Source of the DNA: an uncultured Thermoanaerobaculia bacterium | GTDB lineage: Bacteria > Acidobacteriota > Thermoanaerobaculia > Thermoanaerobaculales > Sulfomarinibacteraceae | Assembly (NCBI GenBank): GCA_964565045.1 | Contig: CAZMED010000001.1 | Coordinates: 169-64,168, forward strand | Length of the DNA: 64,000 nucleotides | Direction of reading: 5' to 3' | Shown: positions 1-64,000 of the stretch, piece after piece | Layout of the letters: each line of letters opens with the position of its first letter | How positions within the stretch are numbered: the first letter of the stretch is position 1 | Program-made: the position numbers and the translations under genes | The notes under the pieces: model-generated | Seen by the model: the letters and a program-made list of their open reading frames with translations, nothing else | What the model was told of the DNA's origin: nothing | The model's database searches: none

Positions 1-1389
1 GAACGGGCCCTGCAGGTAGTGCGAGACCGTCGGGTGGACGGTGAGCGAGATCTGCTGGCCGACGTCCGCGGCTGCCGCCGCCAGCAGCTCGCGCCGGATC
101 TCCAGGCAGATGGTCGGCAGGGCCTTGATGCGGCCGGAGCCGCGACAGTATGGACACTCGCGGCTGAGGGTGCGCTCGAGGCTGGGCCGCGTGCGCTTGC
201 GGGTCAGCTGCACGAGGCCGATCTCGCTCATCGGCAGGAGCTGGGTGCGCGCCGGGTCGCGCTGGAGCTCCTCGGCGAGGGCCTCGTAGACCCGGCGGCG
301 GTGGTCCGGGTCCTCCATGTCGATGAAATCGATGACGATGATGCCTCCGAGGTCCCGCAGGCGCAGCTGGCGGACGATCTCCACCGCCGCCTCGACGTTG
401 AGCGTGAACACCGTCTCCTCGAGCGACTGCTTGCCCACGAACTTCCCGGTGTTGACGTCGATCGTGACCAACGCTTCGGTCTGATTGATGACCAGCGAGC
501 CGCCCGACTTCAGCCACACCTTGGGGTTGAGGGCCTTCTCGAGCTCCCGGTCGATCCCGAAGGAGCTCATCAGGTCGGTCGCCTGGCGGTAGAGCTTCAC
601 CCGCTCCACCAGGCCCGGTTCGGTCTGCTCGAGAAAGTCCAGCACCTCCTGGAAGCTCTCCTCGTCGTCGATCCACACCTCGGACACCTGGTGGGTGTAC
701 ATGTCGCGCACCGAGCGCAGGACCGGGCTGAGCTCGGGGTGGACGAGGGTCGGCGCCCGAGCGCAGTCCGCCGCGTCCTGCACCCGGTGCCACAGCTGCA
801 GGAGGTAGTTCCGGTCTGCCTCCAGCTCGTGCCGGCCCTGGTCTTCGCCGGCCGTGCGGACGATCCAGCCCCCGGAGCCGTCGAAGGCCTCCACCAGCTC
901 CTTGAGCCTGGCACGCTCCCCGGGATTCGCGATCCGGCGCGAGATGCCCACCTGGCGCACGTTCGGGAGGTACACGAGGAAGCGGCCGGGGAGACTGATG
1001 TGGGTCGTCAGCCGGGCGCCCTTGGTGCCGATGGGGTCCTTGACGACCTGCACCAGGATCTCCTGCCCGGGCCGCAGGAGGTCGGAGATGTCCGAGCCCG
1101 ACGGGTCGGGCAGCAGGCTTTCGTCCTCATCGGTGAGGAAGATGTCGGTGAAGTCGTCGAGGATCCCGCCCGCCTCGCGGACGTAGAGGAATGCGTTGCG
1201 CTGCAGGCCGATGTCGACGAAGGCCGCCTGCATGCCGGGCAGGACCCTCGTCACGCGGCCCTTATAGAGGTTGCCGACCACCGAGCTCGCGCGATGACGT
1301 TCCGCCCGATAGGACACCAGGCGGGAGTTCTCCTGCAGCGCGACCCGGGTCTCGAATGGATTCACCGACAGGAAGAGGACGGTGCCCAT
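1..1389 (-). CDS. rng: Ribonuclease G/E-family endoribonuclease; C-terminus cut by window edge
   Basis: My own minus-strand translation from the ATG (complement of 1387-1389) reads MGTVLFLSVNPFETRVALQEN... It has the S1 motif VGNLYKGRVTRVLPGMQAAFVDIG, the catalytic-core motif TIDVNTGKF, and a Zn-link CPYCRGSGRIK near nt 130-160. It is absent from the ORF track because it is open at the edge. Its start overlaps the rodA stop (ATGA). Confidence 0.9.
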   Translation of the reverse strand, partial: MGTVLFLSVNPFETRVALQENSRLVSYRAERHRASSVVGNLYKGRVTRVLPGMQAAFVDIGLQRNAFLYVREAGGILDDFTDIFLTDEDESLLPDPSGSDISDLLRPGQEILVQVVKDPIGTKGARLTTHISLPGRFLVYLPNVRQVGISRRIANPGERARLKELVEAFDGSGGWIVRTAGEDQGRHELEADRNYLLQLWHRVQDAADCARAPTLVHPELSPVLRSVRDMYTHQVSEVWIDDEESFQEVLDFLEQTEPGLVERVKLYRQATDLMSSFGIDRELEKALNPKVWLKSGGSLVINQTEALVTIDVNTGKFVGKQSLEETVFTLNVEAAVEIVRQLRLRDLGGIIVIDFIDMEDPDHRRRVYEALAEELQRDPARTQLLPMSEIGLVQLTRKRTRPSLERTLSRECPYCRGSGRIKALPTICLEIRRELLAAAAADVGQQISLTVHPTVSHYLQGPF

Positions 1390-2465
1390 CACTGGTTCAC
1401 GAGCCGCTGGCGGAACACGGCCTGGACGATGCCGAGGGCTGCACACGTCGAGATCAGGGAGGAGCCGCCGTACGAGAACAGCGGCAGGGTGACGCCCGTG
1501 GTCGGAAGCCAACCCAGGACCATGCCGAGGTTGATGACGAGCTGGAAGACCAGCCAGGCGACGACCAGAACCGCGAGGATCGTGCCGTGCCGGCTGGCGG
1601 CGCCCAGAGCGGCGGCGCCGATCCGCCCCAGCAGCAGGGCGTAGGCGAGGAGGAGAACGGTGGTGCCGATGAAGCCGGTCGCCTCAGCCCATACCGCGAA
1701 CGCGAAGTCGGTGTGCTGGGCAGGCAGGAATCGCAGCTGCGACTGCGTGCCGGAACCCAAACCCTGGCCGGCCACGCCCCCCGATCCGACCGCGATCTTC
1801 GACTGCCGAACCTGGTAGCCGGCGCCGAAGGGATCGCGGCCCGGCTCGAGGACGGTGAGAACCCGCTCCTTCTGATAGGGCTTGAGGAGATACTGCCAGG
1901 TGGTGTAGGCGCCGAGCATGGCGAGAACGATCAGGATCAGCCACACCATCCGCGGCAGCCCGCCCAGCCACAACGCCGCCGCCAGCACGGGCAGGAAGGT
2001 CAGCGCCACCCCGAGATCCGGCTCGAGCGCGATCAGGATCACCGGCGCGCCGACCATCGCCGTCACGGCTGCGACCTCGCGGATCTTGAGCCGGGGATCG
2101 CTGCGCTGGGCGAGCCAGGCCGCGACCATGAGGATCGTCGTGACGCGCGCGAACTCGCTCGGCTGCACCGAGACCGGCCCGACGGCGATCCAAGCCCGGT
2201 TCCCGCCGCGCGAAACGCCGAACACCAGAACCGCCACCAGCGCCAGCAGCCCGGCCCCGTAGAGGATCGGTGCGACCCTCTCGTAGACGTCGAGGCGGAT
2301 GCCCGACAGCAGCCACAGGATGAGCAGCCCGGCGGCGCCCCACGCCGCCTGGCGAAGCAGGAGATTGCCGCCGACCACCCACGACAGGGTGTGCAGGGTC
2401 GGCAGGGACGCACCGAGGATCCCGACCACGGCGAGAATCAGCCACGGATCGATGCGGTGTTCCAC
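1389..2465 (-). CDS. rodA: Peptidoglycan glycosyltransferase RodA (FtsW/RodA/SpoVE family)
   Basis: 358-aa polytopic membrane ORF with the SEDS-type motif LPAQHTDFAFAVWAEATGFIG. It lies immediately downstream of the PBP2 gene. Confidence 0.9.
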   Translation of the reverse strand: MEHRIDPWLILAVVGILGASLPTLHTLSWVVGGNLLLRQAAWGAAGLLILWLLSGIRLDVYERVAPILYGAGLLALVAVLVFGVSRGGNRAWIAVGPVSVQPSEFARVTTILMVAAWLAQRSDPRLKIREVAAVTAMVGAPVILIALEPDLGVALTFLPVLAAALWLGGLPRMVWLILIVLAMLGAYTTWQYLLKPYQKERVLTVLEPGRDPFGAGYQVRQSKIAVGSGGVAGQGLGSGTQSQLRFLPAQHTDFAFAVWAEATGFIGTTVLLLAYALLLGRIGAAALGAASRHGTILAVLVVAWLVFQLVINLGMVLGWLPTTGVTLPLFSYGGSSLISTCAALGIVQAVFRQRLVNQ

Positions 2466-2474
2466 GGGCCGATT

Positions 2475-4259
2475 CTACCCGCGCGGCGGCGCGGCCGCGA
2501 TCGCCTCGCCCGCACTGAGATGGGCCTCGATCACGCGGCCCGCCACCGGGGCGGCGGCGGCCCCGCCGTCGCCTCCGTGCTCGACGATCACCGCCACCAC
2601 CAACTCCGGGTCCTCGAGCGGCGCCCAACCGACGAAGAGCGCGTGGTGGCGCAGGTGCGGCGCCAGGTCGGCCGCCGCCACCCCCTCCTGGAGGCGGGCC
2701 ACCTGAGAGGTGCCGGTCTTGCCGGCGACGGGCAGCCCGGCCAGGCGCCGGGCGGTGCCGTGGGCGCCCTGGACCACCCGTGCGAGGGCGCTGTTGACGA
2801 CCTCGAGGTGGCGTCGGTCGAGCTCGAGCGGAGCCTCCGGTTCGCGGCGGGGCGCGGCCAGGTAGGGCCGCACCGAGCGGCCGTGATTGGCGAGGATCGC
2901 GTAGGCGTAGGCCAGTTGGACCACCGTCGCCAGCACCGGTCCCTGGCCGATAGACACCGAGACCGCCTCGCCTGCGTACCACGCGGTCTTGCGCACGCGG
3001 CGGCTCCATTCGGGCGTGCCGATCAACCCGCTGGCTTCGAAGGCGAGGTCGAGCCCGGTCGCACGGCCGAAGCCGAAGCGGTGCAGCCATTCGGCCATGC
3101 CGTCGATGCCGAGACGTTGGCCGAGGAGGTAGTAGTAGACGTCGCACGACTCCTCGAGCGAGCGCTCGAGATCGACGAAGCCGTGACCGCCCCGCCGCCA
3201 GCACCTGAAGCGATGGCCGTGAAGCACCACCGATCCGTTGCAGTAGACCGTGTTGTCGGGGGTCACGAGGCTTTCGCTGAGGCCGGCGATCGCGAGGAAG
3301 GGCTTGATGGTCGAGCCCGGCGGGTACATGCCTTGCAGGCAGCGGTTCTGCAGCGGATGGCCGGGATCGTCCTGGAGCCGCATCCAGTCCTCGCGGCTCA
3401 GGCGACCGCTGAAGACCGCCGGATCGAAGCTCGGCGAGGAGTACAGCACCCGCACCGCCCCGTTGCGTGGGTCGATGGCGACCACGGCGCCCGCCCGCTC
3501 CCCGAGCGCGTCGGCGGCCACGCGCTGCAGCTCGATGTCGAGGGTCAGGCCGAGATCGTGGCCGGGCACCGGCTCCACCTCGCGCACCACGCCGAGCTGG
3601 CGCCCGACGGCCGACACCATCATCCAGCGCTCGCCGAAACGGCCGGAGATGAACTCGTCCTCGGACGCCTCGATACCGGTGGCCCCGATCATCGCGTCGG
3701 GCTCGAGACTGGGATCGTCTGCAATCTGCTGCTTCGAGACCGGGCGCAGGTGGCCGACCACGTGCGCCGTCAGCTCGCCGTAGGGGTAGTGCCTTCGGGA
3801 GCGGCTGACCACGGAGAGCTCGGGGAAGTCGCTCTGGCGGGCCCTGATCGCCGCGACCTGATTCCAGCTCAGGTTCTCGCCGACCACCACCGGCGCCATC
3901 CGGCTGACGCGACGTTCGGCGAGGATCTTGCGGAACATCGACGCCTCGCTGATGCCCTGGCGCGCCAGGAACAGGGCGGTCTCGTCGATGCTGCGCGCGT
4001 CCTCCGGGTACAGCAGCACCTCCCAGGTGGGCAGATTCTCGGCCAGTACCCGGCCGCGGCGGTCGTAGATCGAGCCCCTGGGCCCGGGCAGCGGCAGCCT
4101 GCGCAGGCGGTTGTTCTCGGCCAGGTCCCGCCACTGGAGGCCGTGCACCAGCTGCAGGTCGACGAGACGGAGATGGAGCAGCCCGAGCGCCGCGAACACG
4201 AGCACGAAGAGGGTCACGGCCCGGCGCCGCAGGGGAGCGGAGTCCTCGCGCAGCTCCAT
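2475..4259 (-). CDS. mrdA: Penicillin-binding protein 2 (elongasome transpeptidase)
   Basis: N-terminal TM anchor, SxxK motif GSTIKPF and KTG motif AGKTGTSQ. I chose the start at MELRED (ATG complement 4257-4259), 4 nt after the mreD stop; the track ORF extends to 4340. Confidence 0.9.
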   Translation of the reverse strand: MELREDSAPLRRRAVTLFVLVFAALGLLHLRLVDLQLVHGLQWRDLAENNRLRRLPLPGPRGSIYDRRGRVLAENLPTWEVLLYPEDARSIDETALFLARQGISEASMFRKILAERRVSRMAPVVVGENLSWNQVAAIRARQSDFPELSVVSRSRRHYPYGELTAHVVGHLRPVSKQQIADDPSLEPDAMIGATGIEASEDEFISGRFGERWMMVSAVGRQLGVVREVEPVPGHDLGLTLDIELQRVAADALGERAGAVVAIDPRNGAVRVLYSSPSFDPAVFSGRLSREDWMRLQDDPGHPLQNRCLQGMYPPGSTIKPFLAIAGLSESLVTPDNTVYCNGSVVLHGHRFRCWRRGGHGFVDLERSLEESCDVYYYLLGQRLGIDGMAEWLHRFGFGRATGLDLAFEASGLIGTPEWSRRVRKTAWYAGEAVSVSIGQGPVLATVVQLAYAYAILANHGRSVRPYLAAPRREPEAPLELDRRHLEVVNSALARVVQGAHGTARRLAGLPVAGKTGTSQVARLQEGVAAADLAPHLRHHALFVGWAPLEDPELVVAVIVEHGGDGGAAAAPVAGRVIEAHLSAGEAIAAAPPRG

Positions 4260-4263
4260 GGCC

Positions 4264-4764
4264 TCAGCGGAGCCTTCGCGCGCGGTAGGTGCGCCACATC
4301 TTGGGGGGGTCGAGAGCGAGGACCATTCCGACGACGCCACAGAAGGCCCCGCTCAGCAGCGCGGTTCGGATCAACTCCAGCGGATCGATGGCCGCGCTCA
4401 GGCCGAGCGGCGCCAGGGCGAGACGATGGACGGCCAGGATCAGCGCGGCCCCGACCGCTCCGAAACCCGCCCACGCCTTGGGCGAGCGGTCGGCCACGAC
4501 CGCAGCGAGACCATCGAGGGCGAGGGCGGCCGCACTCCAGGCGATGCCGCCGGGGCCGACAACCGGCTCGAAGAGCAGGTCCCAGGCGAGGCCGATGAGC
4601 AGGGCCTCGGTGGGCCACGCCCGCTCGCTGCGGCGTAGCGCCAGGGCGACCAGCCACACCACCGGCAGCAGCACGTCACCGGTCCACACCGGAAGCCCGG
4701 GCATGCCCAGCATGCGCTGCACCAGCAGCGTCAGCACCACCGCGAGGACGAAACCGGTCCTCAT
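4264..4764 (-). CDS. mreD: Rod shape-determining protein MreD
   Basis: Small, very hydrophobic protein between mreC and mrdA. The start at MRTGF overlaps the mreC stop (ATGA). The call rests mainly on position and hydrophobicity. Confidence 0.75.
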   Translation of the reverse strand: MRTGFVLAVVLTLLVQRMLGMPGLPVWTGDVLLPVVWLVALALRRSERAWPTEALLIGLAWDLLFEPVVGPGGIAWSAAALALDGLAAVVADRSPKAWAGFGAVGAALILAVHRLALAPLGLSAAIDPLELIRTALLSGAFCGVVGMVLALDPPKMWRTYRARRLR

Positions 4765-5651
4765 GACGGGGGGCCGTCGCCGCGCGGCGACCACTCGGGC
4801 ATCAACATGACCACCCGGACGACCAGGAGCTCGGCGGTCGGCGCCGCGGTGATCTCGAGGAAGGGGTCGTTGGTCTCCCGGATCCGGCTCACGCGGGCGA
4901 TCGGAATGCCGGGAGGGAAGATCCCGTCGCCGCCGCTCGTCAGCAGCACGCTGCCGCGCTCGAGCATCGCCTGGCGGGGGACGTAGGCGACCGTCAAGGC
5001 CTCCGCGCCTCCTCCGAGCACGAGCCCCTGCACGGCGTCGTCGGCCGAGCGGACCGCGGCCGCGGCAGCAGGGTGGGTGATGAGCTGCAGCCAGTGGCGC
5101 CTGCCGTCGCTGCGCACGACCCGGCCGACCAACCCACCCGCCGTGACCGCCGGCGCATCGCGACGGATGGTGAGGGGTTCGGCGGTGCGAACCTCCATGG
5201 TGCCGGCGCCGAGGTCCCGGTAGGCGCAGCGGGCGGCAACGGACCCGGTCGTGAACTGGGCGGCCTCCGCGGCCAACCTGATGGTTTCGCGCTGTGCTGC
5301 CAGGTCCTCCTCGAGGAGGATGTCTCTCGCCCGCAGCCTGTCGAGCTCGAGCTGCAGCTGTCGATTGACCACGATGACCCGCCGGAGGTCGGAAACGCCG
5401 AGGCTGAGGTCGACGGCGAAGTCATGACCCTGCTCGGCCACCCAGATCACGGGCTCGGCCACCCCACGCAGCCACGACATGAGCAGTGGCGAACCGTCGG
5501 CGGTCCGCACCTGCCAGGCGGCGAGGATCTCGAGAGCACTCCAGATCAGCAGTGTCCGGACCAGCGCGGCCTTCGCCCCGGTCACGGCCGAGACCTCGTC
5601 GGGCGCCTGCCGGAGCGCGGCATCGGGCGGGGCGGGTCGGGGTAGCGGCAC
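4761..5651 (-). CDS. mreC: Rod shape-determining protein MreC
   Basis: N-terminal anchor, a coiled-coil (QLQLELDRLRARDILLEEDLAAQRE), and the MreC beta-domain motifs GGLVGRVV and TSGGDGIFPPGIPIARV. It lies downstream of mreB. Confidence 0.85.
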   Translation of the reverse strand: MPLPRPAPPDAALRQAPDEVSAVTGAKAALVRTLLIWSALEILAAWQVRTADGSPLLMSWLRGVAEPVIWVAEQGHDFAVDLSLGVSDLRRVIVVNRQLQLELDRLRARDILLEEDLAAQRETIRLAAEAAQFTTGSVAARCAYRDLGAGTMEVRTAEPLTIRRDAPAVTAGGLVGRVVRSDGRRHWLQLITHPAAAAAVRSADDAVQGLVLGGGAEALTVAYVPRQAMLERGSVLLTSGGDGIFPPGIPIARVSRIRETNDPFLEITAAPTAELLVVRVVMLMPEWSPRGDGPPS

Positions 5652-5680
5652 ACCCCGTCATCATAACGTGCGGACGCGGC

Positions 5681-6706
5681 TCAGGCGATGGCGATCTTGC
5701 GCAGAAGATCGATGTTGGTGAGCATCATGCCGGTCCCCCGCACCACCGCCGAACCCGGTTCCTCGCAGTGGGCGACCGGCAGGCCGGTCTCCTCGCGTAA
5801 ACGTTTGTCCAGGTTCTTCAGCAGCGAGCCGCCGCCGGCGAGGATGATTCCCTTGTCGATGATGTCGGCGGAGAGCTCGGGAGGCGTCTGCTCGAGAGCG
5901 TTGCGAACCGCGTCCACGATGGTCGACACGATCTCGGTCAATGCTTCGCGGATCTCCTCGTCGGTGATGGTGAGGTTCTTCGGCACGCCTTCCACGAGAT
6001 CGCGGCCCTTGACCTCCATCGACAGCGGCTCGTCGAGCGGATAGGCGGAGCCGATCTGGATCTTGATCTGCTCCGCGGTCCTCTCGCCGAGCAGCAGGTT
6101 GTACTTCTTCTTCAGGTAGTGGATGATCGCCTCGTCCATCTCGTTGCCCGCGATCCGCACCGAGCGTGAGTACACGACACCGGCGAGCGAGATCACCGCC
6201 ACGTCCGAGGTTCCGCCGCCGATATCGACGATCATGTTGCCGGACGGCTCGGTGATCGGCAGGCCGGCGCCGATGGCCGCGGCGGTCGCCTGCTCGATGA
6301 GGTAGACCTCGCTCGCGCCCGCCTTCAGGGCGGTGTCGCGGACGGCCCGCTTCTCGACCTGGGTGATCTCGGACGGCACCGAGATGATGATCCGCGGCCG
6401 CACGAGGAAGGACCGCCCGTGGGCCTTCCGGATGAAGTGCTCGAGCATCTTCTCGGTCACCTCGAAATCGGCGATCACGCCGTCCTTCATGGGCCGGATC
6501 GCCTGGATATTCGACGGCGTCTTGCCGAGCATCTCCTTGGCCTTGGCGCCGACCGCCTCGACCCGGTTGGTGACGCGGTTGACGGCCACGATCGACGGCT
6601 CGACGACGGCGATGCCGCGGCCGCGGACGTAGACCAGGGTGTTGGCGGTCCCCAGGTCGATGGCGAGATCGGACGAGAACAGCCCGAGCAGGCTGGAAAG
6701 GCTCAT
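5681..6706 (-). CDS. mreB: Actin-like rod-shape protein MreB
   Basis: MSLSSLLGLFSSDLAIDLGTANTLVYV... with IVDIGGGTSDVAVISL actin-fold motifs; 341 aa. A GGAGG lies upstream. The longer 506-aa track ORF is an Arg-rich upstream extension and was rejected. Confidence 0.95.
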   Translation of the reverse strand: MSLSSLLGLFSSDLAIDLGTANTLVYVRGRGIAVVEPSIVAVNRVTNRVEAVGAKAKEMLGKTPSNIQAIRPMKDGVIADFEVTEKMLEHFIRKAHGRSFLVRPRIIISVPSEITQVEKRAVRDTALKAGASEVYLIEQATAAAIGAGLPITEPSGNMIVDIGGGTSDVAVISLAGVVYSRSVRIAGNEMDEAIIHYLKKKYNLLLGERTAEQIKIQIGSAYPLDEPLSMEVKGRDLVEGVPKNLTITDEEIREALTEIVSTIVDAVRNALEQTPPELSADIIDKGIILAGGGSLLKNLDKRLREETGLPVAHCEEPGSAVVRGTGMMLTNIDLLRKIAIA

Positions 6707-8070
6707 CAATAGACCTCCACGAACACGCGTTGCCGACGCTCCACACGGTTTCCCGAGGGGTCGGTGGCGACGACCAGGATGTCGTTCCAGCCCGCCTTCG
6801 AAATCTCGACGGTCTTGCGGAAGAAACCGCCGACCCCCATCTCGACCAGCTCGCCGTTGACGGTCACCGTGGCGCTGGTCTCGCTCGTGCCCTCGATGAT
6901 GAACATGTGGCCGAGTTGCTGCGCCGGCTTCAGAACCAGCTCGGGCGGCGTCGTGTCCTTGATCACCTGCTCGCTCGGGGTCGAGAAGACGCGAAACCGC
7001 CGCACCGTGCTCCACTCCGACGACGGCGAGTCGCCGTCCCGGCACGCGACCCTCCAGAAGTAGGTCCCGGGCGCGACCAGCTTCAAGCGCACGGCGTCCC
7101 GTGCGAGGTCGGGGGCGTCGACATCGAGCAGCGAAGCCTCGAAGCTCTTGGCGCGGCCGACCTGGAGGTGAACGGTCCCCCGCTCGGGCCGCCCGCGCCA
7201 CGAGAGCTCGACCTCCTGGCGTTTGCCGACGTCGAACCCGAGGTTGTTCTGCGGCGCCAGCGGCAGCGGCGCCGGCGGGATGTCCTGCTTGTCGGCCATG
7301 GCGCCGACAGAGTTGGCCGCGACCGCCTCGAGCTCCTGGATCACGACCTCGTCGCCGCGGGTGTTGCGCACCCGCGCCGAGCCCTGGAACGCCGACACGG
7401 TCGTGCCCTTGTCGTCGGGCGCGACATCGACCGCGACGCGGCTGTCACGATCGATCTCGGTCTCCACCGAGTCCGTCGTGACGGTGGACGGGGTTCCCGA
7501 GGTGTAGACGTTGATCTTTCCCACCACCATCTTGACCGAGCGCGGCGCGCCGCGGCTCGACTCCTGGTGGATCTCCAGCAGGGAGTTCGCAGCCACCCGA
7601 TACAGGCTGCCGTCGGCAAAGAGAATCTCGGCGTCGCCGTCCCGACCGGTGCGGACGAAGTCCCCGTTGAACACCGGTTGCTGCTGGCGGGCATCCTCCC
7701 AGGCCGATTGCCCGGCGCGCTGGATCTCGACCCGGCCCTCGAGACTGAAGAACTGCCCCGCGCCCACGAGCTCGCGCCCGCTCGCCCCCGCCAGGGCCTC
7801 GAAGCGCCTCCGCGCGCTGTCGGCCAGCGACGAGGCCTCCGGAAACTTGCCGTTGACGAAGGCGTTGCGCGCGGCATCGAGCTGCTGCGCGGCGTTGCGC
7901 AGCTCGCCGCGCCACTGCACCGGCAGCGGCTGCGCCTCGGCCTCGGCGTAGGCCGCCGCAGCGCGGTCGATGTCGTGCTGGGCGCGGGTCTGCGGCGAGA
8001 CGTTGAGGCTCTTGTACGCGAAGAACACCAGGCTGGCGGCGACCAGACCCACCACGCACACCGCGACCAT
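6706..8070 (-). CDS. FecR-domain membrane protein with C-terminal Ig/FN3-like domains
   Basis: TM helix MVAVCVVGLVAASLVFFAY and a FecR-type segment VFNGDFVRTGRDGDAEILFADGSLYRVAANSLLEI. The C-terminus is beta-rich (FYWRVACRDG..., TVTVNGELVEM...). Its stop overlaps the mreB ATG (TGATG). The start is uncertain; the track ORF runs to 8295. Confidence 0.7.
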   Translation of the reverse strand: MVAVCVVGLVAASLVFFAYKSLNVSPQTRAQHDIDRAAAAYAEAEAQPLPVQWRGELRNAAQQLDAARNAFVNGKFPEASSLADSARRRFEALAGASGRELVGAGQFFSLEGRVEIQRAGQSAWEDARQQQPVFNGDFVRTGRDGDAEILFADGSLYRVAANSLLEIHQESSRGAPRSVKMVVGKINVYTSGTPSTVTTDSVETEIDRDSRVAVDVAPDDKGTTVSAFQGSARVRNTRGDEVVIQELEAVAANSVGAMADKQDIPPAPLPLAPQNNLGFDVGKRQEVELSWRGRPERGTVHLQVGRAKSFEASLLDVDAPDLARDAVRLKLVAPGTYFWRVACRDGDSPSSEWSTVRRFRVFSTPSEQVIKDTTPPELVLKPAQQLGHMFIIEGTSETSATVTVNGELVEMGVGGFFRKTVEISKAGWNDILVVATDPSGNRVERRQRVFVEVY

Positions 8071-8315
8071 GGTGCGCAGCGGCTGCACACGGATCACTAC
8101 CCAGTCGAGCTCCAAACCACGTGCCACCGCCGCTCGTCCTCCAAAAAACACCGTAACACGGGCCTTTTCAAGCGGCAAGCAGCCTCGTCCGGGGGGCCTC
8201 GGGCGGCGCGTCCCGCCACTCGAGAAGGGCGGCGCCGGACTCCCACGTCGCTTGCGCCACCAACCGCGCTTCGGTACACTTCGCTGTCCCGACATCGGGG
8301 CGGGTGGAGGACCGG

Positions 8316-10271
8316 ATGGCTCTCAAGTGGCTGCGAGACAACCTGCGTCACCTCAAGTTCATTCTCTGGGGCGTGGTGGCGGTGTTCGTGCTCCTCGTGT
8401 TCGTCGACTGGGGCGCCGGTCGCGCCGGCCCGCAGGGCAGCGGGAACGCGGCCGTCCGGGTCGGGAGCACTTCCATTTCGGAGCAGGAGTTCCTCAACGA
8501 GATGCGACGGCTCGACCAGCGCTTCTCGCAGATCTACGGCGAGCAGTGGAATGAGCTGCGGTCGCAGGTGGACCTCGCCGGGCAGACCGCCAACTACTTC
8601 ATCGATCGCGAGCTGCAGCTCGCCGAGGCCAGGCGGATCGGACTCACGGTGTCGCCCGAGGAGCTGCGCGAGTCGATTCTCGCCAACCCGTCCTTCCAAC
8701 GCGAGGACGGGACGTTCGTCGGCGCCGAGACCTACGAGCGCATCGTGCGCGGGTACTTCCGGATGTCGACGCAGGAGTTCGAGCAGCGCCTCACCGAGGA
8801 TTTGATCATCGGCAAGCTGAACACCCTCGCGGAGCGCAGCGCGTGGGTCGGCGACGCCGAAGTCGAGCGCGAGTACCGCCGTCAGCAGGAGCGCGCGGAC
8901 CTCGAGGTCGTGCAGGTGCGCTACGAGCCCTACCTCTCCGACGTGACGGTCGACGAGGCCGAGGCGCGCGCGGCGTACGAGCAGTCGAAGGAGGACTACC
9001 GGCGCGACGAGGAGCGCCTCATCCGTTACCTGCTGGTGGAGACATCGAAGCTTCGTCGCCTGCTGCCGGTCGAAGAGGACGAGCTCCGCGCCTACTACGA
9101 GGAGCACAAGGACGAGTACCTCGAGGGCGAGCAGGCCAACGCCCGCCACATCCTGATCCGCGTCGCCCCCGACGCCGACGAAGCGACGCGCACGGATGCC
9201 GAGCTCCTCGCCAACGGGGTTGCGAAGATCGCGCGATCGGGCGCCGACTTCGCCGAGCTCGCGGCCAAGCACTCGCAGGACCCGGGTTCCAAGGACTCCG
9301 GCGGCGACCTCGGCTGGTTCGGCCGCGGACGGATGGTGCAGGAGTTCGAGGACGCGGTCTTCGCGGCCAAGCCGGGCGAGATCGTGGGCCCCATCAAGAG
9401 TCAGTTCGGCTACCACATCATCCGCGTCGAAGGCTTCCGGCCCGAGCACCAGCGGCCCTTCGAGGAGGTCGAGGAGCAGGTCCGGTTCGCCGTTGTCGAG
9501 GGGCGTGCGACGGCGGAGGCGGAGACCCGGGCTGCGGTCCTGGCGCGCCGGGTGCGGGCGGAGCCTCCCGCCAGCGAGGAGGCCTGGCAGGCGATCGCCG
9601 ACGAGGACGAGGCGGTGGTCCTCAATCAGAGCCCGTTGTTCGCCGCCGGCGAACCGATCCCTGGCGCCGCCCAGGACGGCTCGCTGGCCGACGCCGCCTT
9701 CGCGGCCGAGGTCGGCGAGATCGGCGGCCCGGTGGCGGTCCCGCGCGGCTGGATGGTGTGGCAGCTGGCGGAGGTCCGGCCCGAGGGCGTGCGTCCCTTC
9801 GACGAGGTCCGCGTCGAAGTCGAGCAGGCGCTGCGCAAGGACAAGGCCATGGAGCGTGCGCGGGAGCAGGCGCGCGACCTCGTCGCCCGCTGGCGCGAGG
9901 GTGCGGAACCTGCGGTGCTGGCCGACGAGGTCGGGAGCACCGTCACCGAGGTGTCCGACTACCGCCGCGGCTCGGCGCTCGACACGCTCGGCGTCGTGCC
10001 GGCAGTCGACGGCGCGGTCTTCGCCGCGGGCGGCGGCGAGGTCCTCGACCCGATCGATGCCGGGCCGCGCGGGGTCATGGTGGTCAAGGTCGGCGCGCTC
10101 GAGCTTGCCGATCCGGCGGGGTTCGAAGCCGAGAAGGAAGGCCTCAGGGCCCGGCTGATGGCCCAGAAGGCGGCCCAGCTCATGCGCGCGACCCTCAACG
10201 AACGCCGGCGCGACACCGTCGTCGAGGTCGACAACGAGCTCCTGCAGAGATTCGCTCCCGCCAGCTCATGA
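8316..10271 (+). CDS. ppiD: Periplasmic chaperone / parvulin-type peptidyl-prolyl isomerase (PpiD/SurA-like)
   Basis: N-terminal anchor LKFILWGVVAVFVLLVFV, a SurA_N-like region, and a parvulin signature ARHILIRV...GGDLGWFGRGRMVQEFEDAVF...QFGYHIIRVEG. A GGTGGAGGA RBS precedes ATG 8316. Confidence 0.8.
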   Translation: MALKWLRDNLRHLKFILWGVVAVFVLLVFVDWGAGRAGPQGSGNAAVRVGSTSISEQEFLNEMRRLDQRFSQIYGEQWNELRSQVDLAGQTANYFIDRELQLAEARRIGLTVSPEELRESILANPSFQREDGTFVGAETYERIVRGYFRMSTQEFEQRLTEDLIIGKLNTLAERSAWVGDAEVEREYRRQQERADLEVVQVRYEPYLSDVTVDEAEARAAYEQSKEDYRRDEERLIRYLLVETSKLRRLLPVEEDELRAYYEEHKDEYLEGEQANARHILIRVAPDADEATRTDAELLANGVAKIARSGADFAELAAKHSQDPGSKDSGGDLGWFGRGRMVQEFEDAVFAAKPGEIVGPIKSQFGYHIIRVEGFRPEHQRPFEEVEEQVRFAVVEGRATAEAETRAAVLARRVRAEPPASEEAWQAIADEDEAVVLNQSPLFAAGEPIPGAAQDGSLADAAFAAEVGEIGGPVAVPRGWMVWQLAEVRPEGVRPFDEVRVEVEQALRKDKAMERAREQARDLVARWREGAEPAVLADEVGSTVTEVSDYRRGSALDTLGVVPAVDGAVFAAGGGEVLDPIDAGPRGVMVVKVGALELADPAGFEAEKEGLRARLMAQKAAQLMRATLNERRRDTVVEVDNELLQRFAPASS

Positions 10272-10834
10272 TCGGACGCCTCGAGGGTCGGCTGCACCGG
10301 GTCGGTCTCGGCACGGTGCTGATCGACGCCGGCGGCGTCGGATACCAGGTGGCGACGACCCTGCGAGCGCTGCAGGACGCCGCCGACGGCGACCGGGTGG
10401 TGCTCTGGATCCACACCCAGGTGCGTGACGATGCCATCGTCCTCTTCGGCTTCCCGGAGCGCGCGGAGCTCGACGCCTTCGAGAAGCTGATCGCCGTGGC
10501 CGGGGTCGGCCCGCGGACCGCGCTCGGCGTGCTGTCGGCGATGACCGCGCCGGAGCTCGCCGAAGCGGTAGGTCGGGGGGACCTGGCGAGGCTGCAGCGC
10601 AGCCCGGGAGTCGGGCGCAAGACCGCGGAGCGCATCGTGCTCGAGCTCAAGGACCGGCTCGGTCCGGCGGCTGCCTCGAGCGGCGACCTCCGGGAAGACG
10701 CCGCCTCGGCGCTGATCAACCTCGGCTACAGCCAGCGCGACGCGGCGCGGGCGGTGGAGGCTGTGTGGTCCGAGGCCGGCGAGCGCGAGGTCGGCGAGAT
10801 CCTGCGGCTCGCGCTGCGGCGGCTCATGAAGTAG
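10268..10834 (+). CDS. ruvA: Holliday junction DNA helicase subunit RuvA
   Basis: MIGRLEGRLHRVGLGTVLIDAGGVGYQV... with HhH motifs (GVGPRTA, GVGRKTAERIVLELK). Its start overlaps the ppiD stop (ATGA). Confidence 0.9.
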   Translation: MIGRLEGRLHRVGLGTVLIDAGGVGYQVATTLRALQDAADGDRVVLWIHTQVRDDAIVLFGFPERAELDAFEKLIAVAGVGPRTALGVLSAMTAPELAEAVGRGDLARLQRSPGVGRKTAERIVLELKDRLGPAAASSGDLREDAASALINLGYSQRDAARAVEAVWSEAGEREVGEILRLALRRLMK

Positions 10835-11026
10835 TGCCGCCCGACCACCCGCCCACACGATGTTTGTCCTTGGATTTTGGATTCGCCCACCCGCCCGCTG
10901 ACGATTCGCTGGGCTGGGAATTTCATCTGTTGCATCCAACATCCAGGATCCGGCATCGAGCACCTCGCCGCTCGCGAACCGACTCCCCGTACCCAACCTC
11001 GCCCCCGATAGAGTAGAGTCGATCCC

Positions 11027-12061
11027 ATGAGTGACGAGGTCCTGACCGGCGACCCGCGGCCCGACGAGCGGCCGTTCGAAGAGAGCCTGCGCCCCCGGCG
11101 GCTGGAGGAGTTCGTCGGCCAGCAGCGCCTGAAGACCAACCTGGGCGTGTTCGTCAATGCGGCGCGCCACCGCAACGAGGCGCTCGACCACACCCTGTTC
11201 TTCGGGCCGCCGGGGCTCGGCAAGACGACGCTGGCGCACATCATCGCCAACGAGATGGACGCGCACCTCCACCTGAGCTCGGGTCCGGTGCTCGAGCGCG
11301 CCGGCGACCTCGCCGCGATCCTCACCAATCTGCAGGCCGGCGATGTCCTCTTCATCGACGAGATCCACCGCCTGCCGCCGACGGTCGAGGAGATTCTCTA
11401 CCCGGCGATGGAGGACTTCGAGCTCGATCTCATGATCGGCCAGGGGCCGGCGGCGCGCAGCGTGCGCCTCAGCCTGCCGCGCTTCACGCTGGTCGGGGCG
11501 ACGACCCGGACCAGCCTGCTCGCCGCGCCGCTGCGGGACCGCTTCGGCATCGTGCACCGCCTCGAGTTCTACCCGGGCGACGACCTGGCGGTGATCGTCA
11601 ACCGCTCCGCGGCCATCCTCGGCATCACGATCGCCGACGACGCCGCGGCCGAGCTCGCGCGCCGCGCCCGCGGCACGCCGCGCATCGCCAACCGATTGCT
11701 GCGCCGGGTGCGCGACTTCGCCCACCACCTCGGCTCCGGGACGGTGACCCTGGAGGCCGCCGCCTGGGGCCTCGAGCAGATGGAGGTCGACGCCTACGGC
11801 CTCGACAACCTCGACCGCCAGCTGCTGTCGACCATCATCGACGTCTACGGCGGCGGCCCGGTCGGGCTCAAAGCCCTGGCCTCCTCGATCGGCGAGGACC
11901 GCGGCACCCTCGAGGACATCCACGAGCCCTACCTGCTGCAGATCGGCATGCTGCAGCGCACGCCGCGGGGGCGCACGGTGACTGCCCGCGCCTACCATCA
12001 CCTCGGGCTCGAGGCGCAGGCGCCGTCGGCCCCCCTGTTCGACGGGACGGAGCGCGATTGA
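11027..12061 (+). CDS. ruvB: Holliday junction branch-migration ATPase RuvB
   Basis: [12 protein letters not shown], Walker [12 protein letters not shown], Walker [10 protein letters not shown], and GATTR sensor. Confidence 0.95.
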
Positions 12062-12954
12062 TCCCGGTGCCGGTCATCCTCAACCCGGCGGCCGGCGGCG
12101 GCCGGCTGCTGCGCCGCCGGCGCCGGCTTCTCGCCGCGGCGGCGGCCGCCGACGTCAAGCTCGAGTTCCGGGCCACAGGGGCGCCCGGTCATGCCTCGGA
12201 GCTCGCGGCAGAGGCCGCCGCCGCGGGGGCTCCGCTGGTCCTCGCCTACGGCGGGGATGGCACCTACAACGAGGTCGCGCGCGGGTTGGTCGGCAGCGCC
12301 ACCGCCATGGGCGTGCTGCCCGGCGGCACGACCTCGGTCCTGGCCTACGAGCTCGGCGTCCCGCGCCCGGCGGAGCGCGCGCTCGCCGCCCTCCTCACCG
12401 GAGAGGACCGCGCGATGCGGGTCGGCCGCAGCGACCGTGGAGACCTGGTGCTGCTCATGCTCTCGGCCGGCCCCGACTCCTACGTGCTCGAGCGCCTGCG
12501 GCCCTCCTTGAAGCGCTGCGGGGGCAGGGTCGGCGTCGCCCTCCAGGGCGTCCTCGAGGTTTTCGGCCCGGGCGCCCTCCCCCGCCTGCGAATGACCGTC
12601 GACGGCGACGTCGCCGAGGTCGGCTGGGCCATCGTCGGGAAATCACGCTGCTACGGCGGCCCCTTCCGCGCGACGCCCGGCGCCGACCCCTTCCGCGGCG
12701 ATCTCGAGGTCGTGGCGCAGCGGAGCTCGGGTCGGTGGGCGGCGCTGTCCTTCCTCGGCGGGATTCCCCGCGGCCGCCACGTGCTGCGCCCCGACGTGGT
12801 CCGCCGCCGCGTCGAACGCGTGCTCCTCGAGGCCGCGCCGGGCGCCCCCGCCGTCCCCTACCAGGTCGACGGCGACGTGGTGGGCGTGCTCCCGGTGGAG
12901 CTCGGCCTCGACCCGCGGCCGCTGCAGGTCCGGATGCCGCGGACGGCGCGCTGA
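12058..12954 (+). CDS. Diacylglycerol/lipid kinase family protein (YegS/DAGK catalytic domain)
   Basis: [10 protein letters not shown]...[18 protein letters not shown]...[13 protein letters not shown] (GGDGT motif). A TTG/GTG start overlaps the ruvB stop. Confidence 0.75.
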
Positions 12955-12982
12955 TCACGAGCCCGCGGCGACGGCGGGCGGC

Positions 12983-13912
12983 TCAGAGGTCCGCGAAGAG
13001 GTCGGTCGAAATGTAGCGCTCGGAGGTCGAGGGCACGACGAACACGATCAGCTTGCCCGCCATCTCGGCGCGACCGGCGAGCTCGAGGGCGGCCGCACAG
13101 GCCGCGCCGGACGAGATCCCGGCCAGGATGCCCTCCTCGCTGGCGAGACGGCGCGCGGTCGCGAACGCGGTCTCGTTGGCGACCGCGATCACCTCGTCGA
13201 TCACTCCGGGGTCGAGGTTGTCGGGGACGAAGCCGGCCCCGATGCCCTGGATCTTGTGCGAACCGGGCTCGCCGCCCGACAGCACCGGCGAGGCCGAAGG
13301 CTCCACGGCGACGATGCGCACGCCCGGCCGCCGCTGCCGCCACACCCGCCCGACGCCGGTCAGGGTGCCGCCGGTGCCGACCCCTGCGACGAACGCGTCC
13401 ATCTGCCCGTCGGTGTCGCGCCACAGCTCGAGGGCGGTGGTCGAGGCGTGAACCTCCGGGTTGGCGGGGTTCGAGAACTGGCGCGCGAGGACCGCACCCG
13501 GGGTCGCAGCGAGCAACTCCTCGGCGCGGGCGTTGGCCCCGCGCATGCCCTCCGCGGCCGGGGTGAGGTGAATCTCGGCGCCGAGCAGCTTGAGGACCTT
13601 GCGGCGCTCCAGCGACATCGACTCCGGCATGGTGAGGACGCAACGGTAGCCGCGGGCGGCGGCCACCATCGCGAGGGCGACGCCGGTGTTGCCCGAGGTC
13701 GACTCGATGATCGTCGACTCGCCCGGCACGAGCAGGCCCTGGCGCTCGAGGTCGTCCACCATGGCGACCCCGATGCGGTCCTTGACCGAGTGCGCGGGGT
13801 TGAAGAACTCGAGCTTCGCCACCACCCGGGCGCCGAGACCCTCCGCCATGCGGTTGAGCCGGACCAGGGGGGTGTTGCCCATCAGACGCGTGATATCGGA
13901 TGCGATGTTCAT
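12983..13912 (-). CDS. cysK: Cysteine synthase A (O-acetylserine sulfhydrylase)
   Basis: [15 protein letters not shown]..., PLP-lysine motif [11 protein letters not shown], and GTGGTLTG loop. Confidence 0.92.
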
Positions 13913-14012
13913 GCTGACCGCCTATCTCCCCTCTCACAACCGCTGCCAGACGGGCCTTGTTCCAATGGGCGGCCAACCTCCGGTGGGTTACAATGTCAGG
14001 CGGGGAGGAGCC

Positions 14013-15002
14013 GTGGATTTTCTCGAAACGATCGAGGAGCGTGCGTCCGCCGTCGGCGGCCGCGTCGTCCTCGCCGAAGGGCACGATGCCCGCATCGTCG
14101 AGGCGGCGTCCGAGTTGGTTTCCCGACAGCTGTGCGAGGTCACGGTGCTGTGTCCCTCCGCGAGCCGGCAGGCCGCCCACGAGAAGCTGGAGGCATCCGG
14201 CATCGAGGTCGCGGACCCGGCGACCGATGAACGCCGGGAGGTGCTCGCGCAGTACCTCTTGGAACGCCGCAAGGGCAAGGGCCTGACGTTGGAGCAGGCG
14301 CGATCGGCGATCGAGGACCCCCTCTACTTCGCCTCGCTCCTGGTCGCCACCGGTGCCGCCGACGCCTCGGTCGGCGGCGCGGTGCGCACCACCGCCGACA
14401 CGGTGCGCGCGGCCCTGCACTGCATCGGCGCCGCAGAGGGCCTGCGGACGGTGTCCTCGGCCTTCATCATGGTCCACCCGGATCCCTCCTGGGGGGACGG
14501 GGGCGTGATGGTGTTCGCCGACTGTGCGGTGCTGCCGGATCCCGACCCCGTGCAGCTGGCCGAGATCGCGGTCTCCGCCGCCGCCACCTTCCGCTCCATC
14601 GTCGGCGGCGAGCCCCGGGTCGCGATGCTCTCGTTCTCCACCAAGGGCTCGGCGACGCATGCCCTGGTCGACAAGGTCACGGCCGCGTGCGCCGAGCTCG
14701 AGCGGCGCAAGCCCGGGTTCGCCTTCGACGGCGAGCTCCAGCTCGACGCCGCGTTGATTCCCGGCATCGGCGAACGCAAGGCCCCGGGCTCCGCCGTCGC
14801 GGGGCGGGCCAACGTGCTCGTCTTCCCCGATCTCAACGCCGGCAACATCACCTACAAGGCGGCCGAGCGCCTCGGCGGGGCGCGGGCGTTGGGGCCGCTC
14901 ATGCAGGGCCTCGCCAAGCCGGCCAACGATCTCAGCCGCGGCTGCTCCGCGGGCGACGTGGTGCAGACCAGCCTCCTCAGCCTGCTGCAGGCGCGGGGCT
15001 GA
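14013..15002 (+). CDS. pta: Phosphate acetyltransferase
   Basis: RVVLAEGHDARIVEAA..., SVGGAVRTTADTVRAAL, and C-terminal ANDLSRGCS. GTG 14013 is preceded by GGGGAGGAG; an alternative in-frame ATG lies at 13965. Confidence 0.85.
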   Translation: MDFLETIEERASAVGGRVVLAEGHDARIVEAASELVSRQLCEVTVLCPSASRQAAHEKLEASGIEVADPATDERREVLAQYLLERRKGKGLTLEQARSAIEDPLYFASLLVATGAADASVGGAVRTTADTVRAALHCIGAAEGLRTVSSAFIMVHPDPSWGDGGVMVFADCAVLPDPDPVQLAEIAVSAAATFRSIVGGEPRVAMLSFSTKGSATHALVDKVTAACAELERRKPGFAFDGELQLDAALIPGIGERKAPGSAVAGRANVLVFPDLNAGNITYKAAERLGGARALGPLMQGLAKPANDLSRGCSAGDVVQTSLLSLLQARG

Positions 15003-15006
15003 CGGC

Positions 15007-16305
15007 ATGAGGGTCCTGGTCCTCGGCTCGGGCGCGCGCGAGCACGCGATCGTTCATGCGCTCCGCCGCTCGCCGGGTGTCGCCGCCGTCTTCGCCGCGC
15101 CCGGCAACCCCGGGATCGCCCGCGCCGCCGATTGTCTGCCGGTCTCGGCCGACGACCTGCCGAGCGTCGCCGAGGCGGCCGCGGACCTCAAGATCGACGT
15201 CACCATCGTCGGCCCCGAGCTGCCGCTGGCGCTCGGCATCGGCGACGAGTTCGCCCACCGGGGCCTGCGCCTCTTCGGGCCGCGCCGGGACGCCGCCGCC
15301 CTCGAGTCGAGCAAGGTCTTCGCCAAGGAGTTCTGCCGCCGTCACGACATCCCGACCGCCGACGGACGATGCGTGCGGTCGCAGGACGAGGCGGTGGCCG
15401 CGGCCCGCGAGCTCGGCCTGCCGGTGGTCTTCAAGGCCGACGGGCTGGCGGCCGGCAAGGGCGTGTTGATCGTGCGCAACGCCGACGACCTCGAGCGTGC
15501 TGTCGATGTTTTCTTCGTGCAGCGCCGCTTCGGCGACGCTGCCGAGCGGGTCCTCGTCGAGGAGTGTCTGGAGGGCGACGAGGTGTCGTACATGGTGATC
15601 ACGGATGGCACGCGCGTGCTGCCCATTGCCACCTCCCACGACTACAAGCGAGCGCGCGACAACGATGAAGGCTCCAACACCGGCGGCATGGGGGCGCACT
15701 CACCGGCCCTGGTCATCCCACCAGGCACCAGCCGCCTGATCCTCGACACGGTCGTCAAACCGACCATCGCGGGCATGGCGGCGGAGGGGCGGGAGTACCG
15801 CGGGGTGCTGTATGCCGGGTTGATGATGACCTCAGGAGGTCCCCGCGTGCTGGAGTTCAACTGCCGCCTCGGCGATCCGGAGACTCAGGCCATCTTCCTC
15901 CGCCTCGAAGACAACATCGCCACCGTGGCCCGCGATGCCGCCGACGGTGCGCTGCAGACCGCGAGCATGAAGTGGCGCAAGGAAGCGGTCGCCTGCGTCG
16001 TCCTCGCCGCCGAGGGCTACCCGGGCAGCCCGCGGCGCGGCGACGAGATCACCGGCATCGACGACGCGATGGCGCTGGCCGGGGTCACCGTCTACCACGC
16101 CGGCACCCGCACCGGCGACGACGACCGCCTGCTGACCTCCGGCGGCCGGGTGCTCTCGGTGTGCGGCCGCGGGCCGACCCTCGAGGAGGCCCTGGAGTCG
16201 GCCTACGGCGGCGTGTCCAAGATCCACTTCGAGGGCATGTGGTACCGCTCGGACATCGGGCGCGACACCCTGCGGACCCTGGGGGCCTCCAATGAGCGCG
16301 CCTGA
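15007..16305 (+). CDS. purD: Phosphoribosylamine-glycine ligase
   Basis: MRVLVLGSGAREHAI...APGNPGIA..., an ATP-grasp core, and GTRTGDDDRLLTSGGRVL. Confidence 0.95.
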   Translation: MRVLVLGSGAREHAIVHALRRSPGVAAVFAAPGNPGIARAADCLPVSADDLPSVAEAAADLKIDVTIVGPELPLALGIGDEFAHRGLRLFGPRRDAAALESSKVFAKEFCRRHDIPTADGRCVRSQDEAVAAARELGLPVVFKADGLAAGKGVLIVRNADDLERAVDVFFVQRRFGDAAERVLVEECLEGDEVSYMVITDGTRVLPIATSHDYKRARDNDEGSNTGGMGAHSPALVIPPGTSRLILDTVVKPTIAGMAAEGREYRGVLYAGLMMTSGGPRVLEFNCRLGDPETQAIFLRLEDNIATVARDAADGALQTASMKWRKEAVACVVLAAEGYPGSPRRGDEITGIDDAMALAGVTVYHAGTRTGDDDRLLTSGGRVLSVCGRGPTLEEALESAYGGVSKIHFEGMWYRSDIGRDTLRTLGASNERA

Positions 16306-16810
16306 GGTCCTCATCCTGATGGGATCGGGCAGCGACTGGAAGCACCTCCAGGGTGCGGTCGCGGTTCTGCGCGAGCTCGGCGTGAGCTGCCTTGCGCGCG
16401 TGACCTCGGCCCACCGGACCCCGGAACGGACGGTCGAGATCGTGCGCGCCGCCGAGGCGGAAGGCTGCCGGGTCTTCATCTGCGCCGCCGGGATGGCCGC
16501 GCATCTCGCCGGCGTCGTTGCCGCCCACACCCTGCGACCGGTCCTCGGCGTCCCGCTGCCGGGCGGGGTCCTCGACGGCGTCGACGCCTTGCTCGCGACG
16601 GTGCAGATGCCCTCCGGCATCCCGGTGGCGACCTTCGCGGTCGGCCCCGCGGGCGCCAAGAACGCTGCCTACTTCGCCGCAGCCATCGTTGCCGGCAGCC
16701 GCCCCGAGGTGGCCGACGCATTGTCCGAGGCGCGCCGCGCGGGCCGCGACAAGGTCGTCGAGAGCGACCGCGATGTGGCTTCCGCATCGGGCGGCGGAGA
16801 CCCGACCTGA
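16292..16810 (+). CDS. purE: 5-(carboxyamino)imidazole ribonucleotide mutase
   Basis: VLILMGSGSDW..., SAHRTP, and AGMAAHLAGVVAA. Confidence 0.92.
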   Translation: MSAPEVLILMGSGSDWKHLQGAVAVLRELGVSCLARVTSAHRTPERTVEIVRAAEAEGCRVFICAAGMAAHLAGVVAAHTLRPVLGVPLPGGVLDGVDALLATVQMPSGIPVATFAVGPAGAKNAAYFAAAIVAGSRPEVADALSEARRAGRDKVVESDRDVASASGGGDPT

Positions 16811-17505
16811 TGTTGGAGATCGTCCCGTGGGCGGTCGTGCCGGTGGAGGACGACTGGGTCCCGGTGATGGTCGACCCCGACCTGCCGCCGCTCGCCTGCC
16901 ACACCGGCGACGTCCGCTACCACCACGGCGAGTCGATCGTTGTCGAGACGCCGGACGGAAGCTTTCTCGGCCGGGTGACGGCGTTCTCACCTCCGTTTTT
17001 GAAGAAGCCGCGGCGCCCGGCCGCACGGGTGGTGCGCAGCGCGACGCCCGAGGACGAGAAGCGGCACCTGGATGGGAGCCATCTCGAGCGCGAGATCGAG
17101 CGTTTTTTGAGGCGGCGCACGCGCGAGCTCGAGCTCGAACTGCACCCCTTCAAGGTGCGGCTGCCGTTGTCGGGCCGCAAGGCGGTCATCTACTTCTCGG
17201 CCGAAAAGAGGATCGACTACCGGCCGCTGCAACGCGATCTCGGCCGCCGCTTCAGGCGGCGGATCGAGATGCGCTCGCTCGGCGTTCGCGACGGCGCGAG
17301 GTTGTGCGGCGGCCTCGGACCGTGCGGGCGCTGCCTGTGCTGCACGACCTTCATGGACCGCTTCCACTCGGTCACCGTGCGGATGGCCAAGCGGCAGAAC
17401 CTGAGCCTCAACCCGAGCAAGATCTCGGGTCTCTGCGGCCGCCTCATGTGCTGCTTGTCGCACGAGGTCGACCAGTACCCCGACGGGTCGCGCGGCCGGC
17501 ACTGA
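16810..17505 (+). CDS. PSP1 C-terminal domain protein (YaaT/RicT-like)
   Basis: GRKAVIYFSAEKRIDYRPLQRDL...IEMRSLGVRDGARLCGGLGPCGRCLCCTTF...SKISGLCGRLMCCLSHE (Cys cluster). The ATG overlaps the purE TGA. Confidence 0.8.
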   Translation: MLEIVPWAVVPVEDDWVPVMVDPDLPPLACHTGDVRYHHGESIVVETPDGSFLGRVTAFSPPFLKKPRRPAARVVRSATPEDEKRHLDGSHLEREIERFLRRRTRELELELHPFKVRLPLSGRKAVIYFSAEKRIDYRPLQRDLGRRFRRRIEMRSLGVRDGARLCGGLGPCGRCLCCTTFMDRFHSVTVRMAKRQNLSLNPSKISGLCGRLMCCLSHEVDQYPDGSRGRH

Positions 17506-17633
17506 GCAGCGCCCCCGCCCCTCTCGTCGAGGAAGACAGGCAGCCGCATTTCTGATAACCTGTTCCCCAGAACCTGAAGACTTCATGCTTCCGGATAACT
17601 TCGCCGCACAGCATGGGCCGCGGGGAGAGTTTC

Positions 17634-17972
17634 ATGTCCGATCGAAAGCTGATACGTCCCTCGATGAACGAGTTGATGGACAAGTACCCGAACCGTTCCA
17701 CCGGCCGCCGCAAACAGGCGCCGGCGGAGCAGACGAATGCCGAGAGCTTCTACTATCTCAAGCAGATGCAGAGTCGCACCGCGATGGTCGTGGTGCTGAC
17801 CGACGGCACCGAGCTGCGAGGCTGGATCGAGTGGTACGACAAGACCTGCATCAAGCTCAACCGCGGGGACGCGCCCAATCTGCTGCTCTTCAAACACTCG
17901 ATCAAGTTCATGTTCAAGGAAGAGGAGCTGCGCACCCGCCGCCGGCGGCGCGCCGCCGCCAGCGAACGCTGA
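17634..17972 (+). CDS. Sm-fold, Hfq-like RNA-binding protein with N-terminal extension and Arg-rich tail
   Basis: The core [44 protein letters not shown] parallels Hfq [48 protein letters not shown] lies 8 nt upstream of ATG 17634; an alternative ATG is at 17613. Confidence 0.6.
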
Positions 17973-18029
17973 TCCTCAGCCGGAAGCTCACGCGCCGGAT
18001 TCGCGACGCCTCCCGAACCGGGTGCCGAA

Positions 18030-18965
18030 TCAAAGGTACTTGAGCGTCTCGCTGGCGGTTGCCGCCTCGCTCCCATCGGGGGCGAGCTCGAGGTAGATCT
18101 CGAGGTGCTTCCTGGCGCCTTCCATGTCGCCCCGCCTGAGGAGCAGCATGCCGTACTCGAAGTGGCAGAGCGCGAACTCCGGGTCCGACGCGATGCACTG
18201 CTCGAGCAGCGGCTGCGCACTCTCGTCGTCGAGCTTGTTGAGGAACACAGCGGCGCTGTTGTAGAGCAGGGCCGGATCGTCCGGATTGAGCTCCTTGTAG
18301 CGGGCCATGAACTCGCTGTGGGCGGCCTCGTCGCCGAGCTCGCCGGCCGCGTTGGCGGCGATCGCCAGGCAGTCGACCGACTCGTCGTCGATTGCCAGGC
18401 AGCGACGGGCGGCCGCGAGGGCCTCCTCGGGCCGGCCGAGATCGAGGTTGAGGTCCGCCACTGCGGTCACCGCGGGCAGCAGACCGGGCACCGCCGCCTC
18501 CGCCTCCTCGAACTTCGCCAGCGCGCCTTCTTTGTCGCCGGCCTGGTAGAGCCTCCGCGCCTCGCCGATCTCCTTGTAGCCGGGTTGATCCAGGATCTCG
18601 GCGGTGGTGGCAGCCTGCGCCTCCTGGATCGAGGCGAGGGTGAACTCGAAAAGCGCGTCGGTGGAGCCGACAGCGACCTTGAACGGACGCTCCTGCGCCT
18701 GGTAACCCTTGGCTTCGACGTGCATCATGTAACGCCGGGTGGCATCGAGGATCAGGACCTTGAAGGTGCCTTTCTTGTCGGTTTTCACGACCTTTTCGAA
18801 GGCCGCGACGTCGGTGCTGGTGATCGTGACCACGGCATCGGCGATGGGCTGACCGTTGCTGTCGGTCACGCGCCCGGAGATCCGCGCCTGCGAGGCGGCG
18901 AAGGCGCCGGCAGCCTGGAGGGCGATCAGGGCGGTCGCGAGGACCGTGATGGTACGGATGCGCAT
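18030..18965 (-). CDS. Secreted carboxypeptidase-regulatory-like domain + TPR repeat protein
   Basis: Signal peptide MRIRTITVLATALIALQAAGAFA and a CarboxypepD_reg-type segment ISGRVTDSNGQPIADAVVTITS...KKGTFKV, followed by TPR-like repeats. Confidence 0.7.
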   Translation of the reverse strand: MRIRTITVLATALIALQAAGAFAASQARISGRVTDSNGQPIADAVVTITSTDVAAFEKVVKTDKKGTFKVLILDATRRYMMHVEAKGYQAQERPFKVAVGSTDALFEFTLASIQEAQAATTAEILDQPGYKEIGEARRLYQAGDKEGALAKFEEAEAAVPGLLPAVTAVADLNLDLGRPEEALAAARRCLAIDDESVDCLAIAANAAGELGDEAAHSEFMARYKELNPDDPALLYNSAAVFLNKLDDESAQPLLEQCIASDPEFALCHFEYGMLLLRRGDMEGARKHLEIYLELAPDGSEAATASETLKYL

Positions 18966-19086
18966 ATCGGCCTCCCCACGCGCAGGAGCGCGTACCGCGA
19001 GCATACCCGGTTTTCCGGGAGGGCTCAACGCCGCGGAGCGGTGCTGGGGCCGGGCGACGACGCGTCGGGCGAACCCGGCCGGACGA

Positions 19087-19989
19087 TCAGCGGAAGGGCA
19101 GCATCGCCTTCATGACGTGGCGGGCGACGGTGGGGTTCTCGCGCAACCGGCGCATGGAGTACGGGTACCAGTCCCGGCCGAAGGGCACGTACACCCGGAG
19201 CCGATGTCCGGCGGCGAGGATGATCCGCCGCAGCTCGGGGTCGACGCCGAGCAGCATCTGGAACTCGTAGCGGTCGCGACCGAGCTGCAGGCGGTCGGCC
19301 GCCGCCATTCCGTGGCACACGAGCAGCGGGTCATGGGTGGCGATGCCGACGTAGCAGCCTTGCCCCAGCAGCTTCTCCACGGCGGCGATGAAGTTGGCGC
19401 GGATGCTGTCGAAGTCCTTCCAGGCGATCGCCCGGGGCTCGCGGTAGATCCCTTTGCAGATCCGGATGTTCGGCCGCAGCGGCAGGAGATCGTTGATGTC
19501 GGGCAGGGTGCGGTGGAGGTAGGCTTGCAGCACCACGCCCACCGCCTGCGGATGGGCCTCGTAGACCCTGCGGTACAGACGCAGCGTTGCGTCCGTGCAG
19601 GTGTGGTCCTCCATGTCGATGCGGACGAAGTTCCCCCGGGCGGCGGCGTCGGCAACGATCGTCTCCACGTGCGCTGCGCACAGCTCCTCGTCGATCTTGA
19701 GCCCGAGCATGGTCGGCTTGATGGAGACGTTGGCGTCGAGGCCTTCCGACTCGATGCGCGCCAGCAGGGCCAGGTACTGCTCGACCGCCTCCGCCGCCTT
19801 GGCGCGGTCCCGCACCTCTTCGCCGAGGACGTCGACGGTGCCCCTGGCGCCCTCGTCGTTCATCGCCCGCAGGGTGCGCACGGCGTCGTCCATCGTCTCG
19901 CCGGCAACGTAACGCTGCGCGACCCGGCCGACGATGGGTTTCGGAATCAGGGGCATCCCGTGCTTGACCAGCGAGTCGAACAGGCTCAT
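19087..19989 (-). CDS. Proline dehydrogenase (monofunctional PutA-like)
   Basis: MSLFDSLVKHGMPLIPKPIVGRVAQRYVAGET...DVLGEEV...NVSIKPTMLG...RICKGIY...YEFQMLLGV...YVPFG. A GAGGAG RBS is present. The ATG overlaps the stop of the upstream comF-like gene. Confidence 0.85.
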   Translation of the reverse strand: MSLFDSLVKHGMPLIPKPIVGRVAQRYVAGETMDDAVRTLRAMNDEGARGTVDVLGEEVRDRAKAAEAVEQYLALLARIESEGLDANVSIKPTMLGLKIDEELCAAHVETIVADAAARGNFVRIDMEDHTCTDATLRLYRRVYEAHPQAVGVVLQAYLHRTLPDINDLLPLRPNIRICKGIYREPRAIAWKDFDSIRANFIAAVEKLLGQGCYVGIATHDPLLVCHGMAAADRLQLGRDRYEFQMLLGVDPELRRIILAAGHRLRVYVPFGRDWYPYSMRRLRENPTVARHVMKAMLPFR

Positions 19990-20702
19990 GTGATTCTCCT
20001 CGAGTCGGGTGTTCGAGCGAGCACGGCGGCGTACACGACCGCGGCGCCGGCTGTGCGGAGCGCGCCGGCCGCGCGGCGCAGGGTGGCCCCGGTCGTGGTC
20101 ACGTCGTCGACCAGGAGCACCGCCACACCGTGCCGCGGGCCCCGGGCCCGGAAGCTGTGGTGCGGCAGCTGCAGGCGTCGGGCGCGGCTGCCGCCGGTCT
20201 GACGGCCGAGCCCGCGCCTCGCGAGCAGCCGGCGCGCCGGCAGTCCGAGGACGTGCGCGATCTCGTGCGCCAGGAGCTCGGCCGCCGCCCACGGGCGCCG
20301 CAGGCGCCTGAATGGGTGCGAAGGGACCCAGCTCACGACCTCGAGCTCCTCGGCCCAGGGCGCCGAGGCCACGCGGGCCGCCAGGCGCATGCCGAGCGGT
20401 GCCGCGAGGTCGTCGCGTCGGCCGTGCTTGAGCGCCAGCAGGGCGGTCCGGAGAGCGCCGTCGTGCTCGCCCCAGATCGCCGTTCCGGCCTGCGGCGGTG
20501 GCGCCCGCAGGCACTCCAGGCAGGGTTCGAGCGCGTCGTCCGTCGCCCCGCCGCAGCGCGCGCAGATCGTGCCCGGGCGCGGAATCACCGCGGCCCAGCA
20601 GGCTCTGCACAAGCCGCGATCCCGCCCGGCGAGCGGCTGCTCGCAGTGCGGACAGAGACCGGGCACCAAGGCCTCGATGGCGGCCGTCGCCACGCCCCCC
20701 AT
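19986..20702 (-). CDS. comF: ComF-family phosphoribosyltransferase-domain protein
   Basis: N-terminal Cys pairs CPHCEQP...CRACW...CARCGG...CLEC and a PRTase motif VLLVDDVTTTGATL. The start is approximate (ATG complement 20700-20702). Confidence 0.75.
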   Translation of the reverse strand: MGGVATAAIEALVPGLCPHCEQPLAGRDRGLCRACWAAVIPRPGTICARCGGATDDALEPCLECLRAPPPQAGTAIWGEHDGALRTALLALKHGRRDDLAAPLGMRLAARVASAPWAEELEVVSWVPSHPFRRLRRPWAAAELLAHEIAHVLGLPARRLLARRGLGRQTGGSRARRLQLPHHSFRARGPRHGVAVLLVDDVTTTGATLRRAAGALRTAGAAVVYAAVLARTPDSRRIT

Positions 20703-20879
20703 GCTCACGGCGCGTATGGTAACAGAGGAACCCGCCCCCCAGCCGAGCCCTCCGGTGCGGAGCCCGTATACTGGCGTCGTGCGTGCCATCCACCACGAAG
20801 CCGTGGCCACAGCGAAGCCGGAGAGCCGGCTCCGGGCCCCCAACGCGGGCGCCCGCGCCGAGATTGCGGGCTCGTTCTG

Positions 20880-21257
20880 ATGCCGCACCTCATCCTCGAA
20901 CGTGCGGTCGACCCGCGCCGGGTGCTCGAGGAGCTGCCGCGGGAGGTTCGCCGCTGGCGGGCTGCGGTGCTCAAGACGACCGAAGTGTGGAGCCGTTCGG
21001 ACCGTGCCGCGGTGCTGGTCGAGGGCGTGGTCGTCGAGCACTCGCGTCCGCTGCACCCGGTCGCGCTGGTCGGTCTCGGAGGCGAGGAGACCAGCGTCCG
21101 CCTCTGGGACCCGGCGCCGATCGAACGGACGCCGGCAGTCCAGCGTTGGCTGGCGCTGGTGGCCGCCGATCTCAAGGGGCTCGGCGCGGGCGATGCGCGA
21201 ACCACGAACATCGCGGCGGAGATCCTCGAGGGCCTCGAGCTCGGCGCCCCCCGCTGA
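20880..21257 (+). CDS. Hypothetical protein (125 aa)
   Basis: Strong GC3 codon bias in this frame, and the ATG follows an in-frame stop. No family recognised. Confidence 0.5.
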   Translation: MPHLILERAVDPRRVLEELPREVRRWRAAVLKTTEVWSRSDRAAVLVEGVVVEHSRPLHPVALVGLGGEETSVRLWDPAPIERTPAVQRWLALVAADLKGLGAGDARTTNIAAEILEGLELGAPR

Positions 21258-21284
21258 GGCCGCGCGCCGCGGGGAAACCCTCCC

Positions 21285-21869
21285 TCACCGCTTGAGAGCT
21301 TCGTCCACCTCGAGCCGGCGCTCCTGCGCCGACTGCTGGAGGTTCTCGAGTTGGTCGCGGACCCCGTCGGTGGCGAGGCGGGGCCCGGGGTCTCCGGCGG
21401 CCTCGCCGGCGAGCGTCGCGCGCGCCGCGTCGAGCTTGAAACGCGCCCGATCGAGGTGGGCCGCGGAGGGGTTCAGGGCGTACGCCCGGAGCTCACCGGC
21501 CGCGCTGCGCAGCGACACCGCCACGTGCAGGTCGGAGCTCGCCGACGGCGCGACGGCGGCCCAGGACCCCGTCGTCTCGGCGAACACGCGGAGGTCGGCG
21601 AGACGGTCGTCGATGGTGTCGGGGGCCGCCAGCAGCGCCTCGAGGGCTGCGACCATGGAGGCCGCGGCGGTGGGGTCGAACGGTTGTCCGGACGCACCCT
21701 CCTCGCGAAGCCCGTCGGCCATCGTGGCGACTGCGTCGAGGCTGGAGTCCGCGTCCCGGCCGCTCAGGTAGAGCACGTAGCCGGCGGCCACCAGCACCGC
21801 GATCATGAACGCGCCCGAGAATCGCACGCCGCCACCTCCAAGCTTCCAGTATAGCCCGCGGTGTGTCAT
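21285..21869 (-). CDS. Hypothetical membrane-anchored helical protein
   Basis: A single TM (FSGAFMIAVLVAAGYVLYL) followed by an Ala/Leu-rich helical region. Start uncertain (21869 or 21806). Confidence 0.5.
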   Translation of the reverse strand: MTHRGLYWKLGGGGVRFSGAFMIAVLVAAGYVLYLSGRDADSSLDAVATMADGLREEGASGQPFDPTAAASMVAALEALLAAPDTIDDRLADLRVFAETTGSWAAVAPSASSDLHVAVSLRSAAGELRAYALNPSAAHLDRARFKLDAARATLAGEAAGDPGPRLATDGVRDQLENLQQSAQERRLEVDEALKR

Positions 21870-21968
21870 CTGCCGCGGACACTTCATCGAGGCTGCCGTC
21901 CCGCCTTCCCGATTTCCGCTGCCTCGAACGCGGCACGGTCCTTGCTGAAGCTCCCGGCGGAGGATGAC

Positions 21969-22853
21969 ATGCCACGCACGACCCGGCCCCTGGTTTCGGC
22001 CCTCGCCGCGCTCGCGGCGCTCACCCTGGCCCCGACGGCGTCGGCGCAGCTCGCCGCGGACTGGATGGTCCCGGCTTCCGCCCACAATCCCGGCGTCGGT
22101 GGGACGTTCTGGAGGACCGACCTGTCCCTCCACAACCCCCACCAGTACGAGCTCCCGGTGGTCGTGCAGATGTTGCCAAGCGACTCCGAGAACGTGAACG
22201 TCCCGACCCTCGACCTCACCCTGTACCCGTGGGAGACCGTGAACCTGTGGGACGTGCTGGGCGCGGGCGCGTTCGACTTCGAGGGCACGGCGGCGATCCT
22301 CGCTTACGCGGATCCTTCTCTGGACTGTGATCCCATCGAGTCCTGCCACTTCCTGGCGACCTCGCGGACCTACACGCCGGACGGGTCGGGCGCTGGCGAG
22401 TACGGCCTGACCGTTGCCGGCGTCGGCGTCGGCCGCGCCACCGACTGGTCGCACTTCGGCTACGCGGCCGGGATTCTCAACGACGGGGCGTTCTTCCGCT
22501 GCAACGTCGGCGTCGCCTCGTGGACTCCGGAGTGGACCACGGTGCGGGTCGATGTGCAGAGCGCCGAGGGGCAGATCGTGAGTTCGGAGACCTTCGAGCT
22601 CCCGCCATTCGGCCACAGCCAGCGGCGGCTGGCGACCGCAGTCGAGGGCGGCAGCCTCGTCTTCTACCTCGAGGCCGGGCCGGACGATGCGGCCGTCTTC
22701 CCCTATGCCACCGTCATCAACCAGGTGACCGGGGACGCCAGCTTCTTCTTCGCGGAGGCGTCCACCGTCGGCGTCTCGGCGAGCAAGGGGCGAGTTGCCG
22801 CCGGCCGCCCGCCAGTGCCGCGAGCCGGCCCGGCCGTGGCGCTCTCGCGCTGA
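21969..22853 (+). CDS. Secreted hypothetical protein
   Basis: Signal peptide MPRTTRPLVSALAALAALTLAPTASA, then a beta-rich sequence (GGTFWRTDLSLHNP...). GGAGGA lies upstream of ATG 21969. No family name recalled. Confidence 0.6.
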   Translation: MPRTTRPLVSALAALAALTLAPTASAQLAADWMVPASAHNPGVGGTFWRTDLSLHNPHQYELPVVVQMLPSDSENVNVPTLDLTLYPWETVNLWDVLGAGAFDFEGTAAILAYADPSLDCDPIESCHFLATSRTYTPDGSGAGEYGLTVAGVGVGRATDWSHFGYAAGILNDGAFFRCNVGVASWTPEWTTVRVDVQSAEGQIVSSETFELPPFGHSQRRLATAVEGGSLVFYLEAGPDDAAVFPYATVINQVTGDASFFFAEASTVGVSASKGRVAAGRPPVPRAGPAVALSR

Positions 22854-22889
22854 GACGGCGCCGCCCTCGGGAGTGCCGCCTTTCGACGG

Positions 22890-22919
22890 GTGACACCGCG
22901 GACGGGTGGGGTTCATAAT
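22890..22919 (+). promoter_or_regulatory. Putative sigma70-type promoter for the GTPase-kinase fusion gene
   Basis: GTGACA (22890-22895), an 18-nt spacer, then CATAAT (22914-22919), about 25 nt upstream of ATG 22943. Pattern match only. Confidence 0.3.
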
Positions 22920-22942
22920 GGGTACTCCAGGTTCGGAGGCCC

Positions 22943-25114
22943 ATGGTCCAGTTCGACAACCAGAACCGGCAGATCAAGATCAAGATCGTCTTCTACGGAC
23001 CGGCCGTGGGCGGCAAGACGACCTCGCTGCAGCACATCCACCGCATCACCGACCCCGAGCAACGGACCAAGCTCTACTCGCTCAACACGGCCAACGACCG
23101 CACCCTGTTTTTCGATCTGCTGTCGCTGAACCTCGGCCGCATTCGCGACTTCCGTCTCGTGCTCCAAGTCTTCACGGTGCCCGGCCAGGTCCAGTACGAC
23201 GCCACGCGGCGCACCGTGCTCGCGGGCGCGGACGGGGTGGTCTTCGTCGCCGACTCGCAGGCGGCGCAGCGGCAGGCCAACCTCGCCTCGCTGGCCGACC
23301 TGAAGACCAATCTGGCGGCCAACAACCTCGACGCGGCGGCGACCCCGCTGGTCTTCCTGTACAACAAGCGCGATCTCGAGCCGGTGCTCGGCATCGACGC
23401 GATGGACGCCGAGCTCAACCCGGACGGACGGCCCTCCTTCGCCGCCGTGGCGACGCGGGGCGAAGGCGTCCTCGAGGCCTTCACCGCGATCGGCGAGTTG
23501 ACCCTGACGTCGATCGCCGAACGGCTCGGCATCGGCACCAGCCCTCAGGCTGCCGAGCAGCTGCGGCAGCAGATGGCGAGGGCGATGCAGCCCTATCTCG
23601 GCGCCGCGCCCGCCGCGGCTTCGGATGACGTCGAGATCACCCTGCCGGCCGGCCAAGGTGACGAGACCGGGGTGTTCAAGGACCGGGACCTGGTCGCCGA
23701 GGCGGTGCGCTCGAGCCTCGCCGTCACCGATCTCAGCAGCCGCCTCGACCTCGCGCAACGCCAGCTCGAGCGTCGGGTCCGCGAGATGGAGAACATCTCC
23801 GAGTTCGGCCGCGCGGTCAGCAACGAGCGCGATCCGGCGGCCGTGCTCCGCCTCCTCATCACCACCACCATCCGCCTCCTGCAGGTCAAAGGCGCGTCGG
23901 TGCTCGTCCGCCACGACTCGGAAACGCTCCGCGAGGCGGTGCTGCACGGTTTCGAGACCGATCCGCTGATGCGCCACACCGAGCACGACGGCCACCCTCT
24001 CGCAATGGCGCTGCTCGACGCCCGGACCCCATGCCTTCTCGCCCGCGGCCTGGACGACGACACCCAGGCGATGACCCTGATGGCGGTGGAGAACGCCGGC
24101 TTCACGTCGGCCGCGGCGGTGCCCCTTCTGACCCAGGACAAGACGGTGGGACTGCTCGCTGCATACGGCGACAGGGAGCGCCGCGATCTCGACGAGGGAG
24201 ACCTCCAGGCACTCTCCGTTCTTGGCGCCACGGCCGCCATGGGTTACGCCAACGCCATCGCCTGGCGGCAGATGGAGGAGCTCAGCCAGGGCCTCGAGGC
24301 CCAGGTCGCGGAGCGGACCGCCGAGCTCCGCAACACGCTCGCGGAGTCGCGCCGCCTGGCGGCCGACGTGGCCGACAAGAAGGCCCTCCTCGAGAGCGCC
24401 TACCGCGACCTCGCGGCCCTCGACGAGGTCAAGAACCAGCTCATCAACCGACTGTCGCTGGAGTTCCGCACGCCGGTCACCTCGCTCTTCACCGCCGCCA
24501 AGGTCCTCGGCCGCAGCGATCCGGTGCCGCCCGACAAGGCCGCCCGGCTGGTCACCGTCATCCGCGACGAGGCCGAGAAGCTGCTCGAGATGATCGAAAG
24601 CGTTTTCCAGGCCTCGGTGCTCGGCAGCGGCGCCGGCCGGGTGCAGCCCAACCCCGCCCCGGCTCAGGAGCTCTTCCGAAGCGCGATCGCGCCGCTGCGC
24701 GACCTCGCCCGGCAGCGCGGCGTCAAGGTCCAGGTGATGGCTCCGAACGACCTCGAGACCGTCCTGTGCGAACCCGAGTCGATCGAGGCGGCCCTGCGGG
24801 CGGTCATCCGCAACGGCATCGAGTTCAACCACCCGGGCGGCGAGGTCCGGCTCGAGGTGCGGCGGGTGTCCAGGGACGGCAGGCCCTGGCTCCAGCTGCG
24901 GGTGATCGACACCGGGCCCGGCATCCCGGAGGCGGACCTGCCCGAGGTCTGCTCGCCCTTCTGGCAGGGCGACGACGCCGCCGCGGGCAAGCGCTACGGC
25001 ATCGGCCTCGGCCTCACGATCGCCAAGCGGGTGGTCGAGAACCACGGCGGCGAGCTCAGCATCACAAGCGATCAGGGCGAGGGCACGCGGGTGGTTCTGA
25101 CCCTCCCCCAGTAG
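22943..25114 (+). CDS. MglA-like small GTPase fused to a GAF domain and a histidine-kinase-like core (degenerate H-box, intact HATPase_c)
   Basis: aa 1-195 carry MglA blocks (KIVFYGPAVGGKTTSLQHIH, DRTLFFDLL, FTVPGQVQYDATRR, GVVFVADSQ, YNKRD). A GAF-like region spans about aa 283-440. The DHp-like helix reads LINRLSLEFRTPVTSL. HATPase_c motifs are RNGIEFN, DTGPGI, SPFW and GIGLGL. It is a single uninterrupted 723-codon frame with GGAGG before the ATG. Confidence 0.85.
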   Translation: MVQFDNQNRQIKIKIVFYGPAVGGKTTSLQHIHRITDPEQRTKLYSLNTANDRTLFFDLLSLNLGRIRDFRLVLQVFTVPGQVQYDATRRTVLAGADGVVFVADSQAAQRQANLASLADLKTNLAANNLDAAATPLVFLYNKRDLEPVLGIDAMDAELNPDGRPSFAAVATRGEGVLEAFTAIGELTLTSIAERLGIGTSPQAAEQLRQQMARAMQPYLGAAPAAASDDVEITLPAGQGDETGVFKDRDLVAEAVRSSLAVTDLSSRLDLAQRQLERRVREMENISEFGRAVSNERDPAAVLRLLITTTIRLLQVKGASVLVRHDSETLREAVLHGFETDPLMRHTEHDGHPLAMALLDARTPCLLARGLDDDTQAMTLMAVENAGFTSAAAVPLLTQDKTVGLLAAYGDRERRDLDEGDLQALSVLGATAAMGYANAIAWRQMEELSQGLEAQVAERTAELRNTLAESRRLAADVADKKALLESAYRDLAALDEVKNQLINRLSLEFRTPVTSLFTAAKVLGRSDPVPPDKAARLVTVIRDEAEKLLEMIESVFQASVLGSGAGRVQPNPAPAQELFRSAIAPLRDLARQRGVKVQVMAPNDLETVLCEPESIEAALRAVIRNGIEFNHPGGEVRLEVRRVSRDGRPWLQLRVIDTGPGIPEADLPEVCSPFWQGDDAAAGKRYGIGLGLTIAKRVVENHGGELSITSDQGEGTRVVLTLPQ

Positions 25115-25127
25115 ACGTACGCCCCGT

Positions 25128-26507
25128 TCACGGCGCGGACAGGATCTCCCGGCGGCAGCCGTCGCCCGCCTCGCGGGCGGCGTCCGTGGCCGCGTCGACG
25201 GCGGCCTCGGAGGCGATCTCGAGCACGCCGCCGCCGCCGTCCGGCAGGGTTCGCGGCCAGGCGCCGATCTCGGGGATCTGGGCGCGGCCGATGTGGAGGC
25301 AGGCTCCAAGAGGCGTCGCCCGCCCGGGGCCGAAGACCTCGCGCAGGGCCGGCGGGAAGTCGGCGAGCCGCGCCAGCCGCGAGCCGACCCGGCGCGACAG
25401 GCGATCCAGCAGTGCCCGCCGGAGACGGTCGTGCGGCACCGGCAGGGTGGCCAGGACGTAGAGCACGAGGTCGGCCGGGACCGATGCGAGGTGGACCGCC
25501 AGGGTGGCGGTGCCGGGATCGACGCTGAAGTGCGGCGCGGCCGCGGCCGCGGTGCGCGACCACATCGTCACCACCCTGTGAATGAAGGAGTCGAGCTTGG
25601 CGACGTCGGGGCGGCGGAGAAACACCGCGCCGGCGAGGTCCGGCCACACCTGGTGGCGGTTCGCCGAGCGCTCGAGCTCCTCCAGGGTCAACGGCTCGGG
25701 GACGCCGCTTGCCCGCACCGAGCGCGCGAACACCATCTGGTTCCAGGCCGCGTGCGGGAGCCCGAGGAGGCCGACCGGTTCGCCGTCGGCCGCGGTGCGG
25801 CCGATCCCCGCGACCCGGAGCCTGGGCATGGGAACCAGGCCCGGGCTCGAGGCCAACCACTGGGCGATGGCGCCGACGATGTCGTGCACCTGGTCGTGGA
25901 GGTTGCTGAGCTCGTGCCCGCTCACCGATTCGTCGGTGGTGACACCGACTCGGACGAGCTCCCAGAAGAGGCTCTCGAAGGCCTCCCCGGTCAAGGGCAG
26001 CTCGTGCTCGAAGAGGTCCTGCTGCGGGACCGCATACTCGTCGGTGCGTCTCGCCGCCTCCATCAGCAGCCGGCTCGGCTGGACGTCGAGCCTGAGGCCG
26101 AGCACGTCGAGCACCGGATGGCGCGGGTCGAAGTCGAAGTGCACCTCGGGCGACACCAGGAGCCGGCTCGTGATCACCTCGGCGAGCTCGGAGAGGGCGC
26201 GGTGCAGGCTCGTCCCGTCGACGGTCCCGTGGGCGATCAGCAGGTCGGTGAACAGGGTGCGCCGGAGCATCGAAACAGCGAGCAGGCGCTGCAGCTCGGC
26301 CACGGGCGCCAGCCCGCGGGCGGCGATCCACGACGCGAGACGCTCTTCCGCGATCGTCGACGAGACGTAGCAGACCCTCCCGGAGTTGAAGTCCAAACGG
26401 CGCTCGCCGCGGCGGTCCTTGAGGGCCAGGCGGCCGCTGATGCCTCCCATCTGAAACCACTGCAGGAGGTCTCCGAAGTGCAGTCGGTCCAGGCTGCCGC
26501 TGATCAT
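25128..26507 (-). CDS. PATAN/DUF4388 domain protein
   Basis: N-terminal MISGSLDRLHFGDLLQWFQMGGISGRLAL fits the DUF4388 (PatA N-terminal-like) signature GSL..h.l.DllQ......tG.L.l. GGAGGA RBS present. The remaining ~350 aa are unassigned. Confidence 0.7.
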   Translation of the reverse strand: MISGSLDRLHFGDLLQWFQMGGISGRLALKDRRGERRLDFNSGRVCYVSSTIAEERLASWIAARGLAPVAELQRLLAVSMLRRTLFTDLLIAHGTVDGTSLHRALSELAEVITSRLLVSPEVHFDFDPRHPVLDVLGLRLDVQPSRLLMEAARRTDEYAVPQQDLFEHELPLTGEAFESLFWELVRVGVTTDESVSGHELSNLHDQVHDIVGAIAQWLASSPGLVPMPRLRVAGIGRTAADGEPVGLLGLPHAAWNQMVFARSVRASGVPEPLTLEELERSANRHQVWPDLAGAVFLRRPDVAKLDSFIHRVVTMWSRTAAAAAPHFSVDPGTATLAVHLASVPADLVLYVLATLPVPHDRLRRALLDRLSRRVGSRLARLADFPPALREVFGPGRATPLGACLHIGRAQIPEIGAWPRTLPDGGGGVLEIASEAAVDAATDAAREAGDGCRREILSAP

Positions 26508-26544
26508 CCTCCAAGTATAACCAGGCGTGCGCTACCATCTGGCG

Positions 26545-27429
26545 ATGCGGCTGATGTTGCTCACCGCGCGCCCGGACCTGGCGATCAACCGTCGCTTCGC
26601 CGAAGCCGCCAACGCTTCCGGCATCGAGCTCGAGACGGTCGACGTGGCGACGCTCTGCGCCGCGTTCGGAGGCGGGGCGTGCCTGGTCGGCCCGCACGCG
26701 CCGCGGACCCTGCCCGAGGCGGCGCTCGCCCGGGTGGGGAACTGGCGTCCGGAGAGCGCCCTGGCGGTGCTCGAGGCGCTGGTCGGCCGGGGCGTCCGGA
26801 CCCCCAACCCTCCCGGCGCCATCCGCCGCGGGCGCGACCACTGGGCGACGCTCGAGCTTCTCGACCGCGCCGGGCTGCCGGTGCCCGAGACGATCGCCGG
26901 TTCGGATCCCGAGGTGTTGGCCGCGGCCGCGGCCGATCGCCTCGGGCTGCCGGTCGTGGTCAAGCAGCGGCGCTCGCGGATGGGGGTCGGGGTGATCCGC
27001 TGTGCGACCCGCGATCACCTCGAGGCGGTGCTCGACAGCCTGTGGCGGGTGGGCGACGAGCTCATCGTCCAGCGCTGGATCCCCGGCGGCGACACCAGCC
27101 TCCGCCTGCTGGTGATCGCGGGCTCGGTGGCCGCGGCGATGCGGCTCGAGGCCTCGGCCGGCGAGTGGCGCTCCAACGCTTCCCGCGGAGGCTCCGCCGA
27201 GGCCCACCACCCTTCGGTGTCCGAGACCTCGATCGCCACCGCCGCAGCGTCCGCCCTCGGCCTCCGGCACTGCGGGGTCGACCTCCTCGAGGGCCCGGAT
27301 GGGCCGCTGGTGGTGGAGGTCAACCCGACGCCCGGCTTCCTGCGCCTGGAAGCGGCCACCGGCGTCGACGTGGCCCGCGCCCTGCTCGCCGACACCCGGC
27401 GGCTCGTCGAGCCGACGAACCGGGCGTGA
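26545..27429 (+). CDS. RimK-family ATP-grasp ligase
   Basis: MRLMLLTARPDLAINRRFAEAA..., LPVVVKQRRSRMGVGV, GEWRSNASRGGS, VDLLEGPDGPLVVEVNPTPG. Confidence 0.75.
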   Translation: MRLMLLTARPDLAINRRFAEAANASGIELETVDVATLCAAFGGGACLVGPHAPRTLPEAALARVGNWRPESALAVLEALVGRGVRTPNPPGAIRRGRDHWATLELLDRAGLPVPETIAGSDPEVLAAAAADRLGLPVVVKQRRSRMGVGVIRCATRDHLEAVLDSLWRVGDELIVQRWIPGGDTSLRLLVIAGSVAAAMRLEASAGEWRSNASRGGSAEAHHPSVSETSIATAAASALGLRHCGVDLLEGPDGPLVVEVNPTPGFLRLEAATGVDVARALLADTRRLVEPTNRA

Positions 27430-27503
27430 CGGCGGCCGGTTCGGGGTGTGGTCGCCCAGCGGTCGCGAGCCGGCCGGGTCAGGAGGTCAGTGCGTTGTCG
27501 GGA

Positions 27504-28019
27504 TCAGGTCCCGGCGGGGTCGATCGGCGCGGCTGCCGGGCGTCCGGCGAGCTCGCGATCGATCATCAGCAGGCCGTGCGGGTTCGACTCCACCATCTTC
27601 ACCTGGTGGTACAGCGTGTCGGCGGTCGCCTCCTCCTCCACCTGCTCGTTGACGTACCAGTGCAGCACGACCGTCGTCGCGTGGTCGTTCTCCGAGTTGG
27701 CGAGGTCGACGAGCCGGTTGATCCGCTCGCTGATGTGCTGCTCGTGCTTGAGCACCGCCTCGACCGCGGCCGCCGGCGAGGACCACTCGGACTGGGGGGC
27801 GTCGAGGGCCATCAGCTGCACGGTGCCGCCGCGCTCGTTGAGGTAGTCGAAGAGCTTCATGGCGTGCCCGAACTCCTCCTGGGCCTGGATCCGCATCCAG
27901 TGGGCGAACCCGTCGAGGTGCAGCTTGGTGAAGAATGCGGCCACCGACAGGTAGAGGTAGAAGGAGAAGAACTCGGCGTGAATCTGCTCGTTGAGACCTT
28001 GCTCGACCTTGGCTTTCAT
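27504..28019 (-). CDS. Ferritin (non-haem, Ftn-like)
   Basis: MKAKVEQGLNEQIHAEFFSFYLYLSVAAFF..., di-iron ExxH QAQEEFGHAMK, and WYVNEQVEEE. Confidence 0.88.
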   Translation of the reverse strand: MKAKVEQGLNEQIHAEFFSFYLYLSVAAFFTKLHLDGFAHWMRIQAQEEFGHAMKLFDYLNERGGTVQLMALDAPQSEWSSPAAAVEAVLKHEQHISERINRLVDLANSENDHATTVVLHWYVNEQVEEEATADTLYHQVKMVESNPHGLLMIDRELAGRPAAAPIDPAGT

Positions 28020-28133
28020 GGGTGGGTTCCTTTCGCTTGACGCGCCCGGATGTCGGGCCGCGCCGGACATCGACGTCAGTATAACGTGCCGCCGCCGCTC
28101 TGTATGCCAGCCTGTGACGGCTCGTGCCGCGCC

Positions 28134-29033
28134 TCAGTCGCGGCCGGGAAAGGAACGGGGCGCGATCCACGGGCGGATGTTGTTGAAGTCGGAAGGCTCT
28201 GCCCAGAGCAGACCGGCCGCACGGCCATCCGCGAGCGGCCGCCCGGCGCCCCACAGCACGGCGCCCGCCAGCACGATCGTGACGGCCAGAAAGGCCGCGC
28301 CGCGCGCGCTCGGCGGCTGCATCCGACACACCGACGGCGCCGGGTATCGGAACCATGCCAGGATCAGGACCGCTGCGACCGGGACCGCGAGAGCGGCCAG
28401 GCTGCGCCCTCGGGTCTCGCCGCCGAGGATCGTGGCCAGGGCCGCCCAGGTCGCCGCCGGCAGCACGAGATGGGCCGCCACCAGCGCCGCGCGGCGGACG
28501 CGGCCGAGATTCGGCGTGCGCCTGCGGGCGAGCTCGAGAAGCCGGACGGCCGGCGCCAGCGCGACGGCGGCGGCGGCGAGAGGCGCCGCCCACAAGGCGG
28601 CGGCGGGCAACCGCTGCAGGGCGAGCCAGCGCACGAGGTGCCCGTCGTCCGCGTCGAGCAGCGGCAGCCAGGCGCCTGCGACCACCGCCGCCGCCCACGC
28701 CGCCTGCAGGACCGTCAGCTCGACGGTCCAGGTTCGCGACCGCGGCCGCAGCGCCATGAGGACCACCGCCGCCACCAACGGCAGCAGCCACGAGCCCCAC
28801 CAGTATCCGAAGGCCCGGGGCAGCGACGCGAAGTTGAGGACCGGCTGGTTGACCAGGGCCCACACCTGGCGGTCGATGGGCAGGCTGAGCCCGATCCAGG
28901 CGCAGCCGCCGAGGACCGCGCCCAGCCCCTGGCCCGCGGCGGCCAGAACCAGGGTCGACGGGAAGGCTGCGGCGGCCGCCAGCCACGACACGACGATCAC
29001 CTGGGGCGCGCCCGGACCCGCTTCGGTGGACAT
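28134..29033 (-). CDS. Hypothetical polytopic membrane protein
   Basis: 299 aa with multiple hydrophobic helices rich in Ala/Leu/Trp. Start guessed at MSTEAG (complement 29031-29033). No family recognised. Confidence 0.5.
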   Translation of the reverse strand: MSTEAGPGAPQVIVVSWLAAAAAFPSTLVLAAAGQGLGAVLGGCAWIGLSLPIDRQVWALVNQPVLNFASLPRAFGYWWGSWLLPLVAAVVLMALRPRSRTWTVELTVLQAAWAAAVVAGAWLPLLDADDGHLVRWLALQRLPAAALWAAPLAAAAVALAPAVRLLELARRRTPNLGRVRRAALVAAHLVLPAATWAALATILGGETRGRSLAALAVPVAAVLILAWFRYPAPSVCRMQPPSARGAAFLAVTIVLAGAVLWGAGRPLADGRAAGLLWAEPSDFNNIRPWIAPRSFPGRD

Positions 29034-29061
29034 CGGCCGGCATGCTACCATGCCCCCCGCT

Positions 29062-31050
29062 ATGAAGGTGCAAGGCACGTGGCTGCAGTGTTTTCTTTGC
29101 CTCCTGGCGGTCGGAGGCTGGCTCGCGCCGCCGCTCCAGGCGCAGACCCTGCACCTCGAACGCCTGGGCAACGGCACCGAGCTCGTGCTGATCGGGCAAC
29201 CGCTCGCCGATGCCACCACCGTGGTCTGGCCGGGCCTCGCGGCGGACGGCGGACGGCCGCGGGTGGTGGTCGGAGGCGCCTTGACCCTGGTTGCGGACCT
29301 CGAGGCCGCGATGGGCGGCCTGGCTGCGGCGCCTCCGGTGGTGGTCGCCGTCGGCGCGTCCCCGACGCTCGACCTCCGCGGGGCCCTCGAACGCCTGGCG
29401 CCCGAAGGTCCGCCGTCGGCGCCATCGCGGCCATCCCGGCGGCTCGTCGACGAAGGCCGCATCGAACGCCGCCTGGGACCGCCCGGGTCGGATGTCGAGA
29501 TCCGCCTCGAGGTCAACCTGCCGCCGTCGGAAGATCCGCTTCGGACCCCGGTCGAAGTGCTGTGGGACATTCTGCCGGAAGCCCTGTCGACCGAGCTCGC
29601 CGGCCTGCGGACCCGGGTCGACGGGGGTCTCGGGGTGCTCGAGGCGCGAGCCCGGGCGGCCGACGTGGACATGACCCTGCGCCGCCTGCGGTTCGGCCTC
29701 GCGGCGATCGCCGGCAACCCGAGCCTTCAGCCCGACATGATCGAGGCCGCCGCCGAGCGCCTCGTGGTTCGGCGGCGGGCGGCGCTCGAGCGTCACCCCG
29801 AGGCCGCGCTCGGAGTCCTCGATCTGTGGCTCGAGGGTGGGGCGGCCGCGGTGCGCGAGTTTCTGTTCGGCGGCGACGGGGTGACGGTCGCCAGCGTTCA
29901 GGAGGCGGCCCGGGCGTGGCTGCCGCAGCACCCGGGTGCCGCGGTCGTGGTCCTGCCTCCGCAGGCCTTCAACCCCCGCTTCGCGTCGCCGCCGGTGGTG
30001 GTGCAGCTCGAAAGCGGGCTCACGGCCGCGGTGCTGGAGCGGCCGGGCTCGCAGCTCGCCACCGCCTGCCTGCGGCCCGTGGTGGTGCCCGACCTCGACG
30101 ACGATGCCGCGGCGGCCATCCTCACCAGGGTCGCCGCCGAGCTCCGCGGCCTCGCCGAGCGGCCGGGCTCGGTGGAGGTGCGGACGGCGCCGTCGCGTCT
30201 CGAGCTGGCGGCCTCTCCGCAGGCCTTCGCCGAGATGTTGGAGTCGCTCCGAAGGGCCCTGGCTGCCGTCGCTGCCGACGAGCAGCCCGTGGCGCTGGGA
30301 CCGGGGGACGCCCGACGGCGGGCGCTGCACCTGGCGGCCGGTCTGCTCGGCGTGGCCGACGGCGCGGTCCTGTCACCCTCCGCCCTTCTGCGGTGGGACA
30401 ACCTCGCCCTCGGCGTGGTGGTCGAGGATGAGGAGACCGCGATCGAGGCGGTGCGGAAGTTCTGGGCCTTCGACAGCGCGCACGCCGGCGCCTCCGTTCG
30501 GATGCTGGCGCCGGTCCCACCCACCCGGGAGGCGGTCGCCGGCTCGTCCTCGACCGTGGTGGTGGCGCTCGACCTCGATGGGGTGGCGGGCGAGGCCGAC
30601 CGCCGGGTGGTGGCGGAAATCCTCGCGCGCCGCGGTGCGGCCCTGTTTTCCGAGCACTCGTTCGAGGTGCTGCGACCCTTCGTGCCGGGACGGAGGGGGC
30701 TGCTCGTCGTGGTTTCGGCCGCGGCTCCGGTCGAGGCGATCGAGCGGATGCTGCGCAAGGCCTGGTCCGAGCTGACCCGTGCCCCCGGTGCGCAGGAGAT
30801 CGAGGGGCTGCGTCGCGAGGTGGCGGCGGCGGACTCCGCGTTCTGGAGCGGCGCCTCGGGCCGCGCCCGCCGGTGCGCCGCGGTGGCCGTCGGCGAGGCG
30901 GGCTGGCGGCCGGCTGCCGATATGGAGCTGGCGGTTCTCTCGCTGCCCTTGGAGCAGCTCGAGGCCGTCTTCGAAAGCCTCCGCGAGCTGGAGGCGATGC
31001 CGCTGACCGCGGCCGGTCTGCTGCCGATCGTCGAATCCGACGCGCGCTAG
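29062..31050 (+). CDS. Secreted protein with weak M16 (pitrilysin)-like pattern and no HxxEH zinc motif
   Basis: Signal peptide MKVQGTWLQCFLCLLAVGGWLAPPLQA, then LERLGNGTELVLI (an M16-type opening strand). No HxxEH anywhere in the first 150 aa. The 662-aa frame has consistent GC3. Confidence 0.45.
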   Translation: MKVQGTWLQCFLCLLAVGGWLAPPLQAQTLHLERLGNGTELVLIGQPLADATTVVWPGLAADGGRPRVVVGGALTLVADLEAAMGGLAAAPPVVVAVGASPTLDLRGALERLAPEGPPSAPSRPSRRLVDEGRIERRLGPPGSDVEIRLEVNLPPSEDPLRTPVEVLWDILPEALSTELAGLRTRVDGGLGVLEARARAADVDMTLRRLRFGLAAIAGNPSLQPDMIEAAAERLVVRRRAALERHPEAALGVLDLWLEGGAAAVREFLFGGDGVTVASVQEAARAWLPQHPGAAVVVLPPQAFNPRFASPPVVVQLESGLTAAVLERPGSQLATACLRPVVVPDLDDDAAAAILTRVAAELRGLAERPGSVEVRTAPSRLELAASPQAFAEMLESLRRALAAVAADEQPVALGPGDARRRALHLAAGLLGVADGAVLSPSALLRWDNLALGVVVEDEETAIEAVRKFWAFDSAHAGASVRMLAPVPPTREAVAGSSSTVVVALDLDGVAGEADRRVVAEILARRGAALFSEHSFEVLRPFVPGRRGLLVVVSAAAPVEAIERMLRKAWSELTRAPGAQEIEGLRREVAAADSAFWSGASGRARRCAAVAVGEAGWRPAADMELAVLSLPLEQLEAVFESLRELEAMPLTAAGLLPIVESDAR

Positions 31051-31076
31051 GGCCGCGCGCCGCCTGGGAGGCGCTG

Positions 31077-32315
31077 GTGATCGATCTCGATGTCGATGAG
31101 CAACTGAAGTACCTGACCAAGGGCTGCGTCGACGTGGTGCCCGAGGAGCAGCTGGCCGACAAGCTGCGGCGGGCGCGGGACGGTGGCAGGAAGCTGGTGG
31201 TCAAGGTCGGGTTCGACCCATCGGCGCCCGACCTCCACCTCGGGCACACGGTGGTGATCCGCAAGATGCGCCACTTCCAGCAGCTCGGGCACACCGTCGT
31301 CTTCCTCATCGGCGACTTCACCGGGCTCATCGGCGACCCGACCGGCAAGAAGAGCACCCGCCCGCAGCTCACGCCGGCCGAGATCGAGGCCAATGCCGCC
31401 ACCTACAAGCGCCAGATCTTCAAGCTCCTCGACCCGCAGACCACCGTCATCGACTTCAACTCGCGGTGGCTCGGCGCGCTCAGCTCGGCTGACTGGATCC
31501 GTCTCGCGGCCAAGGTGACGGTGGCGCAGATGCTGGAGCGCGATGACTTCCGCACCCGCTACGAGTCCCAACAGCCGATCGCCCTGCACGAGTTTCTCTA
31601 CCCCCTCGCCCAGGGCTACGACTCGGTGGCGCTCGAGGCCGACGTCGAGCTCGGCGGCACCGACCAGCTCTTCAACCTCCTCGTCGGGCGCCACCTGATG
31701 CGCGAGCACGGCCTCGAGCCGCAGATCGTGATGACGCTGCCGCTGCTCGAGGGCCTCGACGGCGTCGAGAAGATGTCCAAGTCGCTCGGCAACTACGTCG
31801 CGGTCGAGGACCCGCCGGCCGAGATGTTCGGCAAGCTGATGTCGATCTCCGACGAGCTGATGTGGAAGTACTGGCTGCTGCTCAGCGACCGCACGGAAAC
31901 CGAGATCACTGATCTGCGCCGGGCGGTCGATGCCGGCGACCGCCACCCGATGGAGGTCAAGAAGGAGCTCGCGGGTCTGCTGGTGGCGGAGTTCCACTCC
32001 GCCGATGACGCAGAAGCCGCCCGCGTCGAGTTCGAGCGGGTCTTCGGCGGCGGCCAGCTGCCGCAGGACATCCCGGAGCTCGAGCTGGTGGCCCGGAGCG
32101 AGACGGCGCCGCTGGCCAGGGTCCTTGTGGAGGCCGGCCTGGCGGCGTCGAATTCGGAGGCGCGGCGCCTCATCCAGCAGGGAGGCGTCAAGGTCGAGGG
32201 CGAGCAGGTGACCGACATCAAGGCCGAGGTCGGGACCGTCGCGGTTTCCGGCCATCCGGTTCTCGTCCAGGTCGGCAAACGCCGCATCGCCCGGGTCCGC
32301 TTCACGCGCGGGTGA
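31077..32315 (+). CDS. tyrS: Tyrosine--tRNA ligase
   Basis: HIGH motif DLHLGHTV, KMSKS motif EKMSKSLGN, and a C-terminal S4-like domain. GTG 31077 is preceded by GGGAGG. Confidence 0.93.
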   Translation: MIDLDVDEQLKYLTKGCVDVVPEEQLADKLRRARDGGRKLVVKVGFDPSAPDLHLGHTVVIRKMRHFQQLGHTVVFLIGDFTGLIGDPTGKKSTRPQLTPAEIEANAATYKRQIFKLLDPQTTVIDFNSRWLGALSSADWIRLAAKVTVAQMLERDDFRTRYESQQPIALHEFLYPLAQGYDSVALEADVELGGTDQLFNLLVGRHLMREHGLEPQIVMTLPLLEGLDGVEKMSKSLGNYVAVEDPPAEMFGKLMSISDELMWKYWLLLSDRTETEITDLRRAVDAGDRHPMEVKKELAGLLVAEFHSADDAEAARVEFERVFGGGQLPQDIPELELVARSETAPLARVLVEAGLAASNSEARRLIQQGGVKVEGEQVTDIKAEVGTVAVSGHPVLVQVGKRRIARVRFTRG

Positions 32316-32326
32316 CCGCCGGGCGC

Positions 32327-32357
32327 AAAAAAACCCGCTCTGACGAGCGGGTTTCGG
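32327..32357. terminator. Bidirectional rho-independent terminator between tyrS and fur
   Basis: A perfect 10-bp stem AAACCCGCTC (32331-32340) / GAGCGGGTTT (32345-32354) with a 4-nt loop, an A-run on the left and a T-run on the right. Confidence 0.8.
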
Positions 32358-32374
32358 GTGGTCGAGACGCCGGA

Positions 32375-32842
32375 TCAGAAGAACGAGGTGTTCTGCTCGA
32401 CCTTCTGGCCCTCCTCGCTCAGGCCCTGGATCTGGATCGAGATGAAGGTCGGCCGGAACTTGTGGTCCTGGCACAGCCGCCGCAGCCGCTCATCGAGCTC
32501 GGCGTCCCAGAACTCGATGATCTTGCCGGTGGCTGTGCACACCATGTGGTGGTGGCCGCCGCCCGGCTCCATCTTCTCGTAGTAGTAGTGCTCGCGCCCG
32601 AGGCGGCTCTTGCGCACCAGCCCGCACTGCACCAGCAGGTCGAGGGTGCGGTAGACCGTGGCCCGCGACACCTTGCGCTGCTTGGACTTCATGCGCGCCA
32701 GCAGATCGTCGGCGTCGAGATGCTCGTCGGTGGCGAAGATCTCGTCCAGCAGCGCGAGGCGCTCCTGCGTCACCTTGAGGTTGTTCTCGCGCAGATATTG
32801 GATGAAAAGCTTCTGTGCCCGCTGTGCCAGTTTACTGCTCAT
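32375..32842 (-). CDS. fur: Fur-family transcriptional regulator
   Basis: RATVYRTLDLLVQCGLV (wHTH) and a HHHMVC metal-site region; 155 aa. Confidence 0.88.
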   Translation of the reverse strand: MSSKLAQRAQKLFIQYLRENNLKVTQERLALLDEIFATDEHLDADDLLARMKSKQRKVSRATVYRTLDLLVQCGLVRKSRLGREHYYYEKMEPGGGHHHMVCTATGKIIEFWDAELDERLRRLCQDHKFRPTFISIQIQGLSEEGQKVEQNTSFF

Positions 32843-33180
32843 AGCATTAATCCAGTCTCATTATCACCGTCTCAACCTAAGGTACTGTCGATGCGACGTT
32901 GTGTCAAGAGGAAGCGGAGCGGATTTTTCCGCCGGCGCGAAAAACACGCTGTTTGGGGCGACGGTCGCGCGCAAGCGGTGCGAACGCCCGACGCCAACAT
33001 GTGCGCGTTTGCTCACACTTAAGTATTTGCTTCGAGCACTTTACCGGGTGATGATGGGGATGATACCTTGTCGCGCACCCCTTCCTCCGTGCGGCCGGCC
33101 TTCGCCGGCGCCGACGAGAAGGGCGGGGTCGCCCGCAGGGGCACGACGGCGCCGGCTCAGAGCCGGCCGGGAGGCGAGGC

Positions 33181-34719
33181 ATGGACTATCCACTCTGGGA
33201 CCTCGCGATGGGCGGTGGCGTGCTGATGGCCCTGGTGGCGATTCCGCACGTCATCGTGGCCCACTTCGCCATCGGCGGAGGTTTGGTGATCGTGGTCGCC
33301 GAGTCCCTGTCGGTTGCTCGCGGCGACGCCGCGCTGCGGGACCTCGCGCGGCGCTCGTCGCTGATGCTGATCCTGGTGTCGACGGTCTTCGGCGCGATCT
33401 CCGGGGTCGGGATCTGGGTGGTGGCGGGGCTGATCTCGCCGGCCGCCATCTCGGCCCTGATCCACACCTTCGTCTGGGGGTGGGCCATCGAGTGGGTGTT
33501 CTTCATTCTCGAGATCGTCGCCGCGCTGATCTACTACACCACCTGGGACCGGATCTCGAAGGGCGCCCACCTCATGGTCGGCTGGCTCTACGTCGTCGGC
33601 GCCTTCATGTCCCTGGTGGTCATCAACGGCATCATCACCTTCATGCTCACGCCCGGAAGCTGGCTTCAGACCGGGGCCTTCTGGGACGGCTTCTTCAACC
33701 CGACCTACTGGCCGTCCCTGGTGCTGCGCACCGGTATCGCCCTGCTGATGGCGACGGTGTTCATGGTCTTCGTGGCGCTCGGGACGACCGCGGCGCGGCG
33801 CGCCTCCGTGCTCCGCTACCTGGGTGGTTGGCTGGTCGCCGGCGCGCTCATCGCCTACGCGGGGTACCGGTGGTGGGAGGCGGCGCTTCCCGACACGGCG
33901 CGCGCCCTGTTCGCCCAGCCGGCGCCGGCCCTGAGCGGCCTTGCGGCGACGCGCAGCCTCACGCTGTGGGCGCTGGCGGTGGCGCTCGTCGGCGGGTCCC
34001 TGATCCTGATCGCCGCGCCGAAGCTCGCGCACGCCCTCACCGCCGTCATCGTGGCCCTGGCCGCGTTCACGTTCTTCGGGGGCTACGAGCGGCTGCGCGA
34101 GGGCATCCGCAAGCCCTTTCTGATCCACAGCCACCTGTTCTCGAACGGGCTCCTCGTGCGCGACATCCCGCGCCTCAACGAGTCCGGGGTCGTCGCGCAT
34201 TCCGGATGGTCGGCACGAGCGAGCGCCGACGACGGCGACGTCGGGCGCCAGGTCTTCCGCACCCAGTGCTCGAGCTGCCACACCCTCGACGGCTATCAGA
34301 GCATCCGCCGTGCGCTGCCGAGCTTCGACGACCTGCTGGCGGTGGTCGCGGCGGACTCGGCGGAAGCAGCCGAACCCGCGTACCGTGCCGAGTGCGGCGC
34401 CTGCCATTCGGACGCCACGGCCGCCGAGATGCGCGAGATGCTGCCGTCCGCCGAGGAGATGCGGGAAGACCCGGAGATGATCCACGACCTCAACCACGGC
34501 ATGATCTACGGCACCGTGTCCCTCCTCCAGGAGATGGGGGCCGCCTACGAGGCCGCCCCCAGCGGGCAGATGATCGACACCTCCGAGCTCCACTCGTCCT
34601 ACATGCCGCCTTTCGTCGGCACCGACGAGGAGCTCGAAGCCCTGGTCGAGTACCTGGCGGCGCTGTCCAGGGGTGACGACCTGAGGGCGCAGCGCGCGCC
34701 CGCGGGAGGTACCTCATGA
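33181..34719 (+). CDS. Cytochrome bd subunit-I-like (CydA-family) membrane protein with C-terminal di-haem cytochrome c module
   Basis: N-terminal polytopic region with CydA-like features (AIPHVIVAHFAIGGG, WGWAIEWVFFILEIV). There are two CxxCH motifs: CSSCH (34267-34281) and CGACH (34393-34407). Confidence 0.65.
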   Translation: MDYPLWDLAMGGGVLMALVAIPHVIVAHFAIGGGLVIVVAESLSVARGDAALRDLARRSSLMLILVSTVFGAISGVGIWVVAGLISPAAISALIHTFVWGWAIEWVFFILEIVAALIYYTTWDRISKGAHLMVGWLYVVGAFMSLVVINGIITFMLTPGSWLQTGAFWDGFFNPTYWPSLVLRTGIALLMATVFMVFVALGTTAARRASVLRYLGGWLVAGALIAYAGYRWWEAALPDTARALFAQPAPALSGLAATRSLTLWALAVALVGGSLILIAAPKLAHALTAVIVALAAFTFFGGYERLREGIRKPFLIHSHLFSNGLLVRDIPRLNESGVVAHSGWSARASADDGDVGRQVFRTQCSSCHTLDGYQSIRRALPSFDDLLAVVAADSAEAAEPAYRAECGACHSDATAAEMREMLPSAEEMREDPEMIHDLNHGMIYGTVSLLQEMGAAYEAAPSGQMIDTSELHSSYMPPFVGTDEELEALVEYLAALSRGDDLRAQRAPAGGTS

Positions 34720-35834
34720 GCCCCGACCTCATCCCGGCGCTTGACGCCGCCGGTCTCCCCGGTCCGCCGTGGCTCTTTCACGTCCTGCTGGTGTTCACCT
34801 TCTTCCTCCACCTGGTGTTCGTGAACCTGACCCTCGGGGGCACCCTGCTGGCGGCGGTCGCCCACCTGCAGAGCGGCGGGCGCCGCGAGGACTTCCGCGG
34901 CGTCCTCTCCGGGCGCCTGATGGCGGTCAACAACTACGGCATCTCGCTCACCATCACCACCGGGGTCGCGCCGCTGCTCTTCATCCAACTGCTCTACCAG
35001 CAGTACTTCTACACTGCGACCATCCTCATCGCCTGGTTCTGGCTCTCATTGCTCGCCCTGCTCACCGTCGGCTACTACACGGCCTATCTCTACAAGTTCC
35101 GCGGCGCCCCGGCGCGCGGCCACGGCGGCGGCCTGTGGCTTGGTATGTCGGCGCTGATGTTCTTCCTGATCGCGATGATCCACGTCGCGGTGCACCTGAT
35201 CCACGCCCAGCCGCAGCGCTGGGCCGACGTCGCCGGTGGGAGCTGGAACGTGCTCGCCGATCCCACCTACGTGCCGCGCCTCCTGCACTTCGTGCTCGCC
35301 GGCCTCGGCTTCGCGGCCCTCGTGGCCACATGGTGGGCGGTACGCCGCGCCGCTGATGGCGTGGACGCGGACACCAACGCCGCGATCGCCCGCTGGGGCT
35401 GGAGGTGGGCGCTGTGGACGACCGTCCTGCAGGTGGTCGACGGCTTCGTGCTGCTCGCTCTGCTGCCGCCGCCGGTCCTGCGTGGGGTGATGGTCGGCGG
35501 TGCGGCGACCCTGGTCCCGCTCGGGCTCGCGATCCTGCTCGGCATCGGGCTGCTGATGATGCTCGCGCGCAGTGCCGACCCGGTGCGGCATCCGGCGCTG
35601 GTCGGCGGCGCGCTCGGCGCCATGGTGCTGGCGATCGCCGTCATGAGCCTCACCCGCCACCAGGTCCGGGCCCTCTACCTGGAGCCCTTCACCTCGCAGT
35701 CCACCCACGTCGTGACCTCTCAGTGGGGCACCTTCGGGCTCTTCGTGGTGATCCTGGCCGCCGGTCTGGCGACCGTCGGGTACATGGTGCGGCGGGTCCT
35801 GACCTCGCCCGCCGACGGGGCCGACGCGGCGTAG
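34716..35834 (+). CDS. Polytopic membrane protein, probable partner subunit of the CydA-like protein
   Basis: 372 aa with ~9 hydrophobic helices. ATGA overlap with the upstream gene suggests translational coupling. No family recognised. Confidence 0.55.
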   Translation: MSPDLIPALDAAGLPGPPWLFHVLLVFTFFLHLVFVNLTLGGTLLAAVAHLQSGGRREDFRGVLSGRLMAVNNYGISLTITTGVAPLLFIQLLYQQYFYTATILIAWFWLSLLALLTVGYYTAYLYKFRGAPARGHGGGLWLGMSALMFFLIAMIHVAVHLIHAQPQRWADVAGGSWNVLADPTYVPRLLHFVLAGLGFAALVATWWAVRRAADGVDADTNAAIARWGWRWALWTTVLQVVDGFVLLALLPPPVLRGVMVGGAATLVPLGLAILLGIGLLMMLARSADPVRHPALVGGALGAMVLAIAVMSLTRHQVRALYLEPFTSQSTHVVTSQWGTFGLFVVILAAGLATVGYMVRRVLTSPADGADAA

Positions 35835-35873
35835 CCGCGACGCGCCGCCGGGGGCTGTCGGCAGGCGATTGAT

Positions 35874-35894
35874 TTTTGTATACATTTTGTATAC
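35874..35894. promoter_or_regulatory. Tandem TTTTGTATAC repeat, candidate GntR-type operator
   Basis: TTTTGTATAC at 35874-35883 and again at 35885-35894, each with a palindromic GTATAC core, in an AT-rich island 10 nt upstream of the GntR-family gene's GTG start. Confidence 0.45.
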
Positions 35895-35903
35895 GATCCT
35901 GAA

Positions 35904-36596
35904 GTGACGAACGGCGCTGCGACCGCGGTCGGGGAGAGGCAGACGGTTGCGGAGTCGGTGTACCTCGCGCTCAAGCGCGACATCACGACGCTGAGGCACC
36001 AGCCGGGGGCCGCGCTCACCGAGCAGGAGCTGGCCGCGCTCTACGGATCGAGCCGGGTGCCCGTGCGGGAGGCCTGCCGCCGCCTGCAGCAGGAGAACCT
36101 GCTCATCGGGCGCCCCTACAAGGGCTACACGGTCAGCCGGATCTCGCTCAAGGAGATCGGCGACTGCTTCGACCTTCGCGAGGCACTCGAGTGCCACGCC
36201 CTCGAGCTCGCGGCGCGGCGCGCCGGCGCCGACGACCTCGGGCGGCTCGAGCGGCTCGCCGGCACCGGGTACACCTTCCACGACTGGGAGTCCTACGCCG
36301 GCTTCCTGGAGCGTAACTTCGACTTCCACATCCAGCTCGCGAGCCTGGCGCGCAACCAGCGTCTCCTGTCGGTGCTGCGCGACCTCCTCGGCTCGATGCA
36401 GCGCTTCTTCTTTCTCGGTCTCGACCTCGGCGACTTCGCGGCCGAGATGCGGGCCGAGCACGAGGAGCTGGTGCAGCTCCTGCAGCGCGGTCGGGCACCG
36501 GAAGCGGTGAGCTGCCTGCGCGGTCAGATCCGAAGCTCCCGCGACCGCATCCTGCGGGCGCTGATCGACGATCGCATCGACATCCCGCTGGAGTGA
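35904..36596 (+). CDS. GntR-family (FadR/FCD-type) transcriptional regulator
   Basis: wHTH LTEQELAALYGSSRVPVREACRRLQQENLL and a C-terminal all-helical FCD-like domain (DLREALECHALELAA...). Confidence 0.85.
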   Translation: MTNGAATAVGERQTVAESVYLALKRDITTLRHQPGAALTEQELAALYGSSRVPVREACRRLQQENLLIGRPYKGYTVSRISLKEIGDCFDLREALECHALELAARRAGADDLGRLERLAGTGYTFHDWESYAGFLERNFDFHIQLASLARNQRLLSVLRDLLGSMQRFFFLGLDLGDFAAEMRAEHEELVQLLQRGRAPEAVSCLRGQIRSSRDRILRALIDDRIDIPLE

Positions 36597-36604
36597 GGTC
36601 CGCG

Positions 36605-37798
36605 ATGACTGATTTCGTCTATCTCGACAACGCCGCCACGACCTTTCCGAAGCCCCCCGAGGTCGTTCAATCGATGTGCGACTTCTACCTGACGAAAGGG
36701 GTCAACCCCGGCCGCACCGGGTTCGACCTCGCGCTCGAGGCGGAAGAGACCCTGGCGACGGCGCGACAGACCCTGGCCGGGTTCTTCGGCGGCTCGAACC
36801 GCGACCGGCTGGTCTTCTCCTACAACGTCACCGACGCGCTCAACCTGCTGATCTCGAGCGTGCTGTCCCCCGGCGACCACGCCATCACCACCTGCCTCGA
36901 GCACAACTCGGTGCTCCGGCCCATGTACCGTCAGGCCGGGCTCGGGGTGGAGGTCGAGTTCGTGCCCTTCGACGATGCAGGGTACGTCGACCCGGACGAC
37001 ATCGCCCGCCGGATCCGCCCCTCGACCAGGCTCGTCGTCGTCAACCACGGCTCGAATGTGATCGGCACCATCCAACCGGTCGCCGAGATCGGCCGCCTCT
37101 GCCGCGAGCGCGGGGTCCTGTTCGCCATCGATGCCGCACAGACCGCCGGCCTGGTACCCATCGACGTCGTCGCCATGTCGGTCGATGTGGTGTGTTTCAC
37201 CGGCCATAAATCCCTCTTCGGCCCCTCCGGTTCCGGCGGGATGTACATCGGCGACGACGTCGAGATCACCCCCTGCCGGGCGGGCGGCACCGGGGTGATG
37301 AGCGCCTTGAAGAGCCAGCCGGACGCCTACCCCTGGCGCATGGAGTTCGGGACGGTGAACCTCATGGGGGCGGCAGGGCTGCTCGCGGCGCAGCGGTGGA
37401 TCGCGGAGCGAGGCGGCGTCGGGTCCATCTACGAGCACGAGATGCGGCACGCGCGGCGCCTGCGCGACGGCCTCGCCGCGATCGACGGCGTGCGCCTCTA
37501 CTGCGCCGATCTGGAGCGTGACCACCTGCCGGTCTTCGTGTTCAACATCGAGGGCCTGCCCGCGGACCAGACCGGCGCCTTCCTCGACGTCGAGCACGAC
37601 GTCATCACCCGTACCGGTCTCCACTGTGCCCCCCGCGTCCACGAAGGCATCGGCACGGCCGAGATCGACGGCGCGGTGCGCTTTTCACCGGGGGTCTTCA
37701 CCACGGATGCCGAGATCGAGCGCGCCATCGATGCGGTGGCGGACATCGCCGCCTACGGCCGCACACGCAACGGCGCAGCGGTCTCAGTCACCTCGTGA
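36605..37798 (+). CDS. Class-V aminotransferase-fold PLP enzyme, cysteine desulfurase-like
   Basis: VYLDNAATTFPKP..., FAIDAAQTAG, the PLP-lysine motif FTGHKSLFGPSGSGG, and TGLHCAP. Confidence 0.8.
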   Translation: MTDFVYLDNAATTFPKPPEVVQSMCDFYLTKGVNPGRTGFDLALEAEETLATARQTLAGFFGGSNRDRLVFSYNVTDALNLLISSVLSPGDHAITTCLEHNSVLRPMYRQAGLGVEVEFVPFDDAGYVDPDDIARRIRPSTRLVVVNHGSNVIGTIQPVAEIGRLCRERGVLFAIDAAQTAGLVPIDVVAMSVDVVCFTGHKSLFGPSGSGGMYIGDDVEITPCRAGGTGVMSALKSQPDAYPWRMEFGTVNLMGAAGLLAAQRWIAERGGVGSIYEHEMRHARRLRDGLAAIDGVRLYCADLERDHLPVFVFNIEGLPADQTGAFLDVEHDVITRTGLHCAPRVHEGIGTAEIDGAVRFSPGVFTTDAEIERAIDAVADIAAYGRTRNGAAVSVTS

Positions 37799-37804
37799 AC
37801 GCCG

Positions 37805-38098
37805 TCACGCGCCCCCGCCGGCCTGCCACTCGTCGGGCGTCAGCGTCCGCATGCTGAGGGCGTGGATCTCTGTGCGCATGAGCTCGCCGAGGGCCTCGTA
37901 GACCAGGCGTTGGCGGGCGAGGCGGCCGAGGCCCTCGAACCTCGCGGCGACTACCAGCAGCTCGAAGTGGCCGCCGCCCTGCCCGGCGCCGGCGTGCCCG
38001 GCATGGCGCGCGCTGTGATCGACGATCGCGACGCGCGTCGCCTCGAGCTCACGCTCGAGCGCGTCCTCGATGGCGCGGACCCGCGTTTCGGATGGCAT
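37805..38098 (-). CDS. bolA: BolA-family protein
   Basis: 97 aa; HAGHAGAG..GGHFELLVVAARFEGL....RQRLVYEAL....IHALSMRTLTPDEW. Confidence 0.85.
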   Translation of the reverse strand: MPSETRVRAIEDALERELEATRVAIVDHSARHAGHAGAGQGGGHFELLVVAARFEGLGRLARQRLVYEALGELMRTEIHALSMRTLTPDEWQAGGGA

Positions 38099-38227
38099 GG
38101 CGGCTGTTCCTCCACGGCGCGACTTCGCAGAATCGGCGGTCTCTGCGGGATGGGTGCTCCGCCGGCGCGCATCGTTCGCGCCGTGGCCTCCCGATTCATC
38201 GTGCGCGGCCGCTCGGCTGACGGGCCC

Positions 38228-38428
38228 TCAGCTGTCGCTGTTCTTCGGCGCCGAGGCGTCCTCACTCCCGGCATCGCCCTCCTTGCCCCCCGAGCGCACC
38301 GAGTCCTTGAAGTTGCGGATGCCTTCGCCGAGACCCTTGCCGAGCTTGGGCAACTTGTTGACGCCGAAGATCAGGACCACGATTGCGAGCAGGATCAGCA
38401 GCTCGGGGAGACCGAGACTTCCGAACAT
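38228..38428 (-). CDS. tatA: Twin-arginine translocase subunit TatA/E
   Basis: [41 protein letters not shown]. Confidence 0.92.
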
Positions 38429-38488
38429 GCGAACCTCCCAGACCCGCGCGGCGCCGGCAGGCCTCGTCCGAGCTTTCAGGCCGCGCGG

Positions 38489-39415
38489 TCACAAGTCTAG
38501 CAGAAGGTCGACCAACCCGGGGGGCGCGGCGGCCGATTGGAGCTTTCCTGGCAGCTGCGCCGCGAGCTGTTCGAGCCAGCGACCGTAGCCTGCGCGCCCG
38601 CCCGCCTCGAGCGCTGCGAAGGTGCCGAGGACCTTGAGGGCGCGCTGCAGGGCCACCAGGCGCATCCGCTGCCGCCAGTCGCCGGCGGCGCCGGTGGCCC
38701 AAGCCCACCGCTCTTCCAGTCTGAGTCGCACCTCCCGGCCGAGAAGGTCGGGCATGGCGCGCTCGTTGAGCAGGGACGCGACATCGTAGGTGTCCGGTCC
38801 CACCAGCACGTCCTGGGTGTCGATCAGGGCGATCTCGCCGCCTCCGAGCAGGAAGAGATTGTTGAGGTGGTAGTCGCGATGGCAGATGCGCTGCGGGTGG
38901 CCGGCGATCTCCTCCGCCAGGCCGTCCAGCCAGCGTCCGATCTCCGGGCCGGGCCGTCGGCCGCAGCGATGGCGAACGAACCACAGCTCGAAGCCGGTCA
39001 GCTCCCAGCGCAGCCGGTCCGCGTCCAGCGGGGGGTTCCAGCGCGGCAGTCGCGGCGGCGGAATCCGAGCCAGGGCCGCCAGGGGCTCGAGAGACCGCGC
39101 CGCGAGGGCCTCCCGGTCCTCGGCGTCCGCCTGCTCGAGCGCCGCTTCGGCATCGGTCTCCCCCAGGTCCTCGAGCACGGCCCAGCCGCCGCGACGGTCG
39201 CAGGCGATCAGCGCCGGCACCCGGAGGCCGTGGCCTTCAAACCAGGACCGCACCTCGAGGTCCCGCCCGAGCCGACCGCGGACCGGCTGCGGGTAGCGGA
39301 CCAGGATCGCGGTCCGCCCCGTAGCGTCCCAGACGCGTGCGTAGCACCGACTCGAGGCGTCGCCCGCCAGGGGCGCGCAGCGCAGCCAGGGCCGCGGGAG
39401 GGGGTCGCCAACCAC
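38489..39415 (-). CDS. Aminoglycoside-phosphotransferase-fold kinase (AmgK-like sugar kinase family)
   Basis: PLAGDASSRCYARV (N-lobe) and the catalytic loop CHRDYHLNNLFL...ALIDTQD. Confidence 0.65.
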   Translation of the reverse strand: MVGDPLPRPWLRCAPLAGDASSRCYARVWDATGRTAILVRYPQPVRGRLGRDLEVRSWFEGHGLRVPALIACDRRGGWAVLEDLGETDAEAALEQADAEDREALAARSLEPLAALARIPPPRLPRWNPPLDADRLRWELTGFELWFVRHRCGRRPGPEIGRWLDGLAEEIAGHPQRICHRDYHLNNLFLLGGGEIALIDTQDVLVGPDTYDVASLLNERAMPDLLGREVRLRLEERWAWATGAAGDWRQRMRLVALQRALKVLGTFAALEAGGRAGYGRWLEQLAAQLPGKLQSAAAPPGLVDLLLDL

Positions 39416-39506
39416 CCGCTGACGCTAGCAAAAGCGTCCACCCGCCGCAATGCGGTACGATGGGAAGAGGAGGGCCGGCCGGTCGGTTGTGGGAGGCGGA
39501 GGGTCG

Positions 39507-39869
39507 ATGGAAGAGTCCAGAACACGCAAGCTCCACCAGCTGCTGCGGCGCCTCGGCCAGGCGGTCCACGGGTCGGTCGTGCGCTCCGACGAGGTGCGTG
39601 GTTGTCTCGAAGAGCTGCACGAGGGCGGGTGGCGGGCCGTCATGCTGGTGGAGACCTCGGTTGCCTGCGACGAGAAGGGAGTGATCGGCGCCGACAAAGG
39701 GACGCTGCGCCTCCACGTCGACGGTGAGCGCGCGGCCCCGGCCTACCGCATGGACGTTGACGACGCCAGGATCCTGAGCTCTCTCGGCATCGCCCCGGGC
39801 CGTCACCGCGCCAACGGGACGCCGGTCTACCGCGAGCGCGCCGAGCGCGATCCCGAAGGCGACGCCTGA
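39507..39869 (+). CDS. Hypothetical protein (120 aa)
   Basis: GGGAGGCGGAGGG upstream of ATG 39507 and good GC3 bias. No family recognised. Confidence 0.45.
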   Translation: MEESRTRKLHQLLRRLGQAVHGSVVRSDEVRGCLEELHEGGWRAVMLVETSVACDEKGVIGADKGTLRLHVDGERAAPAYRMDVDDARILSSLGIAPGRHRANGTPVYRERAERDPEGDA

Positions 39870-39889
39870 GGTTCGGCCGCCGGGCCGCC

Positions 39890-40948
39890 ATGGAGGCACC
39901 CATCAATCTCGTCGGCCGGACCTCGGCCGAGATCACGGAGCTGGTCAGCCCCCACGTGGACCGCCCGTTCCGCGGCCGCCAGGTCGCGCACTGGGTGGTG
40001 GAGCGCAACGCCGTCGACTTCGACGACATGACCGAGCTTCCGGTCCCGTTGCGCGCCGCACTCGGCTCCCTGTTCACCATCGCCGAGCCGCAGCCGGAGC
40101 AGGTGGTGCCGAGCAGCGACGGGTCCCTCAAGTACCTGCTGCGCCTCGCCGACGGGACCGCCGTCGAGTGCGTCGCCATGCGCGAGGGAGCGAAGGCGAC
40201 CTTCTGCCTGTCGTCGCAGGCGGGCTGCGCGGTGGGCTGCACCTTCTGCGTCACCGGGGCGCTCGGCGCGGGCCGCAATCTGGAGGCGCACGAGATCGTC
40301 GGCCAATACCGGTTCATGCTGCGCGAGGTCGAAGCCGACGTCGAACGCGTCAACCTGGTCTTCATGGGCATGGGCGAGCCGCTTCTCAACACCGGGCATC
40401 TCGGGCGCGCGCTGGCGGTGCTCTTCGAGCGCGTGAGCCCGAAGCGGATCACGGTCTCCACCGCCGGCATCCTGCCCGGCATCCGCTGGCTCGCGGCCCT
40501 CGAGCGCCGACCGAAGCTGGCCTTGTCCCTCAACGCGCCGGACCAGGAGAGGCGCCAGCAGATCATGCCGATCGCACGCCGCTACCCGCTCGAGGAGCTG
40601 ATTGACGCTCTGCGCGCCTTTCCGCTCGAGAGGGGGCGCCGGATCACCTTCGAGTACGTCCTGATCCGCGACTTCAACGACGCGATCGCCGACGCCGTCG
40701 CGGTCGCTCGGCTCATCCGCGGCATCCCGGCCAAGCTCAACGTCATTCCCCTGAACGAGGACGCGGTCCATTTTCCGCACCTCAAGCGGCCCGACACGGA
40801 GGTCGTGGAACGCTTCGCGCTGGCCCTCCGCGACGCCGGTCTCACCGTCACCGTCCGCTGGTCTCGCGGCGCCGATGTGGCCGCCGCCTGCGGTCAACTG
40901 CGGGGCCGAGCTCCCGCGTCGGGCGGCGGCACTCAAACGGTGCGGTAG
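39890..40948 (+). CDS. rlmN: 23S rRNA/tRNA (adenine-C2)-methyltransferase RlmN (radical SAM)
   Basis: Radical-SAM CAVGCTFC, NLVFMGMGEPLLN, ALSLNAP, and GADVAAACGQL. Confidence 0.92.
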   Translation: MEAPINLVGRTSAEITELVSPHVDRPFRGRQVAHWVVERNAVDFDDMTELPVPLRAALGSLFTIAEPQPEQVVPSSDGSLKYLLRLADGTAVECVAMREGAKATFCLSSQAGCAVGCTFCVTGALGAGRNLEAHEIVGQYRFMLREVEADVERVNLVFMGMGEPLLNTGHLGRALAVLFERVSPKRITVSTAGILPGIRWLAALERRPKLALSLNAPDQERRQQIMPIARRYPLEELIDALRAFPLERGRRITFEYVLIRDFNDAIADAVAVARLIRGIPAKLNVIPLNEDAVHFPHLKRPDTEVVERFALALRDAGLTVTVRWSRGADVAAACGQLRGRAPASGGGTQTVR

Positions 40949-41598
40949 ACGAGTGACCACTGGCGCCCGGCGGCGGTGCCGTCGCGCCTGAAGGAGGCCA
41001 GCCCGGGGGTCGACGCGGTGCATGGGCCGACGGTTTCGACGCGCTCGCGGCAGAGCCCGAGGGCCCCGAGCCGCGCCGCGAGAAAGCTCCTCAGGTCGAC
41101 ATGGTTGCCGTCCCGCCAGCTGGCCTCCGCGATGCCGAAGCCGCCGAGGGCCTCGATGACCTCGGCGCCGACCGGGTAGGCGGGGCCCGAGATCGCGGGC
41201 CCCAGCGCGGCGTGCAGTCCATCCGGGGCGACGCCGTACTCGGTACGGAAGCGGTCCACCACCGCGCCCACGATGTCGGCGGCCGCTCCCCGCCAGCCCG
41301 CGTGCACGGCGGCGACCACGCCGCCGCCCGACATCAGCACCGGCACACAGTCGGCGGTCCAGACCAGCAGTCCGAGCCCGGTTTCGGCCGTGATCAGGGC
41401 GTCGCACCGGCCCACGCACGCCGCTCCCACCAAGGGGCGGGCGGGCTCGGAAGCCAGCGACGCCACCACGCGGCCGTGAACCTGCCGACCCCAGCGCAGG
41501 GCGCGCAGGCCGGGCCGCAGCGCCTCCAGCAGGTCCTGCGCCCGCGCCTCGGCCGGCCTGCCCGTCCCTGCCGGTCCGAGGCCGAAGCGTAGGCGCAC
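40933..41598 (-). CDS. pgeF: Peptidoglycan editing factor PgeF (YfiH/laccase-domain protein)
   Basis: VWTADCVPVLM...AAVHAGWRG. Its 3' end overlaps the rlmN 3' end by 16 nt (convergent). The start is approximate. Confidence 0.8.
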   Translation of the reverse strand: MRLRFGLGPAGTGRPAEARAQDLLEALRPGLRALRWGRQVHGRVVASLASEPARPLVGAACVGRCDALITAETGLGLLVWTADCVPVLMSGGGVVAAVHAGWRGAAADIVGAVVDRFRTEYGVAPDGLHAALGPAISGPAYPVGAEVIEALGGFGIAEASWRDGNHVDLRSFLAARLGALGLCRERVETVGPCTASTPGLASFRRDGTAAGRQWSLVYRTV

Positions 41599-41780
41599 GT
41601 CGTCCGAGGCCCGGCTGAGGGCGGGTTCGGATGCGAGATCGAGCGCCGACCAGGAGTCGATGGCTTATCCTCCGGTTACCGGCGCCAATGATACAATCCG
41701 GAACCCGGAGGTGTCGTGACGCTTTCTGCCTCGGCGGCCGACCGTGCGGCCCGCGCGCCGACAGTTCCGGCCGTCAACCC

Positions 41781-42449
41781 GTGATCCGGCTCCGCGGCGT
41801 CTCGAAGGAGTACGAGCAGCGTACCATCCTGCGCGGGCTGGATCTCCAGGTGGAGGCCGGCGAGTTTCTCTTTCTCACGGGACCCTCCGGCGCCGGCAAG
41901 ACGACGCTTCTGAGGCTGTTGTACGCCGCCGAGAGCCCGACCGAGGGCGAGGTCTGGGTGGCGGGCCGACGGGTCGACCAGCTGCACCGCCGCCGGCTGC
42001 CGCTGCTGCGGCGCAAGATCGGGGTCATTTTCCAGGACTTCAAGCTTCTGCGCCGCAAGACGGTGCTCGAGAACGTCACTTTCGTGCTCCGCCTGCACGG
42101 CGTGCCGCCGCGCGAGGCCCTGAGGAGGGCGACCCAGGTCCTCAAGCGGCTCGGCCTCCAGCACCGACAGAGCGCCTTGCCCGACGCCCTGTCGGGGGGC
42201 GAGCAGCAGCGGGTCGCCATCGCCCGCGCGCTCGCCTACCAGCCGCGGCTGATCCTCGCCGACGAGCCGACCGGAAATCTCGACGCCGATCTCGCATCCG
42301 AGCTGCTCAGCCTGTTGTGCGACATCAACTACCAGGGCGCCACGGTCCTGGTCGCGACCCATGACCACGCCATCCTGGAGTCGATTCCGGCACGGACGCT
42401 GATGCTCCACCAGGGACAGATCCACTACGACGGGATGTGGCCGCCGTGA
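41781..42449 (+). CDS. ftsE: Cell-division ABC ATPase FtsE
   Basis: GTG start giving VIRLRGVSKEY, Walker A GPSGAGKTT, signature LSGGEQQRV, and Walker B LILADEPTGNLD. Confidence 0.9.
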   Translation: MIRLRGVSKEYEQRTILRGLDLQVEAGEFLFLTGPSGAGKTTLLRLLYAAESPTEGEVWVAGRRVDQLHRRRLPLLRRKIGVIFQDFKLLRRKTVLENVTFVLRLHGVPPREALRRATQVLKRLGLQHRQSALPDALSGGEQQRVAIARALAYQPRLILADEPTGNLDADLASELLSLLCDINYQGATVLVATHDHAILESIPARTLMLHQGQIHYDGMWPP

Positions 42450-43300
42450 TCCGGCACGCCCTCGCAGAAGGGTGGCTTCTGCTGCGGCAACGCGCCGCCA
42501 CGAGCCTCGTGCTCGCGCTCGCCCTGGCGGTGCCGATCGCCCTTGCCGGGGTCGGCCTCACGGTCAACCTCTGGTTGGGTCCGGTGGCCGCACTCTCGCC
42601 CGAGATCTCGAGGGTTGCGGTGCTCCTGCATCCGAGCCTCGACGACGAGCAGCGCCGGCAGTGGATCGCCACCGAGGCCTCAGCGCACCCCGATTGGGTG
42701 CTGCTCGAGGTGTCGGCGGGCGAGCTCGCGGATCGCCTCGGCCGCTGGTTCCCCTATCTCGGCGAGCTGCTGGCGTCGGGCGACGCATCGATGCCGCCCT
42801 TAATCGAGATCGAGACCGCCGAACCCGAGACGGTCGGAGTGCTGGAGGGTCGCCCGGAGGTGCTGGCCGTCGGGCCCCGCTCCTCCCTTCCGGTGCTGTT
42901 CGGCCGCGTCGCCCGCGGCCTCGCATGGGGCGTCGGCGCCGTGAGCGCCGTCCTGCTCGCATCGGCGCTGCTGCTGGCGGCGGTGTGGGTTCACCTCGAG
43001 CTCTTCCGTCATGCCGACGAGCTCACGATCATGCGCCTGGTGGGCGCCACCGAGGGCACGGTGCGTGGGCCCTTTCTGGTCGCGGTGGCGGTCCCGGCAG
43101 CGGTCGCCGGCGGACTCTCGGTGGCGGTCTCGTCGGCGATCGTGGCAGGTCTCGGGGGCCTGGTCGCGACCCTCGGTCTGCCGCCCCTCACGATGCCGCC
43201 GGCGGTGCTGCTGCTGCAGGCCACCGCCGCAGTCATTCTCCCGGTCGCCGCGGCGCTCGTCACCCTCGCGCGCCACACCGCCGATCAGATCGACGGCTGA
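42437..43300 (+). CDS. ftsX: Cell-division permease-like protein FtsX
   Basis: Overlaps the ftsE stop. Four TM segments with a periplasmic loop; typical FtsX length and position. Confidence 0.8.
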   Translation: MAAVIRHALAEGWLLLRQRAATSLVLALALAVPIALAGVGLTVNLWLGPVAALSPEISRVAVLLHPSLDDEQRRQWIATEASAHPDWVLLEVSAGELADRLGRWFPYLGELLASGDASMPPLIEIETAEPETVGVLEGRPEVLAVGPRSSLPVLFGRVARGLAWGVGAVSAVLLASALLLAAVWVHLELFRHADELTIMRLVGATEGTVRGPFLVAVAVPAAVAGGLSVAVSSAIVAGLGGLVATLGLPPLTMPPAVLLLQATAAVILPVAAALVTLARHTADQIDG

Positions 43301-43317
43301 CCCTCGAACTCCGGGAT

Positions 43318-43343
43318 GAAAAAACGCGGCCCGGAGGCCGCGT
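43318..43343 (-). terminator. Rho-independent terminator downstream of the TPR gene (minus strand)
   Basis: An 8-bp stem ACGCGGCC (43324-43331) / GGCCGCGT (43336-43343) with loop CGGA. The A-run 43318-43324 becomes the T-tract on the minus strand. Confidence 0.65.
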
Positions 43344-43365
43344 CGTCGTCGGCTCCCGGCCGGGC

Positions 43366-44598
43366 TCAACGGCAACGGTCGGCGTAGTCCTTCTCGAGGG
43401 TCGGCAGCTGCTCCTGGAGGAGCTTCGCGTTCTCCATGTCGCCGAGCTTCTGGAGCTCCGCAACCTGCATTTTCAGAGCGTCGATCTTGCGCTTGAACTC
43501 GGCGCACTCCTGTTCGGCGGCTCGGTTCTGCGCCGCCGCGCCCTGCTTCTCCCGCATCTCGGCCACCTTGCGATCGTTGCCGGCGTTCTGGTACCACTGG
43601 ATGGCCTGATCGTAGTTCTTCATCTTGTCGTAGACATAGCCGCCCTGGTTGTAGATCTGGGTGCGGACCTTGCCCGTCGGGCCGACCTTGAGTGCCTGCT
43701 GGAGGTCCGTCACGGCGGCGCTGAGCTGGTCGGTCGACGTCTTGCACTGCGCCAGGTAGAGGTAGACCAGGGCGTTGTTCGGCTGCTGCGCCTTGGCCTT
43801 CTCGAACCAGCTCTGCGCCTTGCGATAGTCCCCGGCGCCGAGCCAGGCCTCGCCGGCGAGCAGGTTGTGGTCGAAGGAGGGGTGGCTGGCAGCCAGACGC
43901 TCGGCCACCTGCGCGGCGCCGCTGTAGTACCGCGCCTTCTCGGCGTCCGTGGTGGCGCGGCGGGCGGCGAGAATGCCGGCGCGGACGGCGTTGCTGCCGC
44001 TCGACGAGTCCTTCGGATCGATCTCGAACGCGGCCTTGAACGCGTTGAACGCCCGACCGTCATCACCCTTGGCGTTGTAGGCCGCACCGAGTGCCTGCTG
44101 CAGCCGCGCGTTCTTGGCGTCGGCCTTGACCTGGGTCGAGACGACGCTGATGGCCTCGTCCTCCCGGTTGGTCCTGGTCGCGGCCTGCGCGAAGAGGAGG
44201 GCGTAGCTCGAACGCAGCGAAGCTTCCATGGCGCTCATGTTGAGCGGCTTGAGGAGCTCGTAGGCATTCTGGTACTGATCGGCCTGGAGCAGCGCCTGGG
44301 CGAGCGCGATCTTGTACGACGGCTGGCTTCCGTCGAGCTCGACCGCCTTGCGCAGGCTGGCGATGGCCGGGCTCACCTGGCCGAGAGCCCGCTGGGAGAC
44401 CCCGAGCATGTAGAACCCGCCCGCGTAATCCGGGTTGGTCTTGGTGACCTCCTCGAACTCCTTGACCGCGGTGCTCCAGTCCCTCGCTTTGTAGGCCTCG
44501 AGGCCCTTGTTCCACTCAGCGTCGGCAGGCGCGGCCGCGGCCAGCAGCAACGCGATCGCCGCCGCTGCGACCCTCGCACGGGCGGTTTTCGATGTCAT
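43366..44598 (-). CDS. Periplasmic TPR-repeat protein (last gene of the ExbBD-TonB operon)
   Basis: Signal peptide MTSKTARARVAAAAIALLLAAAAPADA and many TPR units (W..G..Y...DY..A...F..A). C-terminal coiled-coil flanked by two Cys. GGAGG RBS present. Confidence 0.8.
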   Translation of the reverse strand: MTSKTARARVAAAAIALLLAAAAPADAEWNKGLEAYKARDWSTAVKEFEEVTKTNPDYAGGFYMLGVSQRALGQVSPAIASLRKAVELDGSQPSYKIALAQALLQADQYQNAYELLKPLNMSAMEASLRSSYALLFAQAATRTNREDEAISVVSTQVKADAKNARLQQALGAAYNAKGDDGRAFNAFKAAFEIDPKDSSSGSNAVRAGILAARRATTDAEKARYYSGAAQVAERLAASHPSFDHNLLAGEAWLGAGDYRKAQSWFEKAKAQQPNNALVYLYLAQCKTSTDQLSAAVTDLQQALKVGPTGKVRTQIYNQGGYVYDKMKNYDQAIQWYQNAGNDRKVAEMREKQGAAAQNRAAEQECAEFKRKIDALKMQVAELQKLGDMENAKLLQEQLPTLEKDYADRCR

Positions 44599-44618
44599 GA
44601 TCCGGTGCCTCCAAGTTT

Positions 44619-45470
44619 TCAACGGGATTCTCCCAGATTTTGTTGCAGCTCGCCCAGCAAGGGCCGCACCTGCTCGTCGAACATCGCGGCCGTGTCGGCG
44701 CCCTTGAGCAGCGAGATGGCCTTGGTGTTCTGTTCGACCATCTCCCGCAGCGCGTGAAAACCCTCGCCGCGTTCGATCAGGGTGCGCGCTGCACCGTACT
44801 GTTTGTCGATCGTCCGCTGGCCCCCGGTACCGACGACGTCGAGCGCCACCGCGCGGATCTTCTCGGCCAGCCCGAGCAGGGTAACAGGGCTCGCCCCCGC
44901 CTGCCAGCGCTGGCCCCGTTCTCCGGCCTCGCTCGCGCTGCCGAGCGCCACCAGGCCGGTGGTGATCAGCCCGAACAGGAGCTTCGAAACGTCGAACGGC
45001 GCCCACTTCAGCGCCCCCGCGATCTCCTCGATGGAGTGCTGGCCGTCGATCCGGGTGACCAGGATCCACTCCTGGGGGCTGAGGGTGACCTGGTCGGCGC
45101 CGCGGTCCCGTGGCGTGAAGTACGGCACGAGGTCGAGCGACGGGATCTTGCGCCGCAGCACCCGCCACTCGTCCAACCGGCGCGCCGCCTCCATCATCAG
45201 CGAGGCGTTCGACACGTGGATGGTGACCTGCTCGCACTCTTCGCCGGGCAGGAACTCGAAGGTTCCGTCCGCCCACATCGCCATCTCGAACACCGCGTTG
45301 TCGCCGCGGAGATTGCCGACGGCGGCGTCCACGATCTGTCCGTCGCGCAGGACGATGCGCCCGGCCTGCTCGTCGCGCTGGATGTTGAACGCGCCCGTCT
45401 TGCCGGAAACGCTCACCAGTTGGATGACGTCCGACAGCGGCAGCTCGCTCAACGACCCTTGCAGCGACAT
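44619..45470 (-). CDS. PATAN/DUF4388 domain protein (second copy in the window)
   Basis: MSLQGSLSELPLSDVIQLVSVSGKTGAFNIQ... (DUF4388 signature), followed by a SPQEWILVTRIDGQHSIEEIA wHTH-like segment. It lies 10 nt downstream of the tonB stop and 20 nt upstream of the TPR gene. Confidence 0.7.
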   Translation of the reverse strand: MSLQGSLSELPLSDVIQLVSVSGKTGAFNIQRDEQAGRIVLRDGQIVDAAVGNLRGDNAVFEMAMWADGTFEFLPGEECEQVTIHVSNASLMMEAARRLDEWRVLRRKIPSLDLVPYFTPRDRGADQVTLSPQEWILVTRIDGQHSIEEIAGALKWAPFDVSKLLFGLITTGLVALGSASEAGERGQRWQAGASPVTLLGLAEKIRAVALDVVGTGGQRTIDKQYGAARTLIERGEGFHALREMVEQNTKAISLLKGADTAAMFDEQVRPLLGELQQNLGESR

Positions 45471-45480
45471 TGTGGAGAGT

Positions 45481-46215
45481 CTACTGCAGATTGAATCGCA
45501 CCGTGAGGATGTAAAGGACCTCCACCGGCTTGCCGTTGAGCGTGGACGGCTCGAAGCGCCACTTCTGGACGGCGTCGACCGCGGTCTCGGTGAGCCCGAG
45601 CGGCAGGCCGCGCAGGACCTTGACGTTCTGCACCCGCCCGTCCTTGCCGATCGTGCATTCGAGCACGACAACGCCCTGGATCCGCGCCCGACGGGCCGCT
45701 TCCGGGTACACCGGCGAGGGGCCGCTGATCTTGACCGGCTCGGTGATGTTGCCGCCGACCACGAAGCGGACGGGGCCCTCCGGCTCGGGCGGGGGGGGCG
45801 CGTCGGGGACGCCGAGCACCAGGTTGTCGTCGGGCACGAAGTCGATGTTCTCGTCCGGCTGCTCGTCGCGGATCGGCTCGGGCTCGTCCGGCGTCGGATC
45901 GGGGATCGGGACCTTCTGGGTCTTCGGCTTGGGGATCTGCTGCATCTCGCGCCGTGGCGGCTGCTTGAACTTGACCTGCTTGACGACGTAGATCTTGCTC
46001 TTCTTCTCTTTGGCATCCGACAAGCCGCCGGCGAAGGAGGGCCACTGGACGGCGAAGACAATGACGTGGAACACGATCGCAATGCCGAAAGCCCAGCGCG
46101 CGAACTTCCGATCCTGGGTTTCCTCCGCGGCCAGCATTTCGGCCGTGGTCATCGGCATGTCGGAGTCGTCGACCGCGTCCGGCTTGGTCTTCTTGGGCTT
46201 CCCGGCGTCGCTCAT
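45481..46215 (-). CDS. tonB: TonB-family energy transducer
   Basis: TM anchor FARWAFGIAIVFHVIVFAV, a Pro-rich spacer (PPPPEPEGP), and the TonB_C motif YPEAARRARIQGVVVLECTIGKDGRVQNVKVL. GGGAG precedes ATG 46215. Confidence 0.88.
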   Translation of the reverse strand: MSDAGKPKKTKPDAVDDSDMPMTTAEMLAAEETQDRKFARWAFGIAIVFHVIVFAVQWPSFAGGLSDAKEKKSKIYVVKQVKFKQPPRREMQQIPKPKTQKVPIPDPTPDEPEPIRDEQPDENIDFVPDDNLVLGVPDAPPPPEPEGPVRFVVGGNITEPVKISGPSPVYPEAARRARIQGVVVLECTIGKDGRVQNVKVLRGLPLGLTETAVDAVQKWRFEPSTLNGKPVEVLYILTVRFNLQ

Positions 46216-46226
46216 GGCATTCTCCC

Positions 46227-46676
46227 TCACTGGATCCCGAGCATGGACCAGAGGTTCTCGATCTCGCGTCGGGTTGGAATCGAAATCGTCTTGATCTCCA
46301 TGTCGATCTTGTCGGGCGCTTGTCGCAGCTCGTCGAAGACCGTGATCATGTCGCCGTAGGTCGCGTCGGGGTCGGTGCGCAGGATCACCGGCTTGTCCGG
46401 GTTCTGCTTCAGCTTGTCCCCGATGTACGGCAGCATCGCCTCGAAGGACATACCCTGACCGTCGACCTCGATCGCGCCGCCCCGCATGACGTGGACGTCG
46501 ATCGAGTCTTCCTGCTTGATCTCGGGCGTCTGGGTGTCCTCGGGCAGGGCGAAGTCGAGCCCGCGGGTCGCCGAGAACGCCGAGGTGATCATGAAGTAGA
46601 TGATCAGCAGGAACGAGATGTCGGCCATCGATCCGGTGAAGATCTCGGACGGGACTTCCTTCTTCTTTATCTTCAT
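46227..46676 (-). CDS. exbD: Biopolymer transport protein ExbD/TolR (copy 2)
   Basis: Membrane anchor region (ADISFLLIIYFMIT) followed by an ExbD periplasmic domain; 149 aa. Confidence 0.88.
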   Translation of the reverse strand: MKIKKKEVPSEIFTGSMADISFLLIIYFMITSAFSATRGLDFALPEDTQTPEIKQEDSIDVHVMRGGAIEVDGQGMSFEAMLPYIGDKLKQNPDKPVILRTDPDATYGDMITVFDELRQAPDKIDMEIKTISIPTRREIENLWSMLGIQ

Positions 46677-46692
46677 CGTCGTCCCTCCGCCG

Positions 46693-47136
46693 TCAATTGA
46701 CGGTCTTCTGTTCGGACAGGAGGTAGATGAACTTCACCTTCGACTGTTTGAGCGCATCGAGCACCGCGTCGACCCTCTCGTAGGGCACGGCGTCGTCGGC
46801 CTTGATGATGAACTCCTTGTCCGGGTTCTGGGCGACCTCGGTCGAGGCGAAGGTGACGACCTCCTCGTCGGTGCTGACCGGCAGCGACATCTCCTCGCCG
46901 GTCGAGACGCGAACTGTCAACGGCGGGTTGGCATCGGGCGGCGAAATCGAAATCACGGCCGCCTTCTCCGGAACCTTCATCCGCACCCAGGTGTCGGGCA
47001 GGTCCATCTTCGTGCGGTCGACCTCGACCTTGTAAGTGAGGACGAAGAACACGATCAGCAGGAAGACGATGTCCGCCATCGATGCCGTGAAGATCTGCGC
47101 TCCGGTTTTGCGGTCCCTTCCGCGGATGAGTGCCAT
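46693..47136 (-). CDS. exbD: Biopolymer transport protein ExbD/TolR (copy 1)
   Basis: Membrane anchor region (ADIVFLLIVFFVLT) followed by an ExbD periplasmic domain; 147 aa. Confidence 0.88.
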   Translation of the reverse strand: MALIRGRDRKTGAQIFTASMADIVFLLIVFFVLTYKVEVDRTKMDLPDTWVRMKVPEKAAVISISPPDANPPLTVRVSTGEEMSLPVSTDEEVVTFASTEVAQNPDKEFIIKADDAVPYERVDAVLDALKQSKVKFIYLLSEQKTVN

Positions 47137-47150
47137 CGGCGGACTCCCTT

Positions 47151-47807
47151 CTAGGCCTGGCCCTCGCCCCCCTGGGCGTAACGCTGGCTGTCCATCTCGA
47201 CGAAGGTCTCGACGAGCATGTTGGAAGCGGTCTCGATGTCACGCACGAAGCGGGTGATCTTGGTGGTGTACCAGTTGAAGACCAGCTGCGCCGGGATGGC
47301 GATGATGAGACCGGTGGCGGTCGTGATCAGCGCCTCGGAGATGCCGACAGCCACCGCGGCGGGGTTCGTCAGACCCTGCTCGGCGAGGGTGGCGAAGGAC
47401 TTGATCATGCCGGCGACGGTGCCGAGGAAGCCCAGCATGGGGGCCACGTTGGCGGTTGTGGCGAGCACGCCGAGGCGCTTTTCGAGCCGATCGAGCTCGT
47501 ACAGAGCGGCGTTCTCGATGGTCTTCTCGATGTCTTCCCGGGAGTGGCCGTAGCGCAGCAGACCGGCCTTCATGACCGAGGCCACCGGGCTCTTGTTCTG
47601 CTCGCAGACCTTGATCGCCTCTTTGACGTTGCGGTTGACCAGCAGCGCCTTGCGGATCTTGGTCAGAAACTCGTTGACATTGATCTTGGCCTTGGAAAAG
47701 ACAATGAAACGCTCGATTGCTACGGTGGCGGCCAACACCGAGAAAAAGAGCAGCGGGTACATGAAGATCCCACCCTGGCGGAAATACTCTGCAACCTGTC
47801 CAGTCAC
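47151..47807 (-). CDS. exbB: MotA/TolQ/ExbB proton-channel protein
   Basis: GGIFMYPLLFFSVLAATVAIERF and the C-terminal channel helices GLTNPAAVAVGISEALITTATGLIIAIP. GTG start with a GAGGAGG RBS. Confidence 0.9.
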   Translation of the reverse strand: MTGQVAEYFRQGGIFMYPLLFFSVLAATVAIERFIVFSKAKINVNEFLTKIRKALLVNRNVKEAIKVCEQNKSPVASVMKAGLLRYGHSREDIEKTIENAALYELDRLEKRLGVLATTANVAPMLGFLGTVAGMIKSFATLAEQGLTNPAAVAVGISEALITTATGLIIAIPAQLVFNWYTTKITRFVRDIETASNMLVETFVEMDSQRYAQGGEGQA

Positions 47808-47997
47808 GGCTCTGCCTCCTCTTGGTTCGAGTTCTCAGGCGGGGATGAGTTCCAGCCTCATCCGGAAATCCTTCGTGTATCGTCCGGTGGGCCCGAGGAT
47901 CCGACCCGAAAACACCGTCGCGATACCCTGTCGTTGCGTCGCGCGTGCTTCATCCGAGAATGAAGGCAGGGCATCGTAGCACGGGCCCCCGGGGGCG

Positions 47998-48489
47998 TCA
48001 ACGAGTTGCCCTGCAGGCTCCGGAGTGAATGTGCGTGAGGGCCACGGCCATCGCGTCGGCGGCATCCACCGGTGGTGTTTCCCGGAGGCTGAGCAGGCGA
48101 ATCACCATGAAGACGACCTGCGGTTTCTCGGCCCGCCCGGTGCCGACGATGGCGGATTTGACCTCGGCAGGGCTGTACGAACGCACGGCGAGCCCGGCGG
48201 CGCCCAGGGCCGCGAGAATCACGCCCCGGCTCTCGGCGAGCGCCAGTCCGGACCGCGGGTTGAGGCCGGAAAACGAGGACTCGACAGCTGCTGTGTCCGG
48301 CGCGAGCTCGGCCAGCAGCGCGCGAAGACGCGCCAAGAGGTCGGCCAGCCGACCGGGCCGGTCCTCGCCGCGCGGCCGGATCACGCCGCTCGCCTCCAGG
48401 CGGTAGCGGTTGCCGACCGCGACCACCAGCGCCCACCCGGTCGCCCGCGAGCCGGGATCGACGCCGAGGACGCGAACGCCGCTGACCAT
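47998..48489 (-). CDS. ruvC: Crossover junction endodeoxyribonuclease RuvC
   Basis: VLGVDPGSRATGWALV..., and the acidic catalytic residues DAADAMAVAL near the C-terminus. Confidence 0.9.
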   Translation of the reverse strand: MVSGVRVLGVDPGSRATGWALVVAVGNRYRLEASGVIRPRGEDRPGRLADLLARLRALLAELAPDTAAVESSFSGLNPRSGLALAESRGVILAALGAAGLAVRSYSPAEVKSAIVGTGRAEKPQVVFMVIRLLSLRETPPVDAADAMAVALTHIHSGACRATR

Positions 48490-48498
48490 GGCGCCCGG

Positions 48499-49248
48499 TC
48501 AGCTCTCCGCCAGCAGCTCGTCGTCGATGTCGAAGTTCGCCCACACGTTCTGCACGTCGTCGTGGTCGTCGAAGGCCTCCATGAGGCGGATCATCTGCTG
48601 CGCCTGTTTGCCTTCGAGCCGGGTCGTGGACGAGGGCTCCATCTCGAACTGCGCGGCTTCGACCATGAGCCCTTCGGCCTCGAGCCGGTCCTTGACCAGG
48701 TGCAGCTCCTCGGGGCTGGTGAAGATCCGGAAGTAGTCCTCGTCGTCGAGGTCGAGGTCCTCCGCACCGGAATCCAGGACCAGCTCCATGACGCGGTCGT
48801 CGTCCAGGTCCTCGGACCGCGGGATGAGGATCAGGCCCTTGCGGGCGAACAACCAGGACACGCAGCCGTTCTCACCCAGGTTGCCGCCGTGCTTGGAGAA
48901 CAGGTGGCGGATCTCCGGCGTGGTGCGGTTGCGGTTGTCGGTGAGCAGCTCGAGCATCACGGCGACGCCGCCGGGACCGTAGCCCTCGAAGCTGATCTCC
49001 TCGTAATTGACCCCGGGAAGCTCGCCGGTGCCGCGCTGGACCGCCCGCTTGATGTTGTCGGCCGGCATGTTGGCGGCCTTGGCCGCGGCCACCGCGGCCC
49101 GCAGGCGGGGGTTGGCGTCCGCGTCGCCTCCCCCCTCCCGCGCCGAGACCGTGATCTCGCGGATGATCTTGGTGAAGATCTTGCCGCGCTTGGCGTCGGC
49201 CCGGCCCTTCTTGTGCTTGATCGTGCTCCACTTGCTGTGGCCCGACAT
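48499..49248 (-). CDS. yebC: YebC/PmpR-family transcriptional regulator
   Basis: MSGHSKWSTIKHKKGRADAKRGKIFTK...; classic yebC-ruvC pairing. Confidence 0.93.
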   Translation of the reverse strand: MSGHSKWSTIKHKKGRADAKRGKIFTKIIREITVSAREGGGDADANPRLRAAVAAAKAANMPADNIKRAVQRGTGELPGVNYEEISFEGYGPGGVAVMLELLTDNRNRTTPEIRHLFSKHGGNLGENGCVSWLFARKGLILIPRSEDLDDDRVMELVLDSGAEDLDLDDEDYFRIFTSPEELHLVKDRLEAEGLMVEAAQFEMEPSSTTRLEGKQAQQMIRLMEAFDDHDDVQNVWANFDIDDELLAES

Positions 49249-49350
49249 GGACCCTCCTCGTGTCCCGCCCCGCGCGGCTGCTGCGGATGCGGAGGTTGGG
49301 CATTATACCTCGGGGCCGGCGCCGGCCGCCGGGGATGCGGCGGCCTTCGG

Positions 49351-49378
49351 TTGACTTTGCAAACCCGTCACACATAAT
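49351..49378 (+). promoter_or_regulatory. Putative sigma70-type promoter for the Ser/Thr kinase gene
   Basis: TTGACT (49351-49356), a 16-nt spacer, then CATAAT (49373-49378), about 47 nt upstream of ATG 49425. Pattern match only. Confidence 0.4.
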
Positions 49379-49424
49379 GAGGTTTGGACACTTCGACCAC
49401 GGCAGGGGCTGCGAGGGCGGTTTG

Positions 49425-52355
49425 ATGCGTGCGAACATCCTTGTCATCGAGTACGAACCGCGGTCCGTGGAGCACGTGCAGGCCGCGCTGGCGGATGCCG
49501 GCTACCGACTCGAGATCGCCTCCACGGTCAACGACGCGGTCAATCGCTGCGCCCACTTCGAGCCCACCGTGGTGATCATCACCTCGCTGCTGCCCAACCT
49601 CAAGATCGAGGACGCGATCACCCAGTTGCGGGCGCGCGCCGGACTGCGCGCCACCCCCTTCCTGATCCTGATGTCGGGCTATCGCGGCGACACGCCGCGC
49701 CAGGACGCGGTTCGCTTCGGGGCCCAGGACATTCTGCCCCGGCCGTTCGGCCGCGATGATCTGCGGGCCCGCGTCGAGGAGCTGGTGAGCGCCGCGCCCA
49801 ACCCCGCGGCCACCCAGGCGATTCCGCAGGAGATGTTGGAGACCCTGCGCCGCAGTGCGGGCCTCGACGGCGGGGGGGGTGCAGTGACCTCGGACGATCT
49901 CTTCGGCGACATCGTCTTCGACGTCGAAGGAGGCGAGCCCCCCCCGACGGCCGCGACCGACGACGTGCTGTCATCGGCCGCCGGCGGCAAGAGCTCCGAG
50001 CCCGCGCCGGGGGCGAAGCCGTCCGCGGTCGACGAGGCGCTCGCCGACCTTCTCGCGAGCACCAGGAGCGCCCCGACCTCGAAGCAGGACCGGGACGTCG
50101 CGGCGGACGTCGACAAGATGCTCTCGGAAACCCTGTCGGGCCTCGAGGTCCGCCACCGTAAGGCGCCGGCTTCGCAGCCGTCCGCGCCGCGTGCCGAGCC
50201 GCCGGCCGCGCCGCGCCCGAAACCTTCGCCCTCGGGGCCGCCGGCCGCCGGCCGGCAGCCCGCCGCTCCCGGGTCGCCGCCCGCGGCCAGGGTCGCGTCG
50301 CCCGCGCCGCCACCCGCGGCGGGTTCGACGCCACCCCGGGTGCGGCCGCCGGAGCAGGCGCCGAAGGCGCCCCCTTCCGCGCCCGCAGCCGGGACCCCGG
50401 CCGCGAGCGTCCCGCCGCCATCGAAGCCTTCACCCGCCGCACCGTCCGCCCGGGCGGCGTCCATACGCGGCAGCCGCTTCGGTCAGTACGTTCTCGAGGA
50501 GCACATCGCCACCGGCGGCATGGCCGAGGTGTACAAAGCGCGGATGATGGGCATGGAGGGCTTTCAGAAGACCGTCGCCATCAAGAGGATCCTGTCCAAC
50601 CTGACGGACAGCGACGAGTTCGTGCGCATGTTCATCGACGAGGCCAAGCTCGCGGCACAGCTCAACCACAACAACATCATCCACATCTACGATCTCGGCA
50701 AGGTCGACCGTTCGCACTACATCGCCATGGAGTTCATCGACGGCCGCGACCTGCGCTCGATCCTGGCGGAGTGCCAGGAGCGCGGCCTCCGCATGCCGAT
50801 CCCGCTCGCCCTCCACATCACCGTCCTGCTCGCCTCGGCGCTCGACTACGCGCACAAGAAGCGGGACTTCGAAAACCGCGATCTCGGCCTGGTGCATCGC
50901 GACGTGTCCCCTCAGAACGTCCTCATCTCGTACCAGGGCGACGTGAAGCTGTGCGACTTCGGCATCGCGAAGGCGGCGTCGAAGGCATCCCAGACCCGCG
51001 CCGGGGCGCTCAAGGGCAAGCTGCAGTACATGTCCCCCGAGCAGGCATGGGGCAAGAGCATCGACCACCGGTCCGACATCTTCTCGCTCGGTCTGGTGCT
51101 GTACGAGATGCTGACCTCGAAGAAGGCGTTCGCGGGCGACTCCGAGCTGTCGGTTCTCGAGCAGGTCCGCGACCCCATCATCGCTGCTCCGTCCTCACAC
51201 AATCCGGAGGTCGGTCCGGAGATCGACCGCATCGTCTTCCAGGCGCTGCAGGCGGACCGCGATGACCGCTACCAGTCCGCGTTCGAGCTCCAGCGGGACA
51301 TCGAGCAGGTCATGCGGAGCCGGGAGTGGAGCGCTGACCAGACGGCCATCGCCGATTTCCTGGCCGCACTTCAGCGCAAGGACCCGCCCCGCACCGGTCC
51401 GCCGGGCGAAGCTGTCGGGCAGAGCGCCGCCAGCCCGCCGCGCGAACCGCCGCCGCCGCGCCGACCCGCCCCACCGACGGGACCGGGTCCGCGCGGCCCC
51501 GCCATCGCGCCTTCCAAGCCGCTCGACGTGCCGGCGCCGGATGCCGAGCTCGAACGGGCGCTCGGCCCCCGCCGCGATCCGGTACCGCCGCCGCTGGCGG
51601 CCGAGCTCGACGACACCGGCAGTGCCGCCGCTGCGGGCGGCTCCCGTCAACTGTGGGTGCTGCTGGCGATCCTGATCGTGGTGGTGGCCGCGGCGGGCTG
51701 GTACTTCCTGCGCGGCGGATCGGGGCCCGGTTCGGTATCGGGCGAACCCATGGCGGTGCCGGTGGCGACCGAGACCCCGAGCCCGGAGCCGGCTCCGGGC
51801 CTGCTCACCGAGCAGGAGCTGATCGAGCAGGCCCGGGCGGTTGCGGCGGCGGAGATCGAGAAGCAGGAGGAGGCCCTGCGGCTGCGACTGGAGGACGAGT
51901 TCCCGACGCCGACGCCGTACCCTCCGACTCCGACCCCGACCGCGACCGCCACGCCGACCGTGACCTCGACCCCGACCAGGGTGCCGCCGACCCCGACCCG
52001 TCTCGCGCCGACCGCGACGCCGGTGCCCCCGACGCCGACGCCGGCGGTCCGTGAGGGTGATATCGTGGCGCTCGGCCCCGGGGTCGTCCCGCCGGTCGCG
52101 ATCCAGCAGTCCAGTCCCGAGTACCCGCGGCTGGCGCATCGCCTGCGCAAGTCGGGGGTGGTTGAAGCGGAGGCGCTGGTGGGAATCGACGGCTCGGTCG
52201 AGGAGTTTCGTCTGATTGCCGTCGACTTCCCCGGGGTGGGCTTCGAGAAGGCGACCGAGGACGCCGTCAGGAGCTGGCGCTACAAGCCGGCGACCAAGCT
52301 CGGGGTGAGGGTGCGGATGTGGGTCGCGGTCCGGGTTCCGTTCGTGCTGGAATAG
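49425..52355 (+). CDS. Multidomain Ser/Thr protein kinase: REC-like N-domain, Pro/Ala-rich linker, Hanks kinase, TM helix, Pro/Thr-rich spacer, TonB C-terminal-like domain
   Basis: The kinase spans about aa 350-625 ([39 protein letters not shown]). The TM helix [20 protein letters not shown] lies at nt 51651-51710. The PT-rich stretch is at about nt 51900-52045. The C-terminal ~100 aa align with the TonB_C of the tonB gene in this window ([34 protein letters not shown]...[10 protein letters not shown]). Confidence 0.85.
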
Positions 52356-52374
52356 ACAGGGTTGGAGGGGAGAC

Positions 52375-52602
52375 ATGGCTGGCCTTACCGAATCGCAGAA
52401 GAAGTTCTACGAGGAGGCGCTGCAGCAGACGAAGCGCGAGGTTCAGGAGATCGAGGGCCAGATCCAGGAAGAGCTCACCCGCGTCAAGGAGCGGATCGCG
52501 GACCTCCAGGTCGCCCAGAAGGCGGCCCGCCAGATGTACGACGCCGCGTGCCAACGTCTCGGGATCCCGAACGATCTCGACGGTGACGATTCGGACAGCT
52601 GA
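52375..52602 (+). CDS. Small acidic coiled-coil protein (75 aa)
   Basis: GGAGGGGAG RBS 5 nt upstream, strong GC3 bias, and heptad-like sequence QEIEGQIQEELTRVKERIADLQVAQKAARQ. It starts 19 nt after the kinase stop. Confidence 0.55.
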   Translation: MAGLTESQKKFYEEALQQTKREVQEIEGQIQEELTRVKERIADLQVAQKAARQMYDAACQRLGIPNDLDGDDSDS

Positions 52603-52727
52603 GTGCCTCCTCGCGGGACGGCAGAAGGGCCGGCAGCGACCATGGCGCGTCCCGATCTGCAGACACCTTTCCGCCCGGGCCGATGAGTTTCTGAGGATCG
52701 CGCCGGCGGCGCAGGACGGAGAGATCG

Positions 52728-53528
52728 ATGGACGAAGACAGTCGCGGACCGCAGGGCCTGTGGGTCAAGTGTCTGGGGTGCTCCGAGATCCTCTACCACA
52801 GCGAGGTTTCGGGGAACTTCCACGTGTGCCCGCGCTGCGGTTATCATTTCAGGATCTCCGCCGAGCTCCGCCTGCAGATGCTGTTCGACAACAGTCGCTA
52901 CAAAGTGCTCTTCGGCAGGATCCGTTCCGCCGACCCGCTCGGTTTCGTCGACTCCAAGCCCTATCCCGAGCGCCTCAAGGTCTACAACAAGAAGTACGGC
53001 GGCTCGGACGCGGTCGTGGTGGCGCAGGGCGAGATCGGCAAGACGCCCGTCATCGTCGCCGCCATGGAGTACGGCTTCATGGGCGGCTCCATGGGTTCGG
53101 CGGTGGGCGAGAAACTGGCCCGGGCCGTCGACCGCGCCGTCGACCGCAAGCTGCCGCTGATCATCGTGTCGTGCTCCGGCGGGGCCCGGATGCAGGAGGG
53201 CATCCTGTCGCTGATGCAGCTCGGCAAGGTCTCCGCCGGGCTCGCGCGGATGCGGGCCAGGGCCCTGCCCTTCATCTCGGTCCTGACCGACCCCACGACC
53301 GGCGGGGTGACCGCCAGCTACGCCATGCTCGGCGACCTCAACATCGCCGAGCCCGGAGCACTGATCGGGTTCGCCGGGCCGCGGGTCATCGAGCAGACCA
53401 TCCGGCAGACGCTCCCGGAGGGTTTCCAACGCTCCGAGTTCCTGCTCGCGCACGGCATGCTCGACATGGTGGTGCCGCGGCCCGAGCTCAAGAGCACCCT
53501 CGCCCGATGCCTGCCGCTGCTCCGTTGA
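52728..53528 (+). CDS. accD: Acetyl-CoA carboxylase carboxyltransferase beta subunit
   Basis: Zn-ribbon CLGCSEILY...CPRCGYHFRISA and GGSMGSAVGEK...SGGARMQEG. Confidence 0.93.
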   Translation: MDEDSRGPQGLWVKCLGCSEILYHSEVSGNFHVCPRCGYHFRISAELRLQMLFDNSRYKVLFGRIRSADPLGFVDSKPYPERLKVYNKKYGGSDAVVVAQGEIGKTPVIVAAMEYGFMGGSMGSAVGEKLARAVDRAVDRKLPLIIVSCSGGARMQEGILSLMQLGKVSAGLARMRARALPFISVLTDPTTGGVTASYAMLGDLNIAEPGALIGFAGPRVIEQTIRQTLPEGFQRSEFLLAHGMLDMVVPRPELKSTLARCLPLLR

Positions 53529-54721
53529 GGCTCGAGCGGCGCGGGGCGAGCAGGATCCGGCCCGACCTCGACCGTCTGCGGGCGGCGCTGGCCGCCCTCG
53601 GCGATCCGCAGCGCCGGTTCCCCTCGATCCTCGTCGTCGGCACCAACGGCAAGGGGTCGAGCGCCGCGATCACCGAAGCGGTGCTGCGCGCCCATTCGCT
53701 CCGCACGGGTCTCTACACTTCGCCGCACCTCATAAGGGTCGAGGAGCGGATCCGCGTCGGCGGCGCAGCGGTGGCTCCCGGGGAGCTGGAGCGCCAGCTC
53801 GACCGCCTCGACGGCTTTCCGGAGCTCACCTACTTCGAGACCCTGACCGCCGCGGCATTCGCGATCTTCGCCGAGGCCGGCGTCGAGGTCGTGGTGCTGG
53901 AGGCTGGCATGGGCGGCTCCTGGGACGCGACGCGGTTGGCGGAGAGCGCCGTCGCCGGACTCACCAACGTCGGGACCGACCACCGCGCCTGGCTGGGCGG
54001 CGACCGCCGGGCGATCGCGCGCGACAAGGGGCGCGCCCTGGCGGCCGCGTCCTGGCCGGTCGTCGGCACGGGCGTCGGCGCGGACATCCTGCAGGCCCTG
54101 GCGGCGCCGGCCGCGGTGCCCGCCGGGTCCCTGGTGCAGTGCCGTCCGGTCGCCGGCGGCCGGGTCGCGCTGTCCTGGGGTGGAGGCCGGACAACGGTGC
54201 GCCTTCCCCTACCCGGCGCCCACCAGCTCGAAAACGCCCAGCTCGCGCTCGCTCTCTGCCTCCAGGCGGCGGCGGCCGGCTGGCTCGGAGGGCTCGAGCC
54301 GCAGCGGGTGCGCGCGGCGGTCGAGGGCGTACGCTGGCCGGGGCGGCTCAGCCGACACCGGCTCGGCGGCCGCGAGGTGCTGATGGACTGCGCCCACAAC
54401 CTCGAGGGTGTGACGGCTCTCGCCGCGCACATCGGTGGTCTCGGCGAGCGCTACAACCTCCTGTTCTCCTGTCTCGACGACAAGCCCCTCGAGGCGATGG
54501 CGGCCGTGCTGAGGCCGGTGGCCGGCGAGGTCGCGGTGTGCGAGCTCGCCGACGAGCGCGCGATGCCGCTTGCGCGCCTGCTCGCCGCGTTCCCGGGGGC
54601 GCGGGCGGCGTGCGACCCGGAGACGGCGCTGGCGGCGCTGCCGGACCCGGTCCTGGCGGCGGGCAGCGTGCGCCTGGTCGGCTCCCTGTTGGCCGGATCG
54701 GACGGAGGTGCGGCATGGTGA
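53507..54721 (+). CDS. folC: Folylpolyglutamate synthase / dihydrofolate synthase
   Basis: VVGTNGKGSSAA (P-loop), YTSPHLIRVEERI, LEAGMGGSWDATR. Overlaps the accD 3' end by 22 nt. Confidence 0.88.
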   Translation: MPAAAPLRLERRGASRIRPDLDRLRAALAALGDPQRRFPSILVVGTNGKGSSAAITEAVLRAHSLRTGLYTSPHLIRVEERIRVGGAAVAPGELERQLDRLDGFPELTYFETLTAAAFAIFAEAGVEVVVLEAGMGGSWDATRLAESAVAGLTNVGTDHRAWLGGDRRAIARDKGRALAAASWPVVGTGVGADILQALAAPAAVPAGSLVQCRPVAGGRVALSWGGGRTTVRLPLPGAHQLENAQLALALCLQAAAAGWLGGLEPQRVRAAVEGVRWPGRLSRHRLGGREVLMDCAHNLEGVTALAAHIGGLGERYNLLFSCLDDKPLEAMAAVLRPVAGEVAVCELADERAMPLARLLAAFPGARAACDPETALAALPDPVLAAGSVRLVGSLLAGSDGGAAW

Positions 54722-56049
54722 GATCGTCGTGGGTTCGTGACCGCACGACGCTCGAGGCCGACGAGGCGCGGCGACTGTCAGTGGTGGCGGTGCGATCCGC
54801 GGAGGCGACCCGGCGGCGCCCCGAGGCGAGCGACCCCGGCGATCTCCGGCTCGCCTTCCAGCGCGACCGCGACCGCATCCTGCACGCGCGCGCCTTCCGG
54901 CGCCTCAAGCACAAGACGCAGGTCTTCGTGCCCCACGTTGGCGACCACCCCAGGACCCGCCTCACCCACACCCTCGAGGTGGGGCAGCTGGCGCGGACCA
55001 TCGCCCGCGCCCTGGCCCTCAACGAGGACCTCGCCGAGGCTTCCGCCATGGGCCACGACGTCGGCCACACCGCCTTCGGCCACACCGGCGAGTCCGCCCT
55101 CGACGAGATCCTGCGCGGGGTCAACCCCGAGGTGCCCCTGCCCCCCGCGGTGGTCGACGAGGTCGGGCGCTTCAAGCACAACTACCAGTCGCTGCGGGTG
55201 GTCGACCTCTTCGAGCGGCGCTACGCGCAGCCCGGTATCAACCTCACCGACCAGGTGCGGGAGGCGATCCTCAAGCACACGTCGTGGAAGGTGGACTACC
55301 CGTTCCCCCTACCGGGCGGTGAGGGCCTCCGCCTCGACAGGTCCTGCCACCTCGAGGGGCAGGCGGTGGCAGTGGCCGACGAGATCGCCCAGCAGACCCA
55401 CGACCTCGAGGACGGCCTGCGCGCGGGTGCGGTCGGGCTCGAGGCGGTGGAGAAGCTCGCGGTCGCCGCCCGGGTGCGGGAGGCCGCCGGCCCATCGTAT
55501 GGTGACGAGCGCCCGTGGGACCGCCAGAACTCGCTGGTGCGGGGGATCATTAGGCTCTTCGTTCACGACGTGGTCGAGGCCTCGGCCGCGCGTATCGAGC
55601 GCTTCTGCGAGCAGCACGGGATCGCGGACCACGAGGGCTGGAACCGCCACCGCCACGAGGCCTCTCAGACCACGGTCTGGTTCTCCTCCGAGATCGAGCA
55701 GCTCTTCGTCGAGCTCAAGGGCTTCATCTATTCACGGATCATCAACCGCGGCCCGGTCAGCCGCCAGGACTGGCGCGCGCGGCGCGTGATGACCGGCCTC
55801 TTCGACGCCTACTGGCGCGAGCCCGCCATCCTCCCCGACTACGTTCTGCTGCGGGCCGCCGAGGAGCTCGCGCTGCCGCACCTGCGCGAGCTGCCGCTGC
55901 AGCGTATTGCAGGGGTGGTCGGCGACCGGTACCATACGTGCGCCGGGTTCGCGCGGCTGATCGTGGACCACCTCGCCGGCATGAGCGACCGCTACGCCCT
56001 CGAGGAGTACCGCGCACTGCACCTGCCGTCGCCCGACCGCGAGCCCTGA
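54715..56049 (+). CDS. dgt: dGTP triphosphohydrolase-like HD-domain protein
   Basis: FQRDRDRILHARAFRRLKHKTQVF, RLTHTLEV, and the HD motif HDVGHTAFGHTGE. Confidence 0.88.
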   Translation: MVRSSWVRDRTTLEADEARRLSVVAVRSAEATRRRPEASDPGDLRLAFQRDRDRILHARAFRRLKHKTQVFVPHVGDHPRTRLTHTLEVGQLARTIARALALNEDLAEASAMGHDVGHTAFGHTGESALDEILRGVNPEVPLPPAVVDEVGRFKHNYQSLRVVDLFERRYAQPGINLTDQVREAILKHTSWKVDYPFPLPGGEGLRLDRSCHLEGQAVAVADEIAQQTHDLEDGLRAGAVGLEAVEKLAVAARVREAAGPSYGDERPWDRQNSLVRGIIRLFVHDVVEASAARIERFCEQHGIADHEGWNRHRHEASQTTVWFSSEIEQLFVELKGFIYSRIINRGPVSRQDWRARRVMTGLFDAYWREPAILPDYVLLRAAEELALPHLRELPLQRIAGVVGDRYHTCAGFARLIVDHLAGMSDRYALEEYRALHLPSPDREP

Positions 56050-56059
56050 AAGGAACGCC

Positions 56060-56496
56060 GTGATCGTCATCGCTTCCGACCACGCCGGCTTCGAGCTCAA
56101 GGCGCGGGTGATCGAGCTGCTGAAGGGGGCGGGTCACGAGGTCCGCGATCTGGGGCCGGGCGATTCGAGCGCGGTCGACTATCCCGACTTCGCGCACCGC
56201 GTCGCCGGAGCCGTCGCCTCCGGCGAGGCCGAGCGTGGGGTCCTGATCTGCGGCACCGGCATCGGCATGAGCATGGCCGCCAACCGCCACCCGGGGGTGC
56301 GGGCGGCGCTCTGCCACGATGCCTTCACCGCCGAGATGGCGCGCCGGCACAACGACGCCAATGTGCTGTGCATGGGCGGGCGGGTGACCGGCGTCGGCGT
56401 GGCGGAGCAGATGGTGCGGATCTTCCTCGAGACCCCGTTCGAGGGCGGCCGCCACCGGCGGCGCGCCGAGCGGATCGAGACCGAGCGGGAGGACTG

Positions 56497-56497
<1 letters not shown>
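56060..56497 (+). CDS. rpiB: Ribose-5-phosphate isomerase B
   Basis: [13 protein letters not shown]..., [13 protein letters not shown], and [12 protein letters not shown]. Confidence 0.92.
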
Positions 56498-57801
<1,304 letters not shown>

Positions 57802-57835
57802 CCCGTTTCCGTGCCCGTTTCCGTGCCCGTGCCCG
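57802..57835. repeat. Tandem 12-mer CCCGTTTCCGTG x2 plus a partial copy
   Basis: Read directly: cccgtttccgtg cccgtttccgtg cccgtgcccgg, immediately after the glyA stop. Confidence 0.8.
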
Positions 57836-57845
57836 GAATCAGCAT

Positions 57846-57899
57846 CAGTGACAGCGCCAGATGGCAGTGACAGATCCAGCGGCAGTGGGCAGAGACAGG
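57846..57899. repeat. Imperfect ~19-bp tandem repeat (CAGTGACAG-core) x3
   Basis: CAGTGACAG at 57846 and 57865, and CAGTGGGCAG at 57883. Confidence 0.6.
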
Positions 57900-58085
57900 T
57901 TCAGCGGCCGCGGCATGGCCACCTCCGGGTCATTCACACGGATCGATCCGGGGAATCCGTCGAACCACAGAGGCACGGAGGGCACAGAGCCGCACAGAGG
58001 GTTTTCCGACTCATCGCAGGACCAGTTCAAGACCGCCGGGTTGCGGGATCTTGACGGCTCTCTGTGGTTCAGTTGGAGGGGCGGG

Positions 58086-58124
58086 AACGTTCTGACGTTC
58101 TAACGTTCCAACTTTCTAACGATC
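58086..58124. repeat. Five tandem 8-bp units (NACGTTCN)
   Basis: aacgttct gacgttct aacgttcc aactttct aacgatcg. It overlaps the stop codon and last two codons of the PHP gene. Confidence 0.75.
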
Positions 58125-59198
58125 GCCCAGCCAGGCCTCGAACTCGTCGGCGTGGCGCACGTTGAGGATCCGCTCCCGGGGCACCTCGGCACGCATGGCG
58201 ATGGCGGCGGCGTAGGCGTCGAACTCGAGGTGCGGTACGGCGTGCGCGTCCGACGCGAGCACCACCTCGCAGCCCGCTGCGACGGCGAGCCGCGCGAGGT
58301 CCGCGTCGAGGTCCTGGCGGCGCGGGAAGCCGTTGATTTCGACCGCGACGCCGAGCTCGGCGCACGCCGCGAAGACCGTCTCCCAGCGCGCCTTGAGTCC
58401 GGGCCGGTGGTGGAAATGGCGGCCGCGCGGGTGGGCGAGAACGTGCACTCCCGGGGTCGCGACGGCGCGCAGGAGCCGGTCGGTCTGGTCGCGCTCGGGA
58501 TCGAAGATGCTGTGCACCGCGGCGAGAACACACTCGACCTCGAGGCGCTCCCCCTGGGGAACGTCGAGGGTGCCGTCGGCCAGGATCTCCACCTCGAGGC
58601 CCTGGAAGACACGGTGGTCCTCGCCGTGTCGGGAGTTCCAGGACTCGATGCGCCGGCGCTGCAGCCGCAGGCCCTCCCGGTCGAGCCCGGAGGCCACCTC
58701 GAGCCCCCGTGAGTGGTCGGTCACCATGGACCAGGCGAAACCCCGGCGTCCGCAGGCGCGGGCCATGGCGTCGAGGGAGGCCTTGCCGTCGGAGTCGCGG
58801 GTGTGCCAGTGGCAGGCGCCGCGCAGACGCGCCGGCTGCAGCTCGGCCGGCCCGTCGCGCAGGGTTTCGGCGACCGCTGCACGCGACAGGTAACCGGCGC
58901 GAGCGGCGCGCCGCCGCTGCGGGCGGTCGAGCGCCAGGCGCTGGACCGCGGCCTGCACCGCGTCCTCGCTGCGGCAGGCCGCGAGCTGCTCGATCAGCGG
59001 CCGCAGCCAGTCGGGGGCGTCCTCGAGGGCTGCGCGGTGGGCGATCCCCGGGGTGTCGAAGGCCGCGTAGCCGGCGCGCAGGAGGGCCACCCTGCGGTCG
59101 CCGGGCGGCTCCGACTCCGAGAGGGTGAACAGGGCTTCGGCGAGGGCGCTGTTCGGCAGCCCGGTGCGCGTGTGGGGTGGTGTCGTCGAAACCGTCAT
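58116..59198 (-). CDS. PHP-domain phosphoesterase related to the PolX C-terminal domain; polymerase core absent
   Basis: PHP metal motifs ACHWHTRDSDG, MVTDHSRGL and VLASDAH. The N-terminal ~60 aa resemble the PolX 8-kDa helical domain (NSALAEALFTLSE...LLRAGYAAF). At 361 aa it is far shorter than the ~570 aa of a full PolX. Confidence 0.7.
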   Translation of the reverse strand: MTVSTTPPHTRTGLPNSALAEALFTLSESEPPGDRRVALLRAGYAAFDTPGIAHRAALEDAPDWLRPLIEQLAACRSEDAVQAAVQRLALDRPQRRRAARAGYLSRAAVAETLRDGPAELQPARLRGACHWHTRDSDGKASLDAMARACGRRGFAWSMVTDHSRGLEVASGLDREGLRLQRRRIESWNSRHGEDHRVFQGLEVEILADGTLDVPQGERLEVECVLAAVHSIFDPERDQTDRLLRAVATPGVHVLAHPRGRHFHHRPGLKARWETVFAACAELGVAVEINGFPRRQDLDADLARLAVAAGCEVVLASDAHAVPHLEFDAYAAAIAMRAEVPRERILNVRHADEFEAWLGDR

Positions 59199-59256
59199 CA
59201 CTCCACCATAACCCGCCACCGTCGGGCCGGCTTCCAGGCGCGGTCGAAGCCCGCCG

Positions 59257-61872
59257 CTACGGCGTATCCCCGCCGGCCGGAGCGTCCGCGGAGTCGAGCC
59301 GCTCGAGATCGGTTCGGATCTTGCCCGCGTAGTGCGCCACCGCCGCCGGGTTGCCCATGATCATGTCGAGCTGCCGTGTGTGCATGATCAGATAACCGAC
59401 CACCTCGAGCTGCCGCTCCATGGCCGCGGCCGGGAGGCCGGCGAGGCGGGCGGTGGCGTGGTCCTCGCGCGCCTCGACGGTGAAGCCGCGCTCGTCGAGG
59501 AGCTCGCAGATCAGGCGTACCCGGGCCGCTTTGCGCATGAGGTCGGCGGCGCCGCCCTTGAAGGAGAAGCTGAGGTAGTTCTCGTGGTCGCGGCTTCCGA
59601 CCACCGACTCGACGGCGGCGAAGTGGAAGCCGAAGCGCGACTGCAGGTTCATGAAGCTCGAGGAGATCATGAAGTAGTTCTGCTGCGCGTAGGGCGTGCG
59701 GAAGGGGGTCGCCAACGCCGGGTTGGCGGTGGCCTCGAAGAGCACCGACGCGAAGCCGCGGCCGCTCATGGCGGGTGGCCCTTCCCAGGGAACCGCGACC
59801 ATCCCCCGCCAGACCGCGAGCATCGGCCGGCTCGCGATCTCCTCGAGGCGCACGTACTTGCCGACGATCTCGTGGGTGAAGCCGTCCTCGAGATCGAGCA
59901 CCCACCACTGCATGGGGACGTTGTGGTGGAGCTGCTTGCTGGCGTGCCTGGGGAAGCGGTGGCTCTTGCCGAAGTCGAACATCTCTCGCACCGCCTTCTC
60001 GTGGCAGAAGCGGGTGATGTCGTGCAGCGTGCGGCAGGCCGAGGGTCGGAAGGACACGTCGTCCGGGTCGAGGAGGTTGAGCGGGCTGATCAGCCGCAGC
60101 GCGTCGCGCAGGGTGGCGTGGACGGGGCTGCCCTCCATCGCCGACGGCCGCGCTCGTTCTTCGCCGAGCAGGGCCTCCACCCGGCCGGGGTAGACCGCGC
60201 CCCCGTCGGCGTCGACGGTCACGACGGCGCCCTCCTCGAGGGCCTCGAGGGCGGAGACGCCGAACAGCGCCGGCAGACGCGACTCGCGCGCGACCGTGGC
60301 GAGGTGGCCCGCAATCCCTCCCTCGGCCGCGACCACCGCGACGGCGCGCGACAGCAGGGCCGCCCACCGCGGCAGCGGGTGCGACACCACGAGGACCGCG
60401 CCGTCGGGAAACCGCAGCGCGTCGCTGTCGCGCTCCACCCTGATGACGGGTCCGGAGGCGCGGCCCGGGCTCACGCAGAGGCCGCCCTCAAGCAACGGCG
60501 TGACGTCCTGCGGCCGCGCCGGCGGGAGGGCTTCCGCTTCCACGACCTGCTGCAGCGGGCGGCTCTGCAGCACCACCACGTCGCCGGCGCCGTCGATCGC
60601 CCACTCCACGTCCTGCGGCAGGCCGTAGTGGTCCTCGAGATCGAGTGCCGCCGCCGCCACCCGCGCCGCCTCCTCGTCGCTCAGCGAAGGCCGGGATCGG
60701 TCGGCTGCCGGGACCTCCTCCCGCGCCACCCCTTCTGCGGGATCGAGAACCAGCCGCGCCCTCTTGTCGGCGATCCGGCGCTTCAAGATCCGCGGCGGAC
60801 GCTCCCGCGAGAGGATGAACTGGTCGGCGGCAAAGCGGCCGTCGACGACCGATTTCGGGAGGCCGAGGGTCGAGCTGACGACGACCGTGTCGTCACGGGC
60901 GTCGCCCGGGTTGGCGGTGTAGGCGACCCCTCCAGCCCGGGCGTCGACCATGACGGTGCAGCCGACGCACATCGCGAGCCGATCGTCGCGCAGGCCGCGC
61001 TGCAGCCGGTACTGCATGGCCTGCGGCGTGTACTTGCTGGCCACCACCTGCCGATAGGCGTCCGCCAGGTGCTCGGGCCGCAGATTGAGCTCGGTGGCGT
61101 ACTGGCCCGCGAAGGACGCTTCAGGGCTGTCCTCGCCGACCGCGCTCGAGCGCAGCGCCACCGAAGGTCGCCCGCCGGCCGCGGCCGCGAGGTCCTCGTA
61201 GGCCGAGCCGATCGCCTCGCCGAGCTCGGCCGGGACCTCGGCGTTGACCACCAGCTGCTGCAGCTCGGAGCTCAGGCGGAAGATCTCGGCCGGCTCGTCG
61301 CTGTCGGAGGTCTGGATGAGGCGGTCGATCTCCGGCTGCAGGTCGTTGTGCTCGAGCAGCAGCTGGTACGCCCGCCCCGTGATGGCGAATCCTTCCGGCA
61401 CCGACAGCCCGACGACGTTGGCCACCTCGCCGAGGTTGGCCATCTTCGAGCCCACCTCGTCGACCAACGCCCGGTCGATCGACGACAGCGGAACCACCAG
61501 CGGCGCGTCCTCGCTCGGCGGGCGAGCCGCCAGCAGGCCCCGGATCTGCCCCTGGATACTGTCCAGGACGCCGAAGAGCTCGCGGTACGTCCCGGGCGCG
61601 AGCTCGTCGAGGTGGCGGACCATGGCGAAGACGCTGACGCCGGCCGCCGTGCAGCGCGAGTGCACGAAGGCCATCCCGTACAGCTGGCCGCCCGCCAGCG
61701 TCTGCTCCATCTCGGCCATCGTGTCGAGGGCCTTGTTGTTGGCCGCCAGCAGCAGCCGCAGGGCGTGGTAGCGTTCCTTGAAGAGGGCGGTGCCGTCGTC
61801 TCCGCCGAGGCCGGCGGTCGGTCGCAGTCGGCCGGTCAGCCAGCGGAGCAGCCGATCAAGGACCGCGACCAC
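59257..61872 (-). CDS. PEP synthase-like protein: N-terminal helical domain, PPDK_N ATP-grasp, PEP-utilizer phosphohistidine domain, unassigned C-terminal domain
   Basis: VGSKMANLGEVANVVGLSVPEGFAIT (PPDK_N opening) and a swivel-domain motif AAEGGIAGHLATVARESRLPALFG, with the His codon at complement 60304-60306. The last ~270 aa lack the TIM-barrel NDL/CGE-type motifs I associate with PpsA/PPDK. Confidence 0.75.
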   Translation of the reverse strand: MVAVLDRLLRWLTGRLRPTAGLGGDDGTALFKERYHALRLLLAANNKALDTMAEMEQTLAGGQLYGMAFVHSRCTAAGVSVFAMVRHLDELAPGTYRELFGVLDSIQGQIRGLLAARPPSEDAPLVVPLSSIDRALVDEVGSKMANLGEVANVVGLSVPEGFAITGRAYQLLLEHNDLQPEIDRLIQTSDSDEPAEIFRLSSELQQLVVNAEVPAELGEAIGSAYEDLAAAAGGRPSVALRSSAVGEDSPEASFAGQYATELNLRPEHLADAYRQVVASKYTPQAMQYRLQRGLRDDRLAMCVGCTVMVDARAGGVAYTANPGDARDDTVVVSSTLGLPKSVVDGRFAADQFILSRERPPRILKRRIADKRARLVLDPAEGVAREEVPAADRSRPSLSDEEAARVAAAALDLEDHYGLPQDVEWAIDGAGDVVVLQSRPLQQVVEAEALPPARPQDVTPLLEGGLCVSPGRASGPVIRVERDSDALRFPDGAVLVVSHPLPRWAALLSRAVAVVAAEGGIAGHLATVARESRLPALFGVSALEALEEGAVVTVDADGGAVYPGRVEALLGEERARPSAMEGSPVHATLRDALRLISPLNLLDPDDVSFRPSACRTLHDITRFCHEKAVREMFDFGKSHRFPRHASKQLHHNVPMQWWVLDLEDGFTHEIVGKYVRLEEIASRPMLAVWRGMVAVPWEGPPAMSGRGFASVLFEATANPALATPFRTPYAQQNYFMISSSFMNLQSRFGFHFAAVESVVGSRDHENYLSFSFKGGAADLMRKAARVRLICELLDERGFTVEAREDHATARLAGLPAAAMERQLEVVGYLIMHTRQLDMIMGNPAAVAHYAGKIRTDLERLDSADAPAGGDTP

Positions 61873-61914
61873 CGACCACCCTCACGAGATCCGCGACGAA
61901 CGGCCGCGGCAGCC

Positions 61915-62346
61915 TCACCCGGACTCCGGGTCGCGTTCGCCGCCGCCATCCGACCGGGAGCGCGCACCTTCCAGCCGCAGGGTCCGGCGCCGGTGGGCGT
62001 CCTCGATCTTGAACATCAGCTCGTCGATGCTGACCGGCTTCAACAGGTAGTCGAAGGCGCCCATGGTCATCCCCTCCAGCGACGCCTCGAGGCTCGCGTG
62101 CCCGGTGAGCAGGATGACCTCGACCGTCGGATGGGCGCTGCGGATCTCCTTCGTCGCTTCGATGCCGCCCATTCCCGGCATGCGGACGTCGAGGACCACG
62201 ACGTCCACCTCCTCCCGGTCGAGCGTCGCCAGCGCCTCGGCGGCGCTCGCAGCCGTCAGTACCTGCAGCCTGCGCAGGGCGAGCCGCCTGCTGAGCGTCT
62301 CCACGAAGCTCGTCTCGTCGTCGACGAGCAGCACCTTGATCGTCAT
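61915..62346 (-). CDS. Single-domain response regulator (REC)
   Basis: KVLLVDDE, VVVLDVRMPGMGG, LLTGHAS, AFDYLLKP. Confidence 0.9.
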   Translation of the reverse strand: MTIKVLLVDDETSFVETLSRRLALRRLQVLTAASAAEALATLDREEVDVVVLDVRMPGMGGIEATKEIRSAHPTVEVILLTGHASLEASLEGMTMGAFDYLLKPVSIDELMFKIEDAHRRRTLRLEGARSRSDGGGERDPESG

Positions 62347-62355
62347 GCGTCCTCC

Positions 62356-63492
62356 TCAGGCCCGGCGGCGGGGCACCACCACGCGGAAGGTACAGCCCGC
62401 CCCCGGCCTGCTCTCGACCTCGATGCGGCCGCCGAGCTTCTCCACGATACCCCGCGACACGGACAACCCGAGGCCGGTTCCGTGGCCCGCCTCCTTGGTG
62501 GTGAAGAACGGCTCGAAAATTCTCTCGATGTGCTCGTCGGGAATGCCCGGTCCGTCGTCGATGACGGCCATCGTGACCTGGTCTCTCGCGCCGTCGACCG
62601 CGATCTCGACACGGCCCCCGCGGGCAACCGCCTGCACCGCGTTGGTGACCAGGTTGAGAAGCACCTGGCGCAGCTGGTAGGGGTCGGTTTCGGCTGTCAG
62701 GTCGGCGTCCTCGGGCCTCGTCACAACGACCTCGATGTTGTCGGTGGCCGCCGAGCGCCGGGTCAGCTCGCGAACCTCCAAGGCCAGCTCGCCGAGGTCG
62801 GTGGCGCGCACTGTGGCGTCCGGCGCGCGGGCGAAGTGCAGGAAGTTCCGGCTGATGCGGGCCGCGCGATCGACCGCGGACTCGATCTTGTCGAGGGCCC
62901 GGGCCGAGGCCTCCCGCAGCTCCTCGGCGGAGAGCTCGGGCCGGCCGGCACGGGAGCGCAGCCAGCCGGCTGCTTCGGAGATCACCGCCAGTGGATTGTT
63001 GATCTCGTGCGCGATGCTGGCCGCGAGCTCGCCGAGAGAGGCGAGCCGGTCGGCGACGATCATGTGCTCCTGGAGCTTGTCGGTGAAGGTCTCCCGACCC
63101 GCCACCTCCTCGCCGCGCCTCCGGCTGAAGGCTTCATCGATCTTCTCCACCAGCTGCGCCAGCTTGACGGGCTTCGTGAGGTAGTCGAAGAACCCGAAGC
63201 GCATGCCCTCGATGGAGGACTCGAGGTCGGCGTGGCCGGTGAGCATCACCACCTGCACCTGCGGGTGGCGGTCCTTGATGCGGCGCAGGGTCTCGATCCC
63301 GTCCATGCCCGGCATGCGCACGTCGAGAACGACGACGTCGAGCGGCTCGCGGTCCAGGATTTCGAGCGCCTCGGGCCCGCTGCCGGCGGTCAGGACCGGC
63401 AGCCCGCGCAGCTCGAGGCGCTGGGCGAGGCTCGACAGGAAGTCGATCTCGTCATCGACCAGAAGGACGCGGGGTCGGGTCGTCTCATTCAT
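62356..63492 (-). CDS. Hybrid REC-histidine kinase (REC + HisKA + HATPase_c)
   Basis: RVLLVDDE, VVVLDVRMPGMDG, the H-box LAASIAHEINNPLAVI, DDGPGI, and GTGLGLSVS. Confidence 0.9.
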   Translation of the reverse strand: MNETTRPRVLLVDDEIDFLSSLAQRLELRGLPVLTAGSGPEALEILDREPLDVVVLDVRMPGMDGIETLRRIKDRHPQVQVVMLTGHADLESSIEGMRFGFFDYLTKPVKLAQLVEKIDEAFSRRRGEEVAGRETFTDKLQEHMIVADRLASLGELAASIAHEINNPLAVISEAAGWLRSRAGRPELSAEELREASARALDKIESAVDRAARISRNFLHFARAPDATVRATDLGELALEVRELTRRSAATDNIEVVVTRPEDADLTAETDPYQLRQVLLNLVTNAVQAVARGGRVEIAVDGARDQVTMAVIDDGPGIPDEHIERIFEPFFTTKEAGHGTGLGLSVSRGIVEKLGGRIEVESRPGAGCTFRVVVPRRRA

Positions 63493-63520
63493 CGTCGAAC
63501 CGGCGTCTGATCGCGGTGTG

Positions 63521-63910
63521 TCACTCGGCGTCGAGCCCCCGACGCCGGCGGAACGCCGCCTGGATCCTCTCGAGGATCGCGTCGAGACGGATCGGCTTGA
63601 TGAGGTAGTCGAACGCGCCGAGCTCGCGGCCGAGCCGGCTGAACTCCTGTGAGGCGTGGCCGGTGACGACGATCACCTCGGTGTCGGGGCAGCAGGACTT
63701 GATCTGCCGGAGGGCCTCGATGCCGTCCATTCCGGGCATCTTGATGTCGAGCAGCACGACGTCCACCGCGTCGGGGTTGGCCTTCAGGTACTCCAAAGCC
63801 GCGGCGCCGCTGGTGACCCCCTCGACCTCGATGCCCCGCAGCTCGATGCGCATGACGATCGAGCGCAGGAAGTCCTCTTCGTCGTCGACCACCAGCAGTC
63901 GTAGGGCCAT
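63521..63910 (-). CDS. Single-domain response regulator (REC)
   Basis: RLLVVDDEE, VVLLDIKMPGMDG, VVTGHAS, AFDYLIKP. Confidence 0.9.
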   Translation of the reverse strand: MALRLLVVDDEEDFLRSIVMRIELRGIEVEGVTSGAAALEYLKANPDAVDVVLLDIKMPGMDGIEALRQIKSCCPDTEVIVVTGHASQEFSRLGRELGAFDYLIKPIRLDAILERIQAAFRRRRGLDAE

Positions 63911-63942
63911 CGACCTGGTCTCCTTTCACCGCCCGCGGGCGG

Positions 63943-64000
63943 TCAGATCTGCGTCCTCGGCAACCGCACCCTGAAGATCGTCCCCTCGCCCGGCGCGCTG
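63943..64000 (-). CDS. 3' end of a histidine kinase (HATPase_c tail); N-terminal part outside the window
   Basis: My own minus-strand translation reads ...SAPGEGTIFRVRLPRTQI*, the typical G3-box/C-terminal strand of HATPase_c. Only 19 codons are visible. Confidence 0.6.
   Translation of the reverse strand, partial: SAPGEGTIFRVRLPRTQI

Follow-up and report, generated by a model that had tools for sequence, protein, structure and literature searches.

An MglA-type GTPase fused in frame to a GAF domain and a predicted pseudo-histidine kinase in Acidobacteriota

A single unbroken open reading frame of 723 codons (22943..25114, + strand) encodes an MglA-GAF-(pseudo)histidine kinase fusion, in which a Ras-like G domain of the MglA type is followed by a GAF domain and by a HisKA/HATPase_c module whose phospho-acceptor histidine has been replaced by leucine. 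The frame lies within a 64-kb stretch of DNA, the whole of which is referred to here as the window. No paper describing an MglA-GAF-histidine kinase fusion was found in the literature, in line with the original prediction that the architecture is uncharacterised. The preferred reading, to which we give an even chance, is that a dimeric pseudokinase scaffold gates the tethered MglA switch, with a PATAN protein encoded next to it as the likely partner. The features on which the argument draws are as follows.

22890..22919, + strand: promoter-like site GTGACA-18-CATAAT, 10/12 positions matching (a consensus match only)
22933..22937, + strand: Shine-Dalgarno GGAGG, 5 nt before the fusion ATG
22943..25114, + strand: whole fusion gene, 723 aa
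22943..23527, + strand: Group-1 MglA-type G domain, residues 1-195, by similarity to MglA and Group-1 motifs
22997-23020, + strand: P-loop GPAVGGKT, with Ala at MglA position 21
23096-23104, + strand: D52-R53-T54, intrinsic Arg finger
23174-23188, + strand: TVPGQ
23363-23374, + strand: NKRD
23528..23680, + strand: tether, residues 196-246; conserved helix 201-219, then variable 222-246 of low predicted confidence
23681..23824, + strand: long helix before the GAF domain, residues 247-294, as modelled by AF2
23828..24241, + strand: GAF domain, residues 296-433 (Pfam GAF_2 E 4e-8, GAF E 6.8e-8)
24242..24430, + strand: putative signalling helix from GAF to DHp, residues 434-496 (AF2: helix 418-466, break, helix from 476)
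24431..24616, + strand: HisKA/DHp with degenerate H-box, residues 497-558 (Pfam HisKA 29.2 bits)
24458-24460, + strand: Leu506 in the place of the phospho-acceptor His, aligned to SHE[IL]RTPL of 7z8n and WalK
24776..25108, + strand: HATPase_c, residues 612-722 (Pfam E 3.8e-23)
25128..26507, - strand: PATAN/DUF4388 protein, 459 aa, convergent, 13 nt past the fusion stop (DUF4388 E 5.4e-16)

The promoter-like site was found once, against 0.0 expected in shuffled sequences. The claim of a single in-frame fusion was borne out: the frame is uninterrupted, all motifs quoted in the original prediction were found, and Pfam places Arf-like (10-158), GAF (296-433), HisKA (497-558) and HATPase_c (612-722) domains along one polypeptide. 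An artefact in which neighbouring mglA and GAF kinase genes were merged by a frameshift in sequencing or assembly was considered and rejected, since the same continuous frame is present in more than 120 independent full-length homologues (61-97% identity), which come from different samples and assemblers, and in about 45 genome loci. Selection also acts across the linker (dN/dS 0.13-0.24), and the probability left to such a misjoin is negligible.

The homologues are about 690-750 aa long and share the architecture, and all of their carriers are labelled Acidobacteriota or unclassified. Closer clades, at about 43-100% identity, keep the N-terminus MVQFDNQ, while distant clades begin with MVQI, MAQI or MVQFRH. 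Motif and residue counts given below refer to 46 full-length family members. Separately, ten "long MglA" proteins (425-934 aa) found in a search of representatives were scanned; most of their C-terminal extensions contained no Pfam domain, and one of the ten (P0166) combines MglA with GAF, PAS and HATPase_c domains.

The original prediction placed the N-terminus in the MglA family, and similarity searches agree with this. Residues 7-193 match MglA of Myxococcus xanthus (5ymx) with an E value of 1.7e-50, the G domains being 48% identical, and MglA of Thermus thermophilus with an E value of 5e-43, while the next-best match in the Ras superfamily, Arl2, reaches only 1.6e-3. NCBIfam holds no MglA-specific model, and its sole match to the protein, TIGR00231, fell below that model's cut-off. 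Group 1 of the MglA class (Wuichet & Sogaard-Andersen 2015) is marked by an Arg finger beside the G2 threonine and by TVPGQ as the G3 motif (PMC4316618). The DRTLF motif containing R53-T54 is invariant in 46/46 family members. T78-V-P-G-Q82, with its catalytic Gln, is intact in the window protein and kept in all 46, as is the G4 motif NKxD, which reads NKQD in nine members and NKRD in most, the window protein included. Because R53, TVPGQ and NKxD are kept, the domain is assigned to Group 1 by the published criteria, and judged on these motifs it is a genuine Group-1 MglA. Group-1 proteins are otherwise single domains of about 150-240 aa, whereas the fusion has 723 aa and three further domains; the survey of prokaryotic Ras-like GTPases left out proteins longer than 240 aa (PMC4316618).

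The fusion also departs from Group 1 at position 21, where Gly (the equivalent of Ras G12) allows GAP-stimulated hydrolysis. Ala occupies this position in 42/46 family members, including the window protein, and from the cases of Ras G12 and MglA G21V it is predicted to impair hydrolysis. MglA proteins with Ala or Ser at position 21 tend to occur without MglB and are predicted to stay GTP bound (PMC3983030). Searches with phmmer and one profile iteration, with M. xanthus MglB as query after its sequence had been checked against 6h5b_B, found no MglB/Roadblock homologue in the 64-kb window or at any fusion locus, a result to be read with the limited sensitivity that follows from the strong divergence of Roadblock domains. 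Robl_LC7 was likewise absent from precomputed Pfam lists within 10 kb of the fusion in relatives, so that the coupling of Group-1 genes to an MglB (Roadblock/LC7) GAP within four genes was not seen at the loci searched. No second MglA paralogue is present in the window, and MglB could be encoded outside it. Classic GAP-driven switching of the fused G domain is doubtful because of the Ala at position 21 and the lack of MglB nearby.

The G domain is the best-conserved part of the protein (78% identity within clades and 60% family-wide, compared with 30-40% elsewhere), and it has remained unchanged while the kinase histidine was lost repeatedly, which suggests that the indispensable function resides in it. 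The same observations count against a reading in which the G domain is the input, reporting cellular GTP/GDP or the action of an upstream GAP or GEF, and the output is a protein-protein interaction of the DHp/CA module. The N-terminal domains of typical sensor kinases are inputs, and in the actinobacterial conservons information passes, in either direction, between a kinase and an MglA-like GTPase (PMC4316618; PMC12236503). Against the conservation of the G domain, this direction of signalling is nevertheless judged improbable.

A tether in which G196, G198, P201, Q202, L207, Q210 and P217 are conserved joins the G domain to the sensor module. The AF2 model has pLDDT below 50 for residues 222-269, and its helix 247-294 is probably a coiled-coil or signalling helix. 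The original prediction held that the fusion would wire the nucleotide state of the GTPase directly to the GAF/ATPase module; given the flexible tether modelled at about residues 196-246, such wiring is no more than a possibility. The model was also intended to show whether the G domain docks on the DHp/CA module, but with a pTM of 0.36 its inter-domain geometry is unusable and it gives no reliable docking. The nearest solved GAF domain is that of a sigma-54 regulator (3k2n, E 8e-5), and because matches to solved GAF domains are this weak, the ligand cannot be inferred from them.

The predicted GAF domain and kinase core were both recovered, but the description of the core as complete was wrong. 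Pfam HisKA scores 29.2 bits over residues 497-558, against a cut-off of 26.9, and the AF2 model has the two long helices of a DHp domain (476-522 and 530-561). The H-box, however, reads S-L-E-F-R-T-P in place of the canonical S-H-E-x-R-T-P, and DHp residues 476-561 contain no His at all. Position 506 is L, S or G throughout the clade of the window protein. S505, E507, R509, T510 and P511 are conserved around the lost histidine, and the ExxT motif keeps its E507 and T510. The ATP-binding boxes are invariant: N624 (N), D656-x-G-x-G660 (G1) and G686-x-G-L-G690 (G2). All domains are under purifying selection, with dN/dS of about 0.15-0.24; relative to the homologue at L084 the values are 0.155 for DHp and 0.174 for CA. 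These values and the invariant N, G1 and G2 boxes indicate that the DHp/CA module is still functional. Since Leu506 replaces the phospho-acceptor His and the response-regulator genes are gone, the module is read from its sequence as a pseudokinase, without canonical His-Asp phosphotransfer; what defines a pseudo-histidine kinase is that its HisKA/HATPase_c fold remains under purifying selection although the His has been lost.

The invariance of N624, D656xGxG660 and G686xGLG690 and the selection on CA despite the loss of the His would also be expected if the CA domain were an active GHKL-type Ser/Thr kinase that phosphorylates the PATAN protein, the G domain or its own linker. Serine kinases with the GHKL fold are established precedents, examples of GHKL-type Ser/Thr kinases being SpoIIAB/RsbW and the plant phytochromes. 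The protein nevertheless has no likeness to the anti-sigma-type kinases, its best matches being ordinary HisKA kinases, and no conserved acceptor Ser or Thr stands out beyond residues that normal kinases also keep. Such an activity is considered unlikely.

The histidine is not missing from the whole family. It is kept in the clades containing L029/L010-12/L016, L021-30 and L040-49, but at least five clades have lost it, in repeated independent events, and have L, G, S, E, T, N, A, Q or D in its place. Its loss co-varies with the gene neighbourhood: an adjacent response-regulator gene is present in 18 of the 22 His-containing members and in none of the His-less members. In the His-containing members these neighbors are REC or REC-HK genes on the same strand (Pfam-confirmed at L027 and L040); within 3 kb of the fusion, neither the window nor any His-less relative has a REC ORF. 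A cognate response regulator might still be encoded in another part of the genome, outside the 64-kb window. The window does contain a REC/REC-HK/REC operon at 61918-63910, which was examined as a relocated partner of the fusion and rejected. Its product is only 29-32% identical to the REC-HK of the His-containing fusions, as opposed to 41% for true orthologues, and it is therefore a paralogue; its H-box also differs (SIAHEINNPL).

These observations bear on a possibility to which a fairly low probability is given, namely that the His-less DHp/CA module docks a phosphorylated response regulator encoded elsewhere, and either senses its phosphorylation state and signals back to the GAF and G domains, in a DivL-like manner, or only dephosphorylates it. 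DivL is a precedent in having a substituted His and sensing DivK~P (PMC4211667), and is among the PDB matches of the fusion (4q20). The E/DxxT/N motif of HisKA domains is a phosphatase determinant (PMC3510030). The residues retained around Leu506, the purifying selection on DHp and the fact that the His-containing relatives clearly work with REC proteins are all favorable to this reading, and E507-x-x-T510 within a conserved DHp fits phosphatase activity and response-regulator sensing equally well. Set against it, no His-less member adjoins a REC gene, and the REC operon at 61918-63910 is the paralogue described above. In addition, the ExxT motif has decayed in other His-less clades (e.g., MSEQLNPPV and IANDLRAPV), and the DHp of the His-less clades shows less identity than that of the His-containing ones.

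The conserved neighbor of the window's fusion is instead the convergent PATAN gene, whose product has a DUF4388 domain at residues 3-157 followed by about 300 aa without an assigned domain. The convergent gene is present in 19 of the fetched genome loci (16 full-length His-less or His-containing fusions plus L001-L003) and the neighbor occurs also at L084. In a distant His-less clade (L034, L039) a non-orthologous gene encoding TPR and DUF4388 domains lies directly downstream, so that unrelated PATAN proteins adjoin His-less fusions in two separate clades, the family having exchanged response-regulator for PATAN neighbors more than once. Some close relatives (L009) lack the neighbor, as do further His-less clades (L014, L018, L020, L032, L033, L047), and synteny within Thermoanaerobaculia may come partly from shared descent. 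Group-1 mglA genes tend to neighbor PATAN genes (PMC4316618), and PATAN binds PilB/PilC and sets pilus polarity (10.1101/2021.06.11.447907). From this gene arrangement the 459-aa PATAN protein is a likely partner of the fusion. No type IV pilus genes were found among roughly 20 window ORFs scanned, and such genes could lie elsewhere in the genome, outside the 64-kb window.

In the preferred reading, the fusion would be a cytoplasmic signaling protein, probably dimeric, with a Group-1 MglA G domain carried on a roughly 50-residue linker by a coiled-coil/GAF/DHp/CA module. The family appears to have begun as a true histidine kinase with adjacent response regulators, and in the window's lineage the change of His to Leu and the departure of the response-regulator genes would have left a pseudokinase that probably still forms dimers, binds ATP and uses its GAF domain to sense a ligand. 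The conformation of the GAF/DHp/CA module may gate either the nucleotide state of the MglA domain or its effector face, and the sensor module would then do the work of an MglB-type GAP. The GTP-bound G domain would then act on the PATAN protein encoded tail to tail with it, which, to judge from other PATAN proteins, may connect to polar machinery, for instance the motor of the type IV pilus. A fuller version is put forward tentatively, as being less probable than its opposite: that a GAF- and ATP-binding pseudokinase dimer controls an MglB-independent MglA in cis and so drives a REC-less PATAN effector, the family representing an alternative to GAP/GEF control and a record of the rewiring of output from REC to PATAN.

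Work on MglA, the model Ras-like polarity switch of bacteria, has dealt almost entirely with a stand-alone protein under the control of MglB and RomR/RomX. A conserved natural fusion of MglA to a sensor in Acidobacteriota would show a different way of controlling such a switch, and would allow communication between a G domain and a kinase-fold module to be studied within one polypeptide. The variants with His and REC, with His and PATAN, and with PATAN and no His amount to a natural experiment on the conversion of a kinase to a pseudokinase. If the proposal is true, the rewiring of output from His-Asp phosphotransfer (REC) to G-protein signaling (PATAN) is recorded stepwise in living lineages. 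The recurring PATAN neighbor is a testable lead on the long-noted and unexplained association of MglA with PATAN, and bears on how the poorly studied Acidobacteriota might regulate surface structures.

Several known systems share parts of this arrangement. With MglA of the MglA/MglB systems of M. xanthus and T. thermophilus the fusion has in common R53, TVPGQ (for DxxGQ), NKRD and the Group-1 tendency to neighbor PATAN genes. Those proteins, however, are stand-alone and about 195 aa long, whereas the fusion carries 528 extra residues, has Ala in place of Gly21 and has no MglB/Roadblock gene in the window, nor is there one within 10 kb of it in the relatives; any role of the fusion in motility or polarity would be putative. 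The orphan MglA of Bdellovibrio bacteriovorus (S21) resembles the fusion in having a non-Gly residue 21 and no adjacent mglB, but it is a single domain that works with RomR and a TPR protein, whereas the fusion has partner domains in cis. The Roco/LRRK2-type proteins share with the fusion the concept of uniting a Ras-like G domain with a kinase-fold module in one dimeric polypeptide, although Roc-COR with a eukaryotic-type kinase and MglA with GHKL/HisKA are unrelated domains of independent origins.

The only described functional coupling between a histidine-kinase-type protein and an MglA-family GTPase is the actinobacterial conservon, or AGPS, which comprises the CvnA kinase, the Roadblock protein CvnB, CvnC and the MglA-like GTPase CvnD (PMC4316618; PMC12236503). 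Conservons are cvnABCD operons of four proteins, including a membrane kinase with its His, an obligatory Roadblock protein, DUF742 and a Group-2 GTPase that has GTPGQ and lacks the Arg finger. The fusion is one soluble polypeptide with a Group-1 G domain (TVPGQ, R53) and a GAF domain, has no Roadblock and, in the window lineage, no His, and occurs in Acidobacteriota rather than Actinomycetota. DivL of Caulobacter crescentus, in which the His of a HisKA/HATPase_c protein is replaced by Tyr (Leu in the fusion), has been kept under selection as a scaffold and sensor, not a phosphodonor (PMC4211667). DivL is membrane anchored, has PAS inputs, senses DivK~P and controls CckA; unlike DivL, the fusion has a GTPase and a GAF domain and no adjacent response regulator, and it may be a pseudo-histidine kinase that is DivL-like in function, not in ancestry. 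Finally, the PATAN/DUF4388 domain is common to the neighbor of the fusion and to the PatA-type (PATAN-REC) regulators of cyanobacteria. PatA-type proteins have a REC domain, whereas the neighbor consists of PATAN and about 300 further residues without one. Control of the PATAN neighbor would have to be exerted by means other than phosphorylation, perhaps through the fused MglA.

The gene at 22943-25114 (+) carries an MglA-type GTPase, a GAF domain and a histidine-kinase core in one frame, as originally predicted. Its 723 codons are uninterrupted by a stop, and the expected Pfam domains (Arf-like, GAF, HisKA and HATPase_c) tile the 723-aa product, which contains each of the sequence motifs quoted in the original prediction. 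An AF2 model built from a 53-sequence alignment (mean pLDDT 71.5, pTM 0.36; contacts between domains unreliable) has the layout of a dimeric sensor kinase coupled through coiled coils, with the G domain on a flexible tether.

Features of the fusion gene (+ strand) and its product
22890-22919, +: promoter-like site GTGACA-18-CATAAT (consensus match only)
5 nt 5' of the ATG: GGAGG
nt 24446-24478: H-box N-R-L-S-L-E-F-R-T-P-V
N-terminal, first element: G domain (AF2 model)
Residues 10-158: Arf-like small GTPase (Pfam, score at cut-off)
Residues 201-219: conserved helix (AF2 model)
Residues 222-246: low-confidence segment (AF2 model)
Residues 247-294: long helix into GAF (AF2 model)
Residues 296-433: GAF/GAF_2 (Pfam)
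Residues 298-417: GAF (AF2 model)
Residues 418-466: long helix after GAF (AF2 model)
Residues 476-522 and 530-561: two-helix DHp (AF2 model)
Residues 497-558: HisKA (Pfam, 29.2 bits vs 26.9 cut-off)
Residues 570-722: CA domain (AF2 model)
Residues 612-722: HATPase_c (Pfam, E 3.8e-23)

The original prediction called the HATPase_c complete. The ATP-binding residues are conserved (N624, D656-x-G-x-G660, G686-x-G-L-G690), but the phospho-acceptor His is replaced by Leu506, which aligns exactly with the His of S-H-E-[IL]-R-T-P-L in solved kinases (7z8n; WalK 5c93/4u7n), and there is no His anywhere in the DHp helices (residues 476-561). Residues around this position (S505, E507, R509, T510 and P511) are conserved. 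Judged from its sequence, the kinase core is a pseudokinase. Regional dN/dS is low (Nei-Gojobori, against the 80%-identical orthologue L084), indicating that the sensor-kinase module is undecayed.

dN/dS by region of the fusion
G domain: 0.185
Tether/coiled-coil (residues 196-290): 0.237
GAF: 0.191
GAF-to-DHp helix (residues 441-495): 0.159
DHp: 0.155
DHp-CA linker (residues 566-599): 0.381
CA: 0.174

Retention of the E507-x-x-T510 motif (PMC3510030) and the precedent of DivL (PMC4211667) support a rival reading in which a response regulator encoded at another locus is either sensed by the fusion, much as by DivL, or dephosphorylated by it. Another rival, proposed for the same core, is a Ser/Thr-directed GHKL kinase.

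The N-terminus belongs to the MglA family, as had been claimed. When compared with all PDB sequences, residues 7-193 match Myxococcus xanthus MglA (E 1.7e-50) and Thermus thermophilus MglA (5e-43), with Arl2 the next-best family at just ~1e-3. Group-1 MglAs are characterized by an intrinsic Arg beside the G2 Thr, TVPGQ in G3 and NKRD in G4 (Wuichet and Sogaard-Andersen; PMC4316618), and the fusion has D52-R53-T54, TVPGQ and NKRD. The Arg finger and TVPGQ are invariant in 46 of 46 full-length members; G4 is NKQD in nine and NKRD in most. The G domain is the most conserved part of the fusion: identity is ~78% between members of a clade and 60% across the family, compared with 30-40% for the other domains. 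The P-loop (GPAVGGKT) places Ala at residue 21 of the window protein, as in 42 of the 46 members. This position is equivalent to Ras G12 and MglA G21, and the G21V substitution in MglA impairs hydrolysis. MglA proteins with A/S21 tend to occur in genomes lacking MglB and are predicted to stay GTP-bound (Milner et al.; PMC3983030). Phmmer and profile searches with M. xanthus MglB (sequence identical to PDB 6h5b_B) found no match in the 64-kb window or any fusion locus, and precomputed Pfam lists show no Robl_LC7 within 10 kb of the fusion in three relatives.

A search of 5.8 billion proteins yielded more than 120 full-length homologues (61-97% identical, 710-773 aa) from ENA, JGI, NCBI and Logan assemblies, and scanning a single genome from each GTDB species gave 46 continuous full-length fusions (688-748 aa). 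Recovery from several assembly sources rules out an assembly or frameshift artefact. The 46 are labelled Thermoanaerobaculia, Thermoanaerobaculum sp., Holophagae, Aminicenantes or unclassified Acidobacteriota (one, L014, just 'bacterium'), the closest being Candidatus Sulfomarinibacteraceae within the Thermoanaerobaculia labels (~66% identity). When 1.84 billion cluster representatives were searched exhaustively with HMMER, dozens of further 50%-identity clusters matched end-to-end. The fused G domains fall into a single cluster of an NJ tree, separate from M. xanthus MglA and 'long MglA' paralogues, a pattern consistent with the fusion having arisen once. We consider a conserved MglA-GAF-pseudokinase fusion highly probable.

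The HMMER search also returned many 350-800-aa proteins with an N-terminal MglA and other C-terminal extensions, one being MglA+GAF+PAS+HATPase_c. Among G-domain relatives in Aminicenantes, Thermodesulfobacteriota and others (loci L050-L083, e.g. L054 9971-11032 and L077 9983-11347), many 'stand-alone' proteins are actually 310-510 aa, with C-terminal extensions lacking a Pfam domain. Position 21 is Ala in all of these extended relatives. The next gene usually encodes a 450-660-aa membrane or secreted protein, and in some loci there is also a PATAN gene, 2-3 kb downstream. Such relatives escape surveys that take only proteins below 240 aa; the survey that serves as reference for prokaryotic Ras-like GTPases left out all proteins >240 aa (PMC4316618).

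Gene neighbours vary together with His state across the family. The His is kept in three groups, with ISHELKTPV (L029, L010-12, L016), IAHELNTPV (L021-30) and VSHEMKTPL (L040-49). The position has changed to L, G, S, E, T, N, A, Q or D in five or more separate clades of an NJ tree, and the window's His-less clade nests among His-containing sister groups. Each of L021-L030 has an overlapping upstream REC-HisKA(SHE[IL]RTPL)-HATPase_c gene (378 aa in L027) and, except in L021 (upstream REC-HK alone), a downstream 125-aa CheY-like REC gene. In the L040-49 clade the only such neighbour is one REC gene, 5 nt upstream of the fusion. Pfam scans of L027 and L040 back these neighbour identities. In the family loci examined, REC genes adjoin none of the His-less members. 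L010, L011, L012 and L016 are intermediates, with His and a PATAN neighbour and no intact REC; L011 has a REC fragment. DHp identity is 53-66% in His-less clades versus 74-81% in His-containing ones, while CA identity is similar in both.

In L021-L030, from Thermoanaerobaculum-type genomes (example L027 9560-13221), REC-HK, the His-containing fusion and the CheY-like REC form a tight operon in which each stop codon overlaps or abuts the next start codon. This operon occupies the syntenic position (secreted protein ... RimK) held in the window by the PATAN gene. In L011, out-of-frame fragments at 12257-12825 (+), between fusion and PATAN neighbour, resemble a PP2C/SpoIIE phosphatase and the C-terminal half of a REC domain. 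A response-regulator gene undergoing decay may have left these remnants, in keeping with a trajectory of REC loss. The window has a three-gene operon at 61918-63910 (-) encoding REC (129 aa), REC-HisKA-HATPase_c (378 aa, H-box SIAHEINNPL) and REC (143 aa). This REC-HK has the layout and length of those beside His-containing fusions, yet shares just 29-32% identity with them and was rejected as a relocated partner; it is a paralogue.

The gene for the 459-aa PATAN protein (25128-26507, -) is convergent with the fusion gene and lies 13 nt past the latter's stop codon. DUF4388/PATAN (residues 3-157, E 5.4e-16) is the one domain that could be assigned to the product; since it has no REC domain, the protein is not directly controllable by phosphorylation. 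In 19 retrieved loci an orthologue takes this place, with fusions down to ~50% identity. More telling is the distant His-less clade of L034 and L039, whose fusions share 28-29% identity with the window protein: there a different PATAN protein, with TPR repeats and a C-terminal DUF4388 (E ~1e-21), is encoded directly downstream on the same strand. A 'long MglA' locus of Thermodesulfobacteriota also has a PATAN gene. This adjacency extends the MglA/MglB-PATAN neighbourhood already noted (PMC4316618). In cyanobacteria, PATAN is an output domain that binds PilB1 and PilC (10.1101/2021.06.11.447907).

Other genes in the window (G+C 70.5%)
1392-4352 (-), 8157-10268 (+) and 59260-61872 (-): housekeeping genes (RodA/FtsW, PBP2-type transpeptidase, SurA/PpiD-like PPIase, PEP synthase/PPDK)
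21288-21899 (-): ~200-aa protein with a membrane helix, upstream of the fusion, no Pfam match; syntenic in all close relatives and also in L027
21861-22853 (+): 330-aa secreted protein, upstream of the fusion, no Pfam match; likewise syntenic
44622-46148 (-): second PATAN/DUF4388 protein, ~509 aa stop-to-stop, domain at residues 230-329 (E 6e-23), N-terminal half without an assigned domain
49221-52352 (+), stop-to-stop: REC (73-186), eukaryotic-type Ser/Thr protein kinase (423-685) and C-terminal TonB_C (965-1043) in a large ORF, an unusual combination

The most economical account is a pseudokinase scaffold. The ancestor would have been a real histidine kinase with REC partners that carried an MglA domain. 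The window lineage would have dropped the phosphotransfer route (His to Leu, REC genes lost) while selection retained the G domain, GAF, dimerisation helices and ATP-binding domain. The scaffold's conformation, set by ligand and ATP, would gate an MglA domain that is MglB-independent and, with Ala21, probably slow in hydrolysis; the PATAN protein is the likely partner or effector. This specific gating and PATAN mechanism is tentative. A rival reading makes the G domain the input, not the output.

The proposed ancestral operon recalls the Myxococcus circuit of Frz kinase, REC proteins and MglA, compressed to one operon. The closest known systems include the MglA/MglB module, the orphan S21 MglA of Bdellovibrio, the actinobacterial conservon/AGPS and DivL. 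The MglA/MglB module has the same G domain in a different context, the fusion differing from canonical MglA by Ala21 and undetected MglB. Unlike the fusion, the conservon has its kinase and MglA-like GTPase in trans, with a Roadblock protein and a Group-2 G domain (PMC12236503). None of the four has the fusion's architecture. The original prediction named no characterised protein with this architecture, and a literature search likewise found no paper on an MglA-GAF-histidine-kinase fusion; automated annotation calls family members 'histidine kinase / SRP receptor beta (GTPase)' or 'ATP-binding protein'. Because its domains are known ones, the fusion does not count as categorically new; its novelty relative to these systems lies in a conserved fusion architecture together with an informative evolutionary series.

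Follow-up and report, generated by a model that had tools for sequence, protein, structure and literature searches.

A gene for a 723-residue fusion protein was found in a 64-kb window from an uncultured acidobacterium, the window being the whole stretch of DNA analysed. The gene joins an MglA-type GTPase, a GAF domain and the two domains of a histidine kinase core (DHp and CA) in one intact reading frame with a GC3 of 0.93 (Table 1). Downstream lies a convergent gene for a PATAN-domain protein. The gene upstream matched no Pfam family and its product has a signal-peptide-like N-terminus; it is found at the syntenic position before the fusion gene, or before the operon containing it, in nearly all Thermoanaerobaculia loci.

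Table 1 Features of the fusion gene and its neighbours (positions in the window).
Feature	Position	Strand	Basis
Whole gene: MglA-GTPase / GAF / DHp (HisKA, His to Leu) / HATPase_c fusion, 723 aa	22943..25114	+	Pfam, ORF
MglA-type small GTPase domain, aa 1-195	22943..23527	+	phmmer
Long helix before GAF, aa 247-294	23681..23824	+	AF2 secondary structure, pLDDT
GAF sensor domain, aa 296-433	23828..24241	+	Pfam GAF_2 4e-08, GAF 6.8e-08
DHp domain (HisKA match), aa 497-558	24431..24616	+	Pfam HisKA 29.2 bits (cut-off 26.9)
Codon CTG, Leu506, at the phospho-acceptor position	24458..24460	+	Alignment to solved kinases
HATPase_c (CA) domain, aa 612-722	24776..25108	+	Pfam 82.5 bits
Altered N-box AVIRNGIE	24800..24823	+	Alignment to kinases, column counts
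Convergent neighbour, PATAN/DUF4388-domain protein, 459 aa	25128..26507	-	Pfam PF14332 5.4e-16
Conserved upstream gene, 294 aa as called (330-aa ORF from 21861)	21969..22853	+	Synteny

The first-pass annotation had labelled the gene a GTPase-kinase fusion. This label is right and can now be sharpened, as the N-terminal domain is a homolog of MglA. In phmmer searches it matched Myxococcus xanthus MglA (5ymx and 6h17; E = 1.5e-50, residues 7-193 against 5ymx) and Thermus thermophilus MglA (3t12; E = 4.7e-43). The GTPase motifs are a P-loop (G19-T27), Arg53 and Thr54 within DRTLFFD, T78-V-P-G-Q82 and N141-K-R-D144. All of these residues are conserved in at least 120 of 121 orthologues, except at P-loop position 22, which is V, A, I or L. 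More than 120 full-length orthologues of the fusion (>120 clusters) were found, all with intact ORFs. In the AF2 monomer, a low-confidence linker (aa 221-245) precedes the long helix at residues 247-294, which probably forms a coiled coil. The model is of moderate quality (pLDDT 71.5, pTM 0.35), carries domain-level information only and is uninformative on domain docking and on the dimer. The fusion thus represents a family of the Acidobacteriota in which an MglA-type GTPase is followed by a flexible linker, a long helix, a GAF domain and a dimeric DHp-CA core.

The DHp domain is recognisable as that of the HisKA class. Its alpha1 helix runs on from the C-terminal helix of the GAF domain (aa 418-524) and alpha2 comprises residues 530-561 in the AF2 model. 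The phospho-acceptor His expected in the H-box of alpha1 is missing from the translation of nucleotides 24437-24505, QLINRLSLEFRTPVTSLFTAAKV. The other H-box residues (S505, E507, R509, T510 and P511) are retained. When the protein was aligned by phmmer with PDB chains, L506 was placed on the His of SHEIRTP or SHELRTP in the solved kinases 7z8n and WalK (4u7n and 5c93). The earlier observation of a Leu in place of the H-box His is thereby borne out, and so is the absence of any other His from the DHp region, as residues 480-570 contain none.

An alignment of orthologues had been set beforehand as the test of this reading. Of 121 orthologues (61-97% identity), 117 had Leu at position 506 and 4 had Ser; none had His. 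Leu506 was encoded by CTC, CTG or CTA in 12 GTDB species representatives, which amounts to synonymous turnover of the codon. The helix containing the site, alpha1, was the most conserved segment of the protein, with a mean pairwise identity of 0.84 against 0.66-0.82 elsewhere. A sequencing error, a strain-specific mutation or neutral decay could be proposed, as His CAC and Leu CTC are a single nucleotide apart. However, the orthologues never carry His at this position, and therefore the change is not strain-specific. The Leu in 117 of 121 orthologues and in 12 species representatives, its codon turnover, the conservation of alpha1, the intact frame and the GC3 all speak against such an origin. 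We regard it as already refuted; neither chance nor error comes close to explaining the substitution. The His found in some orthologues at positions 487 (Y/H), 523 or 541 (Y/H/R) might also suggest that the protein works as an ordinary histidine kinase through another His of the helix pair. These positions are variable, however, and His is conserved at none of them. No His column exceeded 43%, 30 of the 121 orthologues had no His at all in the helix pair, the query has none in residues 480-570, and the N-box described below lacks the His-activating Asn. This explanation is close to refuted.

The CA domain had been described as having all its ATP-binding boxes intact. This holds for the Mg-binding Asn624, the G1 box (D656, G658 and G660), the F-box (F673) and the G2 box (G686, G688 and G690), all of which are invariant in the orthologues (mean pairwise identity of the domain, 0.73). 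The description is only partly right, however, because two kinase-specific residues of the N-box are lost: Ala620 takes the place of the Asn, Gln or His of kinases, and Glu627 that of their Lys or Arg. As far as we know, relatives in the GHKL superfamily that are Ser kinases or ATPases carry Glu at the position of Ala620. In CpxA, Asn356 activates the His and Arg363 contacts the ATP phosphates; Asn356, Arg363 and Tyr364 of CpxA correspond to A620, E627 and F628 of the fusion (PMC3904827). With Ala620 and Glu627 in place, the CA domain is therefore more likely to bind nucleotide or to serve as a scaffold than to hydrolyse ATP or phosphorylate in trans. Nucleotide binding with a Glu at the phosphate-contact position is itself putative.

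We compared 80 loci from species-representative genomes, all belonging to the Acidobacteriota, and built a simple neighbour-joining tree without support values. Members of the outer clade are canonical: their H-box is SHEM[KR]TPL, their N-box has the form N/Q..N..K, and a REC gene lies 2-271 nt upstream. The family is thus shown here to descend from a canonical kinase encoded next to a gene for a receiver. In all Thermoanaerobaculia members the N-box has the form A..N..E/D, corresponding to the changes from Asn to Ala620 and from Lys/Arg to Glu627 in the query. In the sister loci that bear the His, Pfam revealed an operon composed, in this order, of a REC-HisKA-HATPase hybrid with canonical H and N boxes, the fusion, a GAF-SpoIIE gene and a REC gene. 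One of the nearest such loci (L015) holds a SpoIIE remnant of 119 aa. The neighbour-joining tree implies at least three separate losses of the acceptor His. In the Leu clade, which includes the query, alpha1 and alpha2 remain close in sequence to the His-bearing sisters with partners. In a second His-less clade the position varies (E/T/G/N/S/A) and the H-box has decayed (e.g. SEQLNPPV, AAQLKPPV), with the helix and the Pro kept. The 121 orthologues and the 27 His-less species-level loci, none with a His at the site, support the earlier proposal of a pseudo-histidine kinase.

The presence of the His was tightly associated with the presence of partner genes. The His-bearing sisters have the REC-HK hybrid and the REC gene at the syntenic position, and every His-less locus lacks both. 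REC-HK hybrid or REC neighbours accompanied 44 of the 50 His-bearing loci (six had none) and none of the 27 His-less loci (Fisher's exact test: p = 2.5e-15, not corrected for phylogeny). A single protein, at L044, at first appeared to be His-less with partners; this was a misplacement by hmmalign, and its true box is LLNRIAHELNTPV. These patterns suggest that the N-box residues were lost first, in the Thermoanaerobaculia, and the His later, only where the REC-HK hybrid and the REC gene are absent. That the partners went before the His is something we infer, because five loci of the inner clade keep the His without visible partners (two of these, L016 and L017, have truncated upstream flanks).

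In the query locus itself, no response regulator had been noted next to the gene. There is indeed no REC domain within ~10 kb of the fusion, and the cognate regulator typical of HisKA kinases is missing from this neighbourhood; the window does, however, contain a REC / REC-HK / REC cluster at 61915-63910 on the minus strand. We considered whether this cluster represents the relocated partners. Its proteins share only 27-37% identity with the REC-HK and REC proteins of the sister loci, against 43-57% between the fusion proteins of the same loci and the query, and its H-box is of a different type (AHEINNPL rather than SHEIRTPL). The idea was therefore rejected. The 64-kb window contains no close orthologue of the REC, REC-HK or SpoIIE genes of the sister loci. 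Genes for receiver partners may lie in other parts of the genome, but it is just as possible that the fusion has no such partner. The absence of an adjacent regulator matters for the evolutionary history of the fusion.

Of the 27 His-less loci, 21 have the PATAN gene directly beside the fusion, and a gene neighbourhood link between MglB and PATAN has been published (PMC4316618). We rejected this gene as a functional partner, as it is convergent and, in loci such as L013, separated from the fusion by SpoIIE, REC and epimerase genes. Deletion of these could have brought it next to the fusion, and its adjacency is therefore no evidence of a functional link; we keep it as a lead only. A weak test for MglB, run with an approximate query sequence, gave no match among the ORFs of the window and locus, and no Roadblock family was detected among the 20 window ORFs scanned with Pfam.

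Taken together, the intact ORFs, the conservation of alpha1 and the turnover of codon 506 indicate that the fusion is a true, selected pseudo-histidine kinase and not a decaying one. Strong constraint remains on the GTPase motifs, the Mg-binding Asn, the G1 and G2 boxes and the H-box helix (E/D-x-x-T-P). Our preferred reading, to which we assign a probability of roughly 0.7, is that of a conserved pseudo-histidine kinase without a His-Asp phosphorelay, whose homodimer acts as a scaffold that regulates the fused GTPase. It is highly probable that no phospho-His relay operates in the fusion. In the history shown by the loci above, the CA domain of the Thermoanaerobaculia first lost the N-box residues that activate the His and contact the triphosphate. 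In loci that had also lost the REC-HK hybrid and the REC gene beside the fusion, the acceptor His was replaced, here by a Leu that became fixed and was held by selection. The GTPase domain would be the output of the homodimeric scaffold. The GAF domain and a nucleotide-occupied CA domain may set the conformation of the long helix from GAF to DHp, which may in turn control, or report on, the GTP state of the tethered MglA domains and their binding to partners.

A receiver or phospho-receiver encoded elsewhere may dock on the H-box face of this scaffold, either in a DivL-like sensor or in a Thr510-dependent phosphatase. DivL sets a precedent, as it lacks the His and binds a phospho-receiver at this same face (PMC4211667). 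The phosphatase step of HisKA proteins uses the Thr/Asn of H-D/E-x-x-T/N and is only enhanced by the His (PMC7005713). The H-box face of the Leu clade (S-L-E/D-x-R-T-P and the docking residues of alpha1 and alpha2) is nearly unchanged relative to the partnered sisters, and docking is therefore the likeliest residual two-component activity. Taken as a claim of its own, we would give docking a little less than even odds.

The DHp-CA core might instead act purely within the molecule, as a dimerisation and allosteric hinge between GAF and GTPase that engages no receiver, the H-box helix being conserved for bundle packing, the Pro511 kink and CA docking. The lack of an adjacent REC gene in all 27 His-less loci and the lack of close orthologues of the sister REC, REC-HK and SpoIIE genes in the 64-kb window are consistent with this explanation, as is the single continuous helix that runs from the GAF domain through L506 in the AF2 model. 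A hydrophobic Leu facing the CA domain could also stabilise it in a sequestered state. However, a purely intramolecular role leaves unexplained why the Leu clade retains the receiver-facing catalytic Thr510 and Glu/Asp507, which the second His-less clade let decay while it kept the helix and the Pro. We consider such a role unlikely, if still a serious alternative.

The constraint on the CA domain raises further alternatives. Even where the H-box of a His-less lineage has decayed, the Mg-binding Asn and the G1, F and G2 boxes do not vary, a sign that selection maintains a nucleotide-dependent function. This function could be phosphotransfer to another substrate, such as a Ser/Thr of a partner or of the fused GTPase, or the His of a kinase in a heterodimer. 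GHKL kinases that act as anti-sigma factors phosphorylate Ser/Thr. The ancestral operon contained a PP2C-type GAF-SpoIIE phosphatase gene, hinting at Ser/Thr phosphorylation, and a canonical REC-HK adjoins the sister proteins. On the other hand, Ala620 removes the polar or acidic residue with which histidine kinases activate the nucleophile, with Glu627 the triphosphate site carries a negative charge, and the query locus and window lack the SpoIIE and REC-HK partner genes. Phosphotransfer of this kind is quite improbable. Another possibility, which we also hold to be improbable, is that the altered CA domain (Ala620 and Glu627, with the Mg-binding Asn and glycine boxes intact) is a nucleotide sensor that acts directly on the fused MglA switch. 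It might, for example, gate the GTPase cycle or the effector face and so replace a separate GAP of the MglB type or a GEF. If this were true, the fusion would be a self-contained switch for two nucleotide pairs, ATP/ADP and GTP/GDP, and a bacterial counterpart of the GTPase-pseudokinase cross-talk in ROCO/LRRK2, and its His-bearing sisters would provide a natural series from kinase to pseudokinase for dissection.

To our knowledge, only a few pseudo-histidine kinases are known, such as DivL and PsmA, and their origins have mostly been guessed. The fusion family offers a graded natural series at one syntenic locus. It leads from a canonical GTPase-fused kinase with a receiver gene to an N-box-altered kinase in a REC-HK/SpoIIE/REC operon, then to loci that have lost the partner genes, and finally to the replacement of the His. 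This replacement took place at least three separate times and did not always end alike: in one outcome Leu was fixed and the H-box kept, in the other the residue became variable and the H-box decayed. The order in which catalysis, partners and acceptor residue were lost is therefore directly testable. In the fusion family, moreover, a polarity GTPase of the MglA type is joined covalently to two-component signalling. As far as we know, the two had until now been connected only through separate proteins, namely Frz/RomR in Myxococcus and the conservons in Streptomyces, and term searches of a paper collection found no description of an MglA-histidine-kinase fusion.

Like DivL and PsmA, the fusion keeps the histidine kinase fold and lacks the His across its orthologues. 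DivL of Caulobacter crescentus is a pseudo-histidine kinase with Tyr550 in place of the His, which is replaced in all orthologues (PMC4211667). It works without phosphorylation: a phospho-receiver binds the docking face and the signal passes backwards to the N-terminal domains (PMC4211667). DivL (chain 4q20) was among the PDB sequence matches of the fusion (E = 1.3e-16), and the two share a HisKA-type DHp-CA core with a replaced acceptor His and otherwise recognisable boxes. However, DivL carries PAS domains and a Tyr instead of the MglA GTPase, GAF domain and Leu of the fusion, and it keeps its H, N, G1, F and G2 boxes (PMC4211667), whereas the N-box of the fusion is altered. DivL is alphaproteobacterial with a known partner, DivK; the fusion has an independent origin, and any partner of it is putative. 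PsmA of Streptomyces is a conserved hybrid histidine pseudokinase of the polarisome that lacks the H-box His and serves cell polarity as a scaffold (PMC12963549). In the variability of the residue at the His position it is similar to the second His-less clade described above. PsmA has lost the ATP-binding motifs and D/E-x-x-T/N and has no GTPase domain, whereas the fusion keeps the Mg-binding Asn, G1, G2 and E/D-x-x-T-P and combines a GTPase with a fixed Leu.

The GTPase domain aligns with MglA from end to end, including the P-loop, the intrinsic Arg, T-V-P-G-Q in place of DxxGQ, and NKxD. MglA itself is a single domain of ~195 aa that works with the GAP MglB; in the fusion, the corresponding domain makes up only the first 195 of 723 residues and is covalently joined to GAF-DHp-CA. 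A 2014 survey of prokaryotic Ras-like GTPases described those of the Ras superfamily as single-domain proteins, and a term search of its text found no mention of GAF or HATPase and no GTPase-kinase fusion (PMC4316618). The conservons of actinobacteria consist of the kinase CvnA, the MglB-like CvnB, CvnC and the MglA-like GTPase CvnD. Like the fusion, they have no dedicated response regulator and couple a GTPase of the MglA family with a protein similar to histidine kinases (PMC4316618). They are separate proteins, however; CvnA is membrane-bound, has a HAMP domain and retains its His module, and neither the MglA group nor the phylum of the conservon GTPases is that of the fusion. In ROCO proteins such as LRRK2, a Ras-like GTPase (Roc) and a kinase or pseudokinase are combined in one dimeric polypeptide. 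The folds are unrelated, with Roc-COR and a eukaryotic-type kinase on one side, and MglA and a GHKL core without COR on the other. The resemblance is an analogy only, in which a design principle is shared.

The fusion gene (22943-25114, + strand) encodes 723 aa, with a GC3 of 0.93 and a strongly coding composition. Its public labels are "ATP-binding protein" (NCBI) and "signal transduction histidine kinase / SRP receptor beta" (JGI). Residues 1-195 aligned end to end with MglA, the polarity GTPase (E = 1.5e-50 for M. xanthus MglA, 5ymx and 6h17; E = 4.7e-43 for that of T. thermophilus), so that the first-pass annotation was right to call it a GTPase-kinase fusion. The MglA hallmarks (P-loop GPAVGGKTT, DRTLFFD with the intrinsic Arg53, T-V-P-G-Q82 and NKRD) were invariant or nearly so (at least 120 of 121 orthologues), except for P-loop position 22, which was V, A, I or L. 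The AlphaFold2 monomer was of moderate quality (pLDDT 71.5, pTM 0.35).

Features of the fusion protein and of its neighbourhood; identities are mean pairwise values within the 121 Leu-type orthologues
Feature	Position	Strand	Source	Remark
Arf-like GTPase	residues 10-158		Pfam	weak match
GAF	residues 296-433		Pfam
HisKA	residues 497-558		Pfam	29.2 bits, barely over the 26.9 cut-off
HATPase_c	residues 612-722		Pfam	82.5 bits
G domain			AlphaFold2
Linker	aa 221-245		AlphaFold2	low confidence
Long helix	aa 247-294		AlphaFold2
GAF fold			AlphaFold2
Single unbroken helix, GAF through L506	aa 418-524		AlphaFold2
Second DHp helix	aa 530-561		AlphaFold2
CA sandwich			AlphaFold2
DHp alpha1			alignment	identity 0.84
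MglA domain			alignment	identity 0.82
CA			alignment	identity 0.73
Helix between GAF and DHp	aa 441-495		alignment	identity 0.72
GAF			alignment	identity 0.71
Linker			alignment	identity 0.66
DHp loop and alpha2			alignment	identity 0.66
Conserved upstream gene	21969-22853	+		90-nt gap to fusion; no Pfam family; signal-peptide-like N-terminus
PATAN/DUF4388 protein (459 aa)	25128-26507	-		convergent; 14-nt gap downstream of fusion
REC (143 aa) / REC-HisKA-HATPase hybrid (378 aa, H-box AHEINNPL) / REC (129 aa)	61915-63910	-

Window positions 24437-24505 translate to QLINRLSLEFRTPVTSLFTAAKV, in which Leu506 is encoded by CTG (24458-24460). When the DHp-CA half was searched against all PDB chains with phmmer, Leu506 was paired with the His of "MSHEIRTP" (7z8n) and of "VSHELRTP" (WalK; 4u7n and 5c93), confirming the earlier reading of Leu in place of the phospho-acceptor; the pseudokinase DivL (4q20) was also among the matches. 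The DHp region had been described as free of His, and none occurs in residues 480-570. Searching 5.8 billion protein clusters yielded more than 120 full-length orthologues (61-97% identity). Among 121 sequences aligned with MAFFT, the residue in the His column was Leu in 117, Ser in 4 and His in none, and the replacement is thus not strain-specific. Around it, R503, S505, P511, S514 and L515 were invariant and E/D507, R509 and T510 were retained. As to an alternative acceptor in the helix pair, which the annotation had allowed for, other His residues were found only at the variable positions 487, 523 and 541, and 30 of the 121 orthologues had none. Across distinct loci, Leu506 was encoded by CTC (9), CTG (3) and CTA (1), and the Leu codon is one step from the CAC of His-bearing relatives. 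This synonymous variation indicates that Leu is maintained. Together with the conservation among orthologues, it rules out sequencing error, strain mutation and domain decay as the source of Leu506.

The claim that all ATP-binding boxes are intact held in part. The Mg-binding Asn624, G1 (D656, G658, G660), F673 and G2 (G686, G688, G690) were invariant in all 121 orthologues, but the N-box is altered, reading A620-V-I-R-N624-G-I-E627-F628 in place of the N-x-x-x-N-A-x-K-[YF] of solved kinases. In the Michaelis complex of CpxA, Asn356 forms a bridge to the catalytic Glu beside the His, N356Y kills kinase activity, and Arg363 and the hydroxyl of Tyr364 touch the ATP phosphates; in GHKL ATPases, a Glu at the position of Asn356 is the general base (PMC3904827). 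Given these roles, Ala620 and Glu627 speak against histidine-kinase chemistry in the fusion, and likewise against ATP hydrolysis of the GHKL type. The adenine, Mg and glycine-loop elements are intact, which suggests that some nucleotide binding by the CA domain is still selected.

When 1.84 billion representatives were searched exhaustively with HMMER, the MglA-(GAF)-DHp-CA architecture turned up in about 45 clusters, and the His was present in 30 of 40 MglA-fused representatives. About 70-80 further clusters (P0183-P0270) carry an N-terminal MglA-like domain and 100-600 residues outside the GAF and kinase profiles used; MglA fusions thus seem to include many varied proteins that are still uncharacterised. 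Three others, P0195 (2017 aa), P0229 (1565 aa) and P0170 (2829 aa), are multi-kinase giants: four DHp-CA modules stand in tandem in P0195, each with its His, and P0170 has six GAF domains followed by a single kinase core.

The fusion ORF and its neighbours were extracted from 80 loci of GTDB species-representative genomes, all Acidobacteriota except one MAG labelled "Chondromyces sp." (L060). Relatives at 63-72% identity were Thermoanaerobaculales or Sulfomarinibacteraceae MAGs. The L060 contig (DATIVB010000579.1, 1-8481) matched window 14944-23423 over 8.5 kb at 94.3% DNA identity and was probably mis-binned, since every other relative is Thermoanaerobaculia. An outer group from Polarisedimenticolia and Terriglobia (28-33% identity) had a canonical H-box (SHEM[KR]TPL) and N-box (N/Q..N..K), with a Pfam-confirmed single-domain receiver gene 2-271 nt upstream of the fusion. 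All the Thermoanaerobaculia members (43-72% identity) had the altered N-box A..N..E/D, with or without His. Therefore, the N-box change preceded the loss of His. In this clade, His was kept in 33 loci and lost in 27 (replaced by L in 13, S in 3, G in 3, and T, A, E and N in 2 each), with losses at no fewer than three separate positions on an NJ tree. An apparent exception, a His-less protein with partners (L044), was an alignment artefact.

At His-bearing Thermoanaerobaculaceae-type loci, the fusion lies in an operon headed by the conserved upstream gene. A 374-384-aa REC-HisKA-HATPase hybrid comes next, then the fusion, a 121-132-aa REC and RimK, and at some loci a 502-aa GAF-SpoIIE (PP2C) phosphatase gene stands between the fusion and the REC; three loci (L013, L056, L018) additionally have an epimerase and a PATAN gene downstream. 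The boxes of the hybrid are canonical (SHEIRTPL and N..N..K) in 25 of the 28 His-bearing HK domains of the neighbours. In the closest His-bearing sisters (L014-L017 and L026; 50-56% identity), the REC-HK and REC genes were already gone. One of these, L015, has at the position of the sisters' 502-aa gene a 119-aa ORF (10278-10637, +) covering only positions 2-98 of the 192 of the SpoIIE/PP2C profile, which looks like what operon decay has left behind in a lineage still with His. Among 77 non-redundant loci, REC/HK neighbours accompanied 44 of the 50 fusions with His and none of the 27 without (Fisher's exact test: p = 2.5e-15, shared ancestry ignored); the independent evidence is therefore the at least three loss events. 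The simplest reading of the N-box, neighbour and His data is a stepwise route, in which the N-box would have been altered first, partner genes then lost, selection on the acceptor His relaxed, and the His finally replaced.

Consistent with the annotation, no cognate response regulator adjoins the fusion: the only receiver genes of the window form the 61915-63910 cluster, beside a PPDK-like gene (59257-61872). Its hybrid kinase has the architecture of the hybrid flanking His-bearing sister fusions, but the cluster shares only 27-37% identity with the sister-locus partners and differs in its H-box, which marks it as a paralogous system. Almost all Thermoanaerobaculia loci (L002-L062) have the roughly 300-aa upstream protein immediately ahead of the fusion or of its REC-HK operon. 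Downstream, the C-terminal part of the PATAN/DUF4388 protein (approximately 300 residues) matched no family and lacked a receiver domain; genes for a RimK-type ATP-grasp protein and for ferritin lie beyond. PatA-type regulators combine PATAN with REC. The PATAN adjacency could be explained by deletion of intervening genes and is therefore a lead only, although earlier work connects PATAN genes with MglB neighbourhoods (PMC4316618). No gene like MglB, the GAP of MglA, was found near the fusion, which is a weak test. Elsewhere, the window has an ordinary TonB/ExbD/ExbD/ExbB cluster (45481-47807, -), then RuvC (47998-48489) and YebC (48499-49248).

The alpha1 and alpha2 helices of the Leu clade nearly match those of His-bearing sisters still with partners (ELITRISHELKTPVTSLLTAAKIL versus QLINRLSLEFRTPVTSLFTAAKVL). 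In the phosphatase reaction of HisKA kinases, the Thr/Asn of H-D/E-x-x-T/N activates water, the His merely enhances the reaction, and bound nucleotide stimulates it (PMC7005713). DivL binds DivK~P on the same face and signals in reverse (PMC4211667). Because of the sister-like helices, this Thr-based chemistry and the DivL precedent, it is plausible that the Leu clade keeps receiver docking and may sense a phospho-receiver or work as a phosphatase only. A serious rival is that the role of the helix is wholly intramolecular, with no receiver partner. In a second His-less clade, the H-box E and T are decayed (SEQLNPPV, AAQLKPPV, STSMKDPV) and the residue at the His position varies, as in PsmA (PMC12963549).

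By descent, the fusion is a HisKA kinase derivative joined to an MglA-family GTPase, yet it lacks the His that defines histidine kinases and is not single-domain as MglA proper is. No account of an MglA-kinase fusion came up in literature searches. A 2014 survey of GTPases describes those of the Ras superfamily as single-domain proteins, and a term search of its text found no GTPase-kinase fusion (PMC4316618). Conservons, in which the CvnA kinase and CvnD GTPase are separate proteins, and ROCO proteins resemble the fusion in design only. In function it comes closest to the pseudo-histidine kinases DivL and PsmA. The pseudokinase idea itself is already established; new here are the GTPase fusion, a fixed Leu within a preserved H-box, and a reconstructable route to pseudokinase status.

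Follow-up and report, generated by a model that had tools for sequence, protein, structure and literature searches.

The analysed stretch of DNA (the window, 64,000 nucleotides from an uncultured Thermoanaerobaculia bacterium) contains six co-directional minus-strand ORFs, recognised by ORF calling and reading of the sequence, in the order exbB, exbD, exbD', tonB, a gene for a PATAN/DUF4388 protein and a gene for a TPR protein with a signal peptide. These genes and the transcription signals around them are given below in the direction of transcription.

47973..48001, minus strand: sigma70-type promoter (TTGACG, 17 nt, TG-n-TACGAT), directly past the ruvC stop codon
47808..47972, minus strand: 5' leader, from sequence reading
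47948-47965, minus strand: putative operator-like inverted repeat in the 5' leader (CTTCAT-N6-ATGAAG)
47843-47863, minus strand: leader hairpin (GGATGAG-N7-CTCATCC), from sequence reading
47815-47820, minus strand: exbB RBS (AGGAGG), from sequence reading
47151..47807, minus strand: exbB/tolQ-family proton-channel subunit, 218 aa, GTG start (PF01618 MotA_ExbB, 2.6e-34)
46693..47136, minus strand: exbD/tolR paralogue 1, 147 aa (PF02472, 1.3e-14), transmembrane Asp retained (SMADIVFLLIV)
46227..46676, minus strand: exbD/tolR paralogue 2, 149 aa (PF02472, 1.1e-20), transmembrane Asp retained (SMADISFLLII)
45481..46215, minus strand: tonB of a distinct subfamily, 244 aa (PF03544 TonB_C, 1.4e-23)
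44619..45470, minus strand: cytoplasmic PATAN (DUF4388/PatA_N) protein, 283 aa (PF14332, 1.3e-23, 83.8 bits against a cut-off of 25)
43366..44598, minus strand: periplasmic TPR protein, 410 aa (many TPR Pfam families), with signal peptide and C-terminal coiled-coil-like tail
43314..43344, minus strand: intrinsic terminator, a 9-bp G+C-rich stem followed by a T-run; sole minus-strand terminator-like site in the region

The gaps between successive genes, from exbB to the TPR gene, were 14, 16, 11 (or a 4-nt overlap), 10 and 20 nt, tonB starting either at an ATG (46215, with a GGGAGA RBS) or, alternatively, at a GTG (46230) that overlaps exbD2 by 4 nt. A scan of 43200-48100 returned a single sigma70-like promoter on the minus strand (48001-47973), a single terminator-like site on that strand (43344-43323 plus a T-run) and no minus-strand promoter- or terminator-like site inside the six-gene cluster; the PATAN gene, 10 nt past tonB, is preceded by no promoter consensus, and the operon with an embedded PATAN gene reported in the initial annotation is thus real. 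The TTGAC and TGnTAnnAT elements of the ruvC-proximal promoter were invariant in 14 aligned loci, and the motif was present in 45 of 46 RuvC-to-ExbB intergenic regions. The inverted repeat, hairpin and RBS of the leader were all kept in the alignment of the closest loci, and the leader matched no Rfam family. The six genes are best explained as one transcription unit, in which they would be co-transcribed from the ruvC-proximal promoter to the terminator past the TPR gene.

Like a canonical ExbB-ExbD-TonB system, the operon encodes a MotA/ExbB-family channel, ExbD-family subunits with the transmembrane Asp, and a TonB with a His-bearing transmembrane helix (IVFHVIV), a Pro-rich linker and a TonB_C domain. 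It differs from such systems in having two divergent ExbD paralogues (29% identical to each other), a co-inherited periplasmic TPR gene, an internal cytoplasmic PATAN gene and no adjacent TonB-dependent receptor, as well as in its TonB, in which the PIPDPTPDEPEPI motif is invariant and the cytoplasmic tail is long and acidic. ExbB matched the NCBIfam tolQ and exbB models under their equivalog cut-offs, and the tolQ/tolR models scored the ExbB/ExbD proteins slightly above the exbB/exbD models. TonB scored above the cut-off of TIGR01352, far under that of the tolA model, and at 25.9 bits (cut-off 40) against the AgmX/PglI C-terminal model. Its cytoplasmic N-tail comprises about 40 aa, with the acidic motif at its end. 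A conservation profile and a comparison across lineages identified the periplasmic motif as common to PATAN-linked TonBs, and in the fetched loci, which were PATAN-anchored throughout, each of the 57 TonBs with the PDEPEP motif was adjacent to PATAN. In the PDEPEP TonBs compared in detail, the acidic tail directly precedes the transmembrane helix; it is absent from ordinary acidobacterial TonBs. By these sequence features, the PATAN-linked TonBs are a distinct subfamily. The TPR protein carries an N-terminal signal peptide (MTSKTARARVAAAAIALLLAAAAPADA before EW) and lacks a lipobox cysteine.

The PATAN protein has neither a signal peptide nor a transmembrane segment, and its AlphaFold2 model (mean pLDDT 93) consists of the PATAN domain (residues 1-108), a winged-helix-like domain (115-177) and a four-helix bundle (195-281). 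Sequence and fold searches both failed to turn up a relative of solved structure. Homologues number in the thousands (2930 with E <= 0.001 among 8000 candidates scored), the best 120 being 78-98% identical. Previous work describes PATAN as an output domain with membrane localisation and with PilB1 and PilC as binding partners (bioRxiv 10.1101/2021.06.11.447907). The protein shares this domain (PF14332) with the PatA-type PATAN-REC regulators of Synechocystis (PixE, PixG and others), in which PATAN is the output module: it goes to the inner membrane and there contacts those portions of a trans-envelope motor that face the cytoplasm, namely PilB1 and the N-domain of PilC. Unlike these regulators, the window protein lacks a receiver domain and continues after PATAN with the winged-helix-like domain and the four-helix bundle, and the neighbouring machine is a Ton-type proton motor rather than a type IV pilus ATPase. 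A helical insertion also seems to be missing from the window PATAN, because the PF14332 match covers residues 4-103 against a 122-position profile.

The winged-helix-like fold of residues 115-177 raises the question of a transcription factor, which would bind DNA through this middle domain and autoregulate the operon or control other genes, the conserved inverted repeat at 47948-47965, which overlaps the predicted transcription start, being a possible target. The sole weak fold and sequence matches of these residues were indeed to regulators (MarR, MntR and Lrs14), but none was significant (Foldseek E >= 0.04, HMM E >= 0.1), and the would-be recognition helix (PFDVSKLLFGLITTGLV) is hydrophobic, with one conserved Lys in the alignment. 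As characterised PATAN proteins moreover work via protein-protein contacts at the membrane, a DNA-binding role is considered quite improbable.

Conservation of the linkage was assessed in loci that were counted as one genome per species and all collected by anchoring on PATAN, the named sources being Acidobacteriota throughout. Of the 63 species-level loci from Thermoanaerobaculia whose flanks were adequate, 42 had the six genes in the same order; ExbB, two ExbDs and TonB lay upstream of PATAN in 45/66 species loci, and TonB directly upstream of it in 50/74, with a median TonB-to-PATAN gap of 13 nt. The linkage on which the initial annotation had staked its claim is thus kept in relatives, including some with different contexts. 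The module recurs in unrelated flanks and in lineages of 37-53% GC, such as locus L176 (37.5% GC) and locus L177 (53% GC), the latter flanked by an RND transporter upstream and Nqr genes downstream. Related arrangements were ExbB-ExbD-ExbD-TonB followed by PATAN after a gap of about 710 nt (L169), TonB-PATAN-TonB, with PATAN starting 13 nt past the upstream TonB (L171), and PATAN downstream of a cluster with a TonB-dependent receptor and an ECF sigma factor (L175).

The Ton genes and the TPR gene were both present in 42 of the 63 well-flanked species loci and in none was one present alone. Within the same synteny block, three or more lineages have independently lost the TPR gene and all four Ton genes while retaining PATAN. 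In a YebC+RuvC tree, a Ton-less clade was monophyletic in 97.5% of bootstraps and nested within a Ton-containing clade (support 100%), and the grouping of all Ton-less loci as one monophyletic group received 0% support. No Ton gene was found within the fetched flanks of 19 of 21 well-flanked distant metagenome loci, where many PATAN orthologues are preceded by genes for a PDZ-GAF-PAS histidine kinase and for a sigma54 response regulator; in large sister clades, too, the ortholog sits after a two-component system. The retention of PATAN without Ton genes, and its other partners in sister clades, show that it is no obligate part of the Ton system.

These observations also bear on whether PATAN belongs functionally with the motor at all. 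It could serve the cell independently of Ton, perhaps as an adaptor for signalling or localisation in general, and merely share a promoter with the Ton module in a vertically inherited ancestral arrangement. PATAN stays behind the ruvC-proximal promoter, a homologue of which is found upstream of it in Ton-less loci, even where the Ton and TPR genes were lost, which happened independently three times or more. In other clades, orthologues that stand alone or are linked to two-component genes prevail, and presence of the Ton genes goes with that of the TPR gene but not with that of PATAN. Against this, L177 repeats the gene order in unrelated flanks with gaps of 10-45 nt around PATAN, L169 and L171 show related arrangements, and the lineages with recurring or related arrangements span 37-72% GC. 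Over such divergence, with PATAN identity down to about 36-45%, a gene carried along neutrally should moreover have been lost or have left its place between tonB and the TPR gene. We regard independence from the motor as unlikely, though a serious contender.

A further question concerns what the motor does. Part of the evidence would fit a Tol-like machine for outer-membrane or cell-wall upkeep rather than nutrient import, with a CpoB-like TPR protein and PATAN linking the motor to the divisome: the ExbB/ExbD proteins score slightly better against Tol than Exb models, ftsEX adjoins the operon in most loci, OmpA-family peptidoglycan-binding proteins come after PATAN in Ton-less loci, no TonB-dependent receptor is adjacent in the window, and, according to the title of PMC7380572, Anabaena PatA interacts with the divisome. 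The E. coli Tol-Pal operon (ybgC-tolQRA-tolB-pal-cpoB) likewise combines a 5:2-type motor with a gene whose cytoplasmic product has no known role (ybgC) and with a TPR protein in the periplasm (CpoB) (PMC12204202). However, tolB and pal are absent in and beside the cluster, TonB_C replaces the TolA C-domain (above cut-off, with the tolA match far under its own), the cytoplasmic gene encodes a PATAN protein and not a thioesterase, the ftsEX adjacency is convergent and missing in L176 and L177, and in one relative, L175, the neighbouring genes form an iron-uptake cluster that includes a TonB-dependent receptor. A Tol-like role is accordingly judged improbable. The statement of the initial annotation that exbB, two exbD, transducer and TPR genes cluster in several phyla is borne out as far as the PVC group is concerned: clusters of TolQ-like, two TolR-like, transducer and TPR genes are described from the PVC group and Bacteroidota (PMC12204202). 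These clusters and the window operon have in common one channel gene, a heterologous TolR/ExbD pair, an inner-membrane-tethered transducer and an uncharacterised TPR gene; their transducer, however, is a vWA protein, their TPR gene lies upstream and a PATAN/DUF4388 gene is unmentioned there (PMC12204202), whereas the window transducer is a TonB_C protein and PATAN lies between transducer and TPR gene.

The reading we favour, to which we give an even chance, is that the soluble PATAN/winged-helix/four-helix-bundle protein is a cytoplasmic adaptor of this Ton-type motor, accessory rather than an obligate subunit. The six-gene unit would encode a specialised Ton-type proton-motive-force machine, in which an ExbB channel and a heteromeric ExbD/ExbD' pair are joined by a TonB of a dedicated subfamily and, in the periplasm, by the TPR protein as partner. 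The PATAN protein most likely docks on its cytoplasmic face, where either the TonB N-tail or the ExbB cytoplasmic domain would receive it, the acidic N-tail being a plausible docking site, and would then act as a regulatory or localising adaptor, by analogy with the PatA-type PATAN domains that bind PilB1 and PilC; both the contact and the direction of regulation are here deduced. We know of no cytoplasmic partner of canonical Ton systems, and no description of a PATAN-Ton operon association was found in the searchable literature, in keeping with the initial view that a soluble PATAN signalling protein would not be expected within such an operon. The conserved PATAN gene in the operon hints that Ton-type motors may be controllable from inside the cell.

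A conceptual parallel is the Agl-Glt gliding machinery of Myxococcus xanthus, in which a TolQ/TolR-type motor with two TolR-like subunits is coupled to TonB-like proteins and assembles under the control of a soluble signalling protein in the cytoplasm; the controlling protein, MglA, targets the TonB-like GltJ at its cytoplasmic domain. The initial annotation hinted at such a coupling here: the motor would act on, or be controlled by, MglA-type signalling for polarity or gliding motility, like AglRQS with Glt. The one TolQ-like and two TolR-like genes agree in stoichiometry with AglR/Q/S, PATAN proteins were among the candidates in a Myxococcus type IV pilus study, and PATAN domains are tied to motility regulation in cyanobacteria (bioRxiv 10.1101/2021.06.11.447907). 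Three further features of the window are relevant here.

22919-25114: histidine kinase with a weak Arf/small-GTPase N-terminal match
25128-26531: second, distantly related DUF4388 protein, adjoining the histidine kinase
49260-52355: REC-Pkinase-TM-TonB_C protein

The supposed MglA-like GTPase corresponds to the first of these: a small-GTPase-like domain does exist beside another PATAN protein, but it is fused to a histidine kinase 20 kb away, its Arf match is borderline (22.4 against 22.3 bits), and the adjoining PATAN paralogue is only about 34% identical over 53 residues. Genes for Glt, Agl or MglA/MglB flanked the module in no locus surveyed with Pfam-annotated gene lists; in the window, the module differs from Agl-Glt in having no Glt proteins, MglA or MglB, its cytoplasmic element being a PATAN protein and not a GTPase, and in the score of its TonB under the AgmX/PglI tail cut-off. 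We found no evidence tying the operon to MglA or gliding, and consider a polarity or gliding role the least probable of the alternatives. The TonB_C-bearing kinase also announced for the window is present, at 49260-52355.

Six ORFs were resolved on the minus strand of the window, the G+C content of which is about 70%, and are listed here together with two elements of the exbB leader.

43366-47807, minus strand: six ORFs with Pfam matches to MotA_ExbB, ExbD, ExbD, TonB_C, DUF4388/PatA_N and multi-TPR (in order of transcription exbB, exbD, exbD', tonB, the PATAN/DUF4388 gene and a signal-peptide TPR gene)
47948-47965, minus strand: CTTCAT-N6-ATGAAG, an inverted repeat located at the predicted start of transcription and conserved in the closest relatives
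47843-47863, minus strand: hairpin GGATGAG-N7-CTCATCC about 40 nt before the exbB start codon, conserved in the closest relatives

The genes are separated by gaps of 14, 16, 11, 10 and 20 nt, the third of which (11 nt) would become a 4-nt overlap if tonB were to start at GTG 46230. Consensus scans returned a single sigma70-like promoter on the minus strand (48001-47973, directly after the ruvC stop codon) and a single terminator-like site on that strand (43344-43323, 3' of the TPR gene). The six-gene anatomy described in the initial annotation was confirmed as written, and a predicted layout as one transcription unit agrees with both the consensus scans and the conservation of the promoter. 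The ruvC-exbB spacer varied in length from 104 to 473 nt across 46 loci; TTGAC and TGnTAnnAT were invariant at 17-nt spacing in 14 aligned loci, and a pattern search recovered this promoter pattern in 45 of the 46. In loci where the PATAN gene has no neighbouring ExbB, ExbD or TonB genes (Ton-less loci), a homologous promoter, TTGACGC-N13/14-TGTGT(T/A)AGnT, was found between ruvC and the PATAN gene, so that the same promoter would drive either exbB...PATAN...TPR or PATAN directly. Such sharing fits an in-situ deletion of the Ton genes, and argues for expression of PATAN in the window from fifth position in the operon. No RNA family was detected by Rfam in the window, leader elements included, and the exbB 5' leader is therefore not a known riboswitch. 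As no Fur-box-like AT-rich site was visible in the leader on inspection by eye, iron regulation of the operon was not evident. Ferritin-like and Fur-family genes are present in the window (27504-28133 and 32375-32857, both on the minus strand).

ExbB matched PF01618 (2.6e-34; 118 bits, cut-off 22.9) and scored below both NCBIfam equivalog cut-offs, exbB and tolQ; overall, the equivalog cut-offs were reached for neither the Ton nor the Tol models. Both ExbD paralogues, which share 29% identity, matched PF02472 and keep the transmembrane aspartate within SMAD-I-x-FLLI. TonB matched PF03544 (83.5 bits against 24.6) and TIGR01352 (59 bits against 27.1), keeps the histidine of its transmembrane helix (IVFHVIV) and has a P-rich linker. 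Motor and transducer have the sequence features by which a Ton system is defined. No Plug/TonB_dep_Rec gene adjoins the operon in the window, and one distant relative (L175, listed below) lies next to a receptor gene. Given neighbours such as ftsEX and OmpA-type genes, an envelope-maintenance role is conceivable.

The product of the fifth gene matched PF14332 over residues 4-103 (83.8 bits against a cut-off of 25), as did all homologues listed, and lacks both signal peptide and membrane segment. Since PF14332 was the only domain found by Pfam, and a CheY-like receiver (REC) domain is absent, the protein is a PF14332 member and not a PatA-type response regulator. NCBIfam has no model for it. 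An AlphaFold2 model built from a 30-sequence alignment (mean pLDDT 93) was divided as follows.

Residues 1-108: PATAN domain
Residues 115-177: winged-helix-like domain
Residues 195-281: four-helix bundle

No related solved structure was found by sequence, and none that was significant by fold, the best (non-significant) matches being MarR/MntR winged helices and, locally, GATOR1/SEA subunits. A reading as DNA-binding regulator was ranked low: DNA binding appears unlikely from model and alignment because the would-be DNA-reading helix is hydrophobic and has a single conserved lysine. The most conserved stretch of the protein, LMEAARRxDEWxxLxxKIP, is basic.

Homologues of the PATAN protein number in the thousands; those in the best 120 clusters (90% identity level) are 78-98% identical to it, with named members from Thermoanaerobaculales / Acidobacteriota metagenome-assembled genomes (MAGs). 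Near-identical contigs had the order yebC-ruvC-exbB-exbD-exbD-tonB-PATAN-TPR, followed by convergent ftsX-ftsE. All loci (L-numbers) were collected with the PATAN protein as anchor, the best 80 being used from each scan (the best 80 of 556 relatives in the profile scan of one genome per species), and window proteins were mapped onto them by tblastn and HMM. Neighbours in high-GC contigs were identified by HMM searches and targeted Pfam scans, since spurious frames prevailed when raw six-frame translations were clustered. Among the 74 loci with 0.9 kb or more of upstream sequence, 50 had TonB as the gene immediately upstream of PATAN (median gap 13 nt); ExbB, two ExbD and TonB were found upstream in 45 of 66 with at least 3 kb, and all six genes in 42 of the 63 that also had at least 1.5 kb downstream. 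By these counts the linkage is conserved in relatives. The module is also carried by L052, a MAG of an uncultured Thermoanaerobaculum sp. The TPR protein, which has a cleavable signal peptide and no lipobox, was co-inherited with the Ton genes without exception (0 loci with just one of the two). The more divergent arrangements were as follows.

L177 (53% GC): six genes in the same order, gaps 12-43 nt, RND transporter upstream and Nqr genes downstream
L176 (37.5% GC): module after yebC-ruvC, without ftsEX
L087: full block, PATAN identity about 45-50%
L169: ExbB-ExbD-ExbD-TonB, followed about 710 nt further on by PATAN and an SH3 protein
L171: TonB-PATAN-TonB
L175: PATAN, with FecCD ABC transporter, TonB-dependent receptor and ECF sigma factor genes upstream

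From these gene orders the module is not just frozen local synteny. The low-GC carriers (L168, L169, L171, L176 and L177) have a GC of 37-53%, and every named relative belongs to the Acidobacteriota. A wider phylum breadth, as taken from MAG labels (Chondromyces, Gammaproteobacteria, Planctomycetia and others), was rejected, the loci being 65-97% identical to Thermoanaerobaculia loci. Seven such records (L006, L012, L022, L036, L037, L057 and L066), whose labels include Chondromyces, Deltaproteobacteria, Methylomirabilota, Gammaproteobacteria, Planctomycetia and Alphaproteobacteria, carry a Thermoanaerobaculia-type block with a PATAN identity of 52-97%; odd-label records with the block are probably mislabelled or contaminated bins.

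In the TonB proteins linked to PATAN, one periplasmic segment, (K/R)VPIPDPTPDEPEPI, hardly varies, and a cytoplasmic tail of 35-45 residues has an acidic end (ALEYEEDR-like) just before the transmembrane helix.

45853-45891, minus strand: TonB linker motif (K/R)VPIPDPTPDEPEPI, also recorded among loci L004-L177

Motif and acidic tail are common to the window, L087, L176, L177 and the downstream TonB of L171, and the motif is nearly invariant across lineages in which PATAN identity is only about 36-45%. As it is far more conserved than the remaining linker, the motif is suggested to be a peptide ligand site. Among the fetched loci, all of which are PATAN-anchored, 57 of 57 motif-bearing TonBs adjoin PATAN. 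Ordinary acidobacterial TonBs, without motif and without acidic tail, were found in the second cluster of L055 and near PATAN in L168 and L124; the latter two loci were rejected as instances of the module (TonB-PATAN gap of 173-190 nt, no PDEPEP motif). The module also defines a recognisable TonB subfamily (PIPDPTPDEPEPI) with a co-inherited TPR partner, both of which occur in Thermoanaerobaculia and related lineages that are widely recovered in public metagenomes.

PATAN was also found without these partners. Loci L061-L072, L086, L155 and L172-L174 have yebC-ruvC-PATAN...ftsXE, with neither Ton genes nor TPR, and L055 has kept ExbB-ExbD-ExbD-PATAN and lost TonB and TPR.

L055, 2787-8819: two back-to-back Ton clusters on opposite strands, canonical TPR-TonB-ExbB-ExbD-ExbD and diverged ExbB-ExbD-ExbD-PATAN

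In a neighbour-joining tree of YebC+RuvC (397 columns, 200 bootstraps), which like the PATAN-protein tree rests on short alignments, one Ton-less clade was monophyletic (97.5%) and nested in a Ton-containing clade (100%; with L052, L077 and L053, 86.5%), Ton-less L086 paired with Ton-containing L087 (73.5%), and a single clade of all Ton-less loci had 0% support. Given these placements, and since Ton-containing L176 branches outermost, the data are most simply explained by a six-gene operon in the ancestor, from which the four Ton genes and TPR would have been lost independently three times or more, PATAN being kept each time. In the PATAN-protein tree, Ton-linked forms were scattered over deep branches. 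Among more distant PATAN orthologues, no Ton genes were detected nearby in 19 of 21 well-flanked metagenome loci; many of these Ton-free orthologues are preceded by genes for a sigma54 response regulator and a PDZ-GAF-PAS histidine kinase, and others stand alone. By gene order, this kinase-regulator pair is a predicted second conserved partnership of the PATAN protein family. A large high-GC clade (L101 3524-8912, L136 3566-8873 and about 25 other metagenome loci) has the PATAN orthologue in third place, the two genes before it encoding a histidine kinase (PDZ-GAF-PAS) and an NtrC-type sigma54 response regulator. In Ton-less L086 (9240-11849) and L172 (9062-10453), PATAN is followed by OmpA-family proteins with a peptidoglycan-binding domain, again a cell-envelope neighbour.

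The repeated retention of PATAN without Ton genes, together with its two-component wiring elsewhere, marks the protein as an adaptor open to reuse, and the motor does not depend on it as an obligate subunit. The same two observations keep substantial the explanation that PATAN has a Ton-independent role and merely shares the operon, as a hitch-hiker. The PATAN domain is the output module of PatA-type regulators; experiments support its going to the inner membrane, where it binds cytoplasmic components of a trans-envelope motor, PilB1 and the N-domain of PilC (bioRxiv 10.1101/2021.06.11.447907). By analogy with this binding, the PATAN protein may dock on the cytoplasmic face of the ExbB/ExbD/ExbD'/TonB complex, for which the conserved acidic TonB tail would be the most specific candidate site, and docking would modulate or localise the complex. 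For the TPR protein, the probable binding partner is the invariant PDPTPDEPEPI peptide, or else some other periplasmic element of the machine. More tentatively, and in our estimate with the balance against it, the PATAN protein could be a dedicated cytoplasmic clutch or targeting subunit of an unrecognised Ton-type machine (PDEPEP TonB plus TPR), binding the acidic TonB N-tail or ExbB, possibly with a neighbouring protein as a two-way trans-envelope circuit.

49260-52355, plus strand: protein of about 1030 aa with receiver, Ser/Thr kinase, membrane segment, Pro/Thr-rich linker and C-terminal TonB_C

The gene of this REC-kinase-TM-TonB_C protein is transcribed divergently from yebC-ruvC-exbB, and a kinase at that position recurs with the block across Thermoanaerobaculia, including L176 (37.5% GC), Ton-less L172 (weak TonB_C match) and L086; the protein could be a trans-envelope sensor reading TonB-box partners. 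Ton, Tol, Mot and Agl motors have a common 5:2 proton-driven design; control from the cytoplasm is, to our knowledge, established for the flagellar and gliding versions alone. Were the clutch or targeting reading true, the machine would be the first Ton-family motor with activity or placement set from the cytoplasm. A conserved cytoplasmic adaptor gene in a Ton-type operon would suggest that outer-membrane energy transduction can be gated or positioned from inside as well, and for the PATAN domain, which is widespread and has no solved structure, the type IV pilus would then be one of two classes of motor partner.

Gene clusters that combine a single TolQ-like gene with two TolR-like ones, a transducer gene and a TPR gene have been described in the PVC group, and the tol-pal operon includes a cytoplasmic gene of unknown role (PMC12204202). 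The cluster in the window differs from Tol-Pal in that TolB and Pal domains are absent and tolA_full scored 21.6 bits against 59.45. The searchable literature, in which five papers mention DUF4388, has no report of DUF4388 combined with TonB, or of a PATAN/DUF4388 gene in a TolQ/TolR-type cluster; joint matches to PATAN and ExbB were to authors called Patan. The linkage that had been singled out as unusual holds as such. On sequence evidence, the module, in which a TonB subfamily of its own is joined by a TPR partner and a predicted embedded cytoplasmic PATAN adaptor, would be a new variation on Ton-type systems. The further proposal of the initial annotation, that the motor is under motility- or polarity-type control (MglA, Agl-Glt), found no support: Glt and Agl proteins and MglA/MglB were absent from the annotated neighbourhoods of the module, and an Agl-like transducer tail was not recovered (AgmX/PglI tail model, 25.9 bits against a cut-off of 40). 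The GTPase-like domain of the window lies 20 kb from the operon and is part of a histidine kinase, the gene of which adjoins that of another PATAN paralogue.

22919-25114, plus strand: histidine kinase with N-terminal small-GTPase-like domain (Arf 22.4 bits, barely reaching the cut-off) and with GAF, HisKA and HATPase domains
25128-26531, minus strand: second DUF4388 protein, 467 aa, convergent with the GTPase-like histidine kinase
27982-31050, plus strand: long ORF (about 1020 aa), coding-like in GC3 and without Pfam match, overlapping the extended upstream part of the tyrS frame

Either the long ORF encodes an uncharacterised protein, or it is a spurious reading frame of high-GC DNA. Similarity between the second DUF4388 protein and the PATAN protein of the operon was confined to a short stretch of the PATAN domain.
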